In this document: positions 1-31,147 of the stretch, in pieces
How positions within the stretch are numbered: the first letter of the stretch is position 1
Layout of the letters: every line of letters begins with the position of its first letter
Source of the DNA: a virus
Taxonomy: Duplodnaviria > Heunggongvirae > Uroviricota > Caudoviricetes
Reading direction: 5' to 3' (one strand)
IMG/VR virus record: IMGVR_UViG_2671180864_000006
Length of the DNA: 31,147 nt
The notes under the pieces: generated by a model
Told to the model about the DNA's origin: nothing
Database searches by the model: none
What the model saw: only the letters and a program-made list of their open reading frames with translations
Position numbers and translations under genes: made by a program

Positions 1-31
1 CTCAAAGTGATCTACTATTCCGCGCAGCTAT

Positions 32-496
32 TTAGATTCGTCTCGCCTGCCAGAAATTTTTCTGCCAATAGACATTATCAAGTGAGGAACGCATCACTCC
101 CTTGCTGGTAGAGGCGTGGATAAATTGGTTGTTGGTATCGTAAATACCTACATGCAAACCATTTTGTCCGGAACCCGTTTTGAAAAAGACCAGGTCACCA
201 GGCAGCAACTCGTCTTTATCAATTTGCGTGCCGATAGAGGCTTGTTCTTTGGTTTCTCGGGGCAGCTGCAAATCGAAACGATCGCGCATCGTTACAACCA
301 CAAATCCCGAACAGTCCACACCGCGCCGCGTCATGCCACCATAACGATACGGCGTGCCATGCCAGCTTTGTAGCTGGTCGTTCAAACCGGCAATAACGGT
401 AATCGAATCAGAAAGTCTGGCATTTGGCGGCGGTGCTTTATGGTGGCTACACCCGGCCAGAAACAGTGCTGTGATCAAAATAAGGCAGAAACGCAT
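32..496 (-). CDS. nlpC: NlpC/P60-family lipoprotein
   Basis: 154-aa ORF with lipoprotein signal and lipobox (LFLAGCSH) and a conserved Cys in the C-terminal domain; sits downstream of btuD as in the E. coli chromosome; AGAGGA RBS upstream of the ATG at 496. Confidence 0.85.
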   Translation of the reverse strand: MRFCLILITALFLAGCSHHKAPPPNARLSDSITVIAGLNDQLQSWHGTPYRYGGMTRRGVDCSGFVVVTMRDRFDLQLPRETKEQASIGTQIDKDELLPGDLVFFKTGSGQNGLHVGIYDTNNQFIHASTSKGVMRSSLDNVYWQKNFWQARRI

Positions 497-573
497 TCCG
501 TACGGTTCCTCTGTTTTTTATTCTTGCATTAATTTAGCGTCGTAATTACCCGATTTTCAAGATACTAATGAAA

Positions 574-1323
574 TCAGATGGTCGAAATCAGCATTCTGTG
601 ACCTTCGATATCCAGACGGCGAAAATTCATCCCATAGGCCTGCGCCAGATTTGGCGGCGTGAGCACCTCTTCTCTGCGTCCACTGGCCAGCATTTTTCCA
701 CCTTTTAGCAACCACGCCCGATGCGCATGACGCAATGTGTGGTTGAGATCGTGACTGCTCATCACAATCGCCAGTCCTTGCTGACACAGAGCGCTCAGAA
801 TTTTGTCTAACGCACTTTGTTGCGCAACATCAAGACTGTTCATCGGCTCATCAAGAAGCAGCAATTGGCCTGCGGGATTGGCTTGTGGTGTGATTTGCAG
901 CACCACCGCAGCAAGACGTACGCGTTGCCATTCACCGCCGGAAAGTTGATTGGTGCTACGTCCGAGTTTGTCATCAAGAGCCAGCGCCCCTGCGACATCA
1001 TTCAGTAGTTCGGTACGCGTTTTATCGTGCTGATGCAGTGTCAGATAGTGCCAGACCGGCATTGCAAACGGCGGCGTCTGCTGTTGTGAAAGATAGGCGC
1101 GATGCAGCGCGAGTTTTGTTGCGGACCATGCTTCCAGTGGTTGCCCCGCGAACTGAATACTTCCCTTACCGCTGGTCATTCCGGCCATTCGTGCCAGTAA
1201 GGTACTCTTACCCGCGCCATTCGGCCCCACCAGGTGCAGGATCTCCCCAGCCCGAACCTCGCCAGAAAGTGGCCCCAGGCGGGTAGATTCCGCAACATCC
1301 TGTAACTGCATCACAATAGACAT
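574..1323 (-). CDS. btuD: Vitamin B12 ABC transporter ATP-binding protein
   Basis: 249-aa ORF with Walker A (GPNGAGKST), ABC signature (LSGGEWQR) and Walker B (LLLLDEP); stop/start overlap with btuE. Confidence 0.92.
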
Positions 1324-1874
1324 TATTTTGCCAACGCCAGTTTAATGCTTTCCATCACAATGGGGTCTTCCGGCGTCATATCCGGGGAAAAACGCTGGAT
1401 GACCAATCCGTCCCTGCCAACTAAAAATTTCTCAAAATTCCATAAAATATCATCAGGGTACAGCGGTGCACGACCTTTGCTGACCATACGGGCATAGAAT
1501 CCGCTCTCTTCCGGCGCGACTGCGGTCGGCGCTGCGGCAATCAATTTTTGATACAGCGGATGGCGTCCTTCGCCGTTAACTTCAATCTTACTGAACATCG
1601 GGAACGTCACCCCCCATGTGGTGGTACAGTAAGTTTTAATCTCTTCATCGCTGCCCGGTTCTTGTTCCAGAAACTGGTTGCACGGGAATCCCAGCACCAC
1701 AAAACCTCGATCGGCCCAGGCTTTCTGAATATTCTCCAACTGCTCATATTGCGGCGTTAAGCCACACTTTGAGGCGACATTGACAATCAACAGCACATTA
1801 CCGGCGTACTTCTCCAGCGTGGTCACTTCACCGTCGATATCTTTCACTACGGTCGTCAGAATGGAATCTTGCAT
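1323..1874 (-). CDS. btuE: Glutathione peroxidase-family protein
   Basis: 183-aa ORF with the GPx active-site region ([15 protein letters not shown]); lies between btuC and btuD. Confidence 0.9.
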
Positions 1875-1936
1875 CGTTTCTCCTGGGTGTGGTCAGTAAA
1901 AATCTTAGCTTTTAATCATAGACCGTCTTTTTGCGG

Positions 1937-2917
1937 CTAACGTCCTGCTTTTAACAATAACCAGATAAACACCGGCGCACCCAACGTTGCGGTGACCACG
2001 CCAATAGGCAGCTCTGCGGCAGCTAATGCCAGGCGCGCTACAATATCGGCCAGCAGCACTGCGCTCGCCCCTGCCAGCGCGCAGCCGGGAAGTAATACGC
2101 GATGATCGGTTAAACCACACAACCGAAGAATATGTGGGATCACCAGACCAATAAAGCCGATAGCACCCGCCAGCGCCACACTGACGCCAACCATCCAGCC
2201 GGTCGCTGCCACCAGCACATTGCGCCAGAACCACAGGGGTAAACCCAGTTGCCGCGCCGAGATCTCGCCAAGTGCTAACATATTCATCGGCCTGGACTGA
2301 CAACAGATCCACAACAACACGGGGATCAATGCCAGCATCAGCCAGCTTTGCCGCCAGTCTACGCCGCCAAAACCGCCCATCATCCAGTACATCAGCTGAC
2401 GTAAATCAACAGAGGTGGAAAAGTAGATAGCCCACGTCATTAGTGCGCTACAGATAATCCCTAATGCAACGCCAGCCAGCAATAACCGACTGGTCGAAAG
2501 ATGACGACGGGCGAAACGTAAGAGTATTAAAGTGATGATAAGCGCGCCAGCAATCGCACACAGCCCTAGCGCCCAGTTGGGGAGTTGCCCTTGCCCAAGC
2601 AATACCGCGGCGATAAGCCCCACGCCTGCGCCGTTAGAGACGCCAAGTAGTCCAGGTTCTGCCAGAGGATTTTCAAACAACGCCTGCATTACAGCGCCGG
2701 ATATAGCCAGCGCCGCACCAACCAGCAATACAGCCAGCGTACGTGGCAGGCGAATTTGCCAGACGAACAGTTCGCCACGAGGAGTAAACCAGTCACCTGG
2801 CGAAATCCATTGTTCACCGGCGCAAAGGCTTAAGAGAAGCGCCAGCAGCATCAAAACTGACAGGCATAATAACCAGCGAATATTTTGTCGCTGTTGTTGG
2901 CGGGCAAGTGTCAGCAT
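1937..2917 (-). CDS. btuC: Vitamin B12 ABC transporter permease
   Basis: 326-aa polytopic hydrophobic ORF of the FecCD/BtuC permease type; first gene of the btuCED order. Confidence 0.9.
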
Positions 2918-2974
2918 GGTATCCGTTCTGCTGAAGTGTCATGGCGTTGATTTTACGGTGACTCTTCGACAGTG

Positions 2975-3000
2975 AAAAGAAAAAAGGCCGCAGAGCGGCC
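2975..3000 (-). terminator. Rho-independent terminator for the leftward int-cargo transcript
   Basis: Perfect GC hairpin GGCCGC-AGA-GCGGCC (2986-3000) preceded on the plus strand by an A-run (2975-2985), which is a U-tract after the hairpin on the minus strand; lies about 110 bp downstream of the 3110-3664 ORF and just upstream of btuC. Confidence 0.55.
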
Positions 3001-3109
3001 ATAAACACAAACAAAAATCAATAAGTTAGGTAATTATCAAAGACTTACAGACACACAAAAACACAGCCAACCACAACAAATAACAGAGATGTGGTCAATT
3101 TGTGGATCA

Positions 3110-3664
3110 TCAGCCAACAAATTTAGCAACAAATACAGCAACCGCCGCTGTGAAAATGGTTGTGCACACTGGCACAATAATGCCACTCCAACGCCACTTC
3201 GTATTATCATCAACCTTGTCAAACCGCCGATTCATCTCATCCATAATCTTGTCAAAGCGTTTATCCATCGCTTCGGTAAGCTCACCCTTCAGGCTGTTAA
3301 TGTCTGATTTGAGCTGCTCTTTCAGGTTAGCTGTATCAGATTTAAGCTCACCTTTCAGATTCGCAATATCGCATTCAAGATCACCTTTCAGATGTGCTAT
3401 GTCTGCTTTGAGTTCACCTTTCACCTCACCAACATCGGCTTTAGTTGAGAGGTTTGTAGTGCGTTCAGCAAGCGTCGCAAGGTCGTTTCTTGTTAGCGAT
3501 AAATCACCTTCGAGCCGCTCAATTCGCCTTTCAAGTTTATCTGACATTCCGCCTCCACTACTGCCGCCATCGCCACCATGATAAAGCACATCACGCTCAG
3601 AATGCGACACACTACCTGCTGAATTACCGAAAAGATTTCTTGCTACATTACCCATTATCACCAT
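3110..3664 (-). CDS. Coiled-coil protein with C-terminal transmembrane anchor (XhlA-like architecture), prophage cargo
   Basis: 184-aa ORF: Gly/Ser-rich N-terminus, five tandem 11-residue repeats (e.g. KADIAHLKGDL, ECDIANLKGEL), then a hydrophobic C-terminal helix (IIVPVCTTIFTAAVAVFVAKFV). AT-rich. Overlaps the upstream ORF by 17 nt. Start could be 3664 or 3655. Confidence 0.6.
   Translation of the reverse strand: MVIMGNVARNLFGNSAGSVSHSERDVLYHGGDGGSSGGGMSDKLERRIERLEGDLSLTRNDLATLAERTTNLSTKADVGEVKGELKADIAHLKGDLECDIANLKGELKSDTANLKEQLKSDINSLKGELTEAMDKRFDKIMDEMNRRFDKVDDNTKWRWSGIIVPVCTTIFTAAVAVFVAKFVG
3280..3444. repeat. Five tandem imperfect 33-bp repeats inside the 3110-3664 ORF
   Basis: Units recur with 33-bp period (plus-strand motif CACCTTTCAG...GATTT); they encode the 11-aa coiled-coil repeats. 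Confidence 0.75.
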
Positions 3665-4148
3665 CCTGCGCTTTGTCTTTCTCCAACCACTTCAGCACCG
3701 CAGACGTACGATAAAGGCTCAGGTAACCACAATTCAGGCAATGCAGCGTGTAATAAGTTTTGCGCATATCAGGTATGCTCTTAACATCACCCAAAAAAGC
3801 ATAAGATACATAATGCTTTATGTTCTCTTTAATTAACTCACTCTGTTCCTCCAGGGGTAGATTGTTAAAATTTTCTGGTTTCTTATTTTTATCCCAGCAA
3901 AGATCCATACTTTCTGGAACAGATAATCGCGACGATCCACATGAAGGGCAGACACTGGAGACCCCCTTCTCAGACAAGAAACGGAAGAAGATTTCTGGCG
4001 TAATCTCCATCAGCCGCTCTTTATGTTTTTTGACACGACTCATCGACTTCTTATTGATTTCATCAGCTTCTTCTTTGCATTTATCTTCTATATATTTCGA
4101 TAGTAAATAGTCATATAACTCTTTTTTTGTAGGTTTTTTTATTTCCAT
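3648..4148 (-). CDS. Hypothetical zinc-ribbon protein, prophage cargo
   Basis: 166-aa ORF with a basic Lys-rich N-terminus and two Cys pairs (CPSCG ... CLNCG); very AT-rich; its ATG (4148) lies within a few bases of the int stop, suggesting translational coupling. Confidence 0.6.
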   Translation of the reverse strand: MEIKKPTKKELYDYLLSKYIEDKCKEEADEINKKSMSRVKKHKERLMEITPEIFFRFLSEKGVSSVCPSCGSSRLSVPESMDLCWDKNKKPENFNNLPLEEQSELIKENIKHYVSYAFLGDVKSIPDMRKTYYTLHCLNCGYLSLYRTSAVLKWLEKDKAQDGDNG

Positions 4149-4150
4149 AG

Positions 4151-5128
4151 TTACATTCCTCCCAAGGGATTAAACCTCACCGCATCCTGCAAGTAATCCG
4201 GCGCAAGATGGGCATAAATCATCGTTGTCTGAATCTTTGCGTGCCCCAGAATTTTCTGGAGCGTCAGAATATTGCCGCCGTTCATCATGAAATGACTGGC
4301 GAAGGTGTGGCGCAGCGCATGAACAGCCTGGCCGTCAGGAACATCAGGTGCGACCGTTTTGATGACATCGCGAACCAATGAATAATCCAGCGTCGGAAAC
4401 ACCAGTTTCCCGCCCCGTTTTTTGATCTTTTCAAACAGGCTTTCAGAAATAGGAACGGTACGGTTTTTGCTGTTCTTCGTTTTTGAAAAAGTGATTCGAC
4501 AATGAAGAACACGGCGCTGCTCCAGTGCCGCTACCTCGCCCCATCGCGCCCCGGTCGACAGAAGGATTTCGACGGCCAGCCGTTCATCGGGATTTTCAGC
4601 CAGTGCATCCAGCAACTGAACACATTCAGACTTACTCAGATATCCCATTTCACGCTCGTTAACCTTCATTCCTTTAAGGCCTTGAACGGGGTTATCGTTA
4701 AGAAAATGGCCGGATGAGATGAGTGCGGTAAACATCGCGCTTAACGCCCCAATCTCTCGATTTATGGTGCTGGGCTGTATCCCCTGCTCTATCCTGGACA
4801 CACGTAGCTCGGTGAGCATCGTTGTATTAAGTTTATGCACGCACGGGTCATCCATTGCCTCACTCAAGCGCAGCAATTTAAGGCGCGTGTTATGCCCTGA
4901 CTTCATTAGCTGGCCGTGGTATTTCCACCACAAGTCAATAAGCACTGACAGCGGACGGCGATCAATGGAGTTTCCTTTCCACTCATTGTTATGCTGTTGC
5001 GCCAGCACCCACCGCTCATATAAAACTGCATCCGATTTCGTTTTAAATTTTTTGCGAATGCGTTTGCCTTTACGCCCCTCAGGACGCATGTCAAGAAGAT
5101 ACCCTCCCGGAATTGATTTTATGCTCAT
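4151..5128 (-). CDS. int: P2-type tyrosine integrase
   Basis: Strong similarity to P2 Int as recalled, from MSIKS... onward; catalytic motifs ARWGE, HALRHTFAS and the C-terminal catalytic Tyr region (LGHAKIQTTMIYAHL). The ORF track's 50-aa N-terminal extension (to 5278) is judged spurious. Confidence 0.92.
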   Translation of the reverse strand: MSIKSIPGGYLLDMRPEGRKGKRIRKKFKTKSDAVLYERWVLAQQHNNEWKGNSIDRRPLSVLIDLWWKYHGQLMKSGHNTRLKLLRLSEAMDDPCVHKLNTTMLTELRVSRIEQGIQPSTINREIGALSAMFTALISSGHFLNDNPVQGLKGMKVNEREMGYLSKSECVQLLDALAENPDERLAVEILLSTGARWGEVAALEQRRVLHCRITFSKTKNSKNRTVPISESLFEKIKKRGGKLVFPTLDYSLVRDVIKTVAPDVPDGQAVHALRHTFASHFMMNGGNILTLQKILGHAKIQTTMIYAHLAPDYLQDAVRFNPLGGM

Positions 5129-5177
5129 TCGTGAAGCCCCAGCGTTACAAGACCACCATGCCCCCAGCGTTCCATGA

Positions 5178-5489
5178 TTAGCCGGGCTGTGTGCCAGTCT
5201 TGCGGGATTTTTGAGAAGACGATGTGTTTTCTGGCCCATCAGGGGAGAGAGAAGGACTGATCTGCCCAGCAGCCTCATTTGTTTCGTTACTCATCAACCA
5301 CGTAGTGTATTTTTTAAATTCCGGGTGCATTGTGATTTTCAGTAAAACCTCCGTTCCCACACCTCGAATACCAGTCTCGTATTGCTTAACCGTACCAACC
5401 GCAATACCTATTGAATCCGCGAACTTTGCCTGACTAAGCCCCTCAGATTCTCGAATTGCTTTTAGCTTCTTTGATATCTCTATTGACAT
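5178..5489 (-). CDS. Immunity repressor, P2 C-like (HTH)
   Basis: 104 aa from MSIEISKK; HTH region (LSQAKFADSIGIAVGTVKQYETG) and overall layout resemble P2 C; sits immediately upstream of int on the same strand, as in P2. Confidence 0.75.
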   Translation of the reverse strand: MSIEISKKLKAIRESEGLSQAKFADSIGIAVGTVKQYETGIRGVGTEVLLKITMHPEFKKYTTWLMSNETNEAAGQISPSLSPDGPENTSSSQKSRKTGTQPG

Positions 5490-5580
5490 GGTGTGCACCT
5501 GAATACTATATTGGTTATCAGTTGAGTACCACTTGACGCTACAAAGAGCCACAAATAGCACCAGATTGAATAGGTTATCA
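5484..5580 (+). promoter_or_regulatory. Lysis-lysogeny switch region: candidate early promoter with operator-like direct repeats
   Basis: TTGACA (5484-5489), 17-bp spacer, TATATT (5507-5512) on the plus strand, overlapping the repressor start codon. Direct repeat GGTTATCA at 5513-5520 and 5573-5580 flanks the predicted start site. Confidence 0.45.
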
Positions 5581-5584
5581 CACC

Positions 5585-5863
5585 ATGGCAAAAGTCCTTA
5601 ACACATACGAACAAGCGGATTTTGAGCGTTTGGCGGCGTTCTACCCATACCGTAATGAACATGGGCTACCGGTACTTGAAGAAAGCCTAGAGGATTATGC
5701 GAAACGCACAAATCAAAGCATTCTCGCTGTAAGAAGGCAGGCTGATAGATCGGTAATTCCCGTTACTCAAGAAGGAAGAAACACAAAACGCAAAGTAAAT
5801 CTCTTCGCAATTTTCCTGAAAACCATCAGAAACGCAGAGAAATACGTGCAGATGACAAAATAA
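5585..5863 (+). CDS. Cox-position early regulator/excisionase-like protein
   Basis: 92-aa ORF divergent from the repressor, in the position of P2 cox; assigned by position and size only, sequence similarity to P2 Cox is not evident by eye. Confidence 0.45.
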   Translation: MAKVLNTYEQADFERLAAFYPYRNEHGLPVLEESLEDYAKRTNQSILAVRRQADRSVIPVTQEGRNTKRKVNLFAIFLKTIRNAEKYVQMTK

Positions 5864-5877
5864 CGAGGTGTCATTTT

Positions 5878-6216
5878 ATGCTGAAGCAACGCCGTAATTT
5901 TTGTACCGGAACAGAACGCCACGCTAACCGTTTCACTACCAGTGCATCACGCAGCAACATCCGCTACAGCCTGAGTGATACACACGCAACGCCGGATGGC
6001 TACCCAGTAAAACAAATCGGCGAGCACGCCTGGCTGATTGAGAAAGCTGGAATCGTGATCCACAAATGCCCACGCAATCCGTTTACCGGAAACCGCATTT
6101 TTGCACTGAGCTGTGGCGACAATCAGTTCGGGCAGGATTTCACATTATACGAAGCACTTCGCACGGTTGATCGTCTGCTTCGCGGGCAAAGTTTTATTAA
6201 ACAGGCTGATTTATAA
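5878..6216 (+). CDS. Hypothetical phage early protein
   Basis: 112-aa ORF with GAGG RBS about 10 nt upstream; in the early operon between cox and A. Confidence 0.5.
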   Translation: MLKQRRNFCTGTERHANRFTTSASRSNIRYSLSDTHATPDGYPVKQIGEHAWLIEKAGIVIHKCPRNPFTGNRIFALSCGDNQFGQDFTLYEALRTVDRLLRGQSFIKQADL

Positions 6217-6226
6217 CAGGTGCTTT

Positions 6227-6514
6227 ATGACCAAAGACAATGCACAAGGTGTATTTATCCGTTTTATTGATTTTCGCGGTGAACTGTTATTACGTGCATC
6301 CGCTATTGACGGAGTGACTCCGGCGGGTAAAAACGGAGCCGACGAAGCCACTTACGTTTATCTGAACGGCACGCGACTGCTTGTGGAACTTCCGTACCAG
6401 ACCGTACGAGAAATCATCAGCGAAGATGAAAAGGCACGCCAGGTTAATGGCGATGAACCCTATATCGAAATTATTTGTATGGATTCAGAAGCTGAAATAC
6501 AGAAAGCAGATTAA
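6227..6514 (+). CDS. Hypothetical phage early protein
   Basis: 95 aa taking the internal ATG at 6227; the ORF track's longer form (from 6113) overlaps the previous gene. Confidence 0.45.
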   Translation: MTKDNAQGVFIRFIDFRGELLLRASAIDGVTPAGKNGADEATYVYLNGTRLLVELPYQTVREIISEDEKARQVNGDEPYIEIICMDSEAEIQKAD

Positions 6515-6522
6515 AGGGCGTT

Positions 6523-6768
6523 GTGATGGGCAAAGAATATAAAACTCTCATTAACAAAGCACTTGAGCGTTTTTATTTTCGCTTAAGTGCATCAGGCGCT
6601 CATGCTGAACGTGCGGCCCGTGACTCATTGACCAGAGCAATCCGAAGTCTGTATGACGTGGCTTTTTACGCTGATGATCTGGATGCACTTAACGAACTTT
6701 CCGAGCTGATCTGTGCCGCAGAATGCGGGGAACATATTGAACCGTATAAGCTGGGAAATATCGCATGA
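6523..6768 (+). CDS. Hypothetical phage early protein
   Basis: 81-aa ORF, tightly packed in the early operon. Confidence 0.5.
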   Translation: MMGKEYKTLINKALERFYFRLSASGAHAERAARDSLTRAIRSLYDVAFYADDLDALNELSELICAAECGEHIEPYKLGNIA

Positions 6769-6878
6769 GTATATTTATTTCATGGCTTGTTCTGATTATT
6801 TCGGTGGTCTGCGCCATTGGGATTATGCGAATTATTAATTCAGTAAAAAAGATTGAACGCTTTTTCACTGAAGAATAA
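6765..6878 (+). CDS. Small hydrophobic protein (37 aa), not in the ORF track
   Basis: ATG at 6765 overlaps the preceding stop (ATGA); encodes MSIFISWLVLIISVVCAIGIMRIINSVKKIERFFTEE, one predicted TM helix. Confidence 0.4.
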   Translation: MSIFISWLVLIISVVCAIGIMRIINSVKKIERFFTEE

Positions 6879-6964
6879 CCGCGCAAATAAGACCCTAGGT
6901 TAAATAAGAAAATGTGAAAACAATCCGCATTCGCGGAGGTATTCGCACACGCCAAGGAGGCGTA

Positions 6965-7168
6965 ATGGCAATTAAGCATTTTCCTGTCGTTCGTTTCACC
7001 TCCAGAGGACGTGAATACGAAGTTGACGAACGCCTGATTACCACAATCGACAAACACCGTTCAGAAAAGGATGCACATCATATCTATCTCACTGACGGCA
7101 CTTACTTCTGCGCCACCAACGTGGTGCAGGTGAATCTTATCAGACAGGTACAGGAGTCACGCAGATGA
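6965..7168 (+). CDS. Hypothetical phage early protein
   Basis: 67 aa from the ATG at 6965, which follows a strong RBS (AAGGAGG 6953-6959); the track's longer form starts at 6914. Confidence 0.5.
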   Translation: MAIKHFPVVRFTSRGREYEVDERLITTIDKHRSEKDAHHIYLTDGTYFCATNVVQVNLIRQVQESRR

Positions 7169-7410
7169 CCATTCTGGACTACATCGCTGCCAATCCGGGT
7201 TGTAGCAGTGGAGAAATCGCCGCAGCACTGAATACACCAACCACAACCATTAATGCGGAGCTACGCCGTCTCTGGCGCAGCGGTTTAGTCACAAGAAAAG
7301 AGCGCAAAACAGGCGGTCGCTTTTCTTATCAGGTAAACCTGATGCCGTTTGGGTGTAGCAACCCACTAACCCAGATGTTCAACCAGCTACTGAGGGAAAT
7401 CAGAGCATGA
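7165..7410 (+). CDS. Putative winged-helix DNA-binding protein
   Basis: 81-aa ORF; start overlaps the upstream stop; helix-turn-helix-like segment (SSGEIAAALNTPTTTINAELRRLWRSGLV). Confidence 0.5.
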   Translation: MTILDYIAANPGCSSGEIAAALNTPTTTINAELRRLWRSGLVTRKERKTGGRFSYQVNLMPFGCSNPLTQMFNQLLREIRA

Positions 7411-7551
7411 GCACCTCCAACTGCCGGAAACCACGTCGGGCTTCAGCAGCTCATCCGGCAGCAAAACAAACTCCATTAATTCCTGTTCCGGGCCTTTCCT
7501 GCACCTTGCGGCGGGAGGCCTTCGCACATCTGTAACAAGAGGATTGCCGCA

Positions 7552-7917
7552 ATGATTCTCGCCAACGACTTTCTTGAATACCTGCTCAACACAGAGCGTG
7601 ATCTTGCCGCTCGCGTGCGTGATCGTTATGACATGTACCTGAAATCCCTGCCTGTACCGCAGCTCGCTGACGGAAAGATTGTTATTGATGGTCGCTACAT
7701 GATTGACAGCCACGAGGGAAATTACAGGCTTTACCGCATTGAAGGTGGCACCCCGTCCGTTATTGGCATTTACCAGCGCCCATCCTCTGCAATCGTCGAT
7801 GTGATTGCCGACAGCATCCGCATCACACATCGCCATGCCGACACAGAAGACACCGTGCTGGAAATTCAGCGGCTGGCTACAGTCTGCCGCGACACCCTGA
7901 ATGGCATGACGAAGTAA
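7552..7917 (+). CDS. Hypothetical phage early protein
   Basis: 121-aa ORF immediately upstream of gene A. Confidence 0.5.
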   Translation: MILANDFLEYLLNTERDLAARVRDRYDMYLKSLPVPQLADGKIVIDGRYMIDSHEGNYRLYRIEGGTPSVIGIYQRPSSAIVDVIADSIRITHRHADTEDTVLEIQRLATVCRDTLNGMTK

Positions 7918-7923
7918 ATCACT

Positions 7924-10746
7924 ATGACGGCAGAGTACATCAGGGACTGGCAACAACCGCGCCACGCAGTGGGGCGTGAAGGAACGGGGATCCCCGCTCC
8001 TGAATCCGCGCTTTCCTCCTGGCTGGATGCCCACCGGGCAGAGAACGAGCGCCGCCAGGAAATGGCTGATGCGGCGTTCTCCGCCACGCCACTGGGCAAC
8101 CTGATTAATAAAAGCCTGGACGCACAGGAAAAACAGGACAAAACCATCACACTGGCAGGAGACGCCAGAAAACAGGCACGCGGCGCGGTGGATGAAGCCA
8201 TGGCCTCGCTGCGCCTGCTGCCGTCCTATCTGCGCGATCCGCTTATTCGCCACCTCTCCTTCCTGCGCAAAAAACAGGAAGCCGATCGCCGGAAAGGCAA
8301 AAAGAGCTGGCAGGCGGAACGCTATGCACGCGGAACCCTGCGCAAAATATTCGAACGTCTGGATCGCACTGACGGACACTGGCTGACACCGGGTTATCGC
8401 TCCCTTGCCGGACGTGAACGCCTGGACGATTTGCTTTACCTGCCGCAACTCAACAAACACCAGATACAGACGCTGGCCACCATGACGGCGGCGATGTTCA
8501 GCAGCACCTTCGAAAAACTCTGCGATGGTTTTGGCGCGACTGATGGCGAGCTGACCATGGATGTAACGCTGAAGGCGTATCAGATGCTGGCCCGCATGGC
8601 GTTACACTTACACGCCATGCCTCCGCATTATGACGCACTGACAACAGACAAAGACCGGAGGCACGAACCGGACACAGAACTGCTGCCGGGCGCAATCCTT
8701 CGCCTGACCTGTGCGGAATGGTGGAAACGCAAACTGTGGCTGTTACGTTGCGAGTGGAGAGAAGAACAACTTCGCGCCGCCTGTCTGGTTTCCAGAAAAA
8801 CATCGCCCTATCTGAGCCAGGACGCGTTAAGCGAGTTTCGCGCACAGCGCGAGAAAACACGCGATTTCCTGAAAAGTTTCATGCTGGAAAATGAAGACGG
8901 GTTCACGATTGATCTCGAGACGGTGTATTACGCGGGAGTAAGTAACCCGGTTCACCGTAAGGCAGAAATGATGGCCACCATGAAGGGGCTGGAACTTCTG
9001 GCCGAAGCCCGTGGCGACAAAGCGGTGTTTCTGACTGTCACCTGCCCGTCAAAATACCACGCCACAACGGAGAACGGTCATCCGAATCCCAAATGGAACG
9101 GGGCCACAATGCGCGACTCCAGCGATTACCTGGTTAACACGTTTTTTGCGACGGTCCGCAAAAAACTGAACCGCGACGGCCTGCGCTGGTATGGCATCCG
9201 CACGGCGGAGCCTCACCATGACGGCACCGTGCACTGGCATATGATGGTCTTTGCTCATCCGGAAGAAATCGACACCATTGTGTCCCACACCCGCGATATT
9301 GCCATTCAGGAAGATCGTCACGAGCTGGGCGATGACATAACTCCGCGCTTTAAGGCGGAGTATGTAGACGGCTCAAAAGGCACGCCAACCAGCTACATCG
9401 CCACCTACATCGGGAAAAACCTGGACAGCCGCGCCGTGGATGGCATCGACCCGAAAACGGGCAAGCCACGCGTTGACCACGAAACCGGAAAATCAATGGC
9501 CGAGAGCGTGGAACGCGCCATCGGCTGGGCGCGCCTTCACCGGGTCCGCCAGTTCCAGTTCTTTGGCATCCCCTCCCGCCAGGTATGGCGTGAACTGCGC
9601 CGCCTTGCCAGCCAGATGGCACGCAACCCGGAAGGCCCGCAACGGCTGAAGGATGACGCAATGGATGCGGTTCTTGCCGCCGCTGATGCCGGATGTTTTG
9701 CCACCTACATAGAGAAACAGGGCGGCGTACTTGTTCCACGCAAAGACTACCTGATTCGCACCGCCTACGACCTCGCCGATGAGCTGAACGATTACGGCGA
9801 ACAGAGCGTACAGATTTACGGGATCTGGTCACCACTCATCGGGGAATCCTCCCGTGTGTGCACGCATCCGGATAACTGGAAGCTGGTAAGACGCAAACCG
9901 GAAGCGGAAGACAGCGCCCGCGAAAATGGTTTTGACCTTCAGGGCGGCCCTGCCGCCCCTTGGACTCGTGGCAATAACTGTCCCCGTGTACAGGAAACGG
10001 ACAACAACGGGACAGAACAGCCGGAAGAACGGCCAGCACCGTGGCCGCAGCTCCCTGACGGCGTTGATGTGGATGAATGGATGCGCTCACTGAAACGGCA
10101 CGAACGCCGGGCGCTGATGCGTTCGCTTCGTGACAAACAGGCAAAAAACAGCAGTGATGAAATGCAGAGCTGGACACAGAGCCGCAAACAGCAGCGGCCT
10201 TTGCCTGATAACCACGAATTACTCGCTAAAGAATGGCGGGAGTCTGCTGAATCTCTCGGCCTGCATATCGGTGAACAACAGATGCAGCACCTGTTACGGG
10301 GCGGCAGTCTGTACGTTGACGGCAGCATCATTGCACCGCAGGGATTTGAAATTGTACGCAAACCGGATACCCGCCCGGACAGCCGAATCACGCAGCTCTG
10401 GCAGCGCCTGAGCCGTAATCATGGCGTAAGCAGCACGGAGATCCGCCATAACCCGGTCGCCAGCTATCTGACACAGCTGGGGGCATCAGACCCTGAAGCC
10501 GCCGCACGCCTGGCATCCACACTTCAGCAGGACCAGAACACCATGAAAACACCCGTTACCGTGCTTTCTGACATGCTGCGCGCCATCCGCGACGCAGAGC
10601 ACGCACAGAGAATCAGTGAAACCACTGAACGCGCCCGCCGCAAAGCAGACCTGCTGCGGGGTGGCCTGACCAGTGGAAACAAAAAACAGACAGAAACGGG
10701 ACTCACGAATCCCGTAAATGAGCAAAAAACGCGCAGCGATATATGA
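7924..10746 (+). CDS. A: Replication initiation endonuclease, P2 gpA-like (rolling-circle HUH)
   Basis: 940-aa ORF with HUH motif (GTVHWHMMVFA) and paired-tyrosine motif (SYIATYIGKN); carries a long low-complexity C-terminal region that makes it longer than P2 gpA as recalled. Confidence 0.88.
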   Translation: MTAEYIRDWQQPRHAVGREGTGIPAPESALSSWLDAHRAENERRQEMADAAFSATPLGNLINKSLDAQEKQDKTITLAGDARKQARGAVDEAMASLRLLPSYLRDPLIRHLSFLRKKQEADRRKGKKSWQAERYARGTLRKIFERLDRTDGHWLTPGYRSLAGRERLDDLLYLPQLNKHQIQTLATMTAAMFSSTFEKLCDGFGATDGELTMDVTLKAYQMLARMALHLHAMPPHYDALTTDKDRRHEPDTELLPGAILRLTCAEWWKRKLWLLRCEWREEQLRAACLVSRKTSPYLSQDALSEFRAQREKTRDFLKSFMLENEDGFTIDLETVYYAGVSNPVHRKAEMMATMKGLELLAEARGDKAVFLTVTCPSKYHATTENGHPNPKWNGATMRDSSDYLVNTFFATVRKKLNRDGLRWYGIRTAEPHHDGTVHWHMMVFAHPEEIDTIVSHTRDIAIQEDRHELGDDITPRFKAEYVDGSKGTPTSYIATYIGKNLDSRAVDGIDPKTGKPRVDHETGKSMAESVERAIGWARLHRVRQFQFFGIPSRQVWRELRRLASQMARNPEGPQRLKDDAMDAVLAAADAGCFATYIEKQGGVLVPRKDYLIRTAYDLADELNDYGEQSVQIYGIWSPLIGESSRVCTHPDNWKLVRRKPEAEDSARENGFDLQGGPAAPWTRGNNCPRVQETDNNGTEQPEERPAPWPQLPDGVDVDEWMRSLKRHERRALMRSLRDKQAKNSSDEMQSWTQSRKQQRPLPDNHELLAKEWRESAESLGLHIGEQQMQHLLRGGSLYVDGSIIAPQGFEIVRKPDTRPDSRITQLWQRLSRNHGVSSTEIRHNPVASYLTQLGASDPEAAARLASTLQQDQNTMKTPVTVLSDMLRAIRDAEHAQRISETTERARRKADLLRGGLTSGNKKQTETGLTNPVNEQKTRSDI

Positions 10747-10790
10747 AGCGCGCACAAAACAGGCAAAAACGGGATTTCAGAATCCCGTAA
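10693..10790. promoter_or_regulatory. Two 25-bp palindrome-containing repeats, candidate ParR operator/centromere
   Basis: AAACGGGACTCACGAATCCCGTAAA (about 10695-10719) and AAACGGGATTTCAGAATCCCGTAAA (about 10768-10792); each has 8-bp inverted arms ACGGGAnT/AnTCCCGT; one overlaps the 3' end of A, the other lies about 30 bp upstream of the parM-like start. Confidence 0.45.
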
Positions 10791-10822
10791 ACGATTAATT
10801 AATCAACATAAGGAAAAGCGAC

Positions 10823-11782
10823 ATGAAAATTTGTATCGACGACGGCTCCACCAACATCAAGCTGGCATGGACTGAGAACGGCGAACGCCGCAACGCCATC
10901 AGCCCGAACAGCTTCAAGTCGGAATGGTCTGCGCCGTTCGGTGGCATGCAGCCCGCGAACTACATGCTTGATGGCGTGCGCTATGGTTTTGATCCGGTCA
11001 GCGATCGCTTTGTCCAGACAACCGACACGCAATACCAGTACAGCGATGTAAATGTCATTGCCATTCATCACGCGCTGGTCAAATCAGGCATCACGCCACA
11101 GGAGGTGGATGTGGTTGTCACCCTGCCACTGAGCGAGTATTTCGACACAAACGCACAGCCGGACATGGCCAACATCAACCGCAAAAAAGCGAACGTTATG
11201 CGCCCGGTGGAGTACCAGAACGGCGAAGCATTCACTATCCGTAACGTGCGGGTTATGCCTGAATCCATTCCGGCTGGCTTTAAGGCACTGGCTGACATGA
11301 GTCCGTTTGAATCCCTGCTGATTGTGGATTTGGGCGGAACCACGCTGGATGTGGCAAAGGTTCAGGGGCAACTGGCAGGTATCAGCCAGGTGTTTTGCGA
11401 TCCACACGTAGGCGTTTCTCTGATGGCCGATGCCGTACTGTCGGTGATGGCCACTAACGGTATGCGCACCAGTCACCACATCGCCAATACCATTATCGAA
11501 CATCGCCATGATGAAGCCTGGCTGCGCCAGCACATCCACAATGACGCGCATTACGCCAGCCTGATGGCGGTTATTCGTGAAAAGGAAGAAACACTGAAAC
11601 AACGCGTGATCCGCGCGCTGGCGGGTTTTTCGGGTTACGGGCGGGTGATGGTTGTCGGTGGAGGGGCGGAGATTGTGGCACCCGCTATCCGCGAAGCCTG
11701 CGGAGTTAATGCGACTTTCATCGCGGACGGGGTGCCACAGTTTGCTCTGGTTAATGGGCTGTACGCAATGGACAAGGAGTAA
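10823..11782 (+). CDS. parM: Actin-like segregation ATPase, ParM/StbA family
   Basis: 319-aa ORF with actin-fold phosphate-1 (ICIDDGSTNIKL), phosphate-2 (IVDLGGTTLDV) and adenosine (VMVVGGGAEI) motifs, plus several short blocks matching plasmid R1 ParM as recalled (SPNSFK, YSDVNV, INRKK, LVNGLY). Confidence 0.8.
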   Translation: MKICIDDGSTNIKLAWTENGERRNAISPNSFKSEWSAPFGGMQPANYMLDGVRYGFDPVSDRFVQTTDTQYQYSDVNVIAIHHALVKSGITPQEVDVVVTLPLSEYFDTNAQPDMANINRKKANVMRPVEYQNGEAFTIRNVRVMPESIPAGFKALADMSPFESLLIVDLGGTTLDVAKVQGQLAGISQVFCDPHVGVSLMADAVLSVMATNGMRTSHHIANTIIEHRHDEAWLRQHIHNDAHYASLMAVIREKEETLKQRVIRALAGFSGYGRVMVVGGGAEIVAPAIREACGVNATFIADGVPQFALVNGLYAMDKE

Positions 11783-11786
11783 ACCA

Positions 11787-12098
11787 ATGACGACACCAAC
11801 CAGACGGATAAGTTTCTATCTGAAGCCTGCGGCCGTCAAGAACGAAAGCGAAGCATGCGCCTGGCTGGGCAGCCTTACACCAGAAGCCCGCAAAAGCGGC
11901 CAACGCGTGGCTTTTCTGGCCGGGCTGGCACTTCTGAAAATGAATCCAGCAGAGGCTTACCGACTGGCTGCATGGGCTGACGATGAGGCGTTATCGGTGA
12001 CACAAACCAGGACAGAACGCCCCGTGCCACAGCCAGTACCAACCGCACAGATAACCAGTCAGATAGCAGGGAATATCCGGGCATTATTTCCTGAATGA
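11787..12098 (+). CDS. parR: ParR/StbB-like small DNA-binding adaptor
   Basis: 103 aa from the ATG 5 nt after the parM stop, with AAGGAG RBS; resembles ParR in size and N-terminal pattern (ISFYLKP, RVAFLAGLAL), from memory. The track's 148-aa form overlaps parM and is rejected. Confidence 0.55.
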   Translation: MTTPTRRISFYLKPAAVKNESEACAWLGSLTPEARKSGQRVAFLAGLALLKMNPAEAYRLAAWADDEALSVTQTRTERPVPQPVPTAQITSQIAGNIRALFPE

Positions 12099-12158
12099 CG
12101 AATTTGACGGCTTTTAATTTTATCGGGGTGCACTGTCGCCCCGCACGAGGAAAACACG

Positions 12159-12683
12159 ATGAAAAAATACGAATACATGCTAATGAAAGAAGCACTGCGG
12201 GCTGGTCTGGCTCCCTGTCCTGTATCCGTAGAAGCTGTTGTTGGGAACACGATTTTCCGAACGCTGCGAAATCGCGTATCCGTGAAGATGGTTCACCAAC
12301 CACCCAAATCTACCAGCATGATCTATCTGCCGCTGCCCGAGGCTATCAAACTTATGCGTTCGCTGAAATTTGCGATTTGGATGCAGACACAAATCAACAA
12401 AGCGGTGCAAAACACCTTCGTTAAGAGACTAATACCGGAGCTTGCTGCCAGATGTGCAAAATGTACCAGACCCGCACTTCAATTTGATCTGTCATTGATT
12501 CAACAAGCTACGGAGGCAGAACTGTACCGCCTGTCACCTATCCGTGATGCTCACACGGAAGCATCAGAAATGTTCCGGCTCATGTTTCAATTTAATTTTG
12601 CCGTTCGACGCACACGCGTTCAGGTCAATCGCATGATGCAGGAGCAGGAAGAGTTAACACAGTACAAAGGGGGCAGCCAGTGA
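12159..12683 (+). CDS. Hypothetical protein, accessory-locus cargo
   Basis: 174-aa ORF with GAGGA RBS; no recognisable motifs. Confidence 0.55.
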   Translation: MKKYEYMLMKEALRAGLAPCPVSVEAVVGNTIFRTLRNRVSVKMVHQPPKSTSMIYLPLPEAIKLMRSLKFAIWMQTQINKAVQNTFVKRLIPELAARCAKCTRPALQFDLSLIQQATEAELYRLSPIRDAHTEASEMFRLMFQFNFAVRRTRVQVNRMMQEQEELTQYKGGSQ

Positions 12684-12919
12684 GTAATTCAGCACGACTA
12701 CAGCTTGGTTTTTCACCGCTATCAAAAACCATCGTATTGGCAAAAATGCGTGACTTAGGAGACGGAACAAAACGCCGCGTAGGAAATGATCGCGGTCGCG
12801 ATGTAACCAACGAGGCCGCTCAACTCGTTTGGCATCTAGTCATGGCAGAAGGCGGTGAAATTAATTGGGAGCTGGATGATGGTTCTCGTATGATTTTGAG
12901 GGCCGAGAAGAGTAAATAG
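12680..12919 (+). CDS. Hypothetical small protein, accessory-locus cargo
   Basis: 79-aa ORF; GTG start overlaps the upstream stop (GTGA), indicating translational coupling. Confidence 0.45.
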   Translation: MSNSARLQLGFSPLSKTIVLAKMRDLGDGTKRRVGNDRGRDVTNEAAQLVWHLVMAEGGEINWELDDGSRMILRAEKSK

Positions 12920-12933
12920 CTCAAGGGGGATTA

Positions 12934-13119
12934 ATGCTAAATGATGATGAAGAAGAGCTGCTTATGCAGGAATGGTCGCTCGGTGATTATGATAATGGTG
13001 AAAATGGGTGCCCGCATTGTGGCCGTTATCGTTTATGTATCTGCCAGAATGGAAAACACAGATGTGAAAAGTGCAATTGGTCTCCGGAACTTAATGACTA
13101 CGTGCCGATCGAGTGGTAG
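12934..13119 (+). CDS. Hypothetical Cys-rich zinc-finger-like small protein
   Basis: 61-aa ORF with AAGGGGG RBS; Cys cluster CPHCGRYRLCICQNGKHRCEKC. Confidence 0.5.
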   Translation: MLNDDEEELLMQEWSLGDYDNGENGCPHCGRYRLCICQNGKHRCEKCNWSPELNDYVPIEW

Positions 13120-13159
13120 AGGTAAGTCACACTAGGTGTTTTTTAGTTGATTTTATAAA

Positions 13160-13267
13160 TGCACAATAGTGCACAAATTTGCACAATTTTTTTGAACGAC
13201 TTTTTGCCCTTCCGGCCCGCGTGGCGGCTGGATCCGTCAAGGATCCGTGCATGCACAAAAAAACGCG
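13160..13267. repeat. Helically phased TGCACAA repeats and GGATCCGT direct repeat in the cos-proximal region
   Basis: TGCACAA at 13160, 13170 and 13180 (10-bp period) and again near 13250; GGATCCGT twice (13230-13237, 13241-13248); a GCGTGGCGG motif at about 13219-13227 resembles the start of P2/186-type cohesive ends. Confidence 0.5.
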
Positions 13268-13560
13268 TTTTTTCTGCGCGCAGGTGACGGGGGAACAGCC
13301 CGCGTTTCAGGGGGTAAATAGCATTCCCTGAACGATGTCGCAGAGATACAACAGAATGGCTGTATTTCTCACGCTGAGCGTGAAAAAGACGTGAGGGCTT
13401 TTGATTTGATGGGGTGAAAGGTAAGGCCGTCAAAATCGCACTGAGACGGCGAGAATATGCAGTCAACGAGGTGGGATTGCGTAAGAGTCTGACTGTCGAT
13501 GATGGCAATCAGCAGGAAAGCGTCGTGAAATTATCTGACTGATACAGGAGCTGGAGAGTC

Positions 13561-13583
13561 GGGGCATAAATTTTTTATGCCCC
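13561..13583 (-). terminator. Hairpin downstream of portal gene Q (terminator-like)
   Basis: Near-perfect palindrome GGGGCATAAA-TTT-TTTATGCCCC about 28 nt after the Q stop; no separate U-tract follows, so terminator function is uncertain. Confidence 0.35.
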
Positions 13584-13610
13584 GGCGAAGCAGCAGACAA
13601 GCGAAGCGCG

Positions 13611-14657
13611 TCAGGATGTGGGCTGGGTGTCTAACAGTGCGTAAGGGTTAAAGCGGATCACCTCTTCGCCAAGCCAGTCATTGATGTGCTTCATGGCCTC
13701 CATGACGGGCATCAGCTCGTTAATTGCGTAAACCCGCGCGGCCTTCTCCACATCACCAAACGCACTTTTTTCGCCCGGCATCGCCCCCATCAGTTGCGGC
13801 GGAACGCGGTGCGCAGCCAGCACATCATCACGGGATGCCGCCTTAACATTCATGAACTCATCCTTTGCGGTGATCTGCTGGAACGGCAAAATTTGCACCC
13901 CCTCTTTGCCCCCGTTGGGCGCATGAATGAGCACGTTTTTAAACGCACCACCACCACGTGCCCCCTGTAGCGTTTCTTTCAGGGAGTCCATGCTTTCGCG
14001 GTTTACCTGCGCTGCACCGATGTAGATGATGCACCCGGCGTGGGATCCGTTGTCGTAGTACAGTTTTCTGAACATGTCCGCCGAATGAGAAAGGCTGGCC
14101 GAGAGTAATGCGCCAAGATATTCCGGCATGCCGTAGATTTCCTGGTTAATATCCGGATTCATCAGGTGGCACACTTTGCCAGGACGAAACTGAAACGCAT
14201 CCTTGCCATCCTGCACATACCACCATGATTCAAGATCGCTTCCGCGTCGCATGTATTTCGCCAGGGCGTGCCGTAATTTAAGCGGTTCGCCGAGCATATT
14301 GCTCCGAAGCTCAAGGAATGCGTTACCGAACACAAACCAGTCCAGCGCCAGCGCCGAGAAATCCTGCCGGGAAAGCAGCGGGTGCGGAATATAGCAGCCG
14401 AGCAATACATTGCGCTTAAAGTAAAGCGCAGACTGATGCCAGGACGTTTGCCGGGCAGCTCTTGCCAGACCGTACCAGTCCACCGGGGTTTCATACCACC
14501 GCCCGTTATCAGCACAGTACATATTGTCCAGCAGGTCATGCCCGGTCAGGCGGTAAGGACCATCAAATGTGAATGCACTGAGCGACGATTCTTTCCTGAG
14601 CGCATCAGCGAGATCAATGCGTGAACTCATGCGCACTTTTTTATTTTTTCTGCTCAT
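13611..14657 (-). CDS. Q: Portal protein, P2 gpQ-like
   Basis: 348-aa ORF adjacent to and co-oriented with the terminase large subunit, leftmost gene next to cos as in P2. Confidence 0.85.
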   Translation of the reverse strand: MSRKNKKVRMSSRIDLADALRKESSLSAFTFDGPYRLTGHDLLDNMYCADNGRWYETPVDWYGLARAARQTSWHQSALYFKRNVLLGCYIPHPLLSRQDFSALALDWFVFGNAFLELRSNMLGEPLKLRHALAKYMRRGSDLESWWYVQDGKDAFQFRPGKVCHLMNPDINQEIYGMPEYLGALLSASLSHSADMFRKLYYDNGSHAGCIIYIGAAQVNRESMDSLKETLQGARGGGAFKNVLIHAPNGGKEGVQILPFQQITAKDEFMNVKAASRDDVLAAHRVPPQLMGAMPGEKSAFGDVEKAARVYAINELMPVMEAMKHINDWLGEEVIRFNPYALLDTQPTS

Positions 14658-16408
14658 CAGAACTCCATAACCGTGAAACGCTCGTTTTCTCCTTCGCCGC
14701 CAATCGGTTCGTTAATGACAGCAAGCATGGTTGCCCACGCAAGGTCGCCGTGGCTGATCCCCCTCGCGCGGTCCGTTTCGTAAGTGATAAAACCGCCCGG
14801 TGTTTTCACCTTACGCACGGCGTTAAAGGCCGCAACCAGCTCGCGTTCGGCGCGATCGTATTCCCACCGCCCGGCACGCATTATTTGCAGCATTTTCAGT
14901 ACCAGCGACCGTTTTGATGACAGCGTGAAGGTGTAAGGGATGGCGGCGGGAAAAAACCGTTTCACTATCTGATAGACGGCATCCCCGTGCCCGCCCGTCG
15001 CATCAATGCCGATGTGTTCCACGTTGTAGCGATACGTGAACTCTTCAATAACTCTGGCCTGCTCTTCAAATTCCAGCCCCTGAACGCGTCGCGTCTCCAC
15101 CGTTCTGAAACGACCACCAGGAACAGCCGGAGGAACCACCACGGACACAGCGCCGCTGTCGCCGTTACCACTGCTGCCGTTTGCGTCATACCCAATCCAT
15201 ACCGGACGATTCCCCATCGGGCGGGGGGCAAAGGGTTTCCAGTCTTTCCAGTCGTCGTATCCGTCAACACCGCAGCCAATCAGGATATTCAGGTTAAATG
15301 CCGATTCCCCTTCGCGGACAAACTCACACATATAGAGATTGCGGAACTCGTCTTCGGTGTTTTCATCACGAATTTCATCAATATCGGTGTGTTTCCAGCC
15401 GTGATTAACCACATCTTCCAGCGTGACAATTTGCCGCCACGTCCGGTCAGGGCAGATAAGCCCGTTATGCAGCGTTTTCCAGTCCACAGAAAAACGCTGG
15501 CGTTTATGCGCGGCCTTTTTCTCGTTCCAGCGGTCGCCGTTCCAGTAGGCGTATGCCTCGTGCGTTTCGGTGGATGGCGTGGAGAAGCAGGTGCGCCGCA
15601 GTCCGCTGAGGGTTGCCATAGCGCCAGCCACCTTGCGCAGTTCAGCAAAGCGACTGACCCAGAAAAATTCATCAAAATAAAAATTGCCCGTGTAAGATTG
15701 CGCCGTCGCAGCAGAAGTGCCGAGAAAATGCATCTCTGCGCCGTTGGAGAGGATGATTTTATCGCCCCCTTTCAGCTCCACATCGACTTCAGCCGCGGCC
15801 TTCTGAATAATGCTTTTAAACTGGAACGCCTGACGACGCGACGCAGACAAAAAAATCTGGTTACGCTGGTAAGGTTGTGCCACATCGTCACGCAGCGCCA
15901 TCAGCAGTGCTTCCTGTGCAAAATACCAGGTCGCCCCAATCTGTCGGGATTTCAGGATCATCCTGTTACGTATCCCGGCTTCCCTGCAAAGCGTCAGGGA
16001 GTCAAACCAGCCCCGCTGATGCCACTCCAGCCTGCTGATGATTTTTTCCCGCAGTGCGGCAATCTGTTCCGGCGTGAAATGATTTTTGAGTTTTTTCGCC
16101 CGGCCTTTCTTTCCTGTGGCCGTCGCATCCGGCTGGCCATCATGCAGTTTTTTAAGCTGCCGGGTCAGCAGGTCTATTTCCTTAAAGTCACCACCTGTTT
16201 TATTCTGTTTTTCAGTAAGCTGGATGAGGCGCGCATCGATGGACTGCGTGACACGCTGCACGGGTGGCGTTTCATCCCACTGGTCGCGTTTTTTCCACGC
16301 ATAAATCGTGTTCGGGTTTATTCCCATCAGACGTGATATTTCTGCGGGCGGATAACCCTGCCAGTAAAGTTGCCGCGCACGCTGGCGCACAAAAGCGTCC
16401 TGAATCAT
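14657..16408 (-). CDS. P: Terminase large (ATPase) subunit, P2 gpP-like
   Basis: 583-aa ORF of P2 gpP size, divergent from the O-N-M-L operon. Confidence 0.88.
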   Translation of the reverse strand: MIQDAFVRQRARQLYWQGYPPAEISRLMGINPNTIYAWKKRDQWDETPPVQRVTQSIDARLIQLTEKQNKTGGDFKEIDLLTRQLKKLHDGQPDATATGKKGRAKKLKNHFTPEQIAALREKIISRLEWHQRGWFDSLTLCREAGIRNRMILKSRQIGATWYFAQEALLMALRDDVAQPYQRNQIFLSASRRQAFQFKSIIQKAAAEVDVELKGGDKIILSNGAEMHFLGTSAATAQSYTGNFYFDEFFWVSRFAELRKVAGAMATLSGLRRTCFSTPSTETHEAYAYWNGDRWNEKKAAHKRQRFSVDWKTLHNGLICPDRTWRQIVTLEDVVNHGWKHTDIDEIRDENTEDEFRNLYMCEFVREGESAFNLNILIGCGVDGYDDWKDWKPFAPRPMGNRPVWIGYDANGSSGNGDSGAVSVVVPPAVPGGRFRTVETRRVQGLEFEEQARVIEEFTYRYNVEHIGIDATGGHGDAVYQIVKRFFPAAIPYTFTLSSKRSLVLKMLQIMRAGRWEYDRAERELVAAFNAVRKVKTPGGFITYETDRARGISHGDLAWATMLAVINEPIGGEGENERFTVMEF

Positions 16409-16562
16409 TGCTCCCCCTGAGTAATTACAGGAAGATTACCCGCGCGCGAAACCGTTCTCCTTAACCCCCTGTTCTGGCCGTTTTCTTACAACAAAAGCCC
16501 TTTGTATCAGCCTGTTACGCTTTGCCATCATGACTGAAGAACCAGTCAGAGGGGCAAAAACT

Positions 16563-17399
16563 ATGGCTAATGAAAAAAAGACATCCCGCAAAAAGTTTCG
16601 CGTGGCTGTCTCCGGATCAACTGTTGATGGCCGTGAAATCAGTCCGGTGCATCTGCGTGAAGCCGCCGAGAACTTCAACCCGGATGTTTACGCTGCCCGC
16701 GTGAACGTTGAGCACTATCTCTCGCCATGCCCGTCAAGCGAATTTTCCGCAATGGGCGATGTCACCGCACTGAGTACGGAAGACATTACGGAAGGTCCGC
16801 TGGCCGGACGTACTGCGCTGTATGCAGAAATCGAACCGACCGAGCGCATGAAGCAGCTTGTCGCGGACGGCAAGAAAATCTATTCCAGTATCGAACTGCA
16901 CCCGCAGTTCTCCGTTAACGGGCGCGCCTATCTGGTCGGGCTGGCGATGACCGACACCCCGGCAAGCCTGGGCACTGAGCGCCTGAAATTCACGGCACAG
17001 CAACGTCAGGCGGTGATGACGTTCAACAGTATCCAGGGTGAAGCACCGCTTATCTCCGAAGCCATCGAGTCTGAAATCATCGAAATGGCAGAACAACGCC
17101 AGGAAGAAGGCACCCAGTGGTTTAACCGCGTAATGGGGATTATTGGTCGTGGCCGCAAAGCGGATGACGCCAGTTTCTCCCGTATTCAGGAAGCGGTGGA
17201 AAGCGTCGCAACGTCACAGGCCGACATTATCGACCGTTTTAATGCGCTGGAAACACGCCATCAGCAGGACAGCCAGAAAATCACTTTACTGACCACGGAG
17301 CTGACAGCACTGAAGGAAAAACTGCGCACGCAGGACGGCGATCCGCAGAACCGGTTCACCGCAACGGGCGCAGCCTCCGACCAGCTGGCTGACTTCTGA
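16563..17399 (+). CDS. O: Capsid scaffolding protein, P2 gpO-like
   Basis: 278 aa from the ATG at 16563 (MANEKKTSRKKF...), preceded by a GAGGGG RBS; position and size match gpO. Confidence 0.8.
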   Translation: MANEKKTSRKKFRVAVSGSTVDGREISPVHLREAAENFNPDVYAARVNVEHYLSPCPSSEFSAMGDVTALSTEDITEGPLAGRTALYAEIEPTERMKQLVADGKKIYSSIELHPQFSVNGRAYLVGLAMTDTPASLGTERLKFTAQQRQAVMTFNSIQGEAPLISEAIESEIIEMAEQRQEEGTQWFNRVMGIIGRGRKADDASFSRIQEAVESVATSQADIIDRFNALETRHQQDSQKITLLTTELTALKEKLRTQDGDPQNRFTATGAASDQLADF

Positions 17400-17422
17400 T
17401 AAGACAAAGGAGCAAATTTTTT

Positions 17423-18475
17423 ATGAATCTGGTGATGTCAGATATTACCCGCAACAAGCTGGGTTGCTATATGGCGCAGCAGGCGTCGCTTAACAATATC
17501 CCGGTTTCTGCACTGGTATCGCGATTTACCGTGGAACCTGCGGTGCAGCAACGTTTTGAAAACGCCTCAAAGGATAGCACCGAACTTACAAAAAAAATTA
17601 ACGTGATCGGCGTGACCGACCAGAAAGGCGAAAAAATCCTCCTGGACACCACAGGACCGATTGCACGCACAAATACCAGTTATGACGGAACAAAACGCCG
17701 TAACCCGAATAACGTGGTTGATCTGAAAAACCGCAAATACCAGTGCGAACAGGTGAACTACGACACGTTTATTTCGTATCCGCAGCTTGATGCCTGGTCG
17801 GCACACAGCGATTTTCAGTCCCGCATCAGCGCACAGATTGCCCGACAGGTGGCACTTGACCGCATCATGATCGGTTTCAACGGCACATCTCACGCGGATG
17901 AGTCCAACTTCAGCACCAACAAGCTGCTTCAGGACGTTAACGTGGGGTGGCTGGAGCACATCAGAACCAATGCCAGCGAGCGCGTAATGAATGACGTGAC
18001 GCTGACTTCCCGCAACATGGACAACACCGTGGCGCACGCGGGTAAATACGCGAACCCTGATGCACTGGTACAGGACGCGCGCTCATCTCTGCTGGATGAA
18101 TGGCACAAGGAAGCTGACGACCTCGTGGTGATTATGGGGCGCAACCTGTTTAACTCGCTGCGTCTGCCAGTGCTGAACAGCATCAGCGGCCAGAATCCCA
18201 ATGCGGAATTACTTGCCGGGCAGCTCATCCTGTCATCGCGCACCATTGGCGGGCTGGGTGTGTTCCTTGCACCGTTCTTCCCGGATGCAACGATGCTGAT
18301 CACCTCATTCAACAACCTGTCGATTTACTGGCAGAAAGGTTCAATGCGTCGTCTGATGAAAGACGAACCGGAATACAACCGCATCGCCACCTACCAGTCC
18401 ATCAATGACGCTTATGTCGTTGAAGACTATGGCAAGTGCGCGATGGTCACTGGCCTGAAGTTCGCCGACAGCTAA
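17423..18475 (+). CDS. N: Major capsid protein, P2 gpN-like
   Basis: 350-aa ORF with AAGGAG RBS; position and size match gpN. Confidence 0.85.
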   Translation: MNLVMSDITRNKLGCYMAQQASLNNIPVSALVSRFTVEPAVQQRFENASKDSTELTKKINVIGVTDQKGEKILLDTTGPIARTNTSYDGTKRRNPNNVVDLKNRKYQCEQVNYDTFISYPQLDAWSAHSDFQSRISAQIARQVALDRIMIGFNGTSHADESNFSTNKLLQDVNVGWLEHIRTNASERVMNDVTLTSRNMDNTVAHAGKYANPDALVQDARSSLLDEWHKEADDLVVIMGRNLFNSLRLPVLNSISGQNPNAELLAGQLILSSRTIGGLGVFLAPFFPDATMLITSFNNLSIYWQKGSMRRLMKDEPEYNRIATYQSINDAYVVEDYGKCAMVTGLKFADS

Positions 18476-18520
18476 TCAACTCACGGCGGGCATCATGCCC
18501 GCCTGTAACGGAGAGAAAAA

Positions 18521-19321
18521 ATGATTACTCCTGCACAGCAACACTGGCAGAACGTGATGGCACAGCGCGCAGGCCGGGCGAATGAAGGTGTGGACCACGC
18601 CGCGCGTACCGCGCATGAAGAGGTGCTGTATCGTCTGCGTCTGGCACAGGCCCGGCTTAAGGGCGTACAGGCCAGAAGCGCGAAAGCCGACATCAAAAAA
18701 GCGTTGTTGCCGGACTTTTCCGGCTGGATTGAGGGAACGCTGGAGGCTGACGGCGGGCAACAGGACGAAGTGATTGCCACGCTGATGGTGTGGGCGATTG
18801 ACTGCGGCGATCTTCCGCTTGCGCTGCGTATTGGTGCGTATGCGGTCCGTCACAACCTCATCATGCCGGATAACTTTGGCCGTACTGCTGCCACAGTGCT
18901 GACCGAAGAAATCTGCAATCCGGTACTGACGCAGGCCGGGACGGATGCCGACGCGGATTTGTCCGTCTTTATCGAACCACTGGACACACTTTGGGAAATT
19001 GTCGCCAACCAGGATATGCCGGACGAAGTGCGCGCCAAATTATGCAAGGCGTGCGCCTTTGCCCGCCGTGGCCTGAGCGATGCGGACAGCATGGCCTCAT
19101 CACTGAAGCTGCTGCGCGAAGCGATGCATCTGAACCAGAACGCAGGTGTGAAACGCGAGATTGCAACCCTTTCCCGCGCCCTGAAAAAAGCCGATTCCGC
19201 AGCCGCACCAGAAGACGCCAGCGCACAGCAGGCGCAGGACGAAAGCAGCGAAAGTAAAAAGACAACGCGGAAGCCTGCAACACGAAAAACCACCGCGACG
19301 CAGAAGGCGAAGCGCGGTTAA
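18521..19321 (+). CDS. M: Terminase small (endonuclease) subunit, P2 gpM-like
   Basis: 266-aa ORF following N; basic C-terminal tail. Confidence 0.8.
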   Translation: MITPAQQHWQNVMAQRAGRANEGVDHAARTAHEEVLYRLRLAQARLKGVQARSAKADIKKALLPDFSGWIEGTLEADGGQQDEVIATLMVWAIDCGDLPLALRIGAYAVRHNLIMPDNFGRTAATVLTEEICNPVLTQAGTDADADLSVFIEPLDTLWEIVANQDMPDEVRAKLCKACAFARRGLSDADSMASSLKLLREAMHLNQNAGVKREIATLSRALKKADSAAAPEDASAQQAQDESSESKKTTRKPATRKTTATQKAKRG

Positions 19322-19422
19322 CGACTGACCCCGTCAGCGGGCGGCGTGCGCGGTGTTCCGGTTTGGCTCCGTGACCGTTTACACCGCGCACCCACCGCCC
19401 GATTTTTTCAGGAGTGAACCCC

Positions 19423-19917
19423 ATGAGTATGGTTGCCAGAACTGAACCCGGACCCGCAGAGGACGACATCACCGACACCGAAGATGGCGATACCCGTATT
19501 TCAGCGGGTGCATTCTGGCCGGATATTGTGCTGCGCGAGCTGCGTCTGGCGGTACGACTGCCGGGCCGCGTGACCACCTCCCGCCTGCTGCATACCGCCA
19601 CCGGGGCCGTGGCACACGTTACCCGCGAGCTGGAAGCATGGCAGCAGGAACAGCAGGCGGCTGGCCATCAGACGCTGGCCGATGTTCCGGCACCTGTAAT
19701 TAACGGAGAAAGCGTCAATCTCTGGCACTGGCGCAATGCTGTTTATACCGCCACACGCGCCCTGATTCTGGAGCGTTACCGCGATGCGGACACAACGGAC
19801 AAGGGCGACCGCCGGGCGGACGCACTGGATATACAGACATCGGATTTGTGGCGCGATGTGAGCTGGGCCATCTCTGACATTCTGTGCCGCCCGCGAATCT
19901 TTGCGGAGTTGTGCTGA
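19423..19917 (+). CDS. L: Head completion/stabilisation protein, P2 gpL-like
   Basis: Similar to P2 gpL as recalled (LADVPA..., ERYRD..., LWRD... blocks); ATG at 19423 follows a CAGGAG RBS. Confidence 0.8.
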   Translation: MSMVARTEPGPAEDDITDTEDGDTRISAGAFWPDIVLRELRLAVRLPGRVTTSRLLHTATGAVAHVTRELEAWQQEQQAAGHQTLADVPAPVINGESVNLWHWRNAVYTATRALILERYRDADTTDKGDRRADALDIQTSDLWRDVSWAISDILCRPRIFAELC

Positions 19918-20114
19918 TGAAAGTGAAGACACTGGAAGGCGACACCGTGGATTCGCTCTGTTTCCGGTACTACGGCACGACGCAGGGCGTCACCGAAAAG
20001 GTGCTGGATGCCAACCCCGGACTCTGCCGACAGGTATTTCTGGAAGCCGGACAGGAGGTGGAAATGCCGGAGCCGGAGAAGAAAAAACAACGAGAGATGA
20101 TACAGCTATGGTAA
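19917..20114 (+). CDS. X: Tail protein X, P2 gpX-like
   Basis: 65 aa from MKVKTLEGDT; similar to P2 gpX (YYG..G, ANPGL); start overlaps the L stop. Confidence 0.8.
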   Translation: MKVKTLEGDTVDSLCFRYYGTTQGVTEKVLDANPGLCRQVFLEAGQEVEMPEPEKKKQREMIQLW

Positions 20115-20410
20115 CAGGTTTTTTTCAGCGGGTGAGTGACTGGATCACCTTCTGGGCATCAGTCACAGCCACCACAATAGGCGTGATGACCATCAGTGAA
20201 AAAATCGCCCTTGCCGGGTTGTTACTCGGTTCTCTGTCTGCATTACATGCCTGGCGACATCGCCGCCTGATGGAAACCGCCATGCAGCGTCGCAATGAAC
20301 TCATCGCCAGTATCCTGGCGCAGTCAGACGCACGGCCACTTCACGACAGTGAGCGTCAGGCTCTGAACATTCTGCGGGATAACGATACACATGATAAAGC
20401 TGCCCGTTAA
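20108..20410 (+). CDS. Putative holin
   Basis: 100-aa ORF with two hydrophobic helices and a charged C-terminus, immediately upstream of the endolysin. Confidence 0.6.
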   Translation: MVTGFFQRVSDWITFWASVTATTIGVMTISEKIALAGLLLGSLSALHAWRHRRLMETAMQRRNELIASILAQSDARPLHDSERQALNILRDNDTHDKAAR

Positions 20411-20939
20411 ACGTTACGCCGTAGCCGCCATTGTGGCGCTGGGGTTCTCCATTGCCCCTCACAAACTCCGGACCAGCCCGGAAGCGCAAATCCGCATTGC
20501 CACATGGGAGGACTGTCGCGCAACGCCTTACCGGGATATTGCCGGGGTAATGACCGTGGGGTGCGGCTCGACCGGGCATGTGGAAAATCGTCTGTACACC
20601 GAAACGGAAGTCGCCGGGCGCTGGGTTAATGATATGCAACATGCAGAAAACTGCATAAATCAGAACTTCAGCGGCAACGCCATGCCACAGTCCGCGTTTG
20701 AGGCAATGACAGATGCCGCCTTTAATCTTGGATGCAGAAATCTTATGTGGTTCAGGGATAAGAACCGTAACTACCACCGCACCACTATCTGGAAACATGC
20801 ACAGGCGCACAACTGGCCTGACATGTGCAACAGACTGACTGACTTCGTGAACAGCGGCGGCGAACGCTCACAGGGACTGGTTAACCGTCGTACTGATTTT
20901 CGTGCATGGTGCTTACGTGACACCGGAGGCCAGTCATGA
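20391..20939 (+). CDS. Endolysin, likely signal-anchor-release lysozyme
   Basis: 182-aa ORF with an N-terminal hydrophobic segment (YAVAAIVALGFSIA) followed by a lysozyme-like region (TPYRDIAGVMTVGCGSTGH) resembling P21-type SAR endolysins, from memory. Confidence 0.7.
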   Translation: MIKLPVKRYAVAAIVALGFSIAPHKLRTSPEAQIRIATWEDCRATPYRDIAGVMTVGCGSTGHVENRLYTETEVAGRWVNDMQHAENCINQNFSGNAMPQSAFEAMTDAAFNLGCRNLMWFRDKNRNYHRTTIWKHAQAHNWPDMCNRLTDFVNSGGERSQGLVNRRTDFRAWCLRDTGGQS

Positions 20940-21409
20940 AAGTGCGTTACATCCTGATGATGGCACTGACCGTCCTCACGCTGCTGACCATAACACTCTG
21001 GCAGACATTCAGACTGGGGCAGGAAGACGGACACAACCGTTATACACAGGCGCAACTGGACGATTACAGCCGGACCCTGAAAGAGGCCGGCACCATCATC
21101 AGCACCGCATCCGGTGTACTGCGTGACGTCATGACAGCGCGCCAGAACCGACAACAGGAAGGGGAAATCCGACGTGAACAGCTACGCAACGATATCACGA
21201 CAGATGCATGTGCCCGCGCTGTTCCTGACGCTCGCTTTACTGAGCGGTTGCACCAGCACGCAGAACGCGTCCGCGCCGCCGCCGTCGTTCCGTTTCATCC
21301 CGGAAGGGCTGACCGCCCCCGTACTTCCCCCGCCGTTTCCGGTGACGCCATCATGGGGAAACATCGGGATATGGAGCGACAGCCTCATGGACGCACTGGA
21401 AACCTGTAA
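20936..21409 (+). CDS. Inner-membrane spanin (Rz/LysB-like)
   Basis: 157-aa ORF with an N-terminal TM helix (ILMMALTVLTLLTITLW); overlaps the endolysin stop. Confidence 0.6.
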   Translation: MKVRYILMMALTVLTLLTITLWQTFRLGQEDGHNRYTQAQLDDYSRTLKEAGTIISTASGVLRDVMTARQNRQQEGEIRREQLRNDITTDACARAVPDARFTERLHQHAERVRAAAVVPFHPGRADRPRTSPAVSGDAIMGKHRDMERQPHGRTGNL

Positions 21410-21494
21410 CGCCGATAAGCGGGCCATTGAATTACTGGAACAGCGCAGGCTGCAACGACTGAACAACGAGGACAACAACCATGCTGAAAACTGA
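21174..21494 (+). CDS. Outer-membrane lipoprotein spanin (Rz1/LysC-like), overlapping
   Basis: Lipoprotein signal with lipobox (LLSGC) and a Pro-rich mature region; starts in an alternate frame inside the i-spanin gene and extends past it. Confidence 0.6.
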   Translation: MNSYATISRQMHVPALFLTLALLSGCTSTQNASAPPPSFRFIPEGLTAPVLPPPFPVTPSWGNIGIWSDSLMDALETCNADKRAIELLEQRRLQRLNNEDNNHAEN

Positions 21495-21948
21495 TTCCCT
21501 GCGTGAAGCCATGACCCGTTCATGCCGGTGGTGTCATGCCAACCCGGAAAAATTCACCATTTTCGTGGAGAGCGGCAACATTGAAACGACCGGAGAAACC
21601 CCATCGTTTGTTTACCGCTATCAGATAGTGATGTTTGTCATGGATTACGCCGGAGAGCTGGACGACCTCACGCTGCCGCTGCTGGCGTGGTTATCCGAAA
21701 ATCAGCCACAGTTGTTGCTCAATCCGGAGCGTAATCAGGACATCAAATTTTCCGCCGTTATCAATGACGATGACAGCGCCGATCTCCTGTTTACGCTCCC
21801 CCTGCGGGAACGCGTTCGCATCACGCGCAGCAGTCAGGGCACACCGCAGGCAGAACACCTGCCGGAGCCAAAACCCCGCCTGCCCTCTTCCGAAGGCGAC
21901 TGGTCGCATGTATTCCAGGATGTGACGTGGGGGGAAAGCGATGGATAA
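21481..21948 (+). CDS. R: Tail completion protein, P2 gpR-like
   Basis: 155-aa ORF matching gpR size, in the conserved position after the lysis genes. Confidence 0.75.
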   Translation: MLKTDSLREAMTRSCRWCHANPEKFTIFVESGNIETTGETPSFVYRYQIVMFVMDYAGELDDLTLPLLAWLSENQPQLLLNPERNQDIKFSAVINDDDSADLLFTLPLRERVRITRSSQGTPQAEHLPEPKPRLPSSEGDWSHVFQDVTWGESDG

Positions 21949-22576
21949 GGCATTCACCCGCGTGGATGAAACCTTTGAGGCTATCCGCGACAGCCTGAAT
22001 CAGCAGGCCATTAATAACATCGCCAGAAAGCTGGCACAGGATTTACGCCGCGCCCAGCAGGCGCGTATCCGGTCACAGAAAGCGCCGGACGGGACCGCAT
22101 GGACACCACGCAGACGCCGCGTAACCCGGATACAGGAGCGCATTCGCTTTATCTGGAATAACGAAGCACGCACGCTGAAAAACTGGCATCACGACACGGG
22201 GAAATACGGGCGAACCATCACCGGGTGGGATGAGGATAAAAACAATATCCGCACGTTTTACCGGGATGACATCGACCGTTTTCTGGAAATACGCACCCGG
22301 CGCATCAACCAGGACAGCACCAGGCGCGTCTCCATGTTCGTAAAACTGCGCACCGCCCGCTACCTGAAAGCCCGTGCAGATGCTTCCGGTGTGACGGTGG
22401 GTTACAGCGGCGTGGCCGCACGTATTGCACGCGTTCATCAGTTCGGTGAGCGCGATCAGGTTGCGCCGGGCATTTTCACCGATTACCCGGTACGTGAGCT
22501 GCTGGGTATCAGCCAGGCAGATGAGCGCCTGATTTATAACACGGTGCTGGGCCGGATTGCGGAGGCTGTACGATGA
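21941..22576 (+). CDS. S: Tail completion/virion morphogenesis protein, P2 gpS-like
   Basis: 211-aa ORF overlapping the R stop; positional homologue of gpS. Confidence 0.7.
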   Translation: MDKAFTRVDETFEAIRDSLNQQAINNIARKLAQDLRRAQQARIRSQKAPDGTAWTPRRRRVTRIQERIRFIWNNEARTLKNWHHDTGKYGRTITGWDEDKNNIRTFYRDDIDRFLEIRTRRINQDSTRRVSMFVKLRTARYLKARADASGVTVGYSGVAARIARVHQFGERDQVAPGIFTDYPVRELLGISQADERLIYNTVLGRIAEAVR

Positions 22577-23154
22577 GCGCAGAACTCATGCGACTGCTGA
22601 GCAATATCATCCGCACCGGGATCATCTCTGAAGTTGATGAGGAATCCTGGTGCGTGCGCGTTCGCAGCGGCGAACTGGAAACAGGCTGGCTGCGCTGGAA
22701 CACCACGCGCGCGGGAGACTTCAACGTGTGGTTTCCGCCATCACCAGGCGAACAGGTGGCAATTGCCTGCATCGGCGGCAACCCGGAAACCGCCATGATA
22801 ATCGGCAGCCTGTGGAGTGATGCCATTCCGGCACCCGGCAAAAGCCTGAAAGAAATCGTGGTCAGCGCGCCGGACGGCGCGGTGTTCCGCTACGACGCGG
22901 ACGCAGGCGCACTGAGCGCAAGCGGCATGAAAACGGCCACTTTGCAGGCATCCATCAGCGTGACACTGAACACGCCTGTCGTGGAATGCACAGACCTTCT
23001 GAGAACAGCGACGCTTGACGTCACAAAAGGGGGAACGATGAGCGGCAATATCACGCACAGCGGCGGCGATTTCACCTCAAACGGCATCACAGTGCATACG
23101 CATAAGCACGGTGGCGTTAAAGGTGGCAGCGATTCGACAGGAGGCCCGCAGTGA
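22573..23154 (+). CDS. V: Baseplate spike protein, P2 gpV-like
   Basis: 193-aa ORF; position and size match gpV. Confidence 0.8.
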   Translation: MSAELMRLLSNIIRTGIISEVDEESWCVRVRSGELETGWLRWNTTRAGDFNVWFPPSPGEQVAIACIGGNPETAMIIGSLWSDAIPAPGKSLKEIVVSAPDGAVFRYDADAGALSASGMKTATLQASISVTLNTPVVECTDLLRTATLDVTKGGTMSGNITHSGGDFTSNGITVHTHKHGGVKGGSDSTGGPQ

Positions 23155-23501
23155 CAACCCGCTACACAGGAATGAACCCGGACGGGACGGGAAACCTGAA
23201 CGATATGGCGCACCTGAAACAGTCAGTCAGGGACATCCTGACCACCCCGCTGGCAAGCCGGGTTATGCGACGGGAATATGGCAGCCTTGTGCCTGATTTG
23301 ATTGACGAACCCATGAATAACACCACGCGTCTGCAATGCATGAGTGCTACCGTGATTGCACTGACACGATGGGAACCACGCATTGCCCTGAACGCCATCG
23401 ACGTTGTCTGGAAGGCAGGAGGCCACGCCGGGGTGACGCTGTCGGGCACTGTCATGCAGACCATGCAGAATGTTGAATTAACCATCACGCTGAGGGAGTA
23501 A
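23151..23501 (+). CDS. W: Baseplate wedge protein, P2 gpW-like
   Basis: 116-aa ORF matching gpW size; start overlaps the V stop. Confidence 0.8.
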   Translation: MTTRYTGMNPDGTGNLNDMAHLKQSVRDILTTPLASRVMRREYGSLVPDLIDEPMNNTTRLQCMSATVIALTRWEPRIALNAIDVVWKAGGHAGVTLSGTVMQTMQNVELTITLRE

Positions 23502-23504
23502 ATC

Positions 23505-24401
23505 ATGCCTGCCGTTGACCTTTCCCAGTTACCGGAACCCGCCATCATCGCGGAGCCTGACTTTGAGGCAATTCTGGCTGACACAAAGGCCATGATGATT
23601 GCAGCTTATCCCGCCGAACAGCGTGAAGTCGTCTCCGCCGCACTGGAACTGGAATCGGAACCCCTGAACGTTATCGCTCAAACCATGTCGTTTCGTGAAA
23701 TGCTGTTACGCCAGCGGGTCAATGAGGCCGCACGCGCCTGCATGTTGAGCCACAGCGCCGGAACAGACCTGGACAACCTCGCGGGCAATATGAACACAAA
23801 GCGCCTGGTTATCACTCCGGCAACGGATACCACCGACGTGGTGATGGAGAACGACACCTCGCTGAGACTGCGGGCGCAGCGGGCGTATGACGGCCTGAGT
23901 GTTGCAGGCCCGTCAGGCGCATACGAGTATTTTGCCCGCAGCGCCAGCGGTCTGGTGCGCGATGCGCGGGCCATCAGTCCGTCTCCGGCAAATGTGACGG
24001 TTTCCATCCTGTCCACTGAGGGCGACGGCACAGCAACGGAGGCGTTGCTTAATACCGTTCGCGCCGTTCTGAATGCAGAGGATACCCGCCCGGTGGCCGA
24101 CCGCCTGACCGTACAGAGTGCCAGAATCGTGACATGGCGGCTGAATGCAAAACTGTACTTTTACCCCGGTCCGGAATCCGAACCTATTCTGGCTGCGGCT
24201 GAATCGTCGTTCAGGAAGTGGCTGGCTGAGCAGGGGCTTATCGGTCAGGACGTGGCGTTGTCCGCCATTGCTGCCGCACTGCATGTGCACGGTGTGCAAC
24301 GCGTGGAGATAATCGAACCCACACAGAATATGGCCATCAGCGACATACAGGCGGCGCGCTGTGAGTCATTCACCATCAGCGAAGGTGGGCGTAATGAGTA
24401 A
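23505..24401 (+). CDS. J: Baseplate protein, P2 gpJ-like
   Basis: 298-aa ORF in the conserved V-W-J-I order. Confidence 0.85.
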   Translation: MPAVDLSQLPEPAIIAEPDFEAILADTKAMMIAAYPAEQREVVSAALELESEPLNVIAQTMSFREMLLRQRVNEAARACMLSHSAGTDLDNLAGNMNTKRLVITPATDTTDVVMENDTSLRLRAQRAYDGLSVAGPSGAYEYFARSASGLVRDARAISPSPANVTVSILSTEGDGTATEALLNTVRAVLNAEDTRPVADRLTVQSARIVTWRLNAKLYFYPGPESEPILAAAESSFRKWLAEQGLIGQDVALSAIAAALHVHGVQRVEIIEPTQNMAISDIQAARCESFTISEGGRNE

Positions 24402-24924
24402 TTCACTGTTACCACCATCAGCCAGCAATTTCATGCGTTGTGCCGAAGCCGTCGGAACACGCATTACAGACATTCCGGCAGACCTCAACACGCTGTGGTC
24501 GCCGGACACCTGCCCGGTGCATCTGCTGCCTTATCTCGCCTGGGCGTTTTCCGTTGACCGCTGGGATCGCAACTGGCCGGAAGAGACAAAGCGACAGGTG
24601 ATTCGTGATGCATGGCTGATACACCGACACAAAGGAACCATCAGCGCCCTGCGACGGGCCATTGAGCCGCTGGGATACCTCATTCGCGTGTCTGAGTGGT
24701 GGGAGTTCAACGGCGAACCCGGAACATTCAAGATTGATGTTGGCACGCTGGACAGTGGCGTGACGGAGGAAATGTATCTGGAAATGGAGCGGTTGATTGC
24801 TGATGCCCGCCCGGTCAGCCGCCACATGACAGGGCTGAATATCATTCAGGAGATTCAGGGAGATATTTTCGCGGCAGCAGCAACTTACGACGGTGAAGTC
24901 ATTACCATTTATCCGGACGATTAA
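24394..24924 (+). CDS. I: Baseplate/tail protein, P2 gpI-like
   Basis: 176 aa from the internal ATG at 24394 (MSNSLLPP...), overlapping the J stop. Confidence 0.8.
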   Translation: MSNSLLPPSASNFMRCAEAVGTRITDIPADLNTLWSPDTCPVHLLPYLAWAFSVDRWDRNWPEETKRQVIRDAWLIHRHKGTISALRRAIEPLGYLIRVSEWWEFNGEPGTFKIDVGTLDSGVTEEMYLEMERLIADARPVSRHMTGLNIIQEIQGDIFAAAATYDGEVITIYPDD

Positions 24925-24926
24925 GC

Positions 24927-26897
24927 ATGAGTACCACAACACGAAAATTTAAAACCATTATCACCGATACGGGTGCAAAAAAATTAGCGCAGGCAACCGC
25001 GCCAGATGGGAAACCTGTCCGCCTGACACATATGGCCGTGGGTGACGGCGGCGGTACTTTACCCACGCCAGACAGTAAGCAGACCCGTCTTGTGCATGAG
25101 GTGTGGCGACATACCGTTAATCGCGTCACCCTGGACGCAACACATCAGAACCACATTATTGCGGAGCTGGTTATTCCTCCTGAAACGGGCGGATTCTGGA
25201 TCCGGGAAATTGGTGTGTTTGATGAGCACGGCGATTTGATCGCGGTAGGCAATACTGCCGAAAGTTACAAGCCAACCGTTGCCGAAGGATCCGGACGTGC
25301 ACAAACATTTCGCACCATTCTGACCGTATCCAGCACTGCCACTGTGGCGCTTACCGTGGATAACACCATGGTGATGGCCACAGTGAATTACGTGGATGAC
25401 AAACTGAAAGAGCATGAACAGTCACGACGTCACCCGGACGCCTCGCTGACCGCAAAAGGCCTTGTCCAGCTCAGCAACGCCACCAACAGCACGTCTGAAA
25501 CGCTGGCAGCGACACCAAAAGCCGTTAAGGCAGTAATGGATGAAACGAACAAGAAAGCCCCATTAAACAGCCCGGCACTGACCGGAACGCCAACAACACC
25601 AACTGCGCGACAGGGAACGAATAATACCCAAATCGCAAGCACGGCTTTCGTTATGGCTGCGATTGCCGCACTTGTAGACTCTTCGCCTGATGCACTGAAC
25701 ACACTGAACGAGCTGGCGGCGGCGCTGGGCAACGACCCGAATTTTGCGACCACCATGACTAACGCGCTTGCGGGTAAGCAACCGAAAGATGCCACTCTGA
25801 CGGCGCTGGCGGGGCTTGCTACTGCGGCAGACAGGTTTCCGTATTTTACGGGGAATGATGTCGCCAGCCTGGCAACCCTGACAAAAGTCGGGCGGGATAT
25901 TCTTGCGAAATCGACCGTTGCCGCCGTTATCGAATACCTCGGTTTACAGGAAACGGTAAATCAGGCTTCTGGCGCATTACAGAAAAACCAGAACGGCGCA
26001 GATATTCCGGGGAAAGATACCTTCACCAAAAATATTGGTGCCTGCCGCGCATATAGCTCATGGCTGAATATTGGTGGCGATAGTCAGGTCTGGACAACCG
26101 CGCAATTTATTTCGTGGCTGGAGAGTCAGGGAGCATTTAACCATCCTTACTGGATGTGCAAAGGCTCATGGGCTTATGCAAATAATAAGGTCATTACAGA
26201 TACAGGTTGCGGAAATATTTGTCTTGCAGGTGCTGTGGTGGAAGTTATTGGCACTCGCGGCGCAATGACCATACGCGTTACCACGCCGAGCACGTCCAGC
26301 GGTGGCGGAATTACTAACGCTCAATTCACTTATATTAATCATGGTGATGCTTACGCTCCTGGCTGGCGACGAGACTACAACACGAAAAATCAACAACCTG
26401 CATTTGCTTTAGGGCAAACAGGAAGCACTGTCGGAAATGATAAAGCTGTTGGCTGGAACTGGAATAGCGGGGTCTATAACGCAAACATTGGTGGCGCATC
26501 GACATTAATCCTCCACTTCAATATGAATACGGGGAGCTGCCCTGCTGTACAGTTCCGCGTGAATTACAGGAACGGCGGTATTTTTTATCGTTCAGCGCGT
26601 GATGGTTATGGCTTTGAAGCTGACTGGTCAGAGTTTTACACCACAACCCGCAAACCCTCTGCGGGAGATGTTGGTGCATATACGCAGGCAGAATGTAACT
26701 CAAGGTTTATTACAGGTATTCGCCTTGGTGGTCTGTTATCTGTTCAGACATGGAATGGTCCCGGATGGTCTGACAGGTCAGGTTATGTTGTTACCGGTTC
26801 CGTTAACTCAAACAGAGATGAACTAATTGATACAACTCAGGCAAGGCCAATTCAGTATTGCATTAATGGGACGTGGTATAACGCGGGGAGTATTTAA
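24927..26897 (+). CDS. H: Tail fibre protein, P2 gpH-like, with a currently joined variable C-terminal module
   Basis: 656-aa ORF whose N-terminal region is of the P2 gpH type; the C-terminal part downstream of an internal crossover site (25927-25952) resembles the other variable cassettes in this window. Confidence 0.88.
   Translation: MSTTTRKFKTIITDTGAKKLAQATAPDGKPVRLTHMAVGDGGGTLPTPDSKQTRLVHEVWRHTVNRVTLDATHQNHIIAELVIPPETGGFWIREIGVFDEHGDLIAVGNTAESYKPTVAEGSGRAQTFRTILTVSSTATVALTVDNTMVMATVNYVDDKLKEHEQSRRHPDASLTAKGLVQLSNATNSTSETLAATPKAVKAVMDETNKKAPLNSPALTGTPTTPTARQGTNNTQIASTAFVMAAIAALVDSSPDALNTLNELAAALGNDPNFATTMTNALAGKQPKDATLTALAGLATAADRFPYFTGNDVASLATLTKVGRDILAKSTVAAVIEYLGLQETVNQASGALQKNQNGADIPGKDTFTKNIGACRAYSSWLNIGGDSQVWTTAQFISWLESQGAFNHPYWMCKGSWAYANNKVITDTGCGNICLAGAVVEVIGTRGAMTIRVTTPSTSSGGGITNAQFTYINHGDAYAPGWRRDYNTKNQQPAFALGQTGSTVGNDKAVGWNWNSGVYNANIGGASTLILHFNMNTGSCPAVQFRVNYRNGGIFYRSARDGYGFEADWSEFYTTTRKPSAGDVGAYTQAECNSRFITGIRLGGLLSVQTWNGPGWSDRSGYVVTGSVNSNRDELIDTTQARPIQYCINGTWYNAGSI
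25927..25952. promoter_or_regulatory. Crossover site A (gix/pix-like) inside H
   Basis: TTATCGAATACCTCGGTTTACAGGAA, 23/26 identical to the Mu gixL sequence as recalled; encodes IEYLGLQE at the constant/variable junction. Confidence 0.6.
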
Positions 26898-26899
26898 CG

Positions 26900-27433
26900 A
26901 TGATGCACTTAAAAAACATTTCTGCTGGTAATCCTGAAACAAAAGAGCAATACCAGCTAACGAAACAATTTAACATCAAATGGCTTTATACAGAGGATGG
27001 GAAAAACTGGTATGAGGAACAAAAGAACTTTCAGCCTGATACGTTGAAAATGGTCTATGACCACAACGGCGTTATTATTTGTATTGAAAAGGATGTTTCA
27101 GCAATTAATCCGGAAGGCGCAAGCGTCGTTGAGGTTCCTGATATTACAGCAAATCGCCGGGCTGATATTTCAGGTAAATGGATGTTCAAAGATGGCGTAG
27201 TGATAAAGCGAACTTATACCGGGGAAGAGCAGAGGCAACAAGCGGAAAATGAAAAGCAAAGCCTGCTACAGCTCGTCAGGGATAAAACCCAGCTATGGGA
27301 CTCACAGCTACGGCTGGGCATTATTTCCGACGAGAATAAACAAAAATTAACCGAGTGGATGCTCTATGCGCAGAAGGTCGAATCCACAGACACCTCCAGC
27401 CTGCCAGTAACGTTTCCCGAACAACCAGAATGA
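26900..27433 (+). CDS. G: Tail fibre assembly protein, P2 gpG-like
   Basis: 177-aa ORF; close paralogue of the 29029-29562 ORF. Confidence 0.85.
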   Translation: MMHLKNISAGNPETKEQYQLTKQFNIKWLYTEDGKNWYEEQKNFQPDTLKMVYDHNGVIICIEKDVSAINPEGASVVEVPDITANRRADISGKWMFKDGVVIKRTYTGEEQRQQAENEKQSLLQLVRDKTQLWDSQLRLGIISDENKQKLTEWMLYAQKVESTDTSSLPVTFPEQPE

Positions 27434-27436
27434 AAC

Positions 27437-27463
27437 AAGGCCCGATATCGGGCCTTAATTTTT
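27437..27463 (+). terminator. Rho-independent terminator after G
   Basis: Palindrome AAGGCCCGATATCGGGCCTT followed by AATTTTT. Confidence 0.55.
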
Positions 27464-27629
27464 ACTCAGGCTTTTGTGGCCATTCTGGCTTTGCCGTATC
27501 CACACGGCTGACCAGAACACTGTAGCGTTCCCATGCTTCCAGTCGTGTGCGTTCCTCGTCCGTCGCCATATTCAGCCTGACAGCGCGTTCCAGCGGCTGG
27601 ATGACTGATTCAGCTTCGGTCGACGTCCG
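27456..27629 (-). pseudogene. 3' remnant of a convergent tail-fibre assembly gene
   Basis: Identical to the 3' end of the minus-strand assembly gene at 29591-29747; ends at a junction with invertase sequence at about 27629/27630. Confidence 0.7.
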
Positions 27630-28061
27630 CCTGTGCGCCCCCGTGCGCGTGCTGCCGCCAGTCCGGCCAGTGTACGTTCAACAATTAATTCACGTTCCAT
27701 TTCAGCCAGGGCACCCATCACGTGGAAGAAAAAACGCCCCAAGAGAAGATGTATCTATGCTGTCGGTCAGACTGCGAAAATTAATTCCTCGCTCCCGTAG
27801 TTCCCCGACGAGAGAAATCAGATGTTTCATGCTTCGCCCGAGGCGATCCAGTTTCCAGACAACCAGCGTGTCACCTTTTTGAAGGCGCTTTAAAGCACGT
27901 TTTAATCCAGGTCGGCCTGTCCTTGTTCCGCTTAATTTATCTTCAAATATTTGTTCATATCCTGCACAAACAAGAGCGTTTCGTTGCAGGTCTGTATTCT
28001 GGTCATTTGTTGATACCCTTACATAGCCAATCAGCACGCTGAATCTCCCGTCCAAAAGCAC
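27630..28061 (-). pseudogene. Serine DNA invertase (Gin/Pin/Cin/Hin family), truncated and frameshifted
   Basis: N-terminal catalytic domain intact (GYVRVSTNDQNTDLQRNAL...) but the frame breaks after DSIDTSS at about 27715 (apparent 2-bp deletion); the alternate frame continues as [22 protein letters not shown]...GGRRPKL and then fuses to the assembly-gene remnant, so the C-terminal HTH domain is missing. Confidence 0.8.
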
Positions 28062-28091
28062 AAATCATGCCATGCAGGCCAGAAACCGCCA

Positions 28092-28117
28092 TTATCTAAA
28101 ACCTCGGTTTACGAGAA
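28092..28117. promoter_or_regulatory. Crossover site B (gix/pix-like)
   Basis: TTATCTAAAACCTCGGTTTACGAGAA, 23/26 identical to the Mu gixL sequence as recalled; same orientation and reading-frame relation as site A, but with TAA in the first half. Confidence 0.6.
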
Positions 28118-29026
28118 CTCGGCACAAGCGGGGAGAAAATACCGTTACTCAGTACAGCGAATACCTGGACTAATCGACAAACATTCAGCGGTGGCCTTTC
28201 TGGTGAACTATCCGGCAATGCTTCTACAGCTGCAAAATTAAAAACTGCCAGGAAAATAAGCAATGTGGCTTTTGATGGTTCCTCCGATATCACATTAAAA
28301 GCAAGTCATGTTGGTGCGTTTGCCTTAGGGAAAACAGGAAGCACCGTTGCGAATGATAAAGCAGTTGGATGGAACTGGAGTAGCGGAGCCTATAACGCAA
28401 CTATTAGTGGTGCATCAACGTTAATTATTCATTTTTATATGGGAGAAGGAAGTTGTCCTGCAGCTCAGTTTCGGATTAATTATAAAAATGGCGGTATTTT
28501 TTATCGTTCAGCCCGTGATGGTTATGGTTTTGAAGCCGACTGGTCCGAATTTTACACCACCAGAAAACCTTCAGCAGGAGATGTTGGTGCACTGCCGTTA
28601 TCTGGTGGTCAACTGAATGGTGCACTGGGTATCGGAACATCCAGTGCTCTTGGCGGTAATTCGATTGTATTGGGTGATAATGACACGGGCTTTAAACAAA
28701 AAGGCGATGGTAATCTGGATGTTTATGCTAATAACGTCCATGTTATGCGCTTTGTCTCCGGAAGCATTCAAAGTAATAAAACCATAAATATTACGGGACG
28801 TGTTAATCCCTCGGATTACGGTAACTTTGATTCCCGCTATGTGAGAGATGTCAGACTTGGCACACGAGTTGTTTAGACCATGAAGAAAGGCGTGATGTAT
28901 GAAAAATCAGGCCATGTAATCACGGGGCTTGGTATTATCGGTGAAGTCGATGGTGATGATCCGGCAGTATTCAGACCAATACAAAAGTTAATTAACGGAA
29001 CATGGTATAACGTATCGCAGGTATAA
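28100..29026 (+). pseudogene. Promoterless alternative tail-fibre C-terminal cassette with an in-frame amber codon
   Basis: Frame is open from site B (NLGLRELG...) and related to the H C-terminus (KAVGWNW, GIFYRSARDGYGFEADWSEFYTT); TAG at 28874-28876 interrupts it, and the same frame continues to a conserved fibre C-terminus ([11 protein letters not shown]) ending at 29026. Confidence 0.7.
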
Positions 29027-29028
29027 TC

Positions 29029-29562
29029 ATGCAGCATTTAAAAAACATTGTCGCAGGTAATCCAAAAACCGTTGAACAATACCAGCTAACAAAGAATTTT
29101 GATGTTATCTGGTTATGGTCCGAAGATGGAAAAAATTGGCATGAGGAATTAAAAAACTTTCAGGAGGATACAATAAAACTGGCTTACACAGTTGAGGGAA
29201 TAATTATTGCTATAGACAAGGATGTATCAGCAATTAATCCAGAAGGTTTAAGTGTCGTTGAGTTGCCTGATATTACAGCAAATCGCCGGGCTGATATTTC
29301 GGGCAACTGGATGTTCAAAGATGGTGCGGTGATAAAGCGAACTTATACCGAGGAAGAGCAAAGGCAACAAGCGGAAAATGAAAAGCAGAGCCTGCTGCAG
29401 CTCGTCAGGGATAAAACCCAGCTGTGGGACTCTCAGCTACAGCTGGGCATCATTTCCGATGAGAATAAACAAAAATTAACCGAGTGGATGCTCTATGCGC
29501 AGAAGGTCGAATCCACAGACACCTCCAGCCTGCCAGTAACGTTTCCCGAACAACCAGAATGA
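29029..29562 (+). CDS. Tail fibre assembly protein for the second cassette
   Basis: 177-aa paralogue of gpG; C-terminal third is near-identical at the DNA level to G. Confidence 0.8.
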
Positions 29563-29565
29563 AAC

Positions 29566-29592
29566 AAGGCCCGATATCGGGCCTTAATTTTT
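29566..29592 (+). terminator. Hairpin terminator between convergent assembly genes
   Basis: Same AAGGCCCGATATCGGGCCTT palindrome plus AATTTTT as at 27437-27463. Confidence 0.5.
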
Positions 29593-30118
29593 ACTCAGGC
29601 TTTTGTGGCCATTCTGGCTTTGCCGTATCCACACGGCTGACCAGAACACTGTAGCGTTCCCATGCTTCCAGTCGTGTGCGTTCCTCGTCCGTCGCCATAT
29701 TCAGCCTGACAGCGCGTTCCAGCGGCTGGATGACTGATTCAGCTTCGGAAAGCAATGCGGCCTTTTGTGATTCGGCCTGTTGTTGCTGTTCGTCAGCCGT
29801 ATAAATCCGTTTAACCACAGCTCCGTCCTTAAACATCCACTTACCGGAATCATCAGCACGACGATTAGCTGTAATATCAGGAACCTCAACGACGCTATAA
29901 CCTTCAGGGTTAAGCGTGGAGGCATCTTTGGTGATGGCGACAATAATATTATTTGCATCGTAAACAATCTTTATTGTGTCTGGCTGAAAGTTCTTCACTT
30001 CCTCATACCAGTTTTTTCCGTCCTCAGAGTAAAGCCAGATGACTCCGTGCTTCTTTGTTAACTCATACTGCTCCACTGTTTTAGCATTACCTGCTTTTAT
30101 GTTCTTTAAGTGCATCAT
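29591..30118 (-). CDS. Tail fibre assembly protein for the third (inverted) cassette
   Basis: Minus-strand gpG/Tfa homologue starting [11 protein letters not shown]; the track's 11-aa N-terminal extension is probably spurious. Confidence 0.75.
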
Positions 30119-30119
30119 A

Positions 30120-31147
30120 TTAAATACTCGCCACATTATACCAAGTGCCATTTATATACTTTTGCACTGGCCTGTAATGAACGCCTGCAATATTATCGGC
30201 AGAGTTTTTTCCGGTATCCTGTACGTTAATCCCCGTCAGTACATAGCCTGACGGGCACTGAAAATTCCATGTTTGCCAGTTGTTCACTCCATAATATTGC
30301 TGTGAACCAAGTCGAACATCTTTCACATATCTGGAATCAAAATTGCCATAGTTGCCGGGAATAACTTGCGAGCCGCAAAGCCAGTTCCCGTTATTATCCA
30401 TGTACGCCTGACCATCGGTGCCATTGGCTGTCCTTGAGTTATTAATCATGTAGATGCCAAATTGCTTATTTCCCAGACCGCCAATCATAAATTTGCGGTC
30501 GGCATGGTCCTGACGGAGCAAAGCCTGAGCACCATCAGTGGATACCGCATTACGTCCCAAAATAACATTCTGGTCACGCATATGAATCCACATGCCGGTA
30601 CTACTGTTAATTGCAAAACGGTTTGCAAATATATCCCCTGTAACATCAAGACCATGCCCCATGCTTATCCGGCCAGTTCTGAGATTAAGCGTAAAGGGGC
30701 GTAGTGGCCCTATATTACCATTTTCCCCTTCATTCTCTCGTGTAGGGATGATATGCAGGCATTCTTCAGAACGACGAAAAATGGCACCAAAAGATGAATT
30801 AAATATCCTCAGTGCATTGACTGTCGATATTTTCACTTCACTGCTGAAAAGGGCTTCAACAAGAACAGACAAAGCATTCCATTTAAGATTCATCAGGTCT
30901 TTAGGCCGGGTGCCAATGATGCGGTGTCTCCATTTGAAATATTCATTGCCGTTGTTGCCTGTTTCAAACCACATGTAGGAATCGGTGTCTGCATCCGAAT
31001 TATTTTTAAACCCAATCTTTGCCCAGTCAGTATTTCGAATCCAGGCAAGGATTGAGTCGTTTTCAAAAGTAAGTCCACCGGACAACGTATCGCCATTTTT
31101 TTGCACGGCGTTACCAGCCTTGTTTACCGTTTCCTGTAAACCGAGGT
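30120..31147 (-). CDS. Third alternative tail-fibre C-terminal cassette, inverted orientation (partial; open frame leaves the window)
   Basis: Minus-strand ORF ending in a conserved fibre C-terminus ([11 protein letters not shown]); the frame stays open upstream through site C, encoding ...[21 protein letters not shown], the same junction peptide as in H. Confidence 0.75.
31131..31147. promoter_or_regulatory. Crossover site C (gix/pix-like), inverted relative to A and B, cut by the window end
   Basis: TTCCTGTAAACCGAGGT is the reverse complement of the right half of sites A and B. Confidence 0.55.

Follow-up and report, generated by a model that had tools for sequence, protein, structure and literature searches.

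The interval between the integrase gene and the attP arm of this prophage is taken up by a self-contained two-protein module, exchanged horizontally, that occupies the int-attP slot as cargo, and its two genes are real, conserved and previously uncharacterised prophage genes. They were studied within a 31,147-nucleotide stretch of tailed-phage DNA (the window); the E. coli prophage that carries them is P2-like and has its insertion site between btuC and ihfA. The product of gene A is a soluble four-cysteine protein of zinc-ribbon type and that of gene B a tail-anchored coiled-coil protein; the positions of both genes, of their parts and of the flanking elements are collected in Table 1. We are highly confident of this anatomy. 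A role in lysogenic conversion, superinfection exclusion or abortive infection is one that we infer from the position and variability of the pair.

Table 1. Features of the two-gene cassette and its surroundings (window coordinates).
Feature	Position	Strand	Remarks
attL core GGCCGCTCTGCGGCCTTTTTTCTTT	2975..2999	-	Copy of the ihfA intrinsic terminator; first terminator past gene B
attP arm, conserved non-coding	3001..3109	.	Between cassette and att core
Gene B, 181 aa, tail-anchored coiled-coil protein	3110..3655	-	Conserved start ATG 3655
B C-terminal TM helix IIVPVCTTIFTAAVAVFVA, residues 159-177	3125..3181	-	Followed by 4 residues
33-nt tandem repeat, 11-residue (hendecad) coiled-coil units xxxLKGELKxD	3319..3423	-	TRF
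LSTKAD beta-layer motif, B residues 69-74	3434..3451	-	DUF1640 stalk
B N-peptide and Gly/Asp-rich tract (...HGGDGGSSGGG), residues 1-36	3548..3655	-	Variable part
Gene A, 166 aa, soluble, four-cysteine zinc-ribbon-type	3648..4148	-	ORF; family conservation
A second CxxC knuckle, CLNC, residues 137-140	3729..3740	-	Followed by invariant G141
A first CxxC knuckle, CPSC, residues 67-70	3939..3950	-	
int, P2-type tyrosine integrase	4151..5128	-	Pfam Int_N 2.1e-28, Phage_integrase 5.7e-20
GGAGGA Shine-Dalgarno of A	4157..4162	-	Within last int codons, 8 nt before A start
C-type HTH repressor gene	5178..5489		Precedes int; RefSeq annotation of 99.9% identical record

The integrase gene shares the strand of the cassette and precedes it; its product has 325 residues in the RefSeq annotation of a 99.9% identical record, and its longest open reading frame extends to 5278. 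Matches to prophage-free genomes end at position 3000 of the window, and the same 25-mer that forms the attL core adjoins ihfA at attR in strain RM8426. The core lies outside the cassette, at 2975-2999, which makes A and B cargo of the phage, located between int and the host DNA, as the first-pass annotation had proposed; an origin of A and B as genes of the host or of another element is ruled out by the position of the core. The intervening non-coding arm is 94-99% identical across prophage variants, independent of the cargo that they carry. The same prophage also contains a parMR partition cassette and, at its other end, a Hok/Gef toxin gene.

The terminator that had been placed at the end of the unit, before btuC, is a real one (GGCCGCTCTGCGGCC followed by a T-run, 3000-2986), but it is not specific to the cassette: this hairpin, copied from the ihfA terminator, is the att core. 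It lies 110 nt 3' of the B stop codon, past the conserved attP arm, and a terminator scan found none ahead of this hairpin. The proposed coupling of the genes to int and to each other is borne out by the arrangement of their ends: the ATG of A follows the int stop codon (TAA, 4153-4151) after 2 nt, the overlap of A with B measures 8 nt, and other alleles have an in-frame GTG immediately after the stop codon. The coding strand of the cassette is that of the lysogenic C-int operon. A and B are most likely carried on the C-int transcript, probably originating at Pc and ending at the att-core hairpin; a promoter scan of the cassette strand did not pick up Pc, nor any internal promoter.

Both open reading frames predicted at the outset, the 166-residue A directly after int and then B overlapping A, are genuine, their interpretation as spurious frames being ruled out by conservation and by dN/dS values (0.16-0.24 for A and 0.35-0.57 for B) that indicate purifying selection. 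In a set of 1.84 billion proteins the family of A has 90 representatives; a tblastn search of phage and plasmid collections gave no match to A, and a narrow alignment scan of species-representative genomes gave two loci only. All of 35 diverse homologues, down to approximately 20% identity, retain C67, C70, C137 and C140, and G141 and W154 are likewise invariant. The two conserved CxxC knuckles support the earlier description of A as a protein of zinc-ribbon type, as judged from its sequence. The profile and structure searches recommended at that stage yielded neither a curated family nor a fold; A matched none of the curated zinc-ribbon families or solved zinc-ribbon domain folds. The AF2 model of A (pLDDT 82.8) has a long N-terminal helix (residues 8-46) leading into a mixed alpha/beta domain; it gave no match in the PDB or BFVD. 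A belongs to PHROG 4293, to which no function is assigned there. The AT-richness ascribed to both genes is clear for A, with a GC content of 38.5% against a prophage mean of 52% (only 1.4% of 500-nt windows in the prophage are at or below 40%), as would be expected for acquired cargo, whereas for B it is only moderate (45% GC, compared with 49% for int and 55% for btuC).

The length of 184 residues and the 17-nt overlap with A that were originally given for B hold for its longest open reading frame (3110..3664, minus strand), but in divergent homologues the conserved start is an ATG that overlaps the upstream stop codon by 8 nt (ATGnnTAA). By this comparison, the real start of B is placed at ATG 3655 (MGNVARN...), giving 181 residues rather than 184. 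RefSeq begins the protein at ATG 3547, which leaves only 145 residues and omits an N-terminal region that is conserved at the protein level.

In the AF2 model of B, residues 1-35 are disordered and are followed by a helix (37-70), a break (71-74), a second helix (75-147) and the transmembrane (TM) helix (150-180). Together with the hydropathy profile (Kyte-Doolittle maximum of 2.43 over 19 residues, at residues 159-177), this agrees with the first description of a coiled coil with a single C-terminal membrane anchor. B is predicted to reside at the inner membrane, with nearly all of the chain facing the cytoplasm. The Gly/Asp-rich tract that closes the N-peptide is present in nine of the ten partner proteins inspected and is absent or degenerate in L026. 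The LSTKAD motif corresponds to the DUF1640 beta-layer consensus, [aliphatic]-A-T-K-[polar]-[DE] (PMC4786415), S replacing the A of the consensus, and coincides with the helix break of the AF2 model; the sequence at this point is FATKSD in other alleles, and L014 repeats TATKAD/FATKAD units. The tandem repeat within the stalk (period 33, 3.2 copies by TRF) encodes hendecads, the copy number of which differs among homologues, Salmonella s1 having one unit more. The lengths of the homologues (192/181/170/159/148 residues and 145/134/123/112 residues) accordingly change in multiples of 11.

A coupled B-type partner accompanied A in all ten homologue contexts examined (the L009, CUVET20, F344 and PS1 alleles of E. 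coli; Salmonella, Providencia and Klebsiella; and L014, L017 and L024), with L026 and L028 as further examples, and every partner protein examined combines a coiled coil with a C-terminal TM helix. The homologues of A reside in P2-like, 186-like and other prophages, and the module occupies at least four genome positions: between int and att, beside ogr, between the repressor gene and int, and among tail genes. The window and CUVET alleles together are found in 109 of 5426 complete E. coli genomes, or about 2% or more; carrier strains include serogroups O157, O26, O103 and O145, and the other genera are Salmonella, Klebsiella and Providencia.

The exchange of the cassette is most evident among 306 E. 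coli genomes that share the same int/attP arm. The window allele is present in 23 of these and the CUVET allele, a highly divergent version of the same pair, in 86, while 158, or about half, have an unrelated single gene in place of the pair. At least five alternative contents occur between flanks of 98-99% identity, and all classes match query positions 1-110, on the side of the attP arm. Homology is lost at the edges of the cassette, at 3110 and approximately 4158-4167, and returns at exactly 3110 in L004, L029 and L031. The expectation of variable cargo at this junction is thus correct in that the contents differ, but much of the variation consists of divergent alleles of the same pair. A 131-residue alternative cargo protein from DEC9B was considered as a degenerate A and rejected, having 19% identity and neither the cysteine motif, a partner nor a family. 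Synonymous divergence between the window and L009 alleles amounts to a dS of 1.3 in A, 0.09 in B and 0.05 in int. In the PS1Thumoskin9 allele A and the N-peptide of B have been replaced jointly, and the remainder of B, comprising stalk and TM helix, is identical at 143 of 145 residues.

Such a joint replacement would also fit a cognate neutralising contact in a toxin-antitoxin or addiction pair, in which B, the toxin, would damage the membrane unless restrained by the co-translated product of the upstream gene A; the pair would stabilise the prophage and optionally serve as an abortive-infection switch. A small upstream gene that overlaps the downstream one by 8 nt is the typical type II order, B has a single TM helix and the Hok/Gef toxin at the far end of the prophage suggests that the element collects modules of this kind. 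However, neither a fold nor a family of DNA-binding antitoxins was recognised in A, the known small membrane toxins are far shorter than B, the conserved but length-variable stalk of B would have no obvious role in a simple toxin, and no toxin-antitoxin family was matched in Pfam, NCBIfam or PADLOC. We consider an addiction pair distinctly unlikely.

Neither A nor B resembles any of the known defence, exclusion, toxin or lysis families. No Pfam or NCBIfam model was matched above its cut-off by either protein, and sequence searches of the PDB gave nothing for A or B. In PADLOC-DB v2.0.0, A had no match and B gave only matches of coiled-coil type, to LmuB, ZorA and LeoBC at 14-21 bits; three other alleles likewise contained no significant defence component. 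B is a member of PHROG 9415 (6.5e-15), again with no function assigned there, and PHROG and profile searches with both proteins and the three other alleles otherwise returned sub-threshold coiled-coil and zinc-ribbon noise. A literature search with the terms DUF1640 and CCDC90 in combination with phage, zinc ribbon and coiled coil with anti-phage activity, and the RefSeq accessions did not find the pair.

The XhlA-like haemolysins (PF10779, associated with lysis in PBSX), which the first-pass annotation had put forward for B, share with it the order of a short coiled coil and a C-terminal TM helix, and the short F344 and L014 alleles cover most of the model at 18.5 and 17.3 bits. These scores are far below the cut-off of 34.7 bits, and XhlA is absent from the best 25 of the 26 Pfam families matched by the B protein of the window (E up to 1), so that this assignment is not upheld. 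An XhlA-like accessory of lysis or holin control, acting in the lytic cycle of the phage itself, might also be read from weak PHROG matches to holins, haemolysins and spanins (E 0.004-0.03) and from the location of the pair among late tail genes in one prophage. We consider it highly improbable. In contrast to an XhlA lysis cassette, the pair has no adjoining holin or endolysin gene, follows the repressor and int genes and includes a zinc-ribbon partner; here and in most other contexts it forms part of the lysogenic repressor-int operon, on the strand opposite to the late genes and far from them. It is moreover missing from about half of a set of near-identical prophages and must therefore be dispensable for lysis.

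The closest family of B is DUF1640/CCDC90-like (PF07798), which it matches with 24.1 bits (E 3.7e-05), below the gathering score of 33.5 bits. Several close homologues have a precomputed PF07798 match, and the RefSeq name of the protein is DUF1640/CCDC90. The resemblance lies in the beta-layer motif, the hallmark of the family, which opens a coiled-coil stalk, and in the one TM helix at the C-terminal end. Members of the family include mitochondrial MCUR1 and CCDC90B, gp26 of Liberibacter phage SC1 and P47 of APSE-1. Where MCUR1 has a folded head domain, B has the disordered N-peptide and Gly/Asp-rich tract; B further differs from the family in its variable number of hendecads and its coupled four-cysteine partner. 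The Bdr proteins of Borrelia, encoded on cp32 prophages, are like B in being prophage-borne and in having 11-residue coiled-coil repeats and a C-terminal hydrophobic tail at the inner membrane, with a weak similarity of 34-36% identity over about 100 residues of low-complexity coiled coil (tblastn, E 1e-5). Bdr repeats also vary in copy number, and Bdr is not known to have a zinc-ribbon partner. No function has so far been assigned to Bdr or to prokaryotic DUF1640 proteins. B is best classed as a tail-anchored stalk of the DUF1640/Bdr type and not as XhlA.

This resemblance could point to host physiology rather than to conflict with other phages, with B as a membrane scaffold that recruits a cytoplasmic partner to the inner membrane and alters host stress tolerance or maintenance of the phage as an episome, as a form of lysogenic conversion. 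Borrelia Bdr, mitochondrial MCUR1/CCDC90B and the tail-anchored E. coli proteins ElaB and YqjD are those with which B may be compared in this respect. The DUF1640 motif and architecture, the identity of around 35% over roughly 100 residues to prophage inner-membrane Bdr proteins and the parMR partition cassette on the same prophage are in keeping with such a role. However, the extreme replacement of alleles within flanks of 98-99% identity and the repeated placement of the module in hotspots fit an arms race better, and the solo DUF1640 genes of phages are without a partner A, which makes the pair a distinct arrangement. We regard a scaffold function as unlikely.

In a 2026 survey the P2 int-att interval figures among the defence hotspots, as a minor one (PMC13586616), and the int-att, repressor-int and tail-gene sites are all reported to be defence or accessory hotspots (PMC13586616; PMC9122126). 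As support for a defence function, hotspot position is guilt by association only. The swapping of the cassette between related prophages suggests, without proving, a phage-against-phage conflict. We tentatively favour the possibility that the pair is a lysogen-expressed conflict module, serving in exclusion or abortive infection, with A docked on the stalk of B. As a counterpoint, in about half of this prophage lineage the place of the pair is taken by a single unrelated gene.

In such a conflict module, B would form a stalk, probably trimeric, with the N-peptide at its tip as the docking site of A, giving a membrane-tethered complex that may reach roughly 10-17 nm into the cytoplasm. A and the N-peptide would constitute the specificity part and the stalk and TM helix the constant part. 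The complex would be active in the lysogen against other mobile elements, either by interference at the inner membrane with the DNA or proteins of an incoming phage, as in superinfection exclusion, or by membrane damage triggered by infection, as in abortive infection. Defence systems of prophage hotspots that combine a cytoplasmic sensor with a membrane effector, namely RexAB of lambda, the TIR and TM proteins of the P2-like phage AC1 and the hydrolase and TM proteins of P4, offer a comparison: A and B likewise pair a soluble with a membrane protein, as a two-gene prophage module on the lysogenic strand, in a slot with cargo that is swapped between near-identical phages. There is no sequence or fold relationship between these systems and the present pair, however, and B combines a long stalk with a single tail-anchor helix rather than forming a multi-pass channel.

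A more specific proposal, which we consider possible but somewhat unlikely in its entirety, is that A and B define a new prophage immune or exclusion family, with a rapidly exchanged four-cysteine head seated on the matching N-peptide of a trimeric alpha/beta coiled-coil stalk, which is tail-anchored in the inner membrane and acts as a ruler tuned by its repeats, and with phage sensing leading to a block of entry or to cell death. The gain or loss of 11-residue repeats would set the length of the stalk and hence the distance below the membrane at which sensing occurs. The head would recognise a component of the incoming phage, and the stalk would relay the signal that results in the entry block or cell killing.

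For annotation, the present analysis indicates that RefSeq shortens B and sometimes overlooks A. If the pair proves to have no anti-phage effect, it would be an ordinary prophage moron with no role assigned. If it is a conflict module, it would represent a defence or exclusion system unlike any catalogued one. The pair is experimentally tractable, with a swappable head and N-peptide, a constant stalk and anchor, and stalk lengths that change in steps of 11 residues. It could illuminate the tail-anchored stalk proteins of the large DUF1640/Bdr class, for which function is a blank, and, should the immune or exclusion reading be true, would give prokaryotic DUF1640 and Borrelia Bdr proteins a first functional handle.

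Apart from E. coli chromosomal genes at its start, the window is a P2-like prophage that encodes portal, capsid and tail genes besides those listed in the table. Identity to E. coli O26 strain RM8426, in which the opposite prophage end adjoins ihfA, is 99.9-100%. The 25-mer GGCCGCTCTGCGGCCTTTTTTCTTT was found twice, beside ihfA in RM8426 and at window 2999-2975, and the match of prophage-free genomes to the window ends at position 3000, which places genes A and B in the int-attL interval of the prophage. The first-pass annotation had taken the pair as prophage cargo between int and the host junction, and this holds: the core lies not between int and the pair but beyond it. The repeated 25-mer, an exact copy of the intrinsic terminator of ihfA (window 2975-2999; 10422-10446 at the right prophage end in RM8426), is the att core, so that on integration each side regains a terminator: attR behind ihfA, and attL behind the phage cargo, upstream of btuC. 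The terminator earlier noted before btuC is real and the first past gene B, but it is the att-core hairpin itself; the 109 non-coding nt that separate it from gene B (3001-3109) show conservation in all related prophages and presumably form an attP arm.

Features of the prophage and of related loci (window coordinates unless a locus is named)
Feature	Position	Strand	Remark
nlpC, btuD, btuE, btuC	window start, up to 2917	minus	E. coli chromosomal genes
33-nt tandem repeat	3319-3423		encodes 11-residue units of B
Gene A (ORF166)	3648..4148	minus	ORF; start 2 nt past int stop codon
Integrase (int)	4151..5128		prophage gene
C-type HTH repressor	5178..5489		prophage gene
GpA replication endonuclease	7924..10746		prophage gene
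Plasmid-type partition cassette	10823-12098	+	GpA-portal cargo hotspot
Tail-fibre region	24927-30151		contains duplicated segments
Two tail-fibre assembly genes	26900-27433; 29029-29562
Caudo_TAP gene	29591-30151		strand opposite to assembly genes
Same-frame A/B junction	L005 (Klebsiella) 3006-3125; L030 (PS1Thumoskin9) about 850-960	minus (strand as given)	stop codon directly before GTG
131-aa slot gene	L004 (strain DEC9B) 5308-5703		unrelated single protein

The start of gene A within a few bases of the int stop, as first described, stands, and GGAGGA is located 8 nt upstream of it. Gene B can be read, as originally proposed, from ATG 3664 (184 aa, 17-nt overlap with gene A), but its divergent homologues in E. 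coli, Salmonella and Providencia start at an ATG that shares an 8-nt overlap with the stop of the preceding gene, and the residues encoded from there on are kept at the protein level; the window equivalent is ATG 3655, giving 181 aa. RefSeq begins gene B at ATG 3547 (145 aa), leaving out the conserved N-terminus (window 3547-3664), and in PS1Thumoskin9 the four-cysteine gene upstream of B lacks any annotation (L030 848-1330). The reported AT-richness of the pair was borne out, clearly for gene A and moderately for gene B, with a GC content of 38.5% for gene A and 45% for gene B against 49% for int, 55% for btuC and 52% for the whole prophage; only 1.4% of 500-nt prophage windows have 40% GC or less. 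Both genes are under purifying selection (dN/dS of 0.16-0.24 for A and 0.35-0.57 for B).

Only 90 relatives of protein A emerged when 1.84 billion representative proteins were searched with a profile. Alignment of 35 of these, down to about 20% identity, revealed six invariant residues (C67, C70, C137, C140, G141 and W154), which support a putative four-cysteine metal site and agree with the initial zinc-ribbon-type reading. Family searches found no curated family reaching its cut-off, the sole clear match being PHROG 4293, of unknown function.

In the predicted structure of protein B, a disordered segment (residues 1-35) ending in HGGDGGSSGGG is followed by a helix (37-70), a break (71-74), a long helix (75-147) and a terminal hydrophobic helix. 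The break coincides with LSTKAD, which fits the β-layer motif [aliphatic]-A-T-K-[polar]-[DE] that opens the stalk of DUF1640 membrane proteins (Hartmann et al., PMC4786415). The Pfam CCDC90-like score of B (24.1 bits) is below the 33.5-bit threshold; this label is borne by close homologues and by the RefSeq entry. Five 11-residue units (xxxLKGELKxD) make up residues 75-129, and homologue lengths step by multiples of 11 (192, 181, 170, 159 and 148; also 145, 134, 123 and 112). Since only four residues lie beyond the membrane helix and a signal peptide is absent, we infer that B is tail-anchored with its bulk facing the cytoplasm. By tblastn, the labelled sequences nearest to B are those of solo DUF1640 genes in Liberibacter and APSE phages and of Borrelia Bdr, prophage-borne inner-membrane proteins whose function is undiscovered (PMC10016077). 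In a 186-like prophage (L014 4431-5063), the B partner has six tandem 9-residue units (TATKADLQN / FATKADLQS), repeated β-layer nonads as described for α/β coiled coils; L015, a sister genome, has this gene broken in two inside the repeat. An XhlA-like lysis accessory, the haemolysin family originally put forward, is the weakest alternative: the window protein has no XhlA match, short alleles reach only 17-18 bits against a cut-off of 34.7 bits and the location of the pair is wrong for a lysis gene.

A-B pairing is constant in the contexts sampled, a B-type gene lying directly downstream of the A homologue in all of them: a 54%-identical E. coli allele, Salmonella, Providencia, Klebsiella, the 186-like prophage, a different myovirus-type prophage (L017) and three further loci (L024, L026 and L028). 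The junctions comprise a 1-11 nt overlap, a few-base gap or a stop codon with an in-frame GTG. Even where sequence similarity is low, the partner plan persists as a variable N-peptide, an LExRVxxLExD helix and a C-terminal membrane helix; a Gly/Asp-rich tract is present in nine of ten partners (absent or degenerate in L026), and an ATKxD-type motif is usual, not universal. The alleles from Klebsiella and PS1 have both genes in one reading frame, parted only by a stop and GTG (TAAGTG, TGAGTG), and the stretch beyond is conserved (GITL...G/D tract). This arrangement suggests termination-reinitiation, or possibly stop-codon readthrough yielding an A-B fusion. The module occurs after int by att, beside ogr, between repressor and int, and among tail genes, indicating that the module is itself mobile. 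Defence/accessory hotspots reported for P2-like phages include the int-att slot and the tail-gene region (PMC13586616), and one reported for K139-like phages lies between repressor and int (PMC9122126).

Among 5426 complete E. coli genomes, 306 have a prophage that shares this int and attP arm. Variants share 98-99% nucleotide identity in int and in 2900-3110, and homology is lost exactly from 3110 to about 4158-4167. Comparison at this junction, as the first-pass annotation had advised, revealed variable cargo: the window allele (23 genomes), a 120 aa + 145 aa pair (86 genomes), a 127 aa + 99 aa pair, an unannotated A of ~129 aa with B, the 54% allele and an unrelated single 131-aa protein. 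The last is the commonest content (158 genomes, including DEC9B) and has no cysteine motif, partner, TM helix, or Pfam, PADLOC or other family match. The other contents are very divergent alleles of one A/B system. In PS1Thumoskin9 the breakpoint falls inside B: the 31-residue N-peptide of B is replaced, as is A, and 143/145 residues are identical to window B from MSDKLERR onward. Synonymous divergence between the window and another E. coli allele (L009) is 1.3 in A, 0.09 in B and 0.05 in int, and the B differences cluster in residues 1-36 (28/36 identical, versus 139/145 elsewhere). Together, the breakpoint and this divergence pattern suggest that A and the B N-peptide belong together as a matched unit, for which a binding interface is the simplest reading, with stalk and anchor as the constant part.

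The same prophage carries other cargo. Its partition cassette encodes an actin-like ATPase of the ParM/StbA type (Pfam 2.7e-82) together with a Plasmid_stab_B/ParR-like protein (5e-23). Integrating phages do not usually carry such a cassette, which may point to an episomal phase; neither Pfam nor PADLOC gave a match for the ORFs after it (12095-12683 and 13143-13508). At the right end in RM8426, outside the window, a 500-aa PIN-domain protein is encoded between a gpD-like gene and ogr, and a Hok/Gef toxin in the ogr-attR interval; a serine O-acetyltransferase adjoins the tail genes. The duplicated tail-fibre segments (26399-27373 versus 28315-29502, 71-91% identity), together with the two assembly genes and the opposite-strand Caudo_TAP gene, suggest alternative or invertible fibre ends.

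The A-B pair is coupled to int on the lysogenic-operon strand, its B protein has the architecture of a tail-anchored stalk and its alleles are replaced as modules. We propose that A docks on the tip of the B stalk, which is probably trimeric, and that the complex would be produced in lysogens from the C-int transcript ending at the att hairpin and would counter other mobile elements, either through abortive infection or through exclusion at the membrane. Indirect support for such a conflict role comes from the hotspot location, low GC, movement of the module between phage types and the extreme turnover of alleles where the flanks are near-identical. Against it, PADLOC detected no similarity of A or B to catalogued defence proteins, and we found no literature on these proteins and no reported phenotype. 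Rival readings are a toxin-antitoxin module and a membrane scaffold that influences the physiology of the host or the maintenance of an episome.

It has already been published that the int-att interval of P2-like prophages carries variable and often defensive cargo (PMC13586616), and the A-B pair is of the same general kind as prophage hotspot cargo composed of a soluble and a membrane partner. The two-protein module, its allelic series and its head-plus-peptide exchange appear uncharacterised so far. The anatomy of the pair is solid, and we infer that it may function in conflict with other mobile elements.

What the first reader, a model, noticed from the sequence alone, without database searches (positions are those of the whole stretch)
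3280..3444. Five tandem 33-bp repeats encoding 11-residue repeats in the membrane-anchored cargo protein
The repeat is visible directly in the DNA and translates to 11-mers with conserved L-K-G-(E/D)-L spacing, the periodicity typical of amphipathic membrane-binding helices. Tandem coding repeats can also expand or contract by slippage, which would give length variation between strains.
Basis: seen in the sequence. Interest (0 to 1): 0.4.

Follow-up and report, generated by a model that had tools for sequence, protein, structure and literature searches.

The report
Hendecad stalk repeats in prophage membrane protein
The five 33-bp repeats are real and encode 11-residue units whose number varies between strains, but they most likely build the rigid coiled-coil stalk of a tail-anchored prophage protein of the known DUF1640/Bdr kind, not a membrane-binding amphipathic helix.

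Summary
Observation confirmed. Five in-frame 33-bp units (minus strand, 3281-3445) encode residues 74-128 of ORF 3110-3664. Protein lag-11 identity is 34/99, never reached in 20,000 shuffles.

The length-variation prediction is confirmed. Near-identical homologues carry 2 to 7 whole units. The DNA junctions of the 3-, 4- and 6-unit alleles lie in or beside short repeats shared between units. The 5-unit allele dominates in complete E. coli genomes, so this is slow variation, not a hypervariable locus.

The membrane-binding interpretation is not supported. Large hydrophobic residues form a narrow 65° stripe flanked by invariant Asp and Lys. Net charge is -3 and the hydrophobic moment is low.

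The register reads heptads, then L-S-T-K-A-D (the β-layer neck motif of DUF1640), then seven hendecads, then a C-terminal membrane helix. The best solved-structure match, 6H9L, has its own 11-residue repeats. Borrelia Bdr proteins share nearly the same unit.

The protein is a headless DUF1640/CCDC90-like, Bdr-like tail-anchored protein. It appears translationally coupled to a conserved zinc-ribbon ORF and lies between integrase and att of a P2-like prophage. Its biological function remains unknown.

The parts
3110..3664 (-). Full ORF, 184 aa from ATG 3664 (181 aa from ATG 3655). NCBI's PGAP pipeline annotates only the 145 aa from M40 (ATG 3547) as 'DUF1640 domain-containing protein'.
   Evidence: The long form is supported by an open frame in four diverged versions, pN/pS of 0.43, substitutions concentrated at third codon positions, and a Shine-Dalgarno plus GTG start directly after the upstream stop codon in relatives.
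3545..3664 (-). N-terminal extension (residues 1-40): a variable peptide plus a Gly-rich linker (GGDGGSSGGG), predicted disordered.
   Evidence: AF2 pLDDT 33-47 and no secondary structure. The linker is conserved between two different N-terminal peptide types.
3452..3544 (-). N-terminal helix in heptad register (residues 41-71).
   Evidence: Large hydrophobic residues at 6 of 9 a/d positions against 1 of 22 elsewhere. AF2 models a helix here.
3434..3451 (-). β-layer neck motif L72-S-T-K-A-D77, in the canonical abc-βββ-efg frame.
   Evidence: The motif [aliphatic]-A-T-K-[polar]-[DE] is described for DUF1640 in PMC4786415. T, K and D are invariant in alignments A1 and A2. The AF2 helix breaks exactly here, with pLDDT below 50.
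3281..3445 (-). The finding itself: five tandem 33-bp units encoding residues 74-128.
3203..3433 (-). Inferred hendecad coiled-coil stalk: seven 11-residue turns of register, residues 78-154, about 11.5 nm.
   Evidence: Large hydrophobic residues at 20 of 28 a/d/e/h positions against 1 of 49 elsewhere. AF2 gives one continuous helix, with pLDDT 79-87 in the repeats.
3203..3268 (-). Second type of 11-residue unit, two copies (MDKRFDKIMDE / MNRRFDKVDDN). One sub-clade of homologues has a single copy.
3381..3393 (-). 13-bp exact repeat ATCTGAAAGGTGA, copy 1. Copy 2 is 33 bp away at 3348-3360.
   Evidence: The 4-unit allele L014 is exactly the product of recombination within this repeat.
3348..3360 (-). 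13-bp exact repeat ATCTGAAAGGTGA, copy 2.
3125..3187 (-). C-terminal membrane helix (residues 160-180), preceded by the invariant Trp157. Only KFVG follows it.
   Evidence: Kyte-Doolittle 19-residue windows reach up to 2.43. K+R count is 5 on the N-terminal side and 1 on the C-terminal side. AF2 models a helix. W is invariant.
3648..4148 (-). Partner ORF (166 aa) with invariant CxxCG...CxxCG, a zinc-ribbon-like motif. Its stop codon overlaps the start of the repeat protein.
   Evidence: (phrog_4293). AF2 pLDDT 82.8. No significant fold match.
4151..5278 (-). P2-type tyrosine integrase, immediately upstream on the same strand.
   Evidence: Pfam Int_N and Phage_integrase. RefSeq annotation.
2986..3000 (-). 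Terminator-like hairpin GGCCGC-TCT-GCGGCC followed by a T run. It is the strongest terminator-like hairpin downstream of the gene: 6 G-C pairs and a clean T run.
   Evidence: Two weaker matches also scored: one at 4405-4387 inside the integrase gene and one at 3151-3135 inside this ORF. The scan's total was only about twice the shuffle mean.

Best explanation
The five 33-bp units encode hendecads, 11 residues spanning three helical turns. These form most of the coiled-coil stalk of a tail-anchored inner-membrane protein.

Read from the N-terminus, the protein has:
- a disordered peptide and a Gly-rich linker;
- a heptad coiled coil;
- a β-layer neck (L-S-T-K-A-D);
- seven hendecads, five of them the repeat in question;
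- a Trp, then a single C-terminal membrane helix.

By analogy with the DUF1640/CCDC90 family, the stalk is a parallel homotrimer that projects the N-terminal part into the cytoplasm, about 11 nm from the membrane.

Because the whole stalk is in 11-residue register, gain or loss of one unit changes its length by about 1.6 nm without rotating the two ends relative to each other. Whole-unit indels are therefore tolerated. They arise by unequal recombination or slippage between the short sequence repeats that the units share (ATCTGAAAGGTGA and relatives).

The gene appears translationally coupled to a zinc-ribbon ORF. It lies downstream of the integrase at the att-proximal end of a P2-like prophage, so it is probably expressed in the lysogen.

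Shown here: the repeat, the register, the motif, the anchor, the allelic series and its junctions, and the family relations.
Inferred: the trimeric state, the cytoplasmic orientation, expression in the lysogen, and any biological role.
For: Repeat and its statistics.

Register:
- Heptad a/d positions hold large hydrophobic residues at 6 of 9 positions, against 1 of 22 elsewhere.
- The heptads run exactly into abc-LST-KAD.
- Hendecad a/d/e/h positions score 20 of 28, against 1 of 49 elsewhere.

Neck motif:
- The β-layer motif and its place at the start of the DUF1640 stalk come from PMC4786415. All the β-layer proteins found there were homotrimers, except the SLH domain.
- T74, K75, D77 and W157 are invariant across homologues.

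Structure prediction: the AF2 monomer breaks only at LSTK and before the membrane helix. It keeps one continuous helix through all the repeats, at its highest confidence.

Family relations:
- The family profile's best PDB match is 6H9L (E 2.8e-4, three chains), with 11-residue repeats ATKEDIEALRK after MATKED. Next is the Tcar0761 β-layer construct 5APZ.
- Relatives pass Pfam's threshold for PF07798. P0078 does so over the full length, including the head.
- Borrelia Bdr shares the unit: LKSDIMSVKSD against LKSDINSLKGE. Pairwise BLASTP gives E 4e-13 and tblastn E about 3e-6.
- Among 139 short representatives, lag 11 is the best period in 123, and 109 have a C-terminal membrane segment.

Allelic series: 2 to 7 units. 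Junctions lie in or beside the short repeats shared between units.

Context: the module is conserved in E. coli, Salmonella and Klebsiella at two different integration sites.
Against: - No oligomer could be modelled or measured here. AF2 was a monomer run with an overall pLDDT of 60.5.
- The query itself scores below Pfam's threshold for PF07798 (24-25 against 33.5 bits) and lacks the family's head domain.
- The PDB matches are marginal (E 2.8e-4 and 4e-3) and concern repetitive, compositionally biased sequence.
- A Gly in almost every unit, and a face of small residues (A/S/G at positions 3, 6 and 10) opposite the hydrophobic stripe, are unexplained by a simple trimer.
- Topology rests only on the lack of a signal peptide and on charge balance.
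- Co-transcription is not firmly established. The terminator scan also scored weaker hairpins at 4405-4387, between the repressor promoter region and the gene, and at 3151-3135 inside the ORF.
Confidence: 0.72

Rival explanations
1. One reading: the 11-mers are amphipathic helices that lie on or insert into the membrane, like the repeats of apolipoproteins, alpha-synuclein or perilipins. They would add membrane binding or permeabilisation to the anchored protein.
For: - The 11-residue period is the one used by that class.
- Pfam's top-ranked, sub-threshold hit is the Apolipoprotein domain.
- The protein is membrane-anchored, so the helices are held near a bilayer.
- The alternation of hydrophobic or small residues with polar ones gives two faces.
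Against: - The Apolipoprotein score is 25.8 bits against a threshold of 90.
- The large-hydrophobic stripe spans only 65°.
- One interface position is an invariant Asp.
- Net charge is -3, which is unfavourable on an anionic bacterial inner membrane.
- Hydrophobic moment is 0.15 and mean hydrophobicity -0.13, lower than the alpha-synuclein reference.
- The array starts at a β-layer motif that the eLife survey found almost only in homotrimers, and it continues a heptad coiled coil in phase.
- The family includes proteins with a folded head on top of the same repeats (P0078). That fits a stalk, not a surface-lying helix.
Confidence: 0.08
2. Every unit, not only the first, forms a β-layer. The array would then be an alpha/beta coiled coil, a fibre in which short strands alternate with short helices, as in the Tcar0761 nonad repeats.
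For: - Each unit keeps K-x-D at the same place as the neck motif T-K-x-D.
- The profile matches the Tcar0761 construct 5APZ, and 6H9L repeats ATKED every 11 residues.
- A conserved Gly precedes each K-x-D.
Against: - Only the first unit has the [aliphatic]-[A/S]-T part of the motif. Later units have G-E-L instead.
- According to PMC4786415, β-layers arise from insertions of 2 or 6 residues. An insertion of 4 (7+4 = 11) is absorbed as a helical hendecad.
- AF2 keeps one continuous helix through the units and breaks only at LSTK.
Confidence: 0.1
3. The array is a fast contingency locus. Frequent slippage would switch stalk length within populations, for instance to vary an exposed antigen or a receptor.
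For: Copy number ranges from 2 to 7 among near-identical genes, and different units were duplicated independently in different lineages. Bdr repeat numbers also differ between Borrelia strains (PMC3303823).
Against: - 35 of the 39 complete E. coli genomes that carry the gene align to at least 80% of it, and every hit listed aligns without a length change over its matched span.
- The 5-unit cluster is by far the largest: 98 member sequences, while the 6-unit cluster and each of the four 170-aa 4-unit clusters hold one.
- Units are only 50-75% identical in DNA, and the longest exact repeat is 13 bp.
- All changes keep the reading frame, so there is no on/off switching.
- The stalk is probably cytoplasmic, not exposed.
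Confidence: 0.05

Closest known systems
DUF1640 / CCDC90-like family (Pfam PF07798): human MCUR1 and CCDC90B and their prokaryotic relatives. From my own recollection of Adlakha et al., Structure 2019 (not held in the library), these are trimeric 'head-neck-stalk-anchor' membrane proteins.
   Same: - β-layer neck motif at the start of the stalk.
- Coiled-coil stalk.
- Single C-terminal membrane helix.
- RefSeq already names the gene 'DUF1640 domain-containing' or 'CCDC90 family protein'.
- Relatives reached by the family profile pass Pfam's threshold.
   Different: - No head domain: Pfam profile positions 1-67 are unmatched. In their place are a heptad helix, a Gly-rich linker and a short disordered peptide.
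- The query scores 24-25 bits against a threshold of 33.5.
- It is prophage-borne and paired with a zinc-ribbon ORF.
- Nothing links it to calcium uniporter biology.
Borrelia Bdr (Borrelia direct repeat) proteins of cp32 prophages and linear plasmids
   Same: - Nearly the same 11-residue unit: LKSDIMSVKSD against LKSDINSLKGE.
- Tandem array of variable copy number between strains.
- C-terminal hydrophobic anchor.
- Inner-membrane association.
- Carried on prophages.
- Function unknown.
   Different: - The conserved Bdr N-terminal domain (NCBIfam NF040499) is present in Bdr at 80 bits. It is not detected in this protein.
- Different phylum and a different phage type.
- Bdr genes are multi-copy paralogues, whereas this gene occurs once per genome.
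PDB 6H9L (uncharacterised protein, three chains) and the Tcar0761 β-layer constructs (5APZ)
   Same: Best sequence-profile matches among solved structures. Both have M-A-T-K-[ED]-D followed by short tandem repeats. 6H9L repeats every 11 residues, with K, D, I, L and R/K at the same unit positions as here.
   Different: - The E-values are marginal (2.8e-4 and 4e-3).
- Tcar0761 repeats are 9 residues, and each forms a β-layer.
- Later units here have lost the A-T of the motif.
- I could not inspect the coordinates.
Amphipathic 11-mer repeat proteins (apolipoprotein A-I/A-IV/E, alpha-synuclein)
   Same: 11-residue period and helix-favouring composition. Sub-threshold Pfam and PDB hits.
   Different: Narrow hydrophobic stripe, acidic net charge, low hydrophobic moment, a trimer-type neck motif and a membrane anchor.

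Membership tests
DUF1640 / CCDC90-like (PF07798) | Score at or above Pfam's gathering threshold (33.5 bits) | tested here: not met
   The query scores 24.1 bits (184-aa form) or 25.1 bits (145-aa form) over profile positions 68-171. Relatives P0051 (46.1), P0078 (49.3) and Bdr (45.1) pass. P0024 scores 33.1.
DUF1640 / CCDC90-like (PF07798) | N-terminal head domain (profile positions 1 to about 67) | tested here: not met
   There is no match to that part of the profile. AF2 shows a disordered 1-36 followed by a single helix. P0078 shows what a head-bearing relative looks like.
DUF1640 / CCDC90-like (PF07798) | β-layer neck motif [aliphatic]-A-T-K-[polar]-[DE] at the start of the stalk | tested here: met
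   L72-S-T-K-A-D77, with Ser in place of Ala. T, K and D are invariant in 19 and 37 homologues. It sits in the canonical abc-βββ-efg frame. The motif definition comes from PMC4786415.
DUF1640 / CCDC90-like (PF07798) | Coiled-coil stalk ending in one C-terminal membrane helix | tested here: met
   Hendecad core occupancy is 20 of 28 against 1 of 49 elsewhere. The membrane segment is residues 160-180. AF2 models the helices.
DUF1640 / CCDC90-like (PF07798) | Parallel homotrimer | not testable with these tools
   Only monomer prediction was available. The trimer is inferred from the β-layer motif and from the three chains in 6H9L.
Borrelia Bdr family | Conserved Bdr N-terminal domain (NCBIfam NF040499 Bdr_N_group1) | tested here: not met
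   B. miyamotoi Bdr scores 80.2 bits. The query shows no hit to it in the NCBIfam scan.
Borrelia Bdr family | Central tandem 11-residue repeats, with copy number differing between strains | tested here: met
   Unit comparison. Copy number of 2 to 7 here. For Bdr, about 9 against about 6 repeats in otherwise 99.4% identical orthologues (PMC3303823).
Borrelia Bdr family | C-terminal hydrophobic anchor and inner-membrane location | tested here: inconclusive
   The anchor is present in the sequence. Location was not measured. For Bdr it is reported in PMC10016077.
Amphipathic 11-mer lipid-binding repeats (Apolipoprotein, PF01442) | Score at or above Pfam's gathering threshold (90 bits) | tested here: not met
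   25.8-26.4 bits.
Amphipathic 11-mer lipid-binding repeats (Apolipoprotein, PF01442) | Broad hydrophobic face with basic residues at the interface, and a high hydrophobic moment | tested here: not met
   65° stripe, Asp4 on one flank, net charge -3, hydrophobic moment 0.15.
Known anti-phage defence systems (PADLOC-DB 2.0) | Significant match of either gene of the pair to a defence-system protein model | tested here: not met
   Only weak coiled-coil noise was found: ZorA, LmuB and LeoBC at 14-21 bits over their coiled-coil parts. There was one weak hit for the partner.

The most novel reading that the evidence does not exclude
The zinc-ribbon ORF and the Bdr-like trimeric stalk protein may together form an uncharacterised lysogen-expressed module, such as a superinfection-exclusion or anti-phage system. 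It would sit in the minor integrase-att defence hotspot of P2-like phages. Stalk length, set by the hendecad number, would tune the distance at which something is held or sensed below the inner membrane. The same ancient module class would then explain the long-unexplained Bdr proteins of Borrelia cp32 prophages.
Probability: 0.15. Interest if true: 0.6.

Novelty: new member of a known kind. Interest (0 to 1): 0.3.

Why it matters
For the finding itself, the result is mostly a correction. An 11-residue period next to a membrane anchor does not by itself mean a lipid-binding helix. Here it is the signature of a hendecad stalk in an already named family.

Three points of modest value remain:
- The allelic series, with defined junctions in or beside short shared repeats, is a clean natural example of a coiled-coil stalk that changes length in 1.6-nm quanta while keeping register.
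- The near-identical unit in Borrelia Bdr proteins ties a 25-year-old orphan family of spirochaete prophage proteins to enterobacterial P2-like prophages and to DUF1640. That offers a tractable E. coli model for their function.
- The gene pair occupies a locus recently reported as a minor defence hotspot of P2-like phages. It matches no known defence model, so it is a reasonable candidate for a phage-challenge screen.

Tried and rejected
- Single-sequence search of solved structures: nothing below E 0.06. Only the family profile reached 6H9L.
- PADLOC scan of both genes: only coiled-coil noise.
- PHROGs: both genes fall in families of unknown function, phrog_9415 and phrog_4293.
- Genome-contig scan: only two loci, because it holds one genome per species.
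- Primary Bdr papers (PMC2640845, PMC116504, PMC101917) and the Structure 2019 paper behind 6H9L are not held. Statements on them rest on secondary citations or on my memory, and are marked so.
- A fold search with the repeat protein's own model was not run. A single long helix at pLDDT 60 would give meaningless matches.
- I considered a holin or XhlA-like lysis role: weak phrog_689 holin and PF10779 hits appear. I rejected it as unsupported. The scores are marginal, and the gene lies in the lysogeny end of the prophage, not in the lysis cassette.
- I considered PGAP's short start (M40) as the true start. It cannot be excluded, because a GGAGG lies 4 nt upstream. The conserved open frame, pN/pS of 0.43 and the stop-start junctions favour the long form, or possibly both.
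Full report
**1. The observation**

The window opens with chromosomal nlpC-btuD-btuE-btuC on the minus strand. A prophage begins right after btuC.

Laid out in register, residues 74-128 are five 11-residue units encoded by 33-bp units at 3281-3445: TKADVGEVKGE, LKADIAHLKGD, LECDIANLKGE, LKSDTANLKEQ, LKSDINSLKGE.

- Tandem Repeats Finder reports the most similar core: 3319-3423, period 33, 3.2 copies, 75% matches, score 105.
- DNA identity at lag 33 is 0.51, against about 0.24 at neighbouring lags.
- Protein identity at lag 11 is 34 of 99, and the best of 20,000 shuffles reached 22.

The coordinates are one base out of register.

**2. Copy number does vary, in whole units**

A search of 5.8 billion proteins returned 55 relatives whose lengths fall on ladders with steps of 11 residues. 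Counting units between the conserved flanks gives 2, 3, 4, 5, 6 and 7 units in proteins that are otherwise 80-100% identical.

Different units were duplicated independently in different lineages:
- LKADIAHLKGE three times in P0024 and P0029;
- FKCDIANLKSE twice in P0024 and P0028;
- LSADLAQVKGG four times in a Salmonella relative, P0032.

I fetched DNA for three alleles.
- The 4-unit allele is exactly the product of recombination inside the 13-bp exact repeat ATCTGAAAGGTGA shared by units 2 and 3 (3381-3393 and 3348-3360).
- The 3-unit allele has lost 66 bp across the 10-bp repeat TGAAAGGTGA.
- The 6-unit allele carries a chimeric extra unit: the start of unit 4 joined to the rest of unit 3. 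Its junction lies just past the GGTGAGCTT shared at the unit boundaries.
- Every variant keeps the reading frame.

The variation is slow.
- Among 5,426 complete E. coli genomes, only 39 carry the gene.
- 35 of those align to at least 80% of it, and every hit listed aligns without a length change over its matched span.
- The 5-unit cluster is by far the most populated.

**3. What the protein is**

RefSeq calls it 'DUF1640 domain-containing protein' or 'CCDC90 family protein'.

Pfam's CCDC90-like model matches only from profile position 68 onwards, at 24-25 bits, below the 33.5-bit threshold. The reason is that the protein has no head domain. Relatives do pass the threshold: P0051 with 46 bits, P0078 with 49 bits over the whole profile including the head, and a Borrelia Bdr protein with 45 bits.

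The eLife paper on alpha/beta coiled coils describes DUF1640 as membrane proteins that carry the β-layer motif [aliphatic]-A-T-K-[polar]-[DE] at the start of their C-terminal stalk. It notes that all the β-layer proteins it found are homotrimers, apart from the SLH domain (PMC4786415).

This protein has L72-S-T-K-A-D77 exactly where the repeat array starts. T, K, D and the Trp before the membrane segment are the invariant columns of alignment A1, and all four remain invariant in A2, which adds R44 and E49 of the N-terminal helix.

**4. Register**

- Residues 41-71 follow a heptad pattern. Large hydrophobic residues fill 6 of 9 a/d positions, against 1 of 22 elsewhere.
- The heptads end as a-b-c (T69-T70-N71), directly before L-S-T. 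This is the canonical abc-βββ-efg frame of the published β-layers.
- After K-A-D (efg), seven hendecads run from V78 to N154. Large hydrophobic residues fill 20 of 28 a/d/e/h positions, against 1 of 49 elsewhere.
The last two are a second unit type (MDKRFDKIMDE / MNRRFDKVDDN), which is single-copy in one sub-clade.
- Then come W157 and a membrane helix at 160-180 followed only by KFVG. There are five K/R on the N-terminal side and one on the C-terminal side.

An AF2 monomer model agrees (37-sequence alignment, mean pLDDT 60.5):
- the first 36 residues are disordered;
- a helix follows;
- there is a break with pLDDT below 50 exactly at L-S-T-K;
- one continuous helix runs through all the repeats, the most confident part at pLDDT 79-87;
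- a second break is followed by the membrane helix.

**5. Amphipathic membrane binder or stalk?**

On an 11/3 helical wheel:
- unit positions 1, 5 and 8 (L, I/V/T, L) lie at 0°, 33° and 327°, a 65° stripe;
- invariant Asp4 (295°) and invariant Lys9 (65°) flank that stripe;
- small residues (A/S/C, A/G/N, G) fill the opposite face.

The array has net charge -3, a mean Eisenberg hydrophobicity of -0.13 and a moment of 0.15. Alpha-synuclein 1-95 gives +3, +0.15 and 0.28.

Pfam's Apolipoprotein hit is 25.8 bits against a threshold of 90.

A narrow stripe with one acidic flank on an acidic segment is poorly suited to lying on an anionic inner membrane. It is what a hendecad core with interhelical Asp-Lys pairs looks like.

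I therefore read the repeats as stalk, not as a lipid-binding surface. That reading rests on sequence geometry and family analogy. No oligomer was modelled or measured.

**6. Relatives with the same unit**

- *6H9L.* A profile of 19 homologues finds PDB 6H9L as best match (E 2.8e-4, three chains). Its sequence reads MATKEDIEALRK-ATKEDIEDLRE-ATKEDIEALRK..., an 11-residue repeat with K, D, I, L and R/K at the same unit positions as here. Next come the Tcar0761 β-layer constructs. From memory, 6H9L is the archaeal 'head-neck-stalk-anchor' protein of Adlakha et al. 2019. That paper is not held, so I could not check how its repeats fold.
- *Bdr.* A tblastn search of plasmids hits Borrelia 'Bdr family repetitive protein' genes at E about 3e-6 over 77-81% of the query. 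B. miyamotoi Bdr has a conserved N-terminal domain, then LKSDIMSVKSD repeats, then a C-terminal hydrophobic tail. Pairwise BLASTP gives E 4e-13. [quoted passage not shown] They differ in repeat number between strains, and their function is unknown (PMC3303823 and PMC10016077). The Bdr N-terminal domain model is not detected in the E. coli protein. It is Bdr-like, not a Bdr.
- *Family breadth.* An exhaustive profile search finds 3,818 cluster representatives at E ≤ 1e-3. Among the 139 short ones in the top 150, lag 11 is the best period in 123, 109 have a C-terminal membrane segment, and 102 have [ST]-K-x-[DE].

The hendecad array is a family hallmark, not a peculiarity of this gene.

**7. Context**

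The prophage is P2-like:
- integrase;
- HTH repressor;
- replication protein GPA at 7924-10746;
- large ORFs in the P2 late-gene arrangement further on. I did not scan these against family libraries, so the portal, terminase, capsid and tail assignments are inferred from order and size only.

The repeat gene is the last gene before the prophage end. Homology to a Klebsiella prophage integrated at a different site stops about 20 nt after its stop codon.

Upstream on the same strand, and tightly packed, lie the integrase (stop at 4151) and a 166-aa ORF (3648-4148). The stop codon of that ORF overlaps the start of the repeat gene. The strongest terminator-like hairpin lies downstream at 2986-3000. 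Weaker matches also scored at 4405-4387, inside the integrase gene, and at 3151-3135, inside the ORF itself.

The same order (repressor, integrase, small ORF, repeat protein, prophage end) recurs in E. coli and Salmonella at btuC and in Klebsiella next to the alanine racemase gene. The small ORFs are homologous, with invariant CxxCG...CxxCG. In the Salmonella locus the copy is present but uncalled. In three relatives a Shine-Dalgarno sequence plus GTG sits directly after the partner's stop codon.

The 37-codon N-terminal extension has pN/pS of 0.43 and 13 of 24 substitutions at third positions. Its frame is open in four diverged versions, while the other two frames carry 1-8 stops. I therefore favour the long form over PGAP's M40 start. 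The GGAGG inside the Gly-rich linker leaves room for a second, internal start.

The partner folds confidently (pLDDT 82.8) but has no significant structural relative and no family with a known function.

A 2026 survey reports the integrase-att interval of P2-like prophages as a minor defence hotspot, holding 3% of P2 systems (PMC13586616). Neither gene matches a PADLOC model.

**8. Mechanism, with steps marked**

Shown:
- coding 11-residue repeats;
- a heptad, β-layer motif and hendecad register;
- a C-terminal anchor;
- whole-unit allelic variation, with junctions in or beside short shared repeats;
- family links to DUF1640 and Bdr;
- a conserved two-gene module at the att-proximal end of P2-like prophages.

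Inferred:
- a parallel trimer;
- the N-terminus in the cytoplasm;
- a stalk of about 11.5 nm that changes by about 1.6 nm per unit, from 6.6 to 14.8 nm for 2 to 7 units, without altering the phase between neck and anchor;
- expression in the lysogen together with integrase.

Unknown: what the protein and its partner do.

**9. Verdict**

The membrane-binding interpretation is probably wrong.

The gene is a headless member of an already named family, and its repeat architecture is known from Bdr proteins and from a solved archaeal relative. Interest is modest. The useful residue is the Bdr link and the uncharacterised gene pair in a defence-prone prophage locus.

Noticed in passing
window 3648-4148 (-): A conserved 166-aa ORF with invariant CxxCG...CxxCG (zinc-ribbon-like). 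Its stop codon overlaps the start of the repeat protein. Homologues of 129-166 aa precede the repeat gene in E. coli, Salmonella and Klebsiella prophages, and further homologues occur in Providencia. The AF2 model is confident (pLDDT 82.8), but there is no significant fold or family match. It belongs to phrog_4293, function unknown.
   Followed up: partly
window 10823-12098 (+): The main P2 accessory hotspot, between replication gene A and the large minus-strand ORFs I take to be portal and terminase, carries a plasmid-type partition pair: a ParM/StbA actin-like ATPase (PF06406 and PF21523, E 1e-82 and 1e-68) and a StbB-like 'Plasmid_stab_B' protein. This is unexpected in an integrated P2-like prophage. 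No PADLOC hits for this ORF or the neighbouring ORFs.
   Followed up: partly
window 3545-3664 (-): NCBI's PGAP pipeline starts the gene at M40 (ATG 3547), which is preceded by GGAGG. Other callers use the long form. Coding signal and stop-start junctions support the long form. Two starts giving long and short isoforms cannot be excluded.
   Followed up: partly
window 3203-3268 (-): A second kind of 11-residue unit (MDKRFDKIMDE / MNRRFDKVDDN) is duplicated here. It is single-copy in a sub-clade of homologues (for example P0020 and P0022-P0030). The stalk therefore also varies in length at its membrane-proximal end.
   Followed up: partly
proteins P0074 (3006 aa), P0084, P0135, P0149, P0215: Very long proteins (1,200-3,000 aa) match the family profile many times over. 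P0074 has long runs of an 11-residue unit, LRGEIDSNxxT, after a non-repetitive N-terminal part, and looks like a fibre or adhesin. The hendecad unit is thus also used outside the small tail-anchored proteins.
   Followed up: no
window 7924-10746 (+): The replication protein is 940 aa, but only residues 179-503 match the Phage_GPA domain. The long C-terminal part (about 440 aa) has no Pfam match at E ≤ 0.001.
   Followed up: no
window 3000-3110: The 111 bp between the gene's stop codon and the terminator hairpin occur in 301 of 5,426 complete E. coli genomes. The repeat gene itself occurs in only 39. Many related prophages therefore share this end but carry other or no cargo next to the integrase.
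   Followed up: no
L008 4600-5000 (Salmonella locus): The partner ORF is intact in frame (MKPPKFDDYPHLGRDW...WEEI) but was not called as a gene in the source annotation.
   Followed up: yes

What the first reader, a model, noticed from the sequence alone, without database searches (positions are those of the whole stretch)
10693..10790. Paired palindromic 25-bp repeats straddling the gene A stop codon, upstream of parM
Two near-identical elements (AAACGGGA-N-T-N4-GAATCCCGTAAA) lie about 73 bp apart, one inside the last codons of gene A and one in the A-parM intergenic region. Each has 8-bp inverted arms, as expected for a dimeric DNA-binding protein. They are plausible ParR operator or centromere sites, though an RNA hairpin role is also possible. 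No further copy was seen in the window.
Basis: seen in the sequence. Interest (0 to 1): 0.5.

Follow-up and report, generated by a model that had tools for sequence, protein, structure and literature searches.

The report
Prophage ParMR partition site (parC)
The two palindromic repeats are real and are most likely the DNA sites where the small ParR protein of a P2-like prophage's actin-type (ParM/ParR) segregation cassette binds; this is an expected part of such a system, but with an unusual two-palindrome layout in a prophage carried by about a quarter of complete E. coli genomes.

Summary
Two near-identical 25-bp elements sit at 10694-10718 and 10767-10791, 73 bp apart. Each holds an 8-bp-arm palindrome and is the core of a 42-nt direct repeat. 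The first lies in gene A's last codons and the second in the 76-bp gap before parM.

The window is a P88-like (P2-family) prophage carrying an R1-type parM/parR pair. Cassette-boundary comparisons show that the repeats travel with parMR, not with gene A. Prophages with a different cargo keep gene A but lack both repeats.

Distant parMR cassettes in Hafnia and Plesiomonas P2-like phages keep two CGGGA…CCC sites 72-73 bp apart. In Plesiomonas these sites cannot form a stable hairpin. The ParR N-terminal strand RRISFYL is retained throughout. Forty-five distinct sequences show no compensatory stem changes.

The best reading is that each palindrome is two inverted GGGAYT half-sites one helical turn apart, bound by a pair of ParR dimers. 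The two palindromes lie seven turns apart on one DNA face. Together they form a minimal parC centromere and probably an operator.

ParR binding is inferred, not shown. This is a new architectural variant of a known kind, and interest is moderate.

The parts
10680..10721 (.). Repeat unit 1 (42 nt): an A-rich left flank plus palindrome 1. It lies inside the last 22 codons of gene A.
   Evidence: Direct-repeat family D1, 81% identity. The left flank 10680-10695 is almost invariant among 78 loci (pi 0.005). Homology with L031, which has a different upstream ORF, starts at about 10676.
10696..10715 (.). Palindrome 1, ACGGGACT-CACG-AATCCCGT. It consists of two inverted half-sites GGGAYT (10698-10703 on top, 10708-10713 on the bottom strand) with centres 10 bp apart.
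   Evidence: The majority allele T10702 makes the arms perfect. The loop is hypervariable (pi 0.10) and the GGGA/TCCC core is less variable (0.026) than the neutral proxy of 0.06.
10722..10752 (.). Central 31-bp spacer between the two units. It contains the gene A stop codon (10744-10746) and a small GC-rich inverted repeat, CGCGC-N13-GCGCG (10730-10752).
   Evidence: It is replaced by a different sequence of the same length in three haplotypes. Its length is kept, so the palindrome spacing is 73 bp in 38 of 39 paired occurrences.
10753..10794 (.). Repeat unit 2 (42 nt) in the gene A-parM intergenic region.
   Evidence: AAAACAGGCAAAAACGGGATTT is identical in Hafnia.
10769..10788 (.). Palindrome 2, ACGGGATT-TCAG-AATCCCGT, with perfect 8-bp arms.
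   Evidence: It is retained alone in the IS-disrupted locus L042.
10794..10803 (+). ATTAATTAAT, a tentative -10 element of a weak parM promoter whose -35 region would fall inside palindrome 2.
   Evidence: This is the best but weak sigma-70 score in the leader (-35 TTCAGA at 10776, -10 ATTAAT at 10798). The strict scan found none. ATTAAT is conserved in E. coli, Hafnia and Plesiomonas.
10810..10814 (+). Shine-Dalgarno sequence AAGGA of parM.
   Evidence: Read directly from the sequence. It is invariant in 45 distinct sequences.
10823..11782 (+). parM, the actin-like segregation ATPase (319 aa).
   Evidence: Pfam StbA_N 2.7e-82 and ParM C-terminal domain 1.3e-68. R1 ParM 1MWK at 8.5e-93. Intact in 81 of 83 loci with pN/pS about 0.08.
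11787..12098 (+). parR, the 103-aa adaptor protein of the Plasmid_stab_B family (presumed ribbon-helix-helix).
   Evidence: PF10784 at 2e-23. The profile hits pB171 ParR/StbB 2JD3 at E 1e-3. The N-terminal MxxPTRRISFYLKP and the C-terminal NIxxxFP are invariant across alleles that are only 42-74% identical overall.
7924..10746 (+). Gene A (replication endonuclease, 940 aa). It is context only. Its last ~22-33 codons (from about 10647-10680 to the stop at 10744-10746) are supplied by the par cassette.
   Evidence: Pfam Phage_GPA 6.6e-131. Gene A in L096 and L097 diverges after about 10646 and ends without the repeats.

Best explanation
The two repeat units are proposed to be the cis-acting site (parC) of a self-contained parC-parM-parR cassette, about 10650/10676 to 12098. 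The cassette is carried as cargo between gene A and the portal gene of a P88-like, P2-family prophage.

Proposed mechanism (inferred):
- ParR, a ribbon-helix-helix dimer, uses its N-terminal strand (RRISFYL) to read a GGGAYT half-site.
- Each palindrome presents two inverted half-sites with centres 10 bp apart, so it would bind a pair of dimers on one face of the helix.
- The two palindromes are 73 bp apart, which is 7.0 turns. This puts both complexes on the same face and would allow a compact ParR-DNA complex that captures the ends of ParM filaments, i.e. a centromere.
- Because palindrome 2 overlaps the -35 region of the only promoter-like element in the leader, the same binding probably also represses parMR (operator).

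Shown here:
- the repeats exist and are not due to chance;
- the adjacent genes are R1-type ParM and ParR;
- the repeats are co-inherited with parMR;
- motif and spacing are conserved across genera;
- there is no RNA-type covariation.

Inferred only: ParR binding, its stoichiometry, and centromere and operator activity.
For: 1. Identity of the proteins. ParM and ParR match the R1/pB171 families. parM is under strong purifying selection, with pN/pS 0.08, and is intact in 81 of 83 loci.

2. Cassette test.
- E. coli prophages L096 and L097 carry an AAA-ATPase plus S8-peptidase cargo instead of parMR. They share gene A up to about 10646 and then diverge, with no palindromes.
- In L031 a different 155-aa ORF precedes the cassette. 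Homology starts at about 10676, and that ORF reads through copy 1.
- Homology to P88-type phages ends at the parR stop.
- The roughly 150 bp holding the repeats (about 10650/10676 to 10822) is therefore the only stretch of the cassette outside parM and parR; its first part doubles as the gene A tail.

3. Conservation across genera.
- Hafnia (ParR 74% identical) keeps both palindromes 73 bp apart.
- Plesiomonas (ParM 63%, ParR 36%) has two copies of GCGGGACAAC-N4-AACCC 72 bp apart. The first again lies in the last codons of gene A. These copies keep the same CGGGA…CCC frame but have only a 4-bp stem.
- Enterobacter and Serratia cassettes have an inverted pair that starts with AAACGGGAA.

4. Link between protein and motif. 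CGGGA lies 119-132 nt upstream of parM in all five phage lineages whose ParR strand is R(R/K)ISFYL. It is absent from the 200 nt upstream of parM in four plasmid systems with other strands, including an R1-type one.

5. Invariant strand, invariant arms. The ParR N-terminal strand does not change even between alleles 54% identical overall, and the palindrome arms are the same in those loci.

6. Specificity of the pair. All 39 paired occurrences found in IMG/VR are spaced 72-73 bp. At least 38 of them lie within 400 nt of a parM at least 90% identical.

7. Precedents from papers.
- R1 parC has two repeat blocks flanking a spacer and is bound by ParR dimers (PMC2241845).
- SXT/R391 srpC has four direct and inverted repeats. 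Pairs of them are bound, single half-sites are not (PMC4489591).
Against: - No binding or stabilisation experiment exists, and none was found in the searchable literature.
- Within E. coli, nucleotide diversity in the arms (0.03-0.07) is not clearly below the synonymous level (about 0.06). Only the GGGA/TCCC core is lower, at 0.026, and that rests on few sites.
- There are only four clear half-sites, against ten iterons in R1. Whether this suffices to cap a ParM filament is unknown.
- No convincing sigma-70 promoter lies between or beside the repeats, so the operator role is weakly supported and parMR may be read through from gene A.
- The ParR monomer model was of low confidence (pLDDT 55.6), so the fold rests on sequence homology alone.
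- 1532 of 1534 occurrences in complete E. coli genomes are chromosomal. What a centromere does for an integrated element is unclear.
- The Regiella relative with a similar ParR strand lacks a clear CGGGA site.
Confidence: 0.75

Rival explanations
1. ParR binds the palindromes, but only as an autoregulatory operator. In an integrated prophage the system no longer segregates DNA, or ParM has been put to another use, so the sites are not a centromere.
For: - Almost all copies are chromosomal.
- There are only four half-sites.
- Palindrome 2 overlaps the -35 region of the best promoter-like element.
- Chromosomal ParMR systems put to other roles are reported in paper abstracts listed (PMC12270681; bioRxiv 10.1101/2025.06.27.661541).
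Against: - An operator needs only the promoter-proximal site. Yet the distal site, inside gene A, and the 72-73 bp spacing are both conserved from E. coli to Plesiomonas.
- The ParR C-terminal tail NIxxxFP stays conserved. By analogy with R1 ParR this is the presumed ParM-binding peptide (from general knowledge, not checked here).
- parM is under strong purifying selection.
- A whole P88-like phage exists as a 34.4-kb circular record.
Confidence: 0.12
2. The palindromes act as RNA or DNA hairpins. For example, they could be tandem intrinsic terminators for leftward (minus-strand) transcription, or a structure in the gene A-parM mRNA.
For: - On the minus strand both hairpins are followed by T-rich tails and are picked up by the terminator scan.
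- The region folds better than shuffles, with z -4.3 on the plus strand and -3.4 on the minus strand.
- Some variants in palindrome 2 keep G-U pairs on the plus strand.
Against: - None of 16 pairs shows a compensatory change, and covariation is not above shuffles in 45 distinct sequences.
- Changes are one-sided and often parallel in both copies. Examples are CGGGA to CAGGA in L031, and loss of the T of AATCCC in L018 and L063.
- The variants favour no single strand.
- The Plesiomonas sites keep motif and spacing but have only a 4-bp stem with a 10-nt loop.
- No minus-strand gene ends there.
- There is no Rfam match.
Confidence: 0.04
3. The sites belong to gene A or to replication, for example as an origin or nick-site hairpin for the rolling-circle endonuclease. 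Alternatively they bind another phage or host protein.
For: - Copy 1 lies inside the 3' end of gene A in both E. coli and Plesiomonas.
- HUH endonucleases often act at hairpins, and the P2 origin lies within gene A. Both points are from general knowledge and were not checked here.
Against: - P88-like prophages with an intact, closely related gene A but a different cargo lack both repeats.
- In L031, L099 and L100 other genes separate gene A from the repeats, which stay next to parM.
- In IMG/VR, paired occurrences were found only at par cassettes; at least 38 of 39 lie within 400 nt of parM, and the matches in unrelated contigs were all single.
Confidence: 0.05
4. The repeats are a functionless duplication or recombination scar at the cassette junction.
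For: - Arm diversity within E. coli is close to neutral.
- The cassette boundary lies just to the left of unit 1.
Against: - The two-site architecture and the 72-73 bp spacing persist at ParM 63% and ParR 36% identity, where the spacer can no longer be aligned.
- Loops vary several-fold more than the cores.
Confidence: 0.03

Closest known systems
parC of plasmid R1 (type II ParMRC partition locus)
   Same: - It lies directly upstream of parM-parR. The phage ParM matches R1 ParM 1MWK at E 8.5e-93 and is 47% identical to an R1-type plasmid ParM. ParR belongs to the same Pfam family, PF10784.
- It is bipartite, with two repeat blocks flanking a central spacer (PMC2241845).
- It is A-rich on the top strand, with G/C triplets (GGG/CCC) at about one-turn phasing, as seen in the R1-type locus L011.
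- In R1 the site serves as both centromere and operator.
   Different: - R1 has 2 x 5 direct 11-bp iterons and a 39-bp spacer that holds the promoter, 159 bp in all. Here there are 2 x 42-nt units, each with one palindrome (two inverted half-sites), and a 31-bp spacer with no recognisable promoter, 115 bp in all.
- The ParR recognition strand differs: RRISFYL here, RRTIAFKL in R1.
- The host element is an integrating P2-like phage, and unit 1 overlaps the coding end of gene A.
srpC of the srpMRC locus in SXT/R391 integrative conjugative elements (PMC4489591)
   Same: - A type II partition locus on an element that normally sits in the chromosome.
- The centromere-like region upstream of the actin-like gene has four short repeats in direct and inverted orientation.
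- Pairs of repeats within about 40 bp are bound by the adaptor, single half-sites are not.
- The proposed role is in the transient excised circular form.
   Different: - SrpR has no detectable homology to ParR proteins, as that paper states.
- The repeats are 13 bp with a different sequence.
- The element is conjugative, not a phage.
Operators of ribbon-helix-helix repressors and adaptors bound by dimer pairs, such as Arc, CopG, omega of pSM19035 and pSK41 ParR (from general knowledge, not checked here)
   Same: Short half-sites about one helical turn apart, in inverted or direct orientation, each read by the two-stranded sheet of one dimer. Binding of adjacent dimers is cooperative.
   Different: No structure or binding data exist for this ParR. 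The half-site GGGAYT and the two-palindrome arrangement seven turns apart are specific to this cassette.
AlpAC of the Corynebacterium glutamicum prophage CGP3 (abstract of PMC4446434, listed)
   Same: A prophage-encoded actin-like protein, linked in that paper to efficient viral DNA replication. It is a precedent for a role in the phage life cycle rather than in plasmid inheritance.
   Different: It is a different actin-like family, and the host is Gram-positive. No sequence relationship was tested here.

Membership tests
Type II (ParMRC) partition locus | An actin-like ATPase ParM is encoded next to the site. | tested here: met
   Pfam StbA_N 2.7e-82 and ParM C-terminal domain 1.3e-68. R1 ParM 1MWK at 8.5e-93 over residues 2-316.
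Type II (ParMRC) partition locus | A small ParR adaptor of the ribbon-helix-helix type is encoded downstream of parM. | tested here: met
   PF10784 Plasmid_stab_B at 2e-23. The profile hits pB171 ParR/StbB 2JD3 at E 1e-3. The fold itself was not confirmed, because the AF2 monomer model had pLDDT 55.6.
Type II (ParMRC) partition locus | Repeated cis sites lie upstream of parM and are inherited together with parMR. | tested here: met
   Two 42-nt units. Cassette boundaries at about 10646/10676 and 12098. Two-site architecture conserved in Hafnia and Plesiomonas.
Type II (ParMRC) partition locus | ParR binds the repeats specifically and cooperatively. | not testable with these tools
   Only indirect support. 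CGGGA is present upstream of parM in 5 of 5 phage lineages with the R(R/K)ISFYL strand and in 0 of 4 plasmid systems with other strands.
Type II (ParMRC) partition locus | The locus stabilises an unstable replicon in cis. | not testable with these tools
   No experiment was found in the literature.
R1-type parC architecture | Two clusters of five direct 11-bp iterons flank the par promoter. | tested here: not met
   Each unit has one palindrome plus an A-rich flank, and there are only four clear half-sites. No promoter was found in the 31-bp spacer. The R1-type locus L011 shows the classical iterons for comparison.
Intrinsic (rho-independent) terminator, minus strand | A stable GC-rich hairpin followed by a U-run, at the end of a transcription unit and kept by compensatory changes. 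| tested here: not met
   The shape is present in E. coli. However, no minus-strand gene ends there, 0 of 16 pairs covary, and the hairpin is lost in Plesiomonas while the motif and spacing are kept.
Rolling-circle origin or gene A protein site | The site is inherited with the replication gene. | tested here: not met
   L096 and L097 have an intact, closely related gene A without the repeats. In L031, L099 and L100 the repeats stay with parM although another gene separates them from gene A.
Known RNA families (Rfam) | A match to a curated covariance model. | tested here: not met
   No match at E up to 1 in 10000-13700.

The most novel reading that the evidence does not exclude
P88-like P2-family phages are present in about a quarter of complete E. 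coli genomes. On this reading they use a complete, minimal ParMRC machine on their own DNA when it is extrachromosomal.

Two forms of this are possible:
- the machine keeps the excised or not-yet-integrated circle in both daughter cells, making these phages facultative phage-plasmids;
- it spaces and positions replicating genomes during lytic growth.

In either case the two-palindrome site, partly built into the end of the replication gene, would be the smallest natural type II centromere known.
Probability: 0.3. Interest if true: 0.7.

Novelty: new variant of a known kind. Interest (0 to 1): 0.45.

Why it matters
- A parC upstream of parM is expected, so the existence of these sites is not surprising.
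- The layout is noteworthy. It has two palindromes seven helical turns apart instead of ten direct iterons. It overlaps the 3' end of the replication gene. It is conserved from E. coli to Plesiomonas.
- The host element is also unusual: an integrating P2-like prophage found in 1372 of 5426 complete E. coli genomes, almost always in the chromosome.
- The par system of these phages appears to be annotated but unstudied.
- A defined 115-bp candidate site with four half-sites makes its function directly testable. The same experiments would show why an integrating phage keeps an actin-like segregation machine under strong purifying selection.

Tried and rejected
- **RNA family search:** Rfam found nothing.
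- **Promoter search:** the strict scan found none. A weight-matrix scan found only a weak candidate.
- **R1-like array of phased AAAC iterons across 10680-10794:** the AAAAC motifs are phased about 10 bp apart, but the rightmost ones are not conserved in Hafnia. I kept this only as a possible accessory flank.
- **The 26-aa mini-ORF 10718-10798:** it reads copy 2 in the same frame in which gene A reads copy 1. It has no Shine-Dalgarno sequence, is broken by a 1-bp insertion in L090, L091 and L093, and is absent in Plesiomonas. I rejected it as coding.
- **The central GC-rich stem 10730-10752:** one compensatory change in 45 sequences, not above shuffles.
- **Close plasmid relatives of the phage ParR:** none in PLSDB apart from prophages inside 'plasmid' records.
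- **Collection scans for distant ParRs:** the metagenome and viral scans found nothing. The loci were reached instead through a second protein search plus contig look-ups.
- **AlphaFold2 model of the ParR monomer:** too poor to use, so no fold search was run.
- **Gene A C-terminal tblastn against phages:** it gave no sharp boundary. The E. coli genome search did.
- **Weak palindrome-like hits at 28793-28837:** these are a coding tandem repeat in a tail-fibre gene and are unrelated.
Full report
**1. The observation**

The region reads ...CAAAAAACAGACAGAAACGGGACTCACGAATCCCGTAAATGA... (10680-10721) and ...CACAAAACAGGCAAAAACGGGATTTCAGAATCCCGTAAACGA... (10753-10794).
- The repeat finder reports these as one 42-nt direct-repeat family at 81% identity with 73-bp spacing. 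Each copy contains a palindrome, ACGGGAyT-N4-AATCCCGT, at 10696-10715 and 10769-10788.
The written consensus has one N too many.
- Copy 1 has one arm mismatch (C10702) in this window. Most relatives have T there.
- Gene A (7924-10746) stops at 10744-10746, so copy 1 is in its last codons. Copy 2 lies in the 76-bp gap before parM at 10823.
- No other copy exists in the window. The exact half-site ACGGGATT occurs three times, all within the palindromes.
- None of 2000 dinucleotide-preserving shuffles of 10640-10822 gave two such palindromes or an equally good direct repeat.

**2. Context**

- From about 5914 onwards the window is a P88-like (Xuanwuvirus, P2-family) prophage, 94-96% identical to phages P88, phiSM and others. 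An integrase gene lies at 4151-5278.
- Gene A is a Phage_GPA replication endonuclease. The next gene is a ParM and the one after it a 103-aa Plasmid_stab_B protein, i.e. ParR.
- ParM matches R1 ParM structures at 8.5e-93. A ParR profile hits the pB171 ParR/StbB structure 2JD3 at E 1e-3.
- The gene A-parM junction occurs in 1372 of 5426 complete E. coli genomes, and 1532 of 1534 places are chromosomal.
- One PLSDB record (NZ_CP148288.1) is a complete 34.4-kb circular copy of such a phage, integrase included.
- parM is intact in 81 of 83 related loci, with pN/pS about 0.08.
- I found no paper that studies this par system. Two papers on P88 and phiSM only list the partition gene or do not mention it.

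**3. The repeats belong to the par cassette, not to gene A**

Three natural variants mark the boundaries.
- In E. coli chromosomes L096 and L097 the same prophage type carries an AAA-ATPase and an S8 peptidase in place of parMR. Gene A is homologous up to about window 10646, then diverges and ends with no palindromes.
- In L031 gene A ends earlier and a 155-aa ORF precedes the cassette. Homology starts at about 10676, and that unrelated ORF reads through copy 1, acquiring the same tail ...KTGFTNPVNEQKTRSDI.
- Homology to P88-type phages that carry different downstream cargo stops at the parR stop codon, 12098.

The cassette is thus about 10650/10676 to 12098. The roughly 150 bp holding the repeats (about 10650/10676 to 10822) is the only part outside parM and parR; its first part doubles as the gene A tail. 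This also argues against a replication-origin or gene A protein site.

**4. Deep conservation of motif and spacing**

- A Hafnia relative (ParR 74% identical, ParM 94%) keeps both palindromes: GGGATTCATGAATCCC and GGGATTTGAAAATCCC. The GGGA-to-GGGA spacing is 73 bp, although the outer C-G pair is lost in both.
- An exhaustive profile search, followed by a second word-index search, found more distant ParRs that share the N-terminal strand R(R/K)ISFYL(K/N)P.
- Their genes again lie between gene A and the portal gene of P2-like phages in Plesiomonas, Enterobacter and Serratia.
- In Plesiomonas (ParM 63%, ParR 36%) the strongest repeat upstream of parM is GCGGGACAACA(A/C)(A/T)AACCC..., present twice, 72 bp apart. 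The first copy again lies in the last codons of gene A.
- Aligned to the E. coli palindrome, it keeps CGGGA at positions 2-6 and CCC at positions 16-18. It has only a 4-bp stem and a 10-nt loop.
- Enterobacter and Serratia have an inverted pair, AAAC-GGGAA(C/T)GA(T/A)ATAGAAAA / TTTTCTATTT(T/C)GTTCCC.
- CGGGA lies 119-132 nt upstream of parM in all five of these lineages. It is absent from the 200 nt upstream of parM in four plasmid systems whose ParR strand differs (RKCSFYIY, RRCSFELF, RRTIAFKL).
- Within E. coli, ParR alleles only 54% identical overall have an identical N-terminal strand and identical palindrome arms.
- In IMG/VR all 39 paired occurrences of CGGGATT-N4-AATCCCG are 72-73 bp apart, and at least 38 lie within 400 nt of a parM at least 90% identical. 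About 40 single hits have unrelated flanks, which I take to be chance matches given only 14 specified bases.

**5. Hairpin or protein site?**

- On the minus strand both palindromes look like terminators, and the region folds better than shuffles.
- Across 45 distinct sequences, however, none of the 16 stem pairs shows a compensatory change, and covariation does not exceed shuffles.
- Changes are one-sided and often parallel in both copies. CGGGA becomes CAGGA in both copies of L031. The T of AATCCC is lost in both copies of L018 and L063. CCCGT becomes CCCA(A/T) in both copies in Hafnia.
- Wobble-compatible variants favour neither strand consistently.
- The Plesiomonas sites cannot form a stable hairpin.
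- No minus-strand gene ends here, and Rfam has no match.
- This pattern fits double-stranded sites read by a protein, with concerted change between copies. It does not fit a selected stem.

**6. Proposed mechanism (inferred)**

- The half-site is GGGAYT. Within a palindrome the two half-site centres are 10 bp apart, and the two palindrome centres (10705.5 and 10778.5) are 73 bp apart, or 7.0 turns.
- A ribbon-helix-helix ParR dimer on each half-site would give a dimer pair per palindrome, with both pairs on one DNA face.
- This resembles the bipartite R1 parC, which has two ParR-coated blocks and an unbound spacer folding into a U shape (PMC2241845). It also resembles the four-repeat srpC of SXT/R391 elements, where repeat pairs bind but half-sites do not (PMC4489591).
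- I therefore read the 115-bp segment 10680-10794 as a minimal parC.
- An operator role is plausible but weak. The only promoter-like element (-35 TTCAGA at 10776, -10 ATTAAT at 10798) scores poorly and was missed by the strict scan. However, ATTAAT is conserved in E. coli, Hafnia and Plesiomonas, and its -35 region would fall inside palindrome 2.
- Otherwise parMR may be read through from gene A, since the scan found no plus-strand terminator-like site between the two genes.

**7. Weak points**

- Nothing here shows binding.
- Arm diversity within E. coli (0.03-0.07) is close to the synonymous level of about 0.06. Only the GGGA/TCCC core (0.026) and the unit-1 left flank (0.005, which is also coding) are lower, while the loops are higher at 0.10-0.21.
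- The AlphaFold2 monomer model of ParR was poor (pLDDT 55.6).
- Four half-sites may or may not be enough for a filament-capping complex.
- The biological role of a centromere in a mostly integrated element is unknown. Precedents exist in SXT/R391 elements, where it acts on the excised circle (PMC4489591), and in the CGP3 prophage, where an actin-like protein aids viral DNA replication (PMC4446434 abstract).

**8. Verdict**

I read the repeats as the parC of a type II ParMRC cassette. It is a known kind of element in a new architectural variant and an unusual host, and it appears to be undescribed in the literature I could search. Interest is moderate, at 0.45. The more novel question is what the cassette does for an integrating phage, and the sites defined here make that question testable.

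Noticed in passing
window 11787-12098 (parR); breakpoint near 11841: parR is mosaic. Some P88-like phages lose DNA similarity at about codon 18 of parR (query position 1442). Their ParR is only about 54% identical overall, but the N-terminal 14 residues and the C-terminal NIRALFPE are kept. parM and parC stay about 97-99% identical.
   Followed up: partly
window 10647-13600; loci L096, L097, L099, L100, L003: The slot between gene A and the portal gene is a cargo hot spot. It holds parMR here, an AAA-ATPase plus S8 peptidase in L096 and L097 (possibly a defence system), a Dam-like methyltransferase before parMR in L099 and L100, a Fic protein after parR in L100, and an Rrf2 regulator in L003.
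   Followed up: partly
window 10718-10798: A 26-aa mini-ORF (MSKKRAAIYEARTKQAKTGFQNPVND) reads copy 2 in the same frame in which gene A reads copy 1. It is kept with the same ends in Hafnia. However, it lacks a Shine-Dalgarno sequence, is frameshifted in L090, L091 and L093, and is absent in Plesiomonas. It is probably not coding.
   Followed up: yes
window 10730-10752: A small GC-rich inverted repeat, CGCGC-N13-GCGCG, has the gene A stop codon in its loop. L023 shows one C-G to T-A double change and six sequences have the U-G intermediate, but this is not above shuffles. Three haplotypes replace the loop with a different sequence of equal length.
   Followed up: yes
PLSDB record NZ_CP148288.1 (locus L095): A complete P88-like phage, including integrase, cox, parMR and the structural genes, is deposited as a 34,461-bp circular 'plasmid' of an E. 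coli isolate from a cat. This may be an excised or episomal form captured by assembly.
   Followed up: partly
window 28790-28840 and 29029-30151: A 25-bp tandem repeat (ATTACGGGACGTGTTAATCCCTCGG / ATTACGGTAACTTTGATTCCCGCTA) lies inside a tail-fibre C-terminal gene and weakly resembles the palindrome at 2 mismatches each. It is coding and looks unrelated. Just downstream, two tail-fibre assembly genes face each other (29029-29562 on plus, 29591-30151 on minus), which suggests an invertible or alternative tail-fibre segment.
   Followed up: partly
window 12159-13119: Three small plus-strand ORFs lie between parR and the portal gene: 174 aa with no Pfam hit, 79 aa matching DUF7446, and 61 aa with a weak zinc-ribbon match. 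They lie outside the region shared with P88 and are further variable cargo.
   Followed up: no
locus L042 (IMG/VR): An IS66-type insertion lies immediately upstream of palindrome 2. It removes unit 1, and parM is frameshifted in the same locus. This is a decayed copy of the cassette.
   Followed up: partly

What the first reader, a model, noticed from the sequence alone, without database searches (positions are those of the whole stretch)
10823..12098. ParM/ParR-type partition module in the accessory locus of an integrated P2-like prophage
Between gene A and cos, where P2 carries tin/old, this prophage instead has an actin-like ParM/StbA ATPase with intact actin-fold motifs, followed 5 nt later by a ParR-sized small protein. 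Type II partition systems belong to plasmids and phage-plasmids; finding one in an integrase-bearing chromosomal P2-like prophage suggests episomal maintenance, replisome or virion-DNA positioning, or a co-opted role in this accessory locus. The ParR assignment rests on size and short recalled patterns only.
Basis: partly seen in the sequence, partly recalled or inferred. Interest (0 to 1): 0.75.

Follow-up and report, generated by a model that had tools for sequence, protein, structure and literature searches.

The report
Known ParM/ParR partition module, P88-like prophage
The two genes are a genuine, intact plasmid-type (actin-like ParM plus ParR adaptor) DNA-segregation module, but it is the already annotated and published backbone module of P88-like P2-family prophages found in about a quarter of E. 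coli genomes, and its role in the phage has never been tested.

Summary
ORF 10823-11782 is a full-length ParM: both Pfam ParM domains match (E 1e-82 and 1e-69), it scores E 8.5e-93 against the solved R1 ParM, and its ATPase motifs are intact. ORF 11787-12098 is a ParR/StbB adaptor (Pfam PF10784, E 2e-23; profile match to the pB171 ParR structure, E 6.6e-13).

The module is not new. The window is an integrated P88-like (Xuanwuvirus) prophage. The same pair is annotated in GenBank and RefSeq, has PHROG "partition protein" families, and occurs in 1307 of 5426 complete E. coli genomes, almost always on the chromosome. Pfeifer et al. 2021 already flagged it as hinting at an episomal state.

What this analysis adds:
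- The pair is lineage backbone, not variable cargo: 14 of 14 phage records with P88-type gpA carry it.
- It sits at the same gpA-to-portal position in Hafnia, Plesiomonas, Serratia and Enterobacter P2-like prophages, and these ParMs form a phage-specific clade.
- ParM is under strong purifying selection (dN/dS 0.01-0.17).
- Two GGG-N10-CCC dyads 72-73 bp apart upstream of parM are conserved across three genera. They are a candidate minimal centromere.

Most likely function (inferred): segregation of the circular, gpA-replicated phage DNA while it is extrachromosomal. Interest is low to moderate.

The parts
7924..10746 (+). Gene A (gpA, HUH rolling-circle replication endonuclease, 940 aa). It lies immediately upstream and is probably in the same early transcription unit. 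Its last codons contain dyad site 1.
   Evidence: Pfam Phage_GPA E 6.6e-131 and PHROG 91 'nicking at origin of replication'. No plus-strand terminator-like site and no sigma-70 consensus was found between it and parM.
10680..10721 (.). Repeat copy 1 (42 nt) containing dyad ACGGGACTCACGAATCCCGT (10696-10715). Candidate ParR-binding site 1 of a minimal parC.
   Evidence: Direct repeat D1 and inverted repeat I3. GGG-N10-CCC at -125 from the parM ATG in E. coli, Salmonella and E. albertii copies, with equivalents at -131 (Plesiomonas) and -128 (Hafnia). Exact pattern matches in the 31-kb window occur only at the two sites.
10753..10794 (.). Repeat copy 2 (42 nt, 81% identical to copy 1) containing dyad ACGGGATTTCAGAATCCCGT (10769-10788), 73 bp downstream of site 1. 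Candidate ParR-binding site 2.
   Evidence: The 72-73 bp spacing is conserved in three genera although the sequence between the sites cannot be aligned. RNA hairpin stability is not conserved in Plesiomonas or Hafnia, which favours a DNA-binding site over a terminator.
10810..10815 (+). Ribosome-binding site AAGGAA of parM, inside a leader (ATTAATCAA...AAGGA) conserved in the E. coli, Hafnia and Plesiomonas loci.
   Evidence: Sequence; alignments.
10823..11782 (+). parM: actin-fold segregation ATPase, 319 aa, R1 ParM family.
   Evidence: dN/dS is 0.01-0.17 among seven copies.
11787..12098 (+). parR: small adaptor, 103 aa. It has an N-terminal ribbon-helix-helix region (RRISFYLKP strand) and a C-terminal N-I-x-x-L-F-P-E tail aligned with the C-terminus of R1 ParR. 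It appears translationally coupled to parM.
   Evidence: The AF2 monomer has low confidence but shows helices 20-29, 32-52 and 54-61, a disordered linker, and a C-terminal helix 87-100.
12159..13119 (+). Variable cargo downstream of the module (174-aa unknown protein, DUF7446, 61-aa zinc-ribbon protein). This is the real hotspot equivalent to P2 tin/old and is not part of the partition module.
   Evidence: Matches to relatives stop at or inside parR. Different cargo sits at this position.
13169..13194 (+). First strong plus-strand intrinsic-terminator-like site after gpA (GTGCACAAATTTGCAC followed by a T run). Probable end of the rightward transcription unit.

Best explanation
This is a functional R1-family type II (ParMRC) DNA-segregation cassette. 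It is fixed backbone of the P88-like (Xuanwuvirus) lineage of P2-family temperate phages.

Shown here:
- ParM is an intact actin-fold ATPase.
- ParR is a ParR/StbB-family adaptor that keeps both the DNA-binding N-terminus and the C-terminal tail that corresponds to the end of R1 ParR.
- Both genes are conserved at this position and under purifying selection.

Inferred mechanism:
- ParR dimers bind the two GGG-N10-CCC dyads that lie 73 bp apart just upstream of parM. This would be a reduced parC.
- ParM-ATP filaments capped by ParR push pairs of circular phage genomes apart.
- The genes follow gene A with no intervening promoter or terminator signal, so they are probably expressed with the early replication operon rather than in the repressed lysogen.
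- The substrate would therefore be the extrachromosomal, gpA-replicated circular phage DNA: after infection and before integration, and after excision.
- The pay-off would be distribution of copies to both cell halves or daughter cells. That would mean fewer abortive lysogens or element-free segregants, and/or more efficient replication and packaging.

This matches what was shown experimentally for srpMRC of SXT/R391 ICEs and AlpAC of prophage CGP3.
For: Identity.

Selection and fixation:
- ParM dN/dS is 0.01-0.17 and ParR 0.14-0.5.
- 14 of 14 phage records with P88-type gpA carry it.
- parMR is in 1307 complete E. coli genomes and this gpA type in 1319.
- Full-length 319-aa clusters hold thousands of members.

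Deep, position-specific association with P2-like phages:
- The order gpA, parM, parR, cargo, portal recurs in Hafnia, Plesiomonas, Serratia and Enterobacter, with ParM 54-63% identical.
- These ParMs form one clade apart from plasmid ParMs, which are at most 52% identical.

Candidate centromere:
- Two dyads sit at conserved positions with conserved 72-73 bp spacing in three genera.
- Hairpin stability is not conserved.
- The ParR beta-strand is TRR(I/V)SFYL in the lineages that share the dyads. It is NRKISFYL in Serratia and Enterobacter, which have a different upstream repeat architecture.
- The C-terminal NIxxLFPE tail is kept even in the 52%-identical O157 ParR allele.

Expression timing: no promoter or plus-strand terminator was found between gpA and parM.

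Precedents: srpMRC stabilises the excised, rolling-circle-replicating ICE and is expressed only with excision (PMC4489591). AlpAC with alpS sites is needed for efficient CGP3 replication (PMC4446434).
Against: - No experiment exists on this module; none was found.
- The candidate centromere has only two sites, against ten iterons in R1 parC. ParR binding is not shown. The sites could serve gpA or another regulator, and in the E. coli copies they also look like minus-strand terminators.
- A weak ParR-regulated promoter overlapping site 2 cannot be excluded, so expression in lysogens is possible.
- P2-type phages with no such module (P2, 186, Fels-2; 370 gpA-bearing records) replicate and lysogenise well, so the benefit must be quantitative.
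- gpA proteins of the ParM-bearing prophages are not a single clade: they are 30-55% identical to the window's gpA, while ParM-less Fels-2 is 42%. The module has therefore moved between backbones rather than co-evolving with one replication system.
Confidence: 0.6

Rival explanations
1. True dual lifestyle (phage-plasmid). P88-like phages can persist for many generations as an actively partitioned episomal prophage, and ParMRC is the maintenance system for that state.
For: Pfeifer et al. 2021 placed P88 among putative phage-plasmids on the basis of these genes. PLSDB holds one complete circular 34,461-bp 'plasmid' record (NZ_CP148288.1) that is a whole P88-like genome including int. A copy 100% identical over 4.1 kb is integrated in another strain from the same project.
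Against: 1453 of 1455 places in complete E. coli genomes are chromosomal. The window copy is integrated next to btuC. All copies carry an integrase. The only replication initiator annotated is the rolling-circle gpA, with no plasmid-type replicon. The circular record could simply be induced or excised phage DNA that was assembled separately. The other 'plasmid' hits are very large records or carry chromosomal genes such as pheA.
Confidence: 0.15
2. The proteins no longer segregate DNA. ParR acts mainly as a transcriptional regulator at the two dyads, for example to insulate or terminate the early operon or control downstream cargo, and ParM is retained for another filament-based role or as a passenger.
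For: ParR proteins are autorepressors in R1 (established knowledge). There are only two sites, and in the E. coli copies they resemble terminators on the minus strand. ParM and ParR remain intact in a defective O157:H7 prophage remnant.
Against: ParM is under very strong purifying selection with all ATPase motifs intact. The ParM-binding-type C-terminal tail of ParR is conserved across highly divergent alleles and genera. This is hard to explain without a ParM-ParR interaction.
Confidence: 0.12
3. A co-opted competition or defence function of the gpA-to-portal hotspot. Examples would be destabilising incoming plasmids or phages that use related centromeres (incompatibility), or excluding superinfecting relatives.
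For: The position is next to the hotspot where P2 carries tin/old. Relatives carry HicAB, a KAP NTPase or DUF3800 there. ParR exists in several divergent alleles while ParM is about 99% conserved.
Against: No PADLOC family matches either protein. The module is invariant rather than variable within the lineage. The nearest plasmid ParMs are only about 50% identical, and R1 parC is unrelated in sequence, so cross-reaction with common plasmids is unlikely.
Confidence: 0.08

Closest known systems
ParMRC (StbA/StbB/parC) of plasmid R1, and the ParR of pB171
   Same: ParM is about 47-50% identical over its full length to R1 ParM, with all nucleotide-binding motifs. ParR belongs to the same Pfam family, shares the RHH N-terminus with R1 and pB171 ParR, and has a comparable C-terminal tail. 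Gene order is the same: cis site, then parM, then parR, with coupled translation. The upstream region is A/C-rich and arranged in two blocks.
   Different: It resides in an integrative P2-like phage, not a plasmid. The candidate centromere is two 20-bp dyads 73 bp apart instead of 2 x 5 eleven-bp iterons flanking a promoter. No recognisable promoter lies between the sites. ParR is shorter (103 against 116-117 aa) with a truncated linker. The phage ParMs form their own clade.
parM/parR of Escherichia phage P88 and other Xuanwuvirus (P884B11, 520873, phiSM, and others)
   Same: This is the same module: 95-99% nucleotide identity, ParM 99.7% identical in protein, same position after gpA.
   Different: Only the ParR allele details and the downstream cargo differ. 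The window's integration site (btuC side) differs from the pheA site of the strain EA2 prophage.
srpMRC of SXT/R391 integrative conjugative elements (Carraro et al. 2015, PMC4489591)
   Same: A type II partition system in an element that normally sits integrated, replicates by a rolling-circle (HUH) enzyme when excised, and expresses the par genes only with excision functions. It was shown to reduce element loss and to stabilise a test plasmid.
   Different: SrpM is only distantly related to R1 ParM, and SrpR has no detectable ParR homology. That element is conjugative, not a phage. No such experiments exist for P88-like phages.
AlpC/AlpA/alpS of Corynebacterium glutamicum prophage CGP3 (Donovan et al. 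2015, PMC4446434)
   Same: An integrated prophage that encodes an actin-like filament protein and a co-transcribed adaptor binding sites upstream of the operon. The genes are early-induced and required for efficient phage DNA replication.
   Different: The actin-like family is different, the host is Gram-positive, and the prophage is large and cryptic. No sequence relationship was tested here.
StbA-type partition of phage-plasmid D6 (P1-like)
   Same: It is the only other phage record in the collection with a ParM of this family, at 47.8% identity.
   Different: D6 is a 91-kb plasmid-prophage that needs partition for lysogeny. The window phage integrates.

Membership tests
Type II (ParMRC) partition system | Actin-fold ATPase of the ParM/StbA family with intact phosphate-1, phosphate-2, catalytic Glu and adenosine motifs | tested here: met
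   Pfam PF06406 E 2.7e-82 and PF21523 E 1.3e-68. E 8.5e-93 against R1 ParM structures. DDGST, E147, DLGGTTLD and GGGA are invariant.
Type II (ParMRC) partition system | Small ribbon-helix-helix adaptor (ParR) encoded immediately downstream of parM | tested here: met
   PF10784 E 2e-23. Profile match to pB171 ParR 2JD3 at E 6.6e-13 over the RHH domain. 4-nt gap with a coupled ribosome-binding site. The AF2 monomer was low confidence (pLDDT 59), so the fold itself was not independently confirmed.
Type II (ParMRC) partition system | ParR C-terminal tail that docks onto ParM | tested here: inconclusive
   The N(A/I)xxLFP tail is conserved in all phage ParRs and aligns with the R1 ParR C-terminus NAMKLIN. 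A C-terminal helix 87-100 is predicted. Binding is not testable here.
Type II (ParMRC) partition system | Cis-acting centromere (parC) made of repeated ParR-binding sites next to the operon | tested here: inconclusive
   Two conserved GGG-N10-CCC dyads lie 72-73 bp apart upstream of parM in three genera. This is far fewer repeats than R1's ten iterons. ParR binding is untested.
Type II (ParMRC) partition system | Stabilises a low-copy replicon; ParM forms dynamically unstable filaments | not testable with these tools
   Requires plasmid-loss assays and microscopy or biochemistry.
Phage-plasmid (plasmid-prophage) | The lysogenic state is an autonomous extrachromosomal replicon | tested here: not met
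   The window copy is integrated beside host btuC with an integrase. 1453 of 1455 places in complete E. coli genomes are chromosomal. One 34.5-kb circular record exists, but its meaning is ambiguous.
Phage-plasmid (plasmid-prophage) | Plasmid-type replication initiator in addition to phage functions | tested here: not met
   The only replication gene annotated in P88, the EA2 prophage and the circular record is the gpA rolling-circle endonuclease.
P2 accessory/defence cargo (tin/old-type hotspot genes) | Variable presence among close relatives; match to known defence families | tested here: not met
   Present in 14 of 14 lineage members. No PADLOC hit. The variable cargo lies downstream at 12159-13119.
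Xuanwuvirus (P88-like Peduoviridae) backbone | Near-identical gpA-parM-parR block and P2-type structural genes | tested here: met
   95-99% nucleotide identity to P88 and relatives. gpA is 98% and ParM 99.7% identical in protein. Synteny matches the P88 annotation.

The most novel reading that the evidence does not exclude
P88-like phages, present in about a quarter of E. coli genomes, may have a cryptic second lifestyle. The gpA-replicated circle, actively partitioned by ParMRC through a two-dyad mini-centromere, could persist for generations as an episome or carrier state alongside or instead of integration. That would make part of the Peduoviridae facultative phage-plasmids, and it would define the smallest known type II centromere.
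Probability: 0.12. Interest if true: 0.65.

Novelty: already known. Interest (0 to 1): 0.3.

Why it matters
The module itself is ordinary annotation. What remains open is why an integrating phage lineage found in about 24% of complete E. coli genomes, including O157:H7 and ETEC strains, keeps a plasmid-type segregation machine under strong selection. If it segregates the transient circular form, it would extend to tailed phages the principle shown for SXT/R391 ICEs: integrative elements need partition during their brief extrachromosomal phase. It would also offer a compact two-site centromere for dissecting ParR-ParM mechanics. The question can be tested directly with existing P88 and K88 genetics.

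Tried and rejected
- NCBIfam gave only sub-threshold hits for ParM and none for ParR.
- phmmer with ParR alone found nothing in the PDB. A 7-sequence profile was needed.
- The genome-contig scan with ParM returned only three near-identical loci. One is labelled Vagococcus and is probably contamination. More distant relatives had to be reached through protein search and contig look-ups.
- The AF2 monomer model of ParR had mean pLDDT 59. This is expected for an obligate RHH dimer, so no fold search was run on it.
- The first dyad pattern search used the wrong spacer and found nothing. It was corrected.
- The promoter scan found no sigma-70 consensus near parM.
- The idea that the dyads are minus-strand terminators was considered. 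It was judged less likely because hairpin stability is not conserved in Plesiomonas or Hafnia.
- A defence function was rejected on PADLOC and on invariance within the lineage.
- The 'plasmid' hits at 95% identity or more were checked. One carries chromosomal pheA next to the prophage and four are 0.2-1.4 Mb records. Only one is a phage-sized circle, and its host chromosome could not be examined.
- Literature searches found no functional study of this module.
Full report
**1. Observation**

The window has two co-oriented ORFs exactly where the finding places them: 10823-11782 (319 aa) and 11787-12098 (103 aa). The second begins 4 nt after the stop of the first. An AAGGAG ribosome-binding site sits in the last codons of the first gene, which is the usual arrangement for translational coupling.

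The 319-aa protein matches both Pfam ParM domains end to end (StbA_N E 2.7e-82; ParM C-terminal domain E 1.3e-68). It also matches PHROG 691 'partition protein' and the solved plasmid R1 ParM at E 8.5e-93. In an alignment with R1 ParM and four phage relatives, the phosphate-1 (DDGST), catalytic Glu (E147), phosphate-2 (DLGGTTLD) and adenosine (GGGA) motifs are invariant.

The 103-aa protein matches Pfam Plasmid_stab_B (StbB/ParR) at E 2e-23 and PHROG 2515 at E 2.3e-56. It is 32% identical to R1 ParR over the N-terminal 56 residues. On its own it hits nothing in the PDB. A profile of seven ParRs hits the pB171 ParR structure 2JD3 at E 6.6e-13 over the ribbon-helix-helix domain.

An AlphaFold monomer model was of low confidence (mean pLDDT 59), as expected for an obligate dimer. 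It showed helices at 20-29, 32-52 and 54-61, a disordered linker and a C-terminal helix at 87-100. I did not use it for a fold search.

**2. Context**

- Gene A (gpA, Pfam Phage_GPA E 6.6e-131) ends at 10746.
- Portal and large terminase lie at 13611-16408 on the other strand.
- On the left are an integrase (4154-5278, -) and an HTH repressor (5181-5591, -).
- Beyond two unknown ORFs are host nlpC, btuD, btuE and btuC (35-2917).

The element is thus an integrated prophage.

By DNA it is a P88-like phage (genus Xuanwuvirus, Peduoviridae). The gpA-parM-parR block is 95-99% identical to Escherichia phage P88, P884B11, 520873, Citrobacter phage phiSM and others. Matches to relatives stop at the end of parR or, for a second allele group, 55 nt into parR. 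What follows (12159-13119 here) differs between relatives. The variable tin/old-equivalent cargo therefore starts after the partition genes. They are not themselves the variable cargo.

**3. How common it is, and whether it is new**

The parMR DNA is found in 1307 of 5426 complete E. coli genomes. That is 1455 places, of which 1453 are chromosomal, and RefSeq annotates them as 'plasmid segregation protein ParM' and 'plasmid partitioning/stability family protein'. The P88-type gpA is found at 80% coverage or more in 1319 genomes, so the two are essentially co-extensive.

In the phage collection, the 14 records whose gpA is at least 85% identical to this one are the same 14 that encode this ParM. 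The other 370 gpA-bearing records (P2, 186, Fels-2, Klebsiella, Yersinia and Vibrio phages) have less than 60% gpA identity and no such ParM. The only other phage hit is the P1-like phage-plasmid D6, at 47.8%.

In the literature:
- Pfeifer et al. [quoted passage not shown] - The P88 paper does not discuss it.
- I found no functional study.

Both the observation and the main interpretation are therefore already public. The function is not established.

**4. Evidence that the module is functional and old**

Among seven copies (E. coli, E. albertii, Salmonella and others), ParM shows 5-38 synonymous against 0-12 non-synonymous differences per pair, giving dN/dS of 0.01-0.17. ParR is less constrained, at 0.14-0.5.

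ParM is about 98-99% identical across clusters holding thousands of sequences. ParR occurs in several alleles down to about 52% identity. Even the most divergent alleles keep the N-terminal 20 residues (the RHH strand RRISFYLKP) and the last eight residues (N-I-x-x-L-F-P-E).

The tail motif N(A/I)xxLFP is present in all phage ParRs. It aligns with the C-terminus of R1 ParR (KKNAMKLIN). From established knowledge of R1 (Gayathri et al. 2012; recalled, not re-read here), that is the ParM-docking helix.

The next-closest ParMs lie at the same position, between gpA and the portal gene and followed by variable cargo, in P2-like prophages:

| Host | ParM identity to the window |
|---|---|
| Plesiomonas | 63% |
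| Hafnia | 62% |
| Serratia | 58% |
| Enterobacter | 54% |

Plasmid ParMs are at most 52% identical. Chromosomal hits at about 50% lie in an ICE and an integrated plasmid.

In a neighbour-joining tree of 106 ParMs, the phage-borne ones form a single clade separate from R1 and the other plasmid ParMs (no bootstrap was run).

The gpA proteins of these prophages are not a single clade. They are 30-55% identical to the window's gpA, while ParM-less Fels-2 is 42%. The module has therefore moved among P2-like backbones but always lands at the same place.

**5. Candidate centromere**

Just upstream of parM are two 42-nt direct repeats, 10680-10721 and 10753-10794, which are 81% identical. Each contains a 20-bp dyad: ACGGGACTCACGAATCCCGT and ACGGGATTTCAGAATCCCGT. 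The first lies in the last codons of gpA and the second in the 76-bp intergenic region.

Exact matches to CGGGAY-N5-AATCCCG occur only at these two places in the 31-kb window.

GGG-N10-CCC dyads occur at comparable positions relative to the parM start codon in each lineage:

| Lineage | Site 1 | Site 2 | Spacing |
|---|---|---|---|
| E. coli, E. albertii, Salmonella | -125 | -52 | 73 bp |
| Plesiomonas | -131 | -59 | 72 bp |
| Hafnia | -128 | -55 | 73 bp |

The spacing is about seven helical turns, and it is kept although the sequence between the sites cannot be aligned.

As RNA, the E. coli dyads would form -10.2 kcal/mol hairpins followed by U-rich tracts on the minus strand, so the terminator scan reports them. 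The Plesiomonas and Hafnia versions are not stable hairpins (z -0.6 to -1.5). What is conserved is a DNA dyad and its spacing, which favours a protein-binding site.

Serratia and Enterobacter have a different upstream architecture, with long inverted repeats carrying GGGAAC/GTTCCC ends. Their ParR strand reads NRKISFYL instead of TRR(I/V)SFYL. That pattern is consistent with ParR being the binding protein, but it is only correlative.

R1 parC, read from an R1-type plasmid, has two blocks of five 11-bp A/C-rich iterons flanking the promoter. The phage version would be a much-reduced centromere.

**6. Expression**

No sigma-70 consensus and no plus-strand terminator-like site lies between gpA and parM. 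The first good plus-strand terminator is at 13169.

The simplest reading is that parMR is read through from the early (cox-B-A) operon. It would then be made when the phage genome is extrachromosomal and replicating, not in the repressed lysogen. This is an inference. A weak ParR-controlled promoter overlapping site 2 is not excluded.

**7. Most likely mechanism**

I propose that ParR bound to the two dyads marks each circular phage genome, and that ParM filaments push copies apart. This would happen during the interval between infection or excision and integration or packaging.

Two experimentally studied systems show that this logic exists:
- srpMRC of SXT/R391 ICEs. It is a type II system expressed only with excision functions, it reduces loss of the excised rolling-circle-replicating element, and it stabilises a test plasmid (PMC4489591).
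- AlpAC/alpS of prophage CGP3. It is an early-induced actin-like protein with an adaptor binding upstream sites, and it is required for efficient phage DNA replication (PMC4446434).

P2-type replication by the HUH endonuclease gpA makes the ICE parallel close.

I give the combined statement a confidence of 0.6. The 'is a ParMRC-type cassette under selection' part is much firmer than the 'what it is for' part.

**8. Rival explanations**

*True plasmid-prophage state.* One complete circular 34,461-bp PLSDB record is a whole P88-like genome with int. A copy 100% identical over 4.1 kb is integrated in another strain. However, 1453 of 1455 places are chromosomal and there is no plasmid-type replicon. 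The circle may simply be induced phage DNA.

*Regulatory-only or relic role.* This is disfavoured by the strong selection on ParM and by the conserved ParM-binding-type tail.

*Defence or incompatibility role.* There is no PADLOC match, the module is invariant in the lineage, and plasmid par systems are too divergent for obvious cross-talk.

**9. Verdict**

This is a real, intact and correctly identified ParM/ParR module. It is the known, annotated backbone module of a very common E. coli prophage lineage, and its possible episomal meaning has already been published as a remark.

The additions here are its lineage-wide fixation, the phage-specific ParM clade at a fixed genomic position across five host groups (E. 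coli and its close relatives, Hafnia, Plesiomonas, Serratia and Enterobacter), the purifying selection, and a conserved two-dyad candidate centromere.

Novelty: already known. Interest: 0.3, for an open but tractable functional question.

Noticed in passing
window 3113-4148 (- strand): Two overlapping low-GC (about 0.43) ORFs of 184 and 166 aa lie between host btuC and the prophage integrase. They match only PHROGs of unknown function (9415, 4293), plus weak coiled-coil-type PADLOC hits (LmuB/ZorA, E about 1e-4 to 1e-5). They may be cargo at the att end of the prophage or a separate islet.
   Followed up: partly
window 12159-13119: The cargo after parR is a 174-aa protein with no family match, a DUF7446 protein (PHROG 1578) and a 61-aa zinc-ribbon protein (PHROG 24897). 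The same slot holds other genes in relatives: a ClpX-type zinc-finger protein in P88, ead/Ea22-like in EA2, HicAB in Serratia, a KAP NTPase in Enterobacter, DUF3800 in L016, and an HTH-M78 peptidase in L015. This is the real variable hotspot.
   Followed up: partly
window 7924-10746 (gpA residues about 797-940): The P88-lineage gpA is 940 aa. tblastn alignments to other P2-family gpA proteins cover only residues 9-796. The last ~145 residues are therefore a lineage-specific C-terminal extension, and its final codons overlap dyad site 1.
   Followed up: no
window 11787-12098 and relatives (L003, L004, L006): ParM is about 99% conserved while ParR falls into several alleles (93, 83, 74 and 52-54% identity). 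The break is abrupt, about 55 nt into parR (megablast matches end at query nt 1019). This looks like recombination inside the gene rather than gradual drift. Some genomes hold up to 3 copies, so allele diversification might avoid cross-talk between co-resident prophages.
   Followed up: partly
L003 (E. coli O157:H7, NZ_CP038302.1) 4001-6400: In O157:H7 the prophage is a remnant. An IS3 pseudogene and rearranged tail genes follow parR directly, with portal, terminase and capsid genes missing at that point. parM (319 aa) and parR (104 aa) are still intact, and dyad site 2 has one arm mutated (TCCTG).
   Followed up: no
window 28794-28811: A third near-match to the dyad (CGGGACGTGTTAATCCCT, 1 mismatch) lies in the tail-fibre/accessory region. 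About 1.4 matches with up to 2 mismatches are expected by chance, so it is probably fortuitous.
   Followed up: no
L018 (NZ_CP148288.1, 34,461 bp circular): A complete P88-like phage genome, with integrase, Com/methyltransferase and hok cargo, is deposited as a circular E. coli 'plasmid'. A copy 100% identical over 4.1 kb is chromosomal in strain Z1323HEC0067. Whether the circle is a true episome or induced phage DNA is unknown.
   Followed up: partly
L005 (NZ_JBQPOM010000071.1, 'Vagococcus sp.') and L013 (NZ_CP110658.1, IncHI2 'plasmid'): A 226-kb contig labelled Vagococcus carries a 98%-identical enterobacterial P88-like prophage, which is probably contamination or mislabelling. A 272-kb Salmonella plasmid record carries pheA-pheL plus the whole prophage, so it is either a captured chromosomal segment or a mis-assembly.
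   Followed up: no
window 12125-12144: A GC-rich dyad, CGGGGTGCACTGTCGCCCCG, lies in the 60-nt gap between parR and the first cargo gene. It has no T-run, so it does not look like an intrinsic terminator.
   Followed up: no

Follow-up and report, generated by a model that had tools for sequence, protein, structure and literature searches.

Three small genes behind gpA-parM-parR of a P88-like prophage as candidate single-gene accessory cassettes

The stretch of viral DNA analysed here (hereafter, the window; 31,147 nucleotides) carries three small genes, ORF1, ORF2 and ORF3, at the tail of a rightward gpA-parM-parR string. Our preferred reading, with a probability of roughly 60%, is that these are separate single-gene accessory cassettes, which were assembled by recombination and act individually. 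The original prediction had offered the trio as one candidate defence, exclusion or toxin-antitoxin module. That proposal did not hold up: the genes assort independently, their proteins carry no defence or toxin-antitoxin signature in PADLOC, Pfam or NCBIfam, and homologues of ORF2 occur in lytic early operons.

The gene string and its variable slot

The host element is a P88-like prophage (Xuanwuvirus, P2 family). Its gpA gene (7924-10746; Phage_GPA, E 7e-131) is followed on the plus strand by parM (10823-11782; StbA_N, E 3e-82, and ParM_N) and parR (11787-12098; Plasmid_stab_B, E 5e-23), both of which also match partition-protein PHROGs. A 60-nt leader on the plus strand (12099-12158) connects the stop codon of parR to ORF1, and contains a small hairpin (CGGGG..CCCCG) and the Shine-Dalgarno sequence of ORF1 (GAGGAA, 12147-12152). 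The trio itself spans 12159-13119, between gpA and the portal gene Q and beside cos, and so lies in the P2-family cos-proximal slot. The right border of the slot and start of the conserved cos-proximal backbone (13160-13194, plus strand) is marked by three copies of TGCACAA in 10-bp phase (13160, 13170 and 13180); a weak hairpin followed by a run of T (T7) at 13169-13194 on the same strand is a candidate transcript end. Further downstream are a cos-like sequence, GGTGACGGGGGAACAGC, near 13286-13302, the portal gene Q (13611-14657, minus strand) and the terminase gene P. An Rfam scan of 10600-13700 returned zero matches.

All three reading frames were confirmed from the sequence at the lengths originally given (174, 79 and 61 amino acids), on the same strand as gpA and parMR. 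ORF1 runs from an ATG at 12159 to a TGA at 12683 and encodes a basic protein (pI 10.0). ORF2, also basic (pI 9.4), extends from a GTG at 12680 to a TAG at 12919 with a Shine-Dalgarno sequence, AAGGGGG, at 12667-12673; the GTGA overlap of its start with the stop of ORF1 (12680-12683) is as had been described. ORF3 (ATG at 12934 to TAG at 13119) encodes an acidic protein (pI 4.4) with six cysteines, and does possess the strong ribosome-binding site of its own that had been noted (AAGGGGG, 12923-12929). ORF1 is separated from parR by 60 nt and overlaps ORF2 by 4 nt, and ORF2 is separated from ORF3 by 14 nt. The GC content of the trio amounts to 44.6-48%, versus 55-58% in the backbone genes.

ORF1, ORF2 and ORF3 are all real genes under purifying selection. 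Comparison with diverged homologues gave dN/dS values of 0.23-0.38 for ORF1 and 0.12-0.16 for ORF2, and ORF3 keeps 62-70% amino acid identity although its synonymous sites are saturated, so that each gene bears a coding signature. There is next to no likelihood that these are decaying remnants or chance reading frames without function, as might be supposed from the tiny size of the ORF1 family and from the missing RefSeq annotation of ORF3 in FDAARGOS_943. Such a view is refuted by the selection and conservation data, in which dN/dS is far under 1 for ORF1 and ORF2, the cysteine motif of ORF3 is invariant over 29 diverged sequences, and lengths and ribosome-binding sites are conserved.

The slot proved to be a known variable cargo position of the P2 family, as originally stated. 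In about 85 loci with ParR at least 91% identical it ranges in size from 993 to 4173 bp and adopts more than 40 architectures, its flanks being conserved while the cargo varies, with the TGCACAA block as a fixed right border. P88 itself has different cargo in the slot, and the slots of siblings contain Doc/Phd, DUF3800 (PDC-M04A), or an RmrA-like protein with a PIN-domain protein. Sibling loci have the leader at 12099-12158 as well, and in four of them (L040, L042, L049 and L052) part of the 5' end of ORF1 persists beside Doc/Phd cargo. A ParR search of genome contigs matched three loci. Comparison with other P2-like prophages identifies the trio as variable cargo rather than conserved syntenic early genes. 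Every P88-like locus inspected keeps the TGCACAA repeats, and so do P2-like prophages of Salmonella devoid of parMR; a role as ParR centromere was rejected because of the latter occurrence.

The gpA-gpQ interval has been described as a defence hotspot (Rousset 2022, PMC9122126; Moura de Sousa 2026, PMC13586616). According to the latter study, genes of unknown function in such P2/P4 hotspots often prove to be defensive, as was the case for 6 of the 8 P4 loci tested, and an antiviral role is predicted for 15-32% of the unknown P2 genes (PMC13586616). The anti-P1 system of 'three hypothetical genes' in Rousset 2022, which comes from E. coli E1114 and consists of proteins of ~230-370 amino acids, is unrelated to the trio.

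Three protein families

ORF1 represents an orphan family encountered nowhere but in the post-gpA slot of P2-like prophages. Its relatives form 8 clusters, and an exhaustive profile search recovered 3 representatives in 1.84 billion proteins, all in P2-like slots; every context seen is the post-gpA slot. ORF1 had zero matches in Pfam, PHROG, PADLOC, NCBIfam or PDB sequence searches, and no homologue was found in lambdoid phages. The AF2 model, calculated from a 6-sequence alignment, has a pLDDT of 49.8 and is unusable. The gene directly after ORF1 is usually of the Ead/Ea22 type, as in at least 11 sibling loci, and the same holds for homologues that are 70% and 52% identical.

The original remark that no motif could be placed, apart from a cysteine cluster in the smallest protein, is borne out for ORF1 and not for ORF2, which belongs to DUF7446 (PF24233; 61.0 bits against a gathering cutoff of 24.1, with residues 7-77 aligned on positions 2-67 of the 70 in the profile). 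ORF2 also matches phrog_1578, a PHROG without assigned function, and has relatives in 372 clusters from Enterobacteriaceae. A literature search for DUF7446 found no papers. Its AF2 model (pLDDT 58.5, from 36 sequences that are all at least 76% identical) is of low confidence, and a Foldseek search with it against the PDB returned nothing below E 0.5. A homologue 81% identical in amino acid sequence is encoded by the P22-like lambdoid Salmonella phage 29485, in a leftward early operon with the order erf, abc1, two hypothetical genes, DUF7446 and EaD; the abc1 product is anti-RecBCD. Arrays of small genes in the 9NA-like phage Bas82 and in 20 other phage records of mixed lifestyles also contain the family, which is found in phage-plasmids and 9NA-like lytic phages as well. 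Ead adjoins it in 14 of 80 DUF7446 loci.

The cysteine cluster of ORF3 corresponds to a conserved zinc-ribbon motif, C26-x2-C29 ... C35-x-C37 ... C44-x2-C47, within CPxCGRxRLCxCxNGKHRCEKCNW. Across 29 sequences, C29, C35, C44 and C47 never vary, C26 reaches at least 90% conservation and C37 is conserved too; with two conserved CxxC pairs ORF3 is a predicted zinc ribbon. Its relatives form 36 clusters, and it matches phrog_24897 (E 3e-46), again a PHROG without assigned function. Similarity to PDB sequences is weak, to the ribbons of L37ae, TFIIB and RpoM (E 0.14-0.7), and the score against Zn_ribbon_IS1595 (PF12760) of 17.1 bits is under the cutoff of 25.4 and reflects generic ribbon similarity. 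The zinc-finger activators of P2/P4 late genes (Ogr/Delta type) have a cysteine spacing unlike that of ORF3, and no Ogr_Delta Pfam match was obtained at E up to 1. The remote-homology and structure checks proposed for the trio accordingly gave no fold match, the ORF1 and DUF7446 models being of low confidence and the ORF3 hits being limited to these ribbons.

At 90-95% identity, ORF3 is the final gene ahead of cos in P2-like prophages of Salmonella (L100-L103) that have neither parMR nor ORF1 nor DUF7446. Relatives also occur in arrays of small genes in NinG/NinX-type and P22-portal-type phages, in no defined exo-xis position. A packaging accessory role, considered for ORF3 as the last gene before cos or terminase, was rejected because its neighbours outside the P2 family are exonuclease, ParB-like and methyltransferase genes and not terminase.

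Assortment, junction sequence and expression

Only a single lineage of near-identical members carries the full trio, namely the window, a Shigella sonnei contig (L003) and four IMG/VR contigs; the trio was found in 0 of 5426 complete E. coli genomes. DUF7446 was present in 4 of 50 viral loci anchored on ORF3, and ORF3 in 4 of 80 loci anchored on DUF7446. These are the same four contigs, which amounts to a linkage in 4 of ~126 anchored loci within a single lineage. The partner of ORF1 varies between Ead, DUF7446 and other genes. In locus L002, DUF7446 and ORF3 follow an unrelated pair that encodes a ClpX zinc-finger protein and a hypothetical protein.

The linker between ORF1 and ORF2, ACAAAGGGGGCAGCCAGTGAGTA (12664-12686, plus strand), comprises the last codons of ORF1 (..KGGSQ and stop), the Shine-Dalgarno sequence of ORF2 and the GTGA stop/start overlap. 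The joint AAAGGAGGCAACCAGTGAG precedes DUF7446 both in L002, where the gene before it is unrelated, and in the lambdoid Salmonella phage 29485, and precedes Ead/Ea22 in a further locus (L001); the junction motif was present in 23 of the 100 loci examined. Judging by its sequence, the junction at 12664-12686 is likely to be a translational-coupling and recombination joint. The present combination would have been built by recombination at short conserved junctions of this kind (Shine-Dalgarno sequence plus stop/start overlap), which lambdoid phages also have. The ancestral order appears to have been ORF1 followed by Ead/Ea22, and in the window lineage DUF7446 and the zinc-ribbon gene may have replaced the genes 3' of ORF1.

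A promoter scan identified no sigma-70-like site in front of ORF1 (12099-12158), and over 3.1 kb it returned 1 site versus 3.1 expected by chance. Given the orientation, the close packing and the missing promoter-like site, the trio is most likely transcribed by read-through from upstream, with ORF2 translationally coupled to ORF1. Because of this read-through, and with no detectable promoter of their own, the proteins would be made in the lytic phase together with the early genes, or in amounts that follow the expression of parMR. Loci of the parMR type usually have their own ParR-regulated promoter, and on this basis low-level expression of the trio in the lysogen is possible. The originally drawn parallel to P2 tin and old stands as regards the variable slot and is imperfect as regards anatomy: both P2 genes are read from the opposite strand, from a mapped transcript start of their own near cos, and in P2 only orf91 is co-oriented with gene A, as the trio is. 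The argument from orientation is not absolute, since the RosmerTA-like pair (RmrA-like protein and PIN-domain protein) of sibling slots is on the plus strand.

Competing readings and closest known systems

That all three genes, or ORF1 with ORF2, or ORF2 with ORF3, work together as a defence or toxin-antitoxin module appears very improbable; the co-occurrence data already go most of the way to refuting it. Such a module would account for the tight packing, the GTGA overlap and the hotspot location, and ORF2 and ORF3 always occur together within P88-like slots (7 loci, though of near-identical DNA). However, each gene is found without the others in independent lineages and different phage families, and the junction overlap seen here also joins ORF1 to Ead and an unrelated gene to DUF7446. 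Moreover, an IS3 insertion disrupts ORF1 in a prophage that is otherwise 99.8% identical (L015), where ORF2 and ORF3 are intact. At E up to 1, none of the proteins matched an HMM family of PADLOC-DB v2, and no defence or toxin-antitoxin domain was found in them with Pfam, NCBIfam or PADLOC. We regard as similarly far-fetched the idea that the genes are auxiliaries of ParMR partition, serving plasmid-like maintenance of the phage genome. The trio is directly 3' of parR on the same strand, and ORF1 is often the first gene after parR, but ORF1 is absent from ~60 of 80 loci with ParR at least 91% identical and ORF2 and ORF3 are absent from 73 of the 80. In addition, P2-like prophages without parMR contain a homologue of ORF1 (L007) or ORF3 (L100-L103), and DUF7446 is present in phages without ParMR.

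A prophage-expressed defence or superinfection exclusion function of a single gene, most plausibly ORF1, is unlikely, albeit not to the degree of the two preceding ideas. The published hotspot location (PMC9122126, PMC13586616) and the Doc/Phd, DUF3800 and RmrA-like/PIN-domain cargo of sibling slots would fit it, as would the confinement of the ORF1 family to the slot; the IS3 knockout of ORF1 is compatible with a costly accessory gene. Against it are the missing defence HMM match, the orientation along the early operon with no promoter of its own detected, and the relatives of DUF7446 and ORF3 in lytic-cycle arrays, for DUF7446 including those of 9NA-like lytic phages. The proteins are also very small, show no enzymatic or membrane features, and are absent from the systems tested by Rousset et al.

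Under the preferred reading of separate cassettes, each of these small proteins may work on its own by binding a target of the host or of a phage. Its action would resemble that of the lambda exo-xis and P22 'ea' products, in tuning host takeover, the lysis-lysogeny decision or counter-defence. We entertain, tentatively, that at least one gene encodes a new inhibitor or effector of phage-host conflict, with ORF3 or DUF7446 in counter-defence or host takeover, or ORF1 in single-gene exclusion. ORF3 and DUF7446, which turn up repeatedly in arrays of small early genes across unrelated phages, are candidate host-factor blockers, and ORF1, whose sparsely populated family is seen only in the P2-family hotspot, is an exclusion candidate.

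The hotspot would accordingly hold two kinds of cargo: self-contained defence or toxin-antitoxin cassettes, several of them on the opposite strand, and accessory genes at the tail of an operon, which come from the pool that also supplies the lambdoid exo-xis/ea genes and are connected through a common junction sequence. For hotspot mining this carries the caution that adjacent small genes are not automatically a system. The outcome would be unsurprising to a specialist; it supplies three compact candidates for host takeover or counter-defence, namely an orphan 174-aa protein, DUF7446 and a conserved 61-aa predicted zinc ribbon.

Among known systems, type II toxin-antitoxin pairs such as Phd/Doc share with the trio small adjacent genes, one 4-nt overlap and a mobile element; they differ in that the trio has no conserved pairing across lineages and no toxin-antitoxin domains, and the Phd/Doc genes of sibling slots are on the opposite strand. 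P2 tin and old, like other hotspot cargo, occupy the same cos-side slot, vary among close relatives and have a GC content under that of the backbone. They are large proteins with ATPase/nuclease-type domains, transcribed on the opposite strand from their own promoter by cos, whereas the trio is small, co-oriented with gpA and without a defence-domain match. P2 orf91 (DUF3850) has the position and orientation of the trio: this non-essential gene follows gene A, reads in the same direction and closes the rightward early operon, ahead of the cargo beside cos. It has no sequence kinship to the trio, in which a Pfam scan detected no DUF3850 or ASCH match.

The exo-xis region of lambda (ea22, ea8.5, orf60a, orf61, orf63) and the 'ea' genes of P22 differ in that the host of the trio belongs to the P2 family, with the genes placed after gpA/parMR rather than exo/bet/gam, and in that ORF1 has no lambdoid homologue. 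For ORF3, tblastn gave no match to lambda (orf61, Ea8.5) and no Ea8.5-type match was found in the PDB. The exo-xis genes belong to the first genes transcribed and bias the choice between lysis and lysogeny (PMC10834534, PMC7093339); such an early position was found for ORF2 only, whose homologue in phage 29485 lies in a region of this kind beside EaD. Like the trio, these are small, tightly packed or overlapping, highly mosaic and non-essential genes lying distally in an early operon, and sibling P88-like prophages carry Ead/Ea22-like genes in the same slot with the junction sequence in common.

Anatomy and borders of the locus

The three reading frames were confirmed with the boundaries originally predicted, all on the + strand. 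ORF1 (12159–12683; 174 aa) opens with an ATG preceded by GAGGAA, ORF2 (12680–12919; 79 aa) with a GTG seven bases downstream of AAGGGGG, and ORF3 (12934–13119; 61 aa, six cysteines) with an ATG five bases downstream of the same motif. A 60-nt gap separates parR from ORF1, the ORF2 start lies on the ORF1 TGA in a 4-nt GTGA overlap, and 14 nt lie between ORF2 and ORF3. The same strand carries, 5' of the trio, gpA (7924–10746; Phage_GPA, E 7e-131), ParM (10823–11782) and ParR (11787–12098; Plasmid_stab_B, E 5e-23); on the 3' side, a cos-proximal region of ~490 bp leads to the portal (Q) and terminase (P) genes on the opposite strand. The GC content of the cargo is 44.6–48%, compared with 55–58% in gpA and parMR, and no Rfam family was found in 10600–13700.

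Against diverged homologues, dN/dS amounts to 0.23–0.38 for ORF1 and 0.12–0.16 for ORF2, and ORF3 keeps 62–70% protein identity despite saturated synonymous sites. Lengths are conserved, and invariant residues are present in the family alignments. This coding signature of purifying selection indicates that ORF1, ORF2 and ORF3 are genuine genes, and it makes the idea that they are non-functional remnants scarcely credible.

The gpA of the window has 940 aa versus 761 aa in P2; since gpA in other P2-like prophages has 768–869 aa and is followed by a separate ORF of 136–185 aa, the C-terminal part of the window protein may be a fused downstream gene. A 42-nt direct repeat (10680–10721 and 10753–10794; copies 81% identical), each copy containing the palindrome ACGGGAyT..GAATCCCGT, spans the gpA stop codon just 5' of parM, and this position makes it a candidate for the ParR-binding centromere/operator (parC) and the par promoter region. 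Between parR and ORF1, the 60-nt leader (12100–12167) shares 83% identity with an unannotated part of the P1-like phage D6 (MF356679, 79103–79172), a hint that this leader moves between phage-plasmids and P2-like phages along with a par or accessory module.

On its right side the variable slot ends abruptly, with conserved backbone beginning at three TGCACAA repeats spaced at exactly 10 bp (13160–13186); a further copy lies at 13252. These repeats are kept in all inspected P88-like loci and in Salmonella P2-like prophages lacking parMR, and P2 and P4 have TGCAT repeats at the equivalent place. The array is possibly a binding site for terminase or a host factor. A cos-like sequence, GGTGACGGGGGAACAGC, is seen at about 13286–13302, where a diverged relative (L103) reads GGCGAGGCGGGGGAGCA; the canonical P2 cos 19-mer was not found in the window, even with 3 mismatches allowed.

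A variable slot and its cargo

The DNA flanking the trio shares 94–97% identity with Escherichia phage P88 and related phages (Peduoviridae, Xuanwuvirus). The P88 match is limited to parMR and the cos-proximal segment, and the cargo in between differs. The exact trio was seen in a Shigella sonnei assembly and four IMG/VR contigs, and in none of 5426 complete E. coli genomes; the same genomes contain ORF1 in 29 cases, ORF3 in one, and DUF7446, the family of ORF2, in ~185, with 47 plasmid sites included.

The stretch from parR to the portal gene was surveyed in 80 IMG/VR loci selected for a ParR that shares at least 91% identity with that of the window. Its length ranges from 993 to 4173 bp and more than 40 gene architectures were counted, which bears out the proposal that the trio is variable cargo. 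The + strand carries a standalone ClpX-type zinc-finger protein (30/80), Ead/Ea22-like proteins (23/80), the ORF1 family (20/80), several recurrent unnamed families, and an RmrA-like HTH/M78 protein with a PIN-domain protein; Doc/Phd, a DUF3800 protein matching PADLOC PDC-M04A and a DUF4760 protein lie on the minus strand. The slot, its variability and its partition genes are already published: it is the gpA–gpQ hotspot described by Rousset et al. 2022 (PMC9122126) and also in Moura de Sousa et al. 2026 (PMC13586616), with a partition system in about a quarter of P2-like phages (PMC9122126). The trio is absent from the systems tested in the former study, whose locus tables label the ORF1 family protein WP_000759755 'hypothetical' (PMC9122126). 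We conclude that the trio is operon-tail accessory cargo in the cos-proximal hotspot of the P2 family.

Several sibling loci merit description. The ClpX-type protein (110 aa, C4 zinc finger, PF06689; 5469–5801 in comparison locus L002 and 2863–3195 in the P88 locus) directly follows parR in many sibling prophages and has no counterpart in this window; as a possible mimic of the ClpX N-domain, it might disturb ClpXP or adaptor recognition. Four loci (L040, L042, L049 and L052, around 5773) carry minus-strand Doc/Phd and still have the leader and the 5' end of ORF1, reduced to 27 aa (70% identical), which points to an ORF1-bearing ancestor in which an insertion or deletion exchanged the cargo. 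In a more distant P2-like prophage (L004, 7228–7551), an SSB gene accompanies ClpX zinc-finger, ORF1 and Ead genes after parMR, a set reminiscent of plasmid leading regions and phage-plasmids.

The three genes assort independently and are joined at short conserved junctions

ORF1 forms 8 clusters in a 5.8-billion-protein database, and an exhaustive profile search of 1.84 billion proteins recovered just 3 representatives; all contexts recovered place the family in the post-gpA slot of P2-like prophages. An Ead/Ea22-like gene usually comes next, an order that holds in homologues merely 70% and 52% identical, the former with the same 4-nt overlap. ORF2 and ORF3 are preceded in E. coli FDAARGOS_943 by an unrelated ClpX zinc-finger protein and a 75-aa protein. 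In Salmonella P2-like prophages without parMR, ORF1 or DUF7446, ORF3 (90–95% identity) closes the + strand gene series ahead of cos, and more distant relatives of ORF3 occur within arrays of small genes in phages that have NinG/NinX or a P22-type portal. DUF7446 is present in 4 of 50 ORF3-anchored viral loci and ORF3 in 4 of 80 DUF7446-anchored loci, both counts being the same four near-identical contigs. In one of these (L015), a 1258-bp IS3-type element (orfA/orfB; 5544–6801) interrupts ORF1 at the equivalent of 12322–12329, with the remaining region 99.8% identical and ORF2 and ORF3 intact.

The three genes are thus independent of one another, and the trio is very probably not a module. The original prediction of a three-gene defence or toxin–antitoxin-like module conflicts with the co-occurrence counts and with the IS3 disruption, and the same evidence leaves a two-gene version or a toxin–antitoxin system highly improbable. 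An auxiliary role for ParMR is just as hard to sustain, because the genes are missing from most ParR-identical loci and have homologues in elements without parMR.

The junctions reveal how the trio was assembled. The ORF1/ORF2 boundary reads ACAAAGGGGGCAGCCAGTGAG, and AAAGGAGGCAACCAGTGAG recurs before Ead in comparison locus L001, before DUF7446 in L002, where the gene 5' of the joint is a different one, and before DUF7446 in the P22-like Salmonella phage 29485. AAAGGAGGCAACCAGTGAG contains the C-terminal codons of the preceding gene (..KGGNQ stop), a Shine–Dalgarno sequence and the GTG with which the following gene begins, so that this short joint would both couple translation and let P2-like and lambdoid phages exchange cassettes by homology. 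A comparable short stretch, GAGAAGAGTAAATAGCTCAAGGGGGAT, is conserved 5' of ORF3 wherever ORF3 occurs in P2-like phages.

Predicted proteins, expression and role

ORF1 belongs to an orphan family with no match in Pfam, PHROGs, NCBIfam, PADLOC or the PDB; the protein is basic (pI 10.0), with a C-terminal half predicted to be largely helical in an unreliable model (pLDDT 49.8). ORF2 belongs to DUF7446 (PF24233, 61 bits) and phrog_1578, is basic (pI 9.4) and has 372 clusters across Enterobacteriaceae. Its model (pLDDT 58.5) has a four-strand, one-helix, two-strand pattern and returned no match in a fold search; DUF7446 and the two PHROGs, phrog_1578 and the ORF3 match phrog_24897, are catalogued, uncharacterised families. 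ORF3 is acidic (pI 4.4) with an Asp/Glu-rich N-terminus, and its nearly invariant core (W-x-L-G-x-Y ... C-P-x-C-G-R-x-R-L-C-x-C-x-N-G-K-H-R-C-E-K-C-N-W) marks it as a predicted zinc ribbon that has two additional cysteines and resembles the L37ae, TFIIB and RpoM ribbons only weakly.

A consensus promoter scan of 3.1 kb returned 1 site versus 3.1 expected by chance, and none in front of ORF1. In the P2 reference record tin and old are encoded on the other strand and have a transcript start mapped beside cos, and orf91 is the sole gene there continuing the strand of gene A. Because the trio is co-oriented with gpA and parMR, its positional counterpart in P2 is orf91 and not tin/old. DUF7446 lies in the leftward early operon of a P22-like phage, between abc1 (anti-RecBCD) and EaD, and in a small-gene array of KarinMuster (Bas82), a Nonanavirus related to Salmonella phage 9NA, which is virulent; it occurs in 21 phage records of mixed lifestyle. 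These contexts point in the same direction as the trio anatomy, toward early-gene expression. Taken together, anatomy, promoter scan, P2 comparison and DUF7446 contexts suggest that the three proteins would be made by read-through with early or partition genes, ORF2 being translationally coupled to ORF1, and that each would work on its own, as a small protein binding a host or phage target.

We place the probability of this account as a whole, comprising independent genes, assembly through junctions, and the proposed timing and mode of action, at roughly 60%. A single-gene defence or exclusion function, above all for ORF1, is rather unlikely, yet it draws support from the hotspot location and from the track record of uncharacterised genes in such hotspots; orientation by itself does not settle the matter, as the RmrA/PIN pair lies on the + strand. 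A further reading, less likely than not, takes one of the trio to be a novel protein of counter-defence or exclusion. For the favoured reading of independent, early-expressed small proteins, the closest functional analogy is the lambda exo–xis region, which is transcribed among the very first genes and encodes small products that tilt the choice between lysis and lysogeny (PMC10834534, PMC7093339).

What the first reader, a model, noticed from the sequence alone, without database searches (positions are those of the whole stretch)
13160..13267. Helically phased TGCACAA repeats and a GGATCCGT direct repeat in the cos-proximal region
Three TGCACAA copies at exact 10-bp spacing, a fourth about 70 bp on, and a tandem GGATCCGT pair lie in the non-coding region between the accessory locus and portal gene Q, where P2-like phages have cos. 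One-helical-turn phasing suggests a protein-binding array (terminase small subunit, IHF-type bending protein or a regulator). I could not find a canonical P2 cohesive-end sequence, only a partial GCGTGGCGG match.
Basis: partly seen in the sequence, partly recalled or inferred. Interest (0 to 1): 0.35.

Follow-up and report, generated by a model that had tools for sequence, protein, structure and literature searches.

The report
Packaging-signal repeats of a P2-like prophage

Summary
TGCACAA sits at 13160, 13170, 13180 and 13252, and GGATCCGT at 13230 and 13241. An exact 7-mer triple at helical spacing appeared in 0 of 300 simulated windows; the 8-mer pair alone is what chance gives.

The window is a P88-like (Xuanwuvirus, Peduoviridae) prophage present in 1142 of 5426 complete E. 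coli genomes. Homology to relatives starts exactly at the first TGCACAA. A satellite-like island shares only 13160 to about 13326 with these prophages.

P2, 186, PSP3, P4 and RSA1 carry TGCAT at about -124/-120, -111, -101 and -29 from their cohesive ends (annotated in P2 and 186). The third-to-fourth spacing is 72 bp there and here, although the spacer sequence differs. That geometry places the window's cohesive-end core at 13281-13299 (±2), CAGGTGACGGGGGAACAGC, which is nearly invariant in relatives. Arsenophonus and Klebsiella 3LV2017 relatives have TGCACAA-type arrays followed by a canonical GGCG(A/C)GGCGGGG at that offset.

The repeats are most likely terminase recognition sites. Which protein binds them (gpM or the N-terminal HTH of gpP) is unresolved, and the virion ends are unmapped. 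This is a new member of a known kind, of modest interest.

The parts
13160..13166 (+). TGCACAA repeat 1, at -121 from the predicted cos start. It is the outer edge of the conserved cos module.
   Evidence: Homology to 1142 E. coli genomes and to phage records begins here. TGCA is at -121 in 82 (+6 at -120) of 101 unique relatives chosen without reference to the repeats.
13170..13176 (+). TGCACAA repeat 2, at -111.
   Evidence: TGCA is at -111 in 88 (+6) of 101 relatives. The same offset carries TGCAT in P2, 186, P4 and PSP3.
13180..13186 (+). TGCACAA repeat 3, at -101. This is the best-conserved copy.
   Evidence: The same offset carries TGCAT in P2, 186, P4 and PSP3.
13187..13193 (+). T7 run directly after repeat 3, conserved within the TGCACAA-type family.
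   Evidence: Alignment of 22 representatives less than 90% identical. With repeats 2-3 it forms only a weak hairpin: -6.1 kcal/mol, z = -0.55.
13200..13218 (+). Moderately conserved spacer block (ctttttgcccttccggccc).
   Evidence: also kept in the satellite-like island.
13219..13228 (+). It is a mid-spacer GGCG[CG]G-type element (-58), not the cohesive end.
   Evidence: GGCG[CG]G is at -56 in 186, PSP3, P4, the KD602 satellite-like island, phiT5282H and 3LV2017, and in 21 of 75 P2-type and 7 of 26 P88-type representatives. The stretch is variable in relatives.
13230..13237 (+). GGATCCGT copy 1, with GATC at -50.
   Evidence: Present only in the E. coli P88 clade of this family. GATC recurs at -50 in 23 of 110 unique P2-type (186-like) cos regions.
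13241..13248 (+). GGATCCGT copy 2, with GATC at -39.
   Evidence: GATC is at -39/-38 in 21 of 26 representatives of the TGCACAA-type family.
13252..13258 (+). TGCACAA repeat 4, the cos-proximal site at -29, followed by an A-run.
   Evidence: TGCA is at -29 in 93 (+4) of 101 relatives, and in 106 of 110 P2-type sequences as TGCATTA. It lies 72 bp from repeat 3 in 94 of 101 relatives.
13258..13273 (.). Perfect 16-bp palindrome AAAAAACGCGTTTTTT between repeat 4 and the predicted cut site. Clade-specific.
   Evidence: I10. Not conserved in other family members.
13281..13299 (+). Predicted 19-nt cohesive-end core CAGGTGACGGGGGAACAGC. The register is uncertain by about 2 nt; the alternative is 13283-13301.
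   Evidence: Nearly invariant, with its GCGCG flank, in 22 diverged representatives, the satellite-like island and phiT5282H. It lies 29 bp after repeat 4, as in P2, 186 and P4. Arsenophonus L122 and Klebsiella 3LV2017 have canonical GGCG(C/A)GGCGGGG at that offset. It matches the P2 end at 10 of 19 positions, or 13 of 19 when shifted by 2 (my count on the sequences). Physical ends are not mapped.
13160..13326 (+). The cos module as a whole: the only DNA shared between P88-like prophages and a satellite-like island.
   Evidence: L010 3000-3166.
13560..13584 (-). Perfect 11-bp stem hairpin downstream of the portal gene, a likely terminator of the P-Q operon (counterpart of tQ in P2).
   Evidence: I6. 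P2 and 186 annotate tQ/tW in the same position.
13611..14657 (-). Portal protein (gpQ homolog).
   Evidence: Pfam Phage_portal, E = 4.4e-18. Annotated as portal in relatives.
14657..16408 (-). Large terminase (gpP homolog) with an N-terminal helix-turn-helix (aa 6-63). Candidate reader of the repeats.
   Evidence: Pfam Terminase_6N, Terminase_6C, Terminase_5 and HTH_23. N-terminal alignments.
18521..19321 (+). Small terminase subunit (gpM homolog). Candidate reader of the repeats.
   Evidence: Pfam Phage_term_smal, E = 1.3e-36. About 36% identical to P2 gpM and 55-59% to the Klebsiella phages 3LV2017 and Kp4846-1; only 3LV2017's cos region was inspected, and it carries TGCAC-type repeats.

Best explanation
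The four TGCACAA copies are recognition sites within the cos (cohesive-end packaging) signal of a P88-like, P2-family prophage.

The signal spans about 13160-13326. Its parts, in order, are:
- a distal array of three sites one helical turn apart (-121, -111, -101);
- a spacer of fixed length (72 bp, about 7 turns) but free sequence, containing a GGCGG/GATC element;
- a proximal fourth site (-29);
- the cutting site, predicted at 13281-13299 (±2), where terminase would make staggered nicks leaving a 19-nt 5' overhang as in P2 and 186.

The proposed mechanism is that the phage terminase binds the phased sites on one face of the DNA. The spacer bends or wraps so that the distal array and the proximal site are held together. 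This positions the nuclease over the core 29 bp away. The bound subunit would be the small subunit gpM and/or the N-terminal HTH of the large subunit gpP.

Shown here: the anatomy, its conservation, its position, and its sharing with a satellite-like element. Inferred: protein binding, the identity of the protein, the exact nick positions, and the wrapping.
For: 1. Context. The portal, TerL (with HTH) and TerS genes are arranged as in P2. The region is 92-97% identical to P88-like phages.

2. Module boundary. In 1142 of 5426 complete E. coli genomes and in phage records, homology starts at 13160, the first repeat; the DNA to its left is variable cargo.

3. Satellite sharing. A satellite-like island (primase, integrases, ogr/Delta-like gene, own P2-family capsid gene) occurs in about 56 genomes. 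It shares only the cos module and keeps all four repeats and the 19-mer, but not GCGTGGCGG or GGATCCGT. This parallels P2/P4, which are reported to share only cos (PMC9122126).

4. Geometry that needs no chosen anchor. The third-to-fourth TGCA distance is 72 bp in the window, the satellite-like island and phiT5282H, and also in P2, 186, P4 and PSP3. It is 72 bp in 94 of 101 P88-type and 76 of 110 P2-type sequences, while the spacer sequence is unrelated.

5. Offsets from cohesive ends (annotated in P2, 186 and phiCTX; taken from the record start in the others). TGCAT is at about -124/-120, -111, -101 and -29 in P2, 186, P4 and PSP3, and at -129, -110, -100 and -29 in RSA1. The related YGCAG is at equivalent offsets in Smp131 and phiCTX, whose GenBank record annotates repeats around cos.

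6. Unbiased sample. 101 unique relatives anchored only on the 19-mer carry TGCA at -121/-111/-101/-29 in 82-93 of them, or 88-97 counting copies offset by 1 bp. Column conservation peaks on the repeats and the 19-mer.

7. Bridging sequences. Arsenophonus L122 and Klebsiella 3LV2017 carry TGCAC-type arrays followed, 29 bp after the proximal site, by canonical GGCG(C/A)GGCGGGG.

8. Chance. An exact triple at helical spacing occurred in 0 of 300 simulations.

9. Lineage-specific reader. The motif differs between P2 (TGCAT) and P88 (TGCACAA), although both infect E. coli. gpM is only about 36% identical between them. The gpP recognition helix is lineage-specific. This fits a phage-encoded reader.
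Against: - No physical mapping of virion ends exists for this lineage. The linear record LR595891 starts at 13205, but its nt 1 was chosen 'relative to reference genomes' (PMC6969025).
- The predicted core matches the P2 end at only 10-13 of 19 positions, and its register is uncertain by 2 nt.
- No binding data exist. The covariation test between the gpP HTH and the motif is inconclusive: RSA1 has TGCAT but an H-type helix like phiCTX and Smp131.
- Conservation next to cos could also reflect a role other than terminase binding.
- I could not read Ziermann & Calendar 1990, so I cannot say how much of the array lies inside their experimentally defined minimal cos.
Confidence: 0.75

Rival explanations
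1. The repeats are binding or bending sites for a host nucleoid protein (IHF, Fis, HU-type) that assists cos recognition, as IHF does at lambda cosB, rather than sites read by terminase itself.
For: There is helical phasing with flanking T7 and A7 runs. The TGCA core is shared by all lineages, including those from other host genera, which one common factor could explain.
Against: No IHF consensus (up to 1 mismatch) occurs in 13100-13620. The extended motif differs between P2 (TGCAT) and P88-like phages (TGCACAA) that share the host E. coli, and becomes YGCAG in Pseudomonas and Stenotrophomonas phages. This fits a co-evolving phage protein better than a host factor.
Confidence: 0.1
2. The array plus the T-run acts mainly as a transcription terminator or insulator, stopping read-through from the + strand cargo genes into cos.
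For: Repeats 2-3 can pair (GTGCA/TGCAC) and are followed by T7. The scan lists this as the only terminator-like site in 12900-13700. The cargo genes end 40 bp upstream.
Against: The hairpin is weak: 5 pairs, -6.1 kcal/mol, z = -0.55, and 57 of 200 shuffles fold as well. The scan expects 0.8 such sites by chance. P2, 186 and P4 keep the array without a T-run, and 186 has its terminator t95b upstream of the array. A terminator role explains neither the fourth copy nor the fixed 72-bp spacing.
Confidence: 0.05
3. The repeats are operators or recombination sites tied to the adjacent cargo hotspot, for example regulation of cargo genes or the crossover point for cargo exchange, and not part of packaging.
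For: The repeats sit exactly at the hotspot boundary. In P2 the distal TGCAT copies lie about 28-50 bp upstream of the annotated old-tin transcript starts. Rousset et al. speculate that cos-proximal ends promote exchange (PMC9122126).
Against: In this window the flanking genes converge, and no promoter-like site is found. The array is kept whatever the cargo and its orientation, including in satellites with unrelated neighbours. Its distances are fixed relative to cos, not to the cargo.
Confidence: 0.05

Closest known systems
The cos region of P2, 186 and satellite P4 (19-nt 5' cohesive ends; the '55-bp core' of Ziermann & Calendar 1990, as cited in PMC5694545 and PMC3931495)
   Same: Same genome position: between the cargo hotspot downstream of gpA and the 3' end of portal gene Q. 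Same layout: TGCA-core sites at about -121/-124, -111, -101 and -29, a 72-bp gap, and a GC-rich core with CGGGG at the same offset, and a YGCGCG element close to the core. A subset also has GGCG[CG]G at -56 and GATC at -50. The module is shared with a satellite.
   Different: The motif is TGCACAA rather than TGCAT(T/G). The cohesive-end core is diverged (10-13 of 19 positions). The 55-bp core is not conserved as sequence (no TGCATTAAAACCG...AAGCGGGC). TGCGCG precedes the core here, whereas it follows the core in P2. About 310 bp, rather than about 170, separate the core from the portal gene. The ends have not been mapped physically.
Phage lambda cos (cosN nicking site plus cosB with R3-I1-R2-R1 sites bound by gpNu1 and IHF)
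   Same: It works alike in outline: a nicking site flanked on one side by several copies of a short repeat that position terminase (established knowledge of lambda; summarised in PMC7617512).
   Different: The proteins are unrelated (gpM/Phage_term_smal and a gpP N-terminal HTH, against gpNu1). There is no IHF consensus. The arrangement is a distal triple plus one proximal site with a fixed 72-bp gap. The predicted overhang is 19 nt, not 12 nt. This is not a member of the lambda family.
phiCTX cos region with annotated repeats R3-R6 (GenBank NC_003278)
   Same: A P2-family cos with short repeats annotated around the cohesive ends. YGCAG copies lie at -109, -99, -37 and -28.
   Different: A different motif (YGCAG), a 21-nt annotated end, and a Pseudomonas host. 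I could not read the original paper for the authors' interpretation.

Membership tests
P2-family (Peduoviridae) cos packaging signal | Lies between the variable cargo downstream of the replication gene and the 3' end of portal gene Q, with the Q-P and O-N-M packaging/head genes alongside. | tested here: met
   ORF map and Pfam: portal 13611..14657 (-), TerL 14657..16408 (-), TerS 18521..19321 (+). P88-like phage records are collinear.
P2-family (Peduoviridae) cos packaging signal | GC-rich 19-nt cohesive-end core of the type GGCGWGGCGGGGAAAGCAY. | tested here: inconclusive
   There is no canonical copy. The best candidate, 13281-13299 (or 13283-13301), matches at 10 (or 13) of 19 positions, including CGGGG..AA. 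Relatives with the same repeat array carry canonical GGCG(C/A)GGCGGGG at this offset.
P2-family (Peduoviridae) cos packaging signal | Sites with a TGCA core at about -121, -111, -101 and -29 from the cohesive end, with 72 bp between the third and fourth. This feature was derived here from P2, 186, P4, PSP3, RSA1 and 110 P2-type sequences. | tested here: met
   The 72-bp distance is independent of where cos is placed.
P2-family (Peduoviridae) cos packaging signal | Sequence conservation of the 55-bp core (TGCATTAAAACCG...AAGCGGGCR + 19-mer + TGCGCGC). | tested here: not met
   Only TGCA at -29, the CGGGG block and a nearby GCGCG are kept; the rest differs. It is therefore a diverged variant, not a P2/186-type cos in sequence.
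P2-family (Peduoviridae) cos packaging signal | The module is shared with satellites that rely on the helper's terminase. | tested here: met
   A KD602-type island (about 56 E. coli genomes) shares only L010 3000-3166, equal to window 13160 to about 13326. Actual mobilisation was not tested.
P2-family (Peduoviridae) cos packaging signal | Virion DNA has 5'-protruding cohesive ends generated at this site. | not testable with these tools
   No mapped ends were found. The start of LR595891 was chosen by analogy (PMC6969025).
P2-family (Peduoviridae) cos packaging signal | Terminase (gpM/gpP) binds and cuts here. | not testable with these tools
   Indirect evidence only: lineage-specific motif, gpM and gpP HTH. 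No solved structure of a gpM relative exists.
Lambda-type cosB | An IHF site (WATCAANNNNTTR) among the terminase-binding repeats. | tested here: not met
   No match with up to 1 mismatch in 13100-13620.

The most novel reading that the evidence does not exclude
All Peduoviridae and their satellites may share one cos geometry: three phased YGCA sites, a 72-bp spacer of free sequence, one proximal site, and the cut 29 bp further on. This geometry might be read by the helix-turn-helix fused to the N-terminus of the large terminase gpP rather than by gpM, with the spacer wrapped over about 7 helical turns. The TGCACAA/CAGGTGACGGGGGAACAGC version would then be a separate packaging specificity, orthogonal to P2/P4. 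It would be used by the P88-like prophages of a fifth of E. coli genomes and exploited by a distinct satellite family that carries its own P2-type capsid gene. Conserved Dam (GATC) sites at -39 and -50 might gate it.
Probability: 0.25. Interest if true: 0.55.

Novelty: new member of a known kind. Interest (0 to 1): 0.35.

Why it matters
It gives a concrete, testable cos site (13160 to about 13326; cut near 13281-13301) for a prophage lineage present in about 21% of complete E. coli genomes, whose records currently carry arbitrary starts.

It shows that the P2-family packaging signal has a conserved geometry even where its sequence has drifted. That helps to locate cos in other Peduoviridae and in satellites.

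It defines the right-hand edge of the cos-adjacent defence/cargo hotspot to the base.

It points to a helper-satellite pair (P88-like phage and a capsid-encoding island) with its own packaging specificity.

It is not a new kind of element.

Tried and rejected
1. GCGTGGCGG (13219-13227) as the cohesive end. Rejected: it is variable in relatives and absent from the satellite-like island, and it aligns with the -56 GGCG[CG]G spacer element of 186, PSP3 and P4.

2. The start of the linear record LR595891 (window 13205) as a mapped end. Rejected: the paper says nt 1 was chosen relative to reference genomes.

3. IHF site: none found.

4. Known RNA family: only a meaningless snoRNA hit, E = 0.51.

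5. Promoter: none found. Terminator: one weak hairpin, z = -0.55.

6. Dyad symmetry between repeat 4 and the core as a conserved hairpin. The 16-bp palindrome at 13258-13273 is clade-specific and not conserved in other family members.

7. Direct repeat GCCCGCGT at 13215 and 13298. The second copy is deleted in P88_4B11, so this is probably chance.

8. Covariation of the gpP recognition helix with the motif. It is Y in all TGCACAA-type sequences, Q in P2 and 186, and H in phiCTX and Smp131. RSA1 has TGCAT but H, so the test is inconclusive and confounded by phylogeny.

9. Ziermann & Calendar 1990 and the phiCTX paper are not held. Searches for P2 cos subsite or terminase-binding literature found nothing specific.

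10. The genome-contig scan for the triple also returned more than 100 unrelated loci, so the triple alone does not identify cos. The fourth copy at +72 and the 19-mer do.

Full report
OBSERVATION

The sequence shows TGCACAA on the + strand at 13160, 13170 and 13180, an exact 10-bp period, and again at 13252. GGATCCGT is at 13230 and 13241.

The stretch 13120-13610 lies between the last + strand accessory ORF (12934..13119) and the stop of a - strand portal gene (13611..14657). That gene is followed by a large terminase gene (14657..16408). A small-terminase gene is at 18521..19321.

TGCACAA as a word is not enriched in the window: 9 matches against 8.05 expected. An exact 7-mer triple at 10/11-bp spacing, however, occurs once in the window and in none of 300 Markov simulations. 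Exact 8-mer pairs within 8-15 bp number 11 in the window against a simulated mean of 5.05, so the GGATCCGT pair alone is nothing special.

WHAT THE WINDOW IS

The intergenic region is 92-97% identical to P88-like phages (Xuanwuvirus, Peduoviridae). It is found in 1142 of 5426 complete E. coli genomes.

In nearly all of these, homology starts at window 13160, the first base of the first repeat. The DNA to the left is different cargo in different genomes. Rousset et al. describe this locus, between gpA and gpQ and next to cos, as a hotspot of variable genes (PMC9122126). The repeat array is therefore the outermost conserved element on the cargo side.

A SATELLITE-LIKE ELEMENT SHARES ONLY THIS MODULE

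One diverged match (78% identity) is not a prophage. In E. coli KD602, between hpt and gcd, there is an island of about 12.5 kb. It encodes an integrase, a regulator, an Icd-like protein, a toprim primase, a second integrase, an ogr/Delta-like zinc-finger protein and a 'P2 family major capsid protein'.

About 56 complete genomes hold its int-cos-delta part. Roughly 420 further genomes match only L010 3000-3166; I take these to be the P88-like prophages (their flanks were not inspected). That interval corresponds to window 13160 to about 13326.

The island keeps TGCACAA x3 at 10-bp spacing, the T-run, the fourth TGCACAA and gcgcgCAGGTGACGGGGGAACAGC. It has unrelated sequence where the window has GCGTGGCGG and the two GGATCCGT copies. 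The same pattern holds in Enterobacter phage phiT5282H. This mirrors P2 and P4, which are reported to share only cos.

COMPARISON WITH PHAGES WHOSE ENDS ARE KNOWN

P2 and 186 have annotated cohesive ends, and P4 starts with the P2 19-mer.

Counting from the first base of the cohesive end, TGCA cores lie at these offsets:
- P2: -123, -111, -101, -29
- 186: -124, -120, -111, -101, -35, -29
- P4: -124, -111, -101, (-75), -35, -29
- PSP3: -120, -111, -101, -35, -29
- Ralstonia RSA1: -129, -110, -100, -35, -29

Smp131 has CGCAGG at -129, -112 and -102 and TGCAG at -29. phiCTX has YGCAG at -109, -99, -83, -37 and -28, and its GenBank record annotates repeats R3-R6 around cos.

A scan of IMG/VR anchored only on GGCGWGGCGGGGAAAGCA gave 110 unique sequences. 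TGCA is at -29 in 106 of them, at -35 in 92, at -101 (±1) in 97 and at -111 (±1) in 88. The sequence between these sites is highly variable.

The distance from the third to the fourth site is 72 bp in P2, 186, P4 and PSP3, and in 76 of the 110. In the window it is also 72 bp (13180 to 13252). This statement does not depend on where cos is placed.

WHERE COS IS IN THE WINDOW

Adding the P2 distance of 29 bp to the fourth repeat gives 13281. The 19 bases from there, CAGGTGACGGGGGAACAGC, together with the GCGCG in front, form the most conserved block of the whole region in 22 representatives less than 90% identical to one another. They are identical in the satellite-like island and in phiT5282H.

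The block matches the P2 end at 10 of 19 positions, with CGGGG at the same offset. Shifted by 2 (GGTGACGGGGGAACAGCCC), it matches at 13 of 19.

Two relatives bridge the gap to canonical cos sequences:
- Ca. Arsenophonus triatominarum (L122) has TGCACAA x3 and a fourth copy at +72. Exactly 29 bp later it has agcgggca|GGCGCGGCGGGGCTACCAC|tgcg, a canonical P2/186-type end with the 186-type left flank.
- Klebsiella phage 3LV2017 has TGCAAAA/TGCACAA/TGCACGA at 10-bp spacing and CGCACAA at +72. Its sequence GGCGAGGCGGGG starts 29 bp later.

An unbiased sample anchored only on the 19-mer gave 101 unique sequences. TGCA is at -121 in 82 (+6 at -120), at -111 in 88 (+6), at -101 in 91 (+6) and at -29 in 93 (+4). 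The third-to-fourth distance is 72 bp in 94 of them.

I therefore place the cohesive-end core at 13281-13299, with an uncertainty of about 2 nt. This is an inference. I found no mapped ends for this lineage. The linear record LR595891 starts at window 13205 only because its authors chose nt 1 'relative to reference genomes' (PMC6969025).

GCGTGGCGG (13219-13227) contains GGCGGC at -58. GGCG[CG]G is at -56 in 186, PSP3, P4, the satellite-like island, phiT5282H and 3LV2017. It is also there in 21 of 75 P2-type and 7 of 26 P88-type representatives. So GCGTGGCGG is the counterpart of a facultative mid-spacer element, not of the cohesive end.

The GGATCCGT duplication is confined to the E. coli P88 clade. 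Its GATC cores, however, sit at offsets that recur in relatives:
- -39/-38 in 21 of 26 P88-type representatives;
- -50 in 23 of 110 unique P2-type (186-like, GGCGCGGATCC) sequences.

Whether Dam methylation matters here is open.

HOW IT MOST LIKELY WORKS

Four properties point to recognition sites that are held together on one face of the DNA by a protein assembly, which then places a nuclease 29 bp from the proximal site:
- conserved positions with lineage-specific sequence;
- a spacer constrained in length but not in sequence;
- helical phasing (10 bp, and 72 bp or about 7 turns);
- retention by a satellite-like element that shares nothing else with the phage.

That is the logic of a terminase-binding subsite next to a nicking site, as in lambda cosB/cosN.

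P2 and P88-like phages share E. coli as host but differ in motif (TGCAT against TGCACAA), and no IHF consensus is present.

There are two candidate readers:
- gpM (Pfam Phage_term_smal) is about 36% identical to P2 gpM and 55-59% to the Klebsiella phages 3LV2017 and Kp4846-1; of these, only 3LV2017's cos region was inspected, and it carries TGCAC-type repeats.
- The N-terminus of the large subunit gpP carries a helix-turn-helix (Pfam Terminase_5/HTH_23, aa 6-63). The 186 record also notes this.

The presumed recognition helix of the gpP HTH reads as follows:
- NT[IVL]Y[AS]W[KR]KRD in all distinct TGCACAA-type sequences;
- PTVQSWKQRD in P2 and 186;
- KT[LV]HSWK[DA]RD in phiCTX and Smp131;
- VTVHSWKRRD in RSA1, which has TGCAT.

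Because of RSA1, the covariation test is inconclusive, and it is confounded by phylogeny in any case. No solved structure of a gpM relative exists.

RIVALS

- A terminator role for repeats 2-3 plus the T-run is weak. The hairpin has 5 pairs, -6.1 kcal/mol and z = -0.55. P2, 186 and P4 keep the array without a T-run.
- A promoter or operator role is unlikely. The flanking genes converge, and no promoter-like site is found. In P2 the distal copies lie about 28-50 bp upstream of the old-tin transcript starts, but the array is kept whatever the cargo.
- No Rfam family matches.

COMPARISON WITH WHAT IS KNOWN, AND VERDICT

The feature is the cos region of a P2-family phage. It shares the geometry of the P2/186/P4 cos but not the sequence of the '55-bp core'. 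Its cohesive-end core is diverged and its repeat is TGCACAA.

It works like lambda cosB/cosN in outline but is not a member of that family.

I could not read Ziermann & Calendar 1990. I therefore cannot say whether the distal TGCAT triple and the fixed 72-bp spacing were already described for P2 and P4.

I file the finding as a new member of a known kind: an ordinary but well-defined packaging signal, with a corrected cos position, a base-precise hotspot boundary and a matching satellite-like element. Interest 0.35.

Noticed in passing
L263 (E. coli KD602, NZ_CM145715.1, about 3803.0-3815.7 kb); cos module at L010 3000-3166: A satellite-like island of about 12.5 kb lies between hpt and gcd. 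It encodes a tyrosine integrase, an HTH regulator, an Icd-like protein, a toprim primase, a second integrase, a P88-type cos module, an ogr/Delta-like zinc-finger protein and its own 'P2 family major capsid protein' (423 aa), followed by MazEF. About 56 complete E. coli genomes hold its int-cos-delta part. It shares only cos with P88-like prophages.
   Followed up: partly
L012-L131 (genome contigs), e.g. L045, L039, L026, L033: TGCACAA x3 at a 10-bp period, often with variable 3-nt spacers, occurs in at least 103 loci of unrelated genomes. These include Bryobacterales (many loci per genome), Akkermansia, Bacteroidota and Chloroflexi. About 0.3 matches are expected by chance in 596 Gb (my estimate). 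None has the fourth copy at +72 or the cos 19-mer. Unexplained.
   Followed up: no
window 14657..16408 (-), aa 6-63: The large terminase gpP carries an N-terminal helix-turn-helix (Pfam Terminase_5/HTH_23). Its presumed recognition helix is lineage-specific: Y in all TGCACAA-type phages, Q in P2 and 186, and H in RSA1, phiCTX and Smp131.
   Followed up: partly
window 10823..11782 (+): A ParM-like actin (StbA_N + ParM_N, E = 2.7e-82) is encoded inside the prophage, between the 940-aa replication-protein homolog (7924..10746) and cos. It is annotated as a 'plasmid partition protein' in P88_4B11.
   Followed up: no
window 13414..13542 (+): A 42-aa GTG-start ORF between the predicted cos and the portal terminator is annotated as a hypothetical protein in the P88 and P88_4B11 records. 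About 310 bp, rather than about 170 as in P2, separate cos from the portal gene. Coding status was not evaluated.
   Followed up: no
window 13231 and 13242; relatives in L134-L253 and L264 onward (the scan): GATC (Dam) sites recur at fixed offsets from cos: -39/-38 in 21 of 26 P88-type representatives, and -50 in 23 of 110 unique P2-type (186-like) sequences. A possible methylation-sensitive step was not tested.
   Followed up: partly
L062 ('Vagococcus sp. WN89Y') and L092/L123 ('Bacillota bacterium' MAG): Near-identical enterobacterial P88-type cos regions appear in assemblies labelled as Firmicutes. This is most likely contamination or mis-binning.
   Followed up: no

Follow-up and report, generated by a model that had tools for sequence, protein, structure and literature searches.

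Switching of tail fibres by Gin/Pin-type invertases is already textbook or published knowledge for Mu, P1, e14, p15B and P2-like prophages, as is the action of such enzymes in trans on prophages with truncated invertases, and a further instance therefore adds little to the biology. In Sandmeier's work, the Min system of p15B is said to have gix-type sites in both orientations, more than two in all, among which a Gin-family invertase reportedly shuffles fibre C-termini. Phage P88 and prophage Phi1 of EC958 share with the DNA analysed here (31,147 bp, referred to as the window) the order H, U, U′, Sv′, invertase and then a convergent tail operon, with the segment and invertase lying between H/G and the convergent FI-FII-E-T-U operon; they differ in having other cassette alleles and in being without the window's extra 2.1 kb. 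Inversion of prophage segments in EC958, including that of Phi4, has been directly observed in PacBio reads.

Judging from its sequence, the prophage in the window is P88-like (Xuanwuvirus, Peduoviridae) and inserted beside btuC, and its host is probably Shigella sonnei. Positions 5914–24899 are 96.4% identical to phage P88 (19 kb), and Pfam matches provide a P2 set of GPO, P2 capsid, gpL, gpX, gpR, gpS, gpV, gpW, gpJ, gpI, gpU, gpE, tube, sheath, gpD and GPA; this structural gene set, its order and the similarity to P88 place the prophage in the P88 group of Peduoviridae. The preliminary description of this DNA saw an inversion system placed where P2 normally has only H, G and Z/fun; the P2-like setting is borne out, but the placement is not unusual, as P88 and EC958 Phi1 have the segment and invertase in place of Z/fun.

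Crossover sites and the two-site switch of relatives

The 12-nt core ACCTCGGTTTAC has exactly three copies, at 25936 (+), 28101 (+) and 31147 (−), against a chance expectation of 0.12 and with three or more copies in 0 of 100 shuffles. We took the annotated G-segment boundaries of phage Mu (gix, TTATCCAAAACCTCGGTTTACAGGAA) as the standard of comparison, and all three sites (A, B and C) align with this known crossover site at the identities given in Table 1 and have TC as the central dinucleotide (positions 13–14). Three 26-bp gix-like sites had been proposed on preliminary inspection; the three cores and the close matches of A and B uphold this, but C amounts to 17 nt at the contig end and B comes from a lambdoid prophage. 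The sequence of site A and its flank recurs unchanged as Phi4_5prime in EC958 Table 3, while site B is identical both to position 9837 of the lambdoid locus of S. sonnei 53G (L014) and to EC958 Phi4_3prime; B is part of the lambdoid prophage's switch.

A (+) and C (−) form an inverted pair around the cassettes, with the constant part of the fibre gene (Hc) outside and the LGL junctions in frame, and canonical relatives are identical in this respect. Hc extends to 25946 (ending ...VIEYLGL) and is followed by the variable cassette Sv1, which agrees with its counterpart in Mu S′ at 314 of 319 residues. As originally claimed, the translated frames give the same LGL junction peptide across each site, followed by a fibre C-terminus, and behind all three cassettes lies a Caudo_TAP assembly gene; the further claim that every cassette could be fused in frame to Hc holds for the frames, which are compatible, but Sv2 is broken by a TAG codon.

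Table 1 Features of the fibre region, in window coordinates.
Feature	Position	Strand	Remarks
Tail-fibre gene H, 656 aa	24927–26897	+	Pfam Phage_tail_fib and Phage_fiber_2
Crossover site A	25927–25952	+	TTATCGAATACCTCGGTTTACAGGAA; 24/26 to Mu gix; left site of the P88-like switch
Assembly gene U1, 177 aa	26900–27433	+	Caudo_TAP; 173/177 aa identical to Mu U′
Exact 288-bp direct repeat	27332–27619 (copy 1), 29461–29748 (copy 2)	.	Copy 1 100% identical to L003
Seam 1, 10-nt overlap	27610–27619	.	TCAGCTTCGG; 3′ part of U3′ meets reversed invertase codon ~143
Reversed piece of the P88-like prophage's own invertase, codons ~58–143	27620–27869	−	100% identical to L003 reverse complement except 27742
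Lambdoid truncated invertase, 5′ part and upstream flank	27870–28061	−	GTG start 28037; 100% identical to L014 from 27870
Seam 2, 27-nt shared block	27870–27896		
Crossover site B	28092–28117	+	TTATCTAAAACCTCGGTTTACGAGAA; 23/26 to Mu gix
Cassette Sv2, pseudogene	28118–29028	+	In-frame TAG at 28874–28876
Assembly gene U2, 177 aa	29029–29562	+	Seam 3 lies inside
Seam 3, 47-nt shared block	29461–29507		Identity returns from lambdoid to P88-like locus
Assembly gene U3′, 175 aa, silent cassette	29591–30118	−	Caudo_TAP; 158/175 aa identical to Mu U; 100% identical to L003
Silent variable cassette Sv3′	30120–31130	−	In frame with LGL at site C; 68% to Mu Sv
Crossover site C	31131–31147	−	17/26 nt present (contig end), 17/17 identical to Mu gix; right site of the P88-like switch

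The exact 656-aa H protein occurs in 226 index blocks of the collection. In the relatives with identical H that we read (25 contigs, from 24 of the 226 blocks), the locus is a plain two-site switch of the Mu G-segment type, ordered Hc-site-Sv1-U1 / U3′-Sv3′-site-invertase. Their sole difference from the window is a 2129-bp insert (27620–29748), which is absent from every one of them; identity is otherwise 100% up to the contig end, and 63 nt past site C lies a 195-aa invertase (Resolvase and HTH_7) that is 81% identical to Mu Gin. In the canonical relative L003, site C is completed by TTATCTAAA ahead of this gene. The invertase within the window is a 3′-truncated remnant only (27610–28061). 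Both orientations are present across public genomes: the fusion predicted between Hc and Sv3, of 678 aa, matches P0121 exactly and occurs in 228 index blocks, complete genomes among them, compared with 226 for Hc-Sv1, and in CP065611 the inter-site segment is reverse-complemented between colinear flanks.

The real feature of this locus is a standard two-site Gin/Pin-type invertible tail-fibre segment of a P88-like prophage, of a kind already known. The inverted gix-like 26-bp sites A and C would bound the flipped segment, and a serine invertase, expected just past the contig end, would, if active in this isolate, carry out the inversion. In the window's orientation Hc would be fused to Sv1 and co-expressed with U1 (similar to Mu S′/U′), and in the other to Sv3, with U3 (similar to Mu S/U); as the pair of cassette and assembly gene depends on orientation, the switch would alter host range. 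Part of the suggestion made at the outset is retained: a P2-like prophage has a host-range switch of the Gin/Pin serine-invertase type, its sites are gix-like and its cassettes are in frame. In the Gin family, the Fis enhancer is located within the 5′ portion of the invertase gene. The remnant matches Mu gin at 97.5% over its first 200 nt, and a Fis enhancer is predicted.

The frame left open at site C had also been taken to allow a second constant region on the far side. This could be an inverted region belonging to head-to-head fibre operons or to an opposite second prophage, with the B–C segment serving a far-side fibre gene, and the invertase-site-cassette order at 27610–29562 does mirror a normal right end. 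We nevertheless consider it very improbable: relatives with 100% identity over 29461–31147 continue past the completed site into the intact invertase, gpU and the tape-measure gene, and a head-to-head layout occurs in none of the contigs read with this H.

Sources of the insert and its seams

The region is a patchwork in which each patch is 100% identical to its source: sequence up to 27619 matches the P88-like locus, 27610–27896 the prophage's own invertase in reverse (except 27742), 27870–29507 the lambdoid locus of S. sonnei 53G, and 29461–31147 the P88-like locus again. The 288-bp repeat holds the 3′ end of U, a bidirectional terminator hairpin (27437–27456) and the last ~150 nt of the minus-strand U3′. 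The 53G locus is a lambdoid prophage that adjoins the trp operon in complete genomes of S. sonnei, and the lambdoid part of the insert comprises the truncated invertase, site B, Sv2 (CAG>TAG) and U2. The invertase of an E. coli lambdoid prophage (L023) breaks off at the same position as that of 53G; the remnant in the window, being longer, cannot therefore be an ancestral lambdoid copy. The intact E. coli stf orthologue has CAG where Sv2 has its stop codon, behind which lie the final ~50 aa with the conserved ...INGTWYN end. The 203-aa open reading frame of Sv2 occurs in 2308 index blocks, and the 10 places listed (29 contigs read) all adjoin trpEDCBA, less decayed copies also having the side tail fibre, lom and J.

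Position 27742, midway between seams 1 and 2, is N in the contig's public record and A in the window, and stands for TTG of the intact gene; the invertase appears frameshifted there because N is shown as A. The A allele was absent from the sequences searched (5426 complete E. coli genomes included), which is expected of a replaced N and is therefore not independent evidence. The 33-mer spanning seam 1 was missing from three contig collections (genome, viral and metagenome) as well as from the 5426 complete E. coli genomes; nor does the full 6.2-kb layout occur in any complete E. coli genome. The end of the contig falls exactly where the invertase is expected to follow, and part of that invertase sits reversed within the insert. 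In CXCM01000025, from a similar accession series, the same two loci are interleaved across N runs of 7, 11 and 320.

The favoured explanation for these observations, to which we assign a probability of roughly 0.8, is that the three-site layout is an assembly artefact, a chimera of scaffolding and gap closure; the insert is most likely absent from this locus in the organism. The lambdoid switch end (truncated invertase, B, Sv2 and U2) would have been inserted where the U/hairpin/U′ repeat of the P88-like locus had collapsed, and the reversed piece of P88-like invertase would have been attached to it because the 5′ regions of the two invertases are ~95% identical. GapFiller is a candidate tool here, as by default it closes a gap once the overlap reaches 10 nt, and seam 1 is 10 nt long; seam 2, however, at 27 nt, falls short of the 29-nt extension overlap of that program. 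Other considerations also speak against an artefact. The N could stem from a real inverted repeat of invertase sequence that is hard to assemble, and a 10-nt microhomology junction is also a product of short-homology illegitimate recombination; temperate phages are documented to recombine with defective prophages at short stretches of identity (PMC3945230).

If the layout were real, the resident P88-like prophage would have captured B, Sv2 and U2 from a decaying lambdoid prophage of the same chromosome by homologous and short-homology recombination, forming a small system similar to p15B Min. As A and B have one orientation and C the opposite, inversions A × C, B × C and then A × B′ would produce four isomers and three fusions (Hc-Sv1, Hc-Sv3 and a TAG-truncated Hc-Sv2), and a two-state Gin-type switch would have turned into three-site, four-isomer shuffling, a snapshot of a Min-type region being built. 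We regard this as unlikely. The short-identity seams and the microhomology junction fit recombination, but the patches all retain 100% identity to their sources although they meet at three or more separate junctions, and the N falls within the insert. All three sites are good gix-type sites, B being a proven crossover site in EC958 Phi4, and the cassette frames are compatible; the nonsense mutation in Sv2 nevertheless means that the third state would be a fibre without its C-terminal ~50 aa. An intact invertase is expected directly downstream, and the remnant retains the gin-like 5′ 200 nt that form the enhancer region of the family, yet the layout is unique to this record, and a comparable record mis-scaffolds the same loci.

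A Min-type region would have a complete fibre C-terminus in each cassette and Hc fused to each by site exchange; here the C-terminus of Sv2 is interrupted by TAG, and the only Hc-Sv2 fusion in the database is P0053 (two contigs, L024 and L025). This protein has lambdoid alleles at residues 298, 302 and 303 and switches within an identical block of 77 bp upstream of the crossover site, not at the site itself; one of its carriers, L024, is a scaffold with N runs. The initial proposal of more than two states, reached through several sites, is not supported, given a third site and cassette 100% identical to the trp-adjacent lambdoid prophage, seams of 10, 27 and 47 nt, an N and a nonsense Sv2.

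Implications and comparison with described systems

Near-identical invertible fibre modules in two prophages per genome are a trap for short-read scaffolding, and such chimeras appear to be present in public protein databases, for example as the 594-aa 'phage tail protein [Shigella sonnei]' (P0053). In the window, the replacement of N by a base created a false frameshift. Scans for multi-site inversion should drop records with gaps or with patchwork identity to loci of the same genome.

A likeness to p15B Min would exist only if the layout were real, and the six sites and numerous intact cassettes of p15B would compare with three sites and one dead cassette here. The lambdoid prophages, EC958 Phi4 and the trp-adjacent prophage of 53G, have the site sequences Phi4_5prime and Phi4_3prime, and 53G is the source of 27870–29507; their invertase is truncated, without the HTH domain, and they depend on an invertase in trans. 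They differ in that the fusion partner of the module is a side tail fibre (stf) of ~918 aa next to lom and J, at another chromosomal locus, and not a P2-type H. Mu differs in being a transposable phage, in contrast to the P2-like prophage here; Hc (340 aa) is mostly unrelated to Mu Sc, and Sv3 is 68% identical to Mu Sv. The locus is otherwise alike to the G segment and Gin of Mu (also D108, SfMu and the C segment and Cin of P1/P7) in its 26-bp gix-type sites and LGL in-frame fusion, and to Mu in its Sv-U / U′-Sv′ layout with an invertase reading outward, with identities of 98% for Sv1/U1 to S′/U′, 90% for U3 to U, 81% for the invertase to Gin and 90–94% for the segment DNA.

The fibre region and its relatives

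The window is the entire contig CXDC01000039.1 of GCA_001258035.1. Host DNA (an NlpC/P60 gene, btuD, btuE and btuC) makes up its left end and is followed by the phage integrase, such that the prophage insertion site adjoins btuC (1-5278). Phage P88 (Xuanwuvirus, Peduoviridae) is 96.4% identical to positions 5914-24899. As annotated in P88, a full ParM-type actin-like segregation protein (StbA_N + ParM) is encoded at 10823-11782, an unusual cargo for an integrating P2-like phage.

Three crossover sites with in-frame junctions had been described at the fibre locus, and this holds as an account of the given letters: the 12-nt core ACCTCGGTTTAC has exactly three copies (chance expectation 0.12) and LGL is encoded in frame across all three junctions, with only 17 of the 26 nt of site C present. 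Contigs for comparison were read from among the 226 blocks of the collection in which the exact 656-aa H protein is indexed. Every H-bearing contig read, except that of the window, carries only the constant part of H (Hc), a site, and the variable cassette Sv1 with its assembly gene U1, then U3′ (175 aa), Sv3′ (328 aa) and a second site, where U3′ and Sv3′ form the silent minus-strand cassette. After the second site, these relatives encode an intact 195-aa Resolvase+HTH_7 invertase and then gpU, T, E, tube, sheath and gpD; the exceptions among the contigs read are two with IS insertions and one that stops short of the invertase. In some complete genomes, IS3-family elements lie in U1 and between Sv3′/Sv1′ and the invertase of the P88-like prophage, insertions that would leave a crossover site cut off from the enhancer and the invertase.

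Up to 27619, and once more over 29461 through its final base, the window matches these relatives at 100%. As this identity runs to the contig end, the invertase side is expected past 31147; what follows there is almost certainly the nine missing site bases (TTATCTAAA, minus strand), a 63-nt spacer and the invertase. The preliminary description had allowed for a second constant region beyond site C, which the relatives do not bear out, since in those that are 100% identical to the contig end the invertase follows. The product predicted for inversion between sites A (25927) and C, an Hc+Sv3 fusion of 678 aa, matches exactly a database protein (P0121) that is indexed in 228 blocks, complete genomes among them, and CP065611 has the intervening segment in reverse complement with colinear flanks. 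The two-site switch thus exists in nature in both orientations, at about equal frequency.

Features of the window and of compared records
Feature	Record	Coordinates	Strand	Remark
Small ORF, coiled-coil-like	window	3110-3664		between btuC side and integrase
Small ORF, no Pfam match	window	3648-4148		between btuC side and integrase
Integrase	window	4151-5278		
Fibre gene H	window	24927-26897		656 aa
Assembly gene U1	window	26900-27433		directly after H
Terminator hairpin	window	27437-27456		
3′-truncated serine-invertase remnant	window	to 28061	minus	joined at 27619 to last ~150 nt of minus-strand assembly gene
Site B	window	28092-28117		
Sv2, promoterless fibre cassette	window	to 29028		in-frame TAG at 28874-28876
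Assembly gene U2	window	29029-29562		after Sv2
Assembly gene U3′	window	29591-30118	minus	
Sv3′ cassette	window	from 30120	minus	
Site C	window	extreme end		17/26 nt present
First piece	window	up to 27619		100% to P88-like locus
Second piece	window	27610-27896		100% to reverse complement of same prophage's own invertase, codons ~58-143, 27742 excepted
Third piece	window	27870-29507		100% to lambdoid prophage locus
Fourth piece	window	29461-31147		100% to P88-like locus
IS3-family insertions	loci L004 and L009	12444-13600, 15404-16560		
IS3-family insertion	locus L027	10137-11293		
Runs of N	CXCM01000025.1 (L024)	12983-12989, 14855-14865, 15024-15343		

Composition and origin of the 2129-bp insert

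Relative to the canonical locus, the extra DNA is an insert of 2129 bp flanked by an exact 288-bp direct repeat (27332-27619 = 29461-29748). Base-by-base comparison resolved it into the pieces listed in the table, which overlap at seams of 10 nt (TCAGCTTCGG), 27 nt and 47 nt. The lambdoid source locus adjoins trpEDCBA in complete S. sonnei-type genomes (e.g., HE616528) and has the order methyltransferase, truncated invertase, site B, Sv2 (a 203-aa ORF), a 48-aa ORF, U2, U′, stf (918 aa), lom and J. The invertase remnant of the window consists of lambdoid 5′ sequence continued by P88-type sequence. We rejected an ancestral lambdoid origin for this long remnant: its additional stretch is identical in sequence to the P88-like invertase, and an E. 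coli lambdoid prophage has its invertase truncated at the identical point, so the longer form is not an older lambdoid one.

Midway between seams 1 and 2, position 27742, shown as A in the window, is N in the contig's public record (numbered 12816 in locus L010), a single letter where an intact invertase gene has TTG (CCCCA-TTG-GAGAAG). At precisely this point the record is therefore a scaffold with a closed gap, and the frameshift, which together with an apparent 2-nt deletion results from the base put for the N, is not biological. As the base is N in the record, the 27742 allele had no exact match in the genome, viral and metagenome contig collections. A contig from a similar accession series, CXCM01000025.1 (GCA_001256555.1), has pieces of the P88-like and lambdoid loci interleaved, with runs of 7, 11 and 320 N exactly where the two switch, which indicates that scaffolding can confuse these modules. 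The window contig also stops exactly at the expected start of the invertase while a reversed part of that gene sits inside the insert, as would be expected had the invertase contig been joined to the lambdoid one where their 5′ parts are ~95% identical. GapFiller by default treats a gap as closed once the overlap reaches 10 nt (PMC3446322), exactly the length of seam 1; seam 2 falls short of the program's default 29-nt extension overlap and is left unexplained by that default.

Phage-prophage recombination can also produce a 10-nt microhomology junction and exchanges within short identities, and the insert could on this basis be genuinely present in the prophage. We consider this improbable. 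The observed order needs at least three independent junctions, and single-event models worked by hand were accordingly rejected (inversion at 10-bp inverted microhomologies, tandem duplication, a 2129-bp circle that integrated, exchange between loci by Pin, and crossover of the two invertase copies). The junction 33-mer had no exact match in 5426 complete E. coli genomes, nor in species-representative genomes, IMG/VR or JGI metagenomes. None of the 5426 genomes contained the full layout (24900-31147, megablast), the best places spanning ~4.2 kb in the canonical layout; among phages no place reached at least 80% query coverage of the fibre region, and exact look-up of the ORFs across the junction or frameshift (111, 56 and 119 aa) returned no record.

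In a homology search, the only database proteins joining this Hc to Sv2 were a 594-aa fusion (P0053) from two contigs, in which residues 298, 302 and 303 are lambdoid alleles, unlike the prediction for exchange at the site. We rejected it as proof of a real third state, given that both contigs switch loci upstream of the site, inside a 77-bp identical block, and one is a gapped scaffold. NCBI and UniRef list this chimera, from draft records CXCM01000025.1 and FUDN01000043.1, under the name "phage tail protein [Shigella sonnei]".

Were the insert real, sites A and B would share one orientation and C would oppose them, giving four isomers (X+Y+, X+Y-, Y-X- and Y+X-, enumerated by hand) and three fusions, to Sv1 (twice), to Sv3 and to Sv2 truncated at its TAG; such an arrangement would amount to a minimal Min-like system in which one state is dead. 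We instead favor, with a probability of roughly 0.8, the interpretation that the three-site layout is a chimera of scaffolding and gap closure, an assembly history that we infer from the sequences. Of the multi-state host-range switch first proposed, fibre switching by an invertase in a P2-like prophage stands; a genuine three-site system is improbable, given the patchwork insert, the N and the unmatched layout.

The lambdoid cassette

The TAG of Sv2 corresponds to CAG in an intact E. coli orthologue, where the cassette reads through VIEYLGLRELGTSGEK and ends a 934-aa stf; Sv2 is thus a nonsense mutant. This form is widespread, its 203-aa ORF being indexed in 2308 blocks, and the CAG>TAG change (28874-28876; loci L011-L020) appears fixed. 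IS1 and IS3-family insertions break up the lambdoid prophage still more in several complete genomes, which marks it as decaying. Its invertible segment occurs in both orientations among assemblies (9837-12760 in the S. sonnei 53G locus L014, against 10997-13946 in FUDN01000043.1), although only ~60 codons remain of its own invertase. Probably the enzyme of the P88-like prophage also flips this segment in trans, as proposed for EC958 Phi4.

Mechanism and comparison with known switches

In the best-supported mechanism for the two-site switch, a Gin-family serine invertase would bind two inverted 26-bp sites and exchange strands at a central dinucleotide, read from the sequence as TC at positions 13-14, thereby inverting a ~3-kb segment; H would be made either as Hc-Sv1, alongside chaperone U1, or as Hc-Sv3, alongside U3. 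This scheme builds on the observed sites, frames, Mu homology and two orientations. By analogy with Gin, Hin, Cin and Pin, the reaction would also depend on Fis and the enhancer, favor inversion over deletion and alter host range. In this family the recombinational enhancer sits towards the 5′ end of the invertase gene, and the first 200 nt of the invertase remnant are 97.5% identical to gin.

The biology of the fibre switch is already known. Judged by its sequence, the fibre segment is closely homologous to the G segment of Mu, with 90-94% DNA identity to Mu, D108, SfMu and P7 and sites at positions equivalent to the annotated G-segment boundaries (matches to Mu gix of 24/26 for A, 23/26 for B and 17/17 for C). 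Sv1 is identical to the variable part of Mu S′ at 314 of 319 residues, U1 to Mu U′ at 173 of 177 and U3 to Mu U at 158 of 175; identity is 68% between Sv3 and Mu Sv and 81% between the relatives' invertase and Gin. Comparison of Sv1/U1 with Mu S′/U′ places a cassette exchange between Mu-like and P2-like phages very recently. The expressed cassette (25947-27433) has 98% protein identity to S′/U′, the G(-) fibre; the hosts of Mu G(-) particles include Shigella sonnei and Citrobacter.

One gene order is common to P88 and the EC958 P2-like prophage, namely H-U, U′-Sv′-site-invertase and then a convergent gpU-T-E-FII-FI operon, such that an invertible fibre segment is normal in this P2-like branch. 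Sites A and B, flanks included, are letter-for-letter the Phi4_5prime and Phi4_3prime crossover sites of E. coli EC958, where inversion at the tabulated sites was observed in PacBio reads and complementation of a truncated invertase in trans by the enzyme of the P2-like prophage was proposed (PMC4134206).
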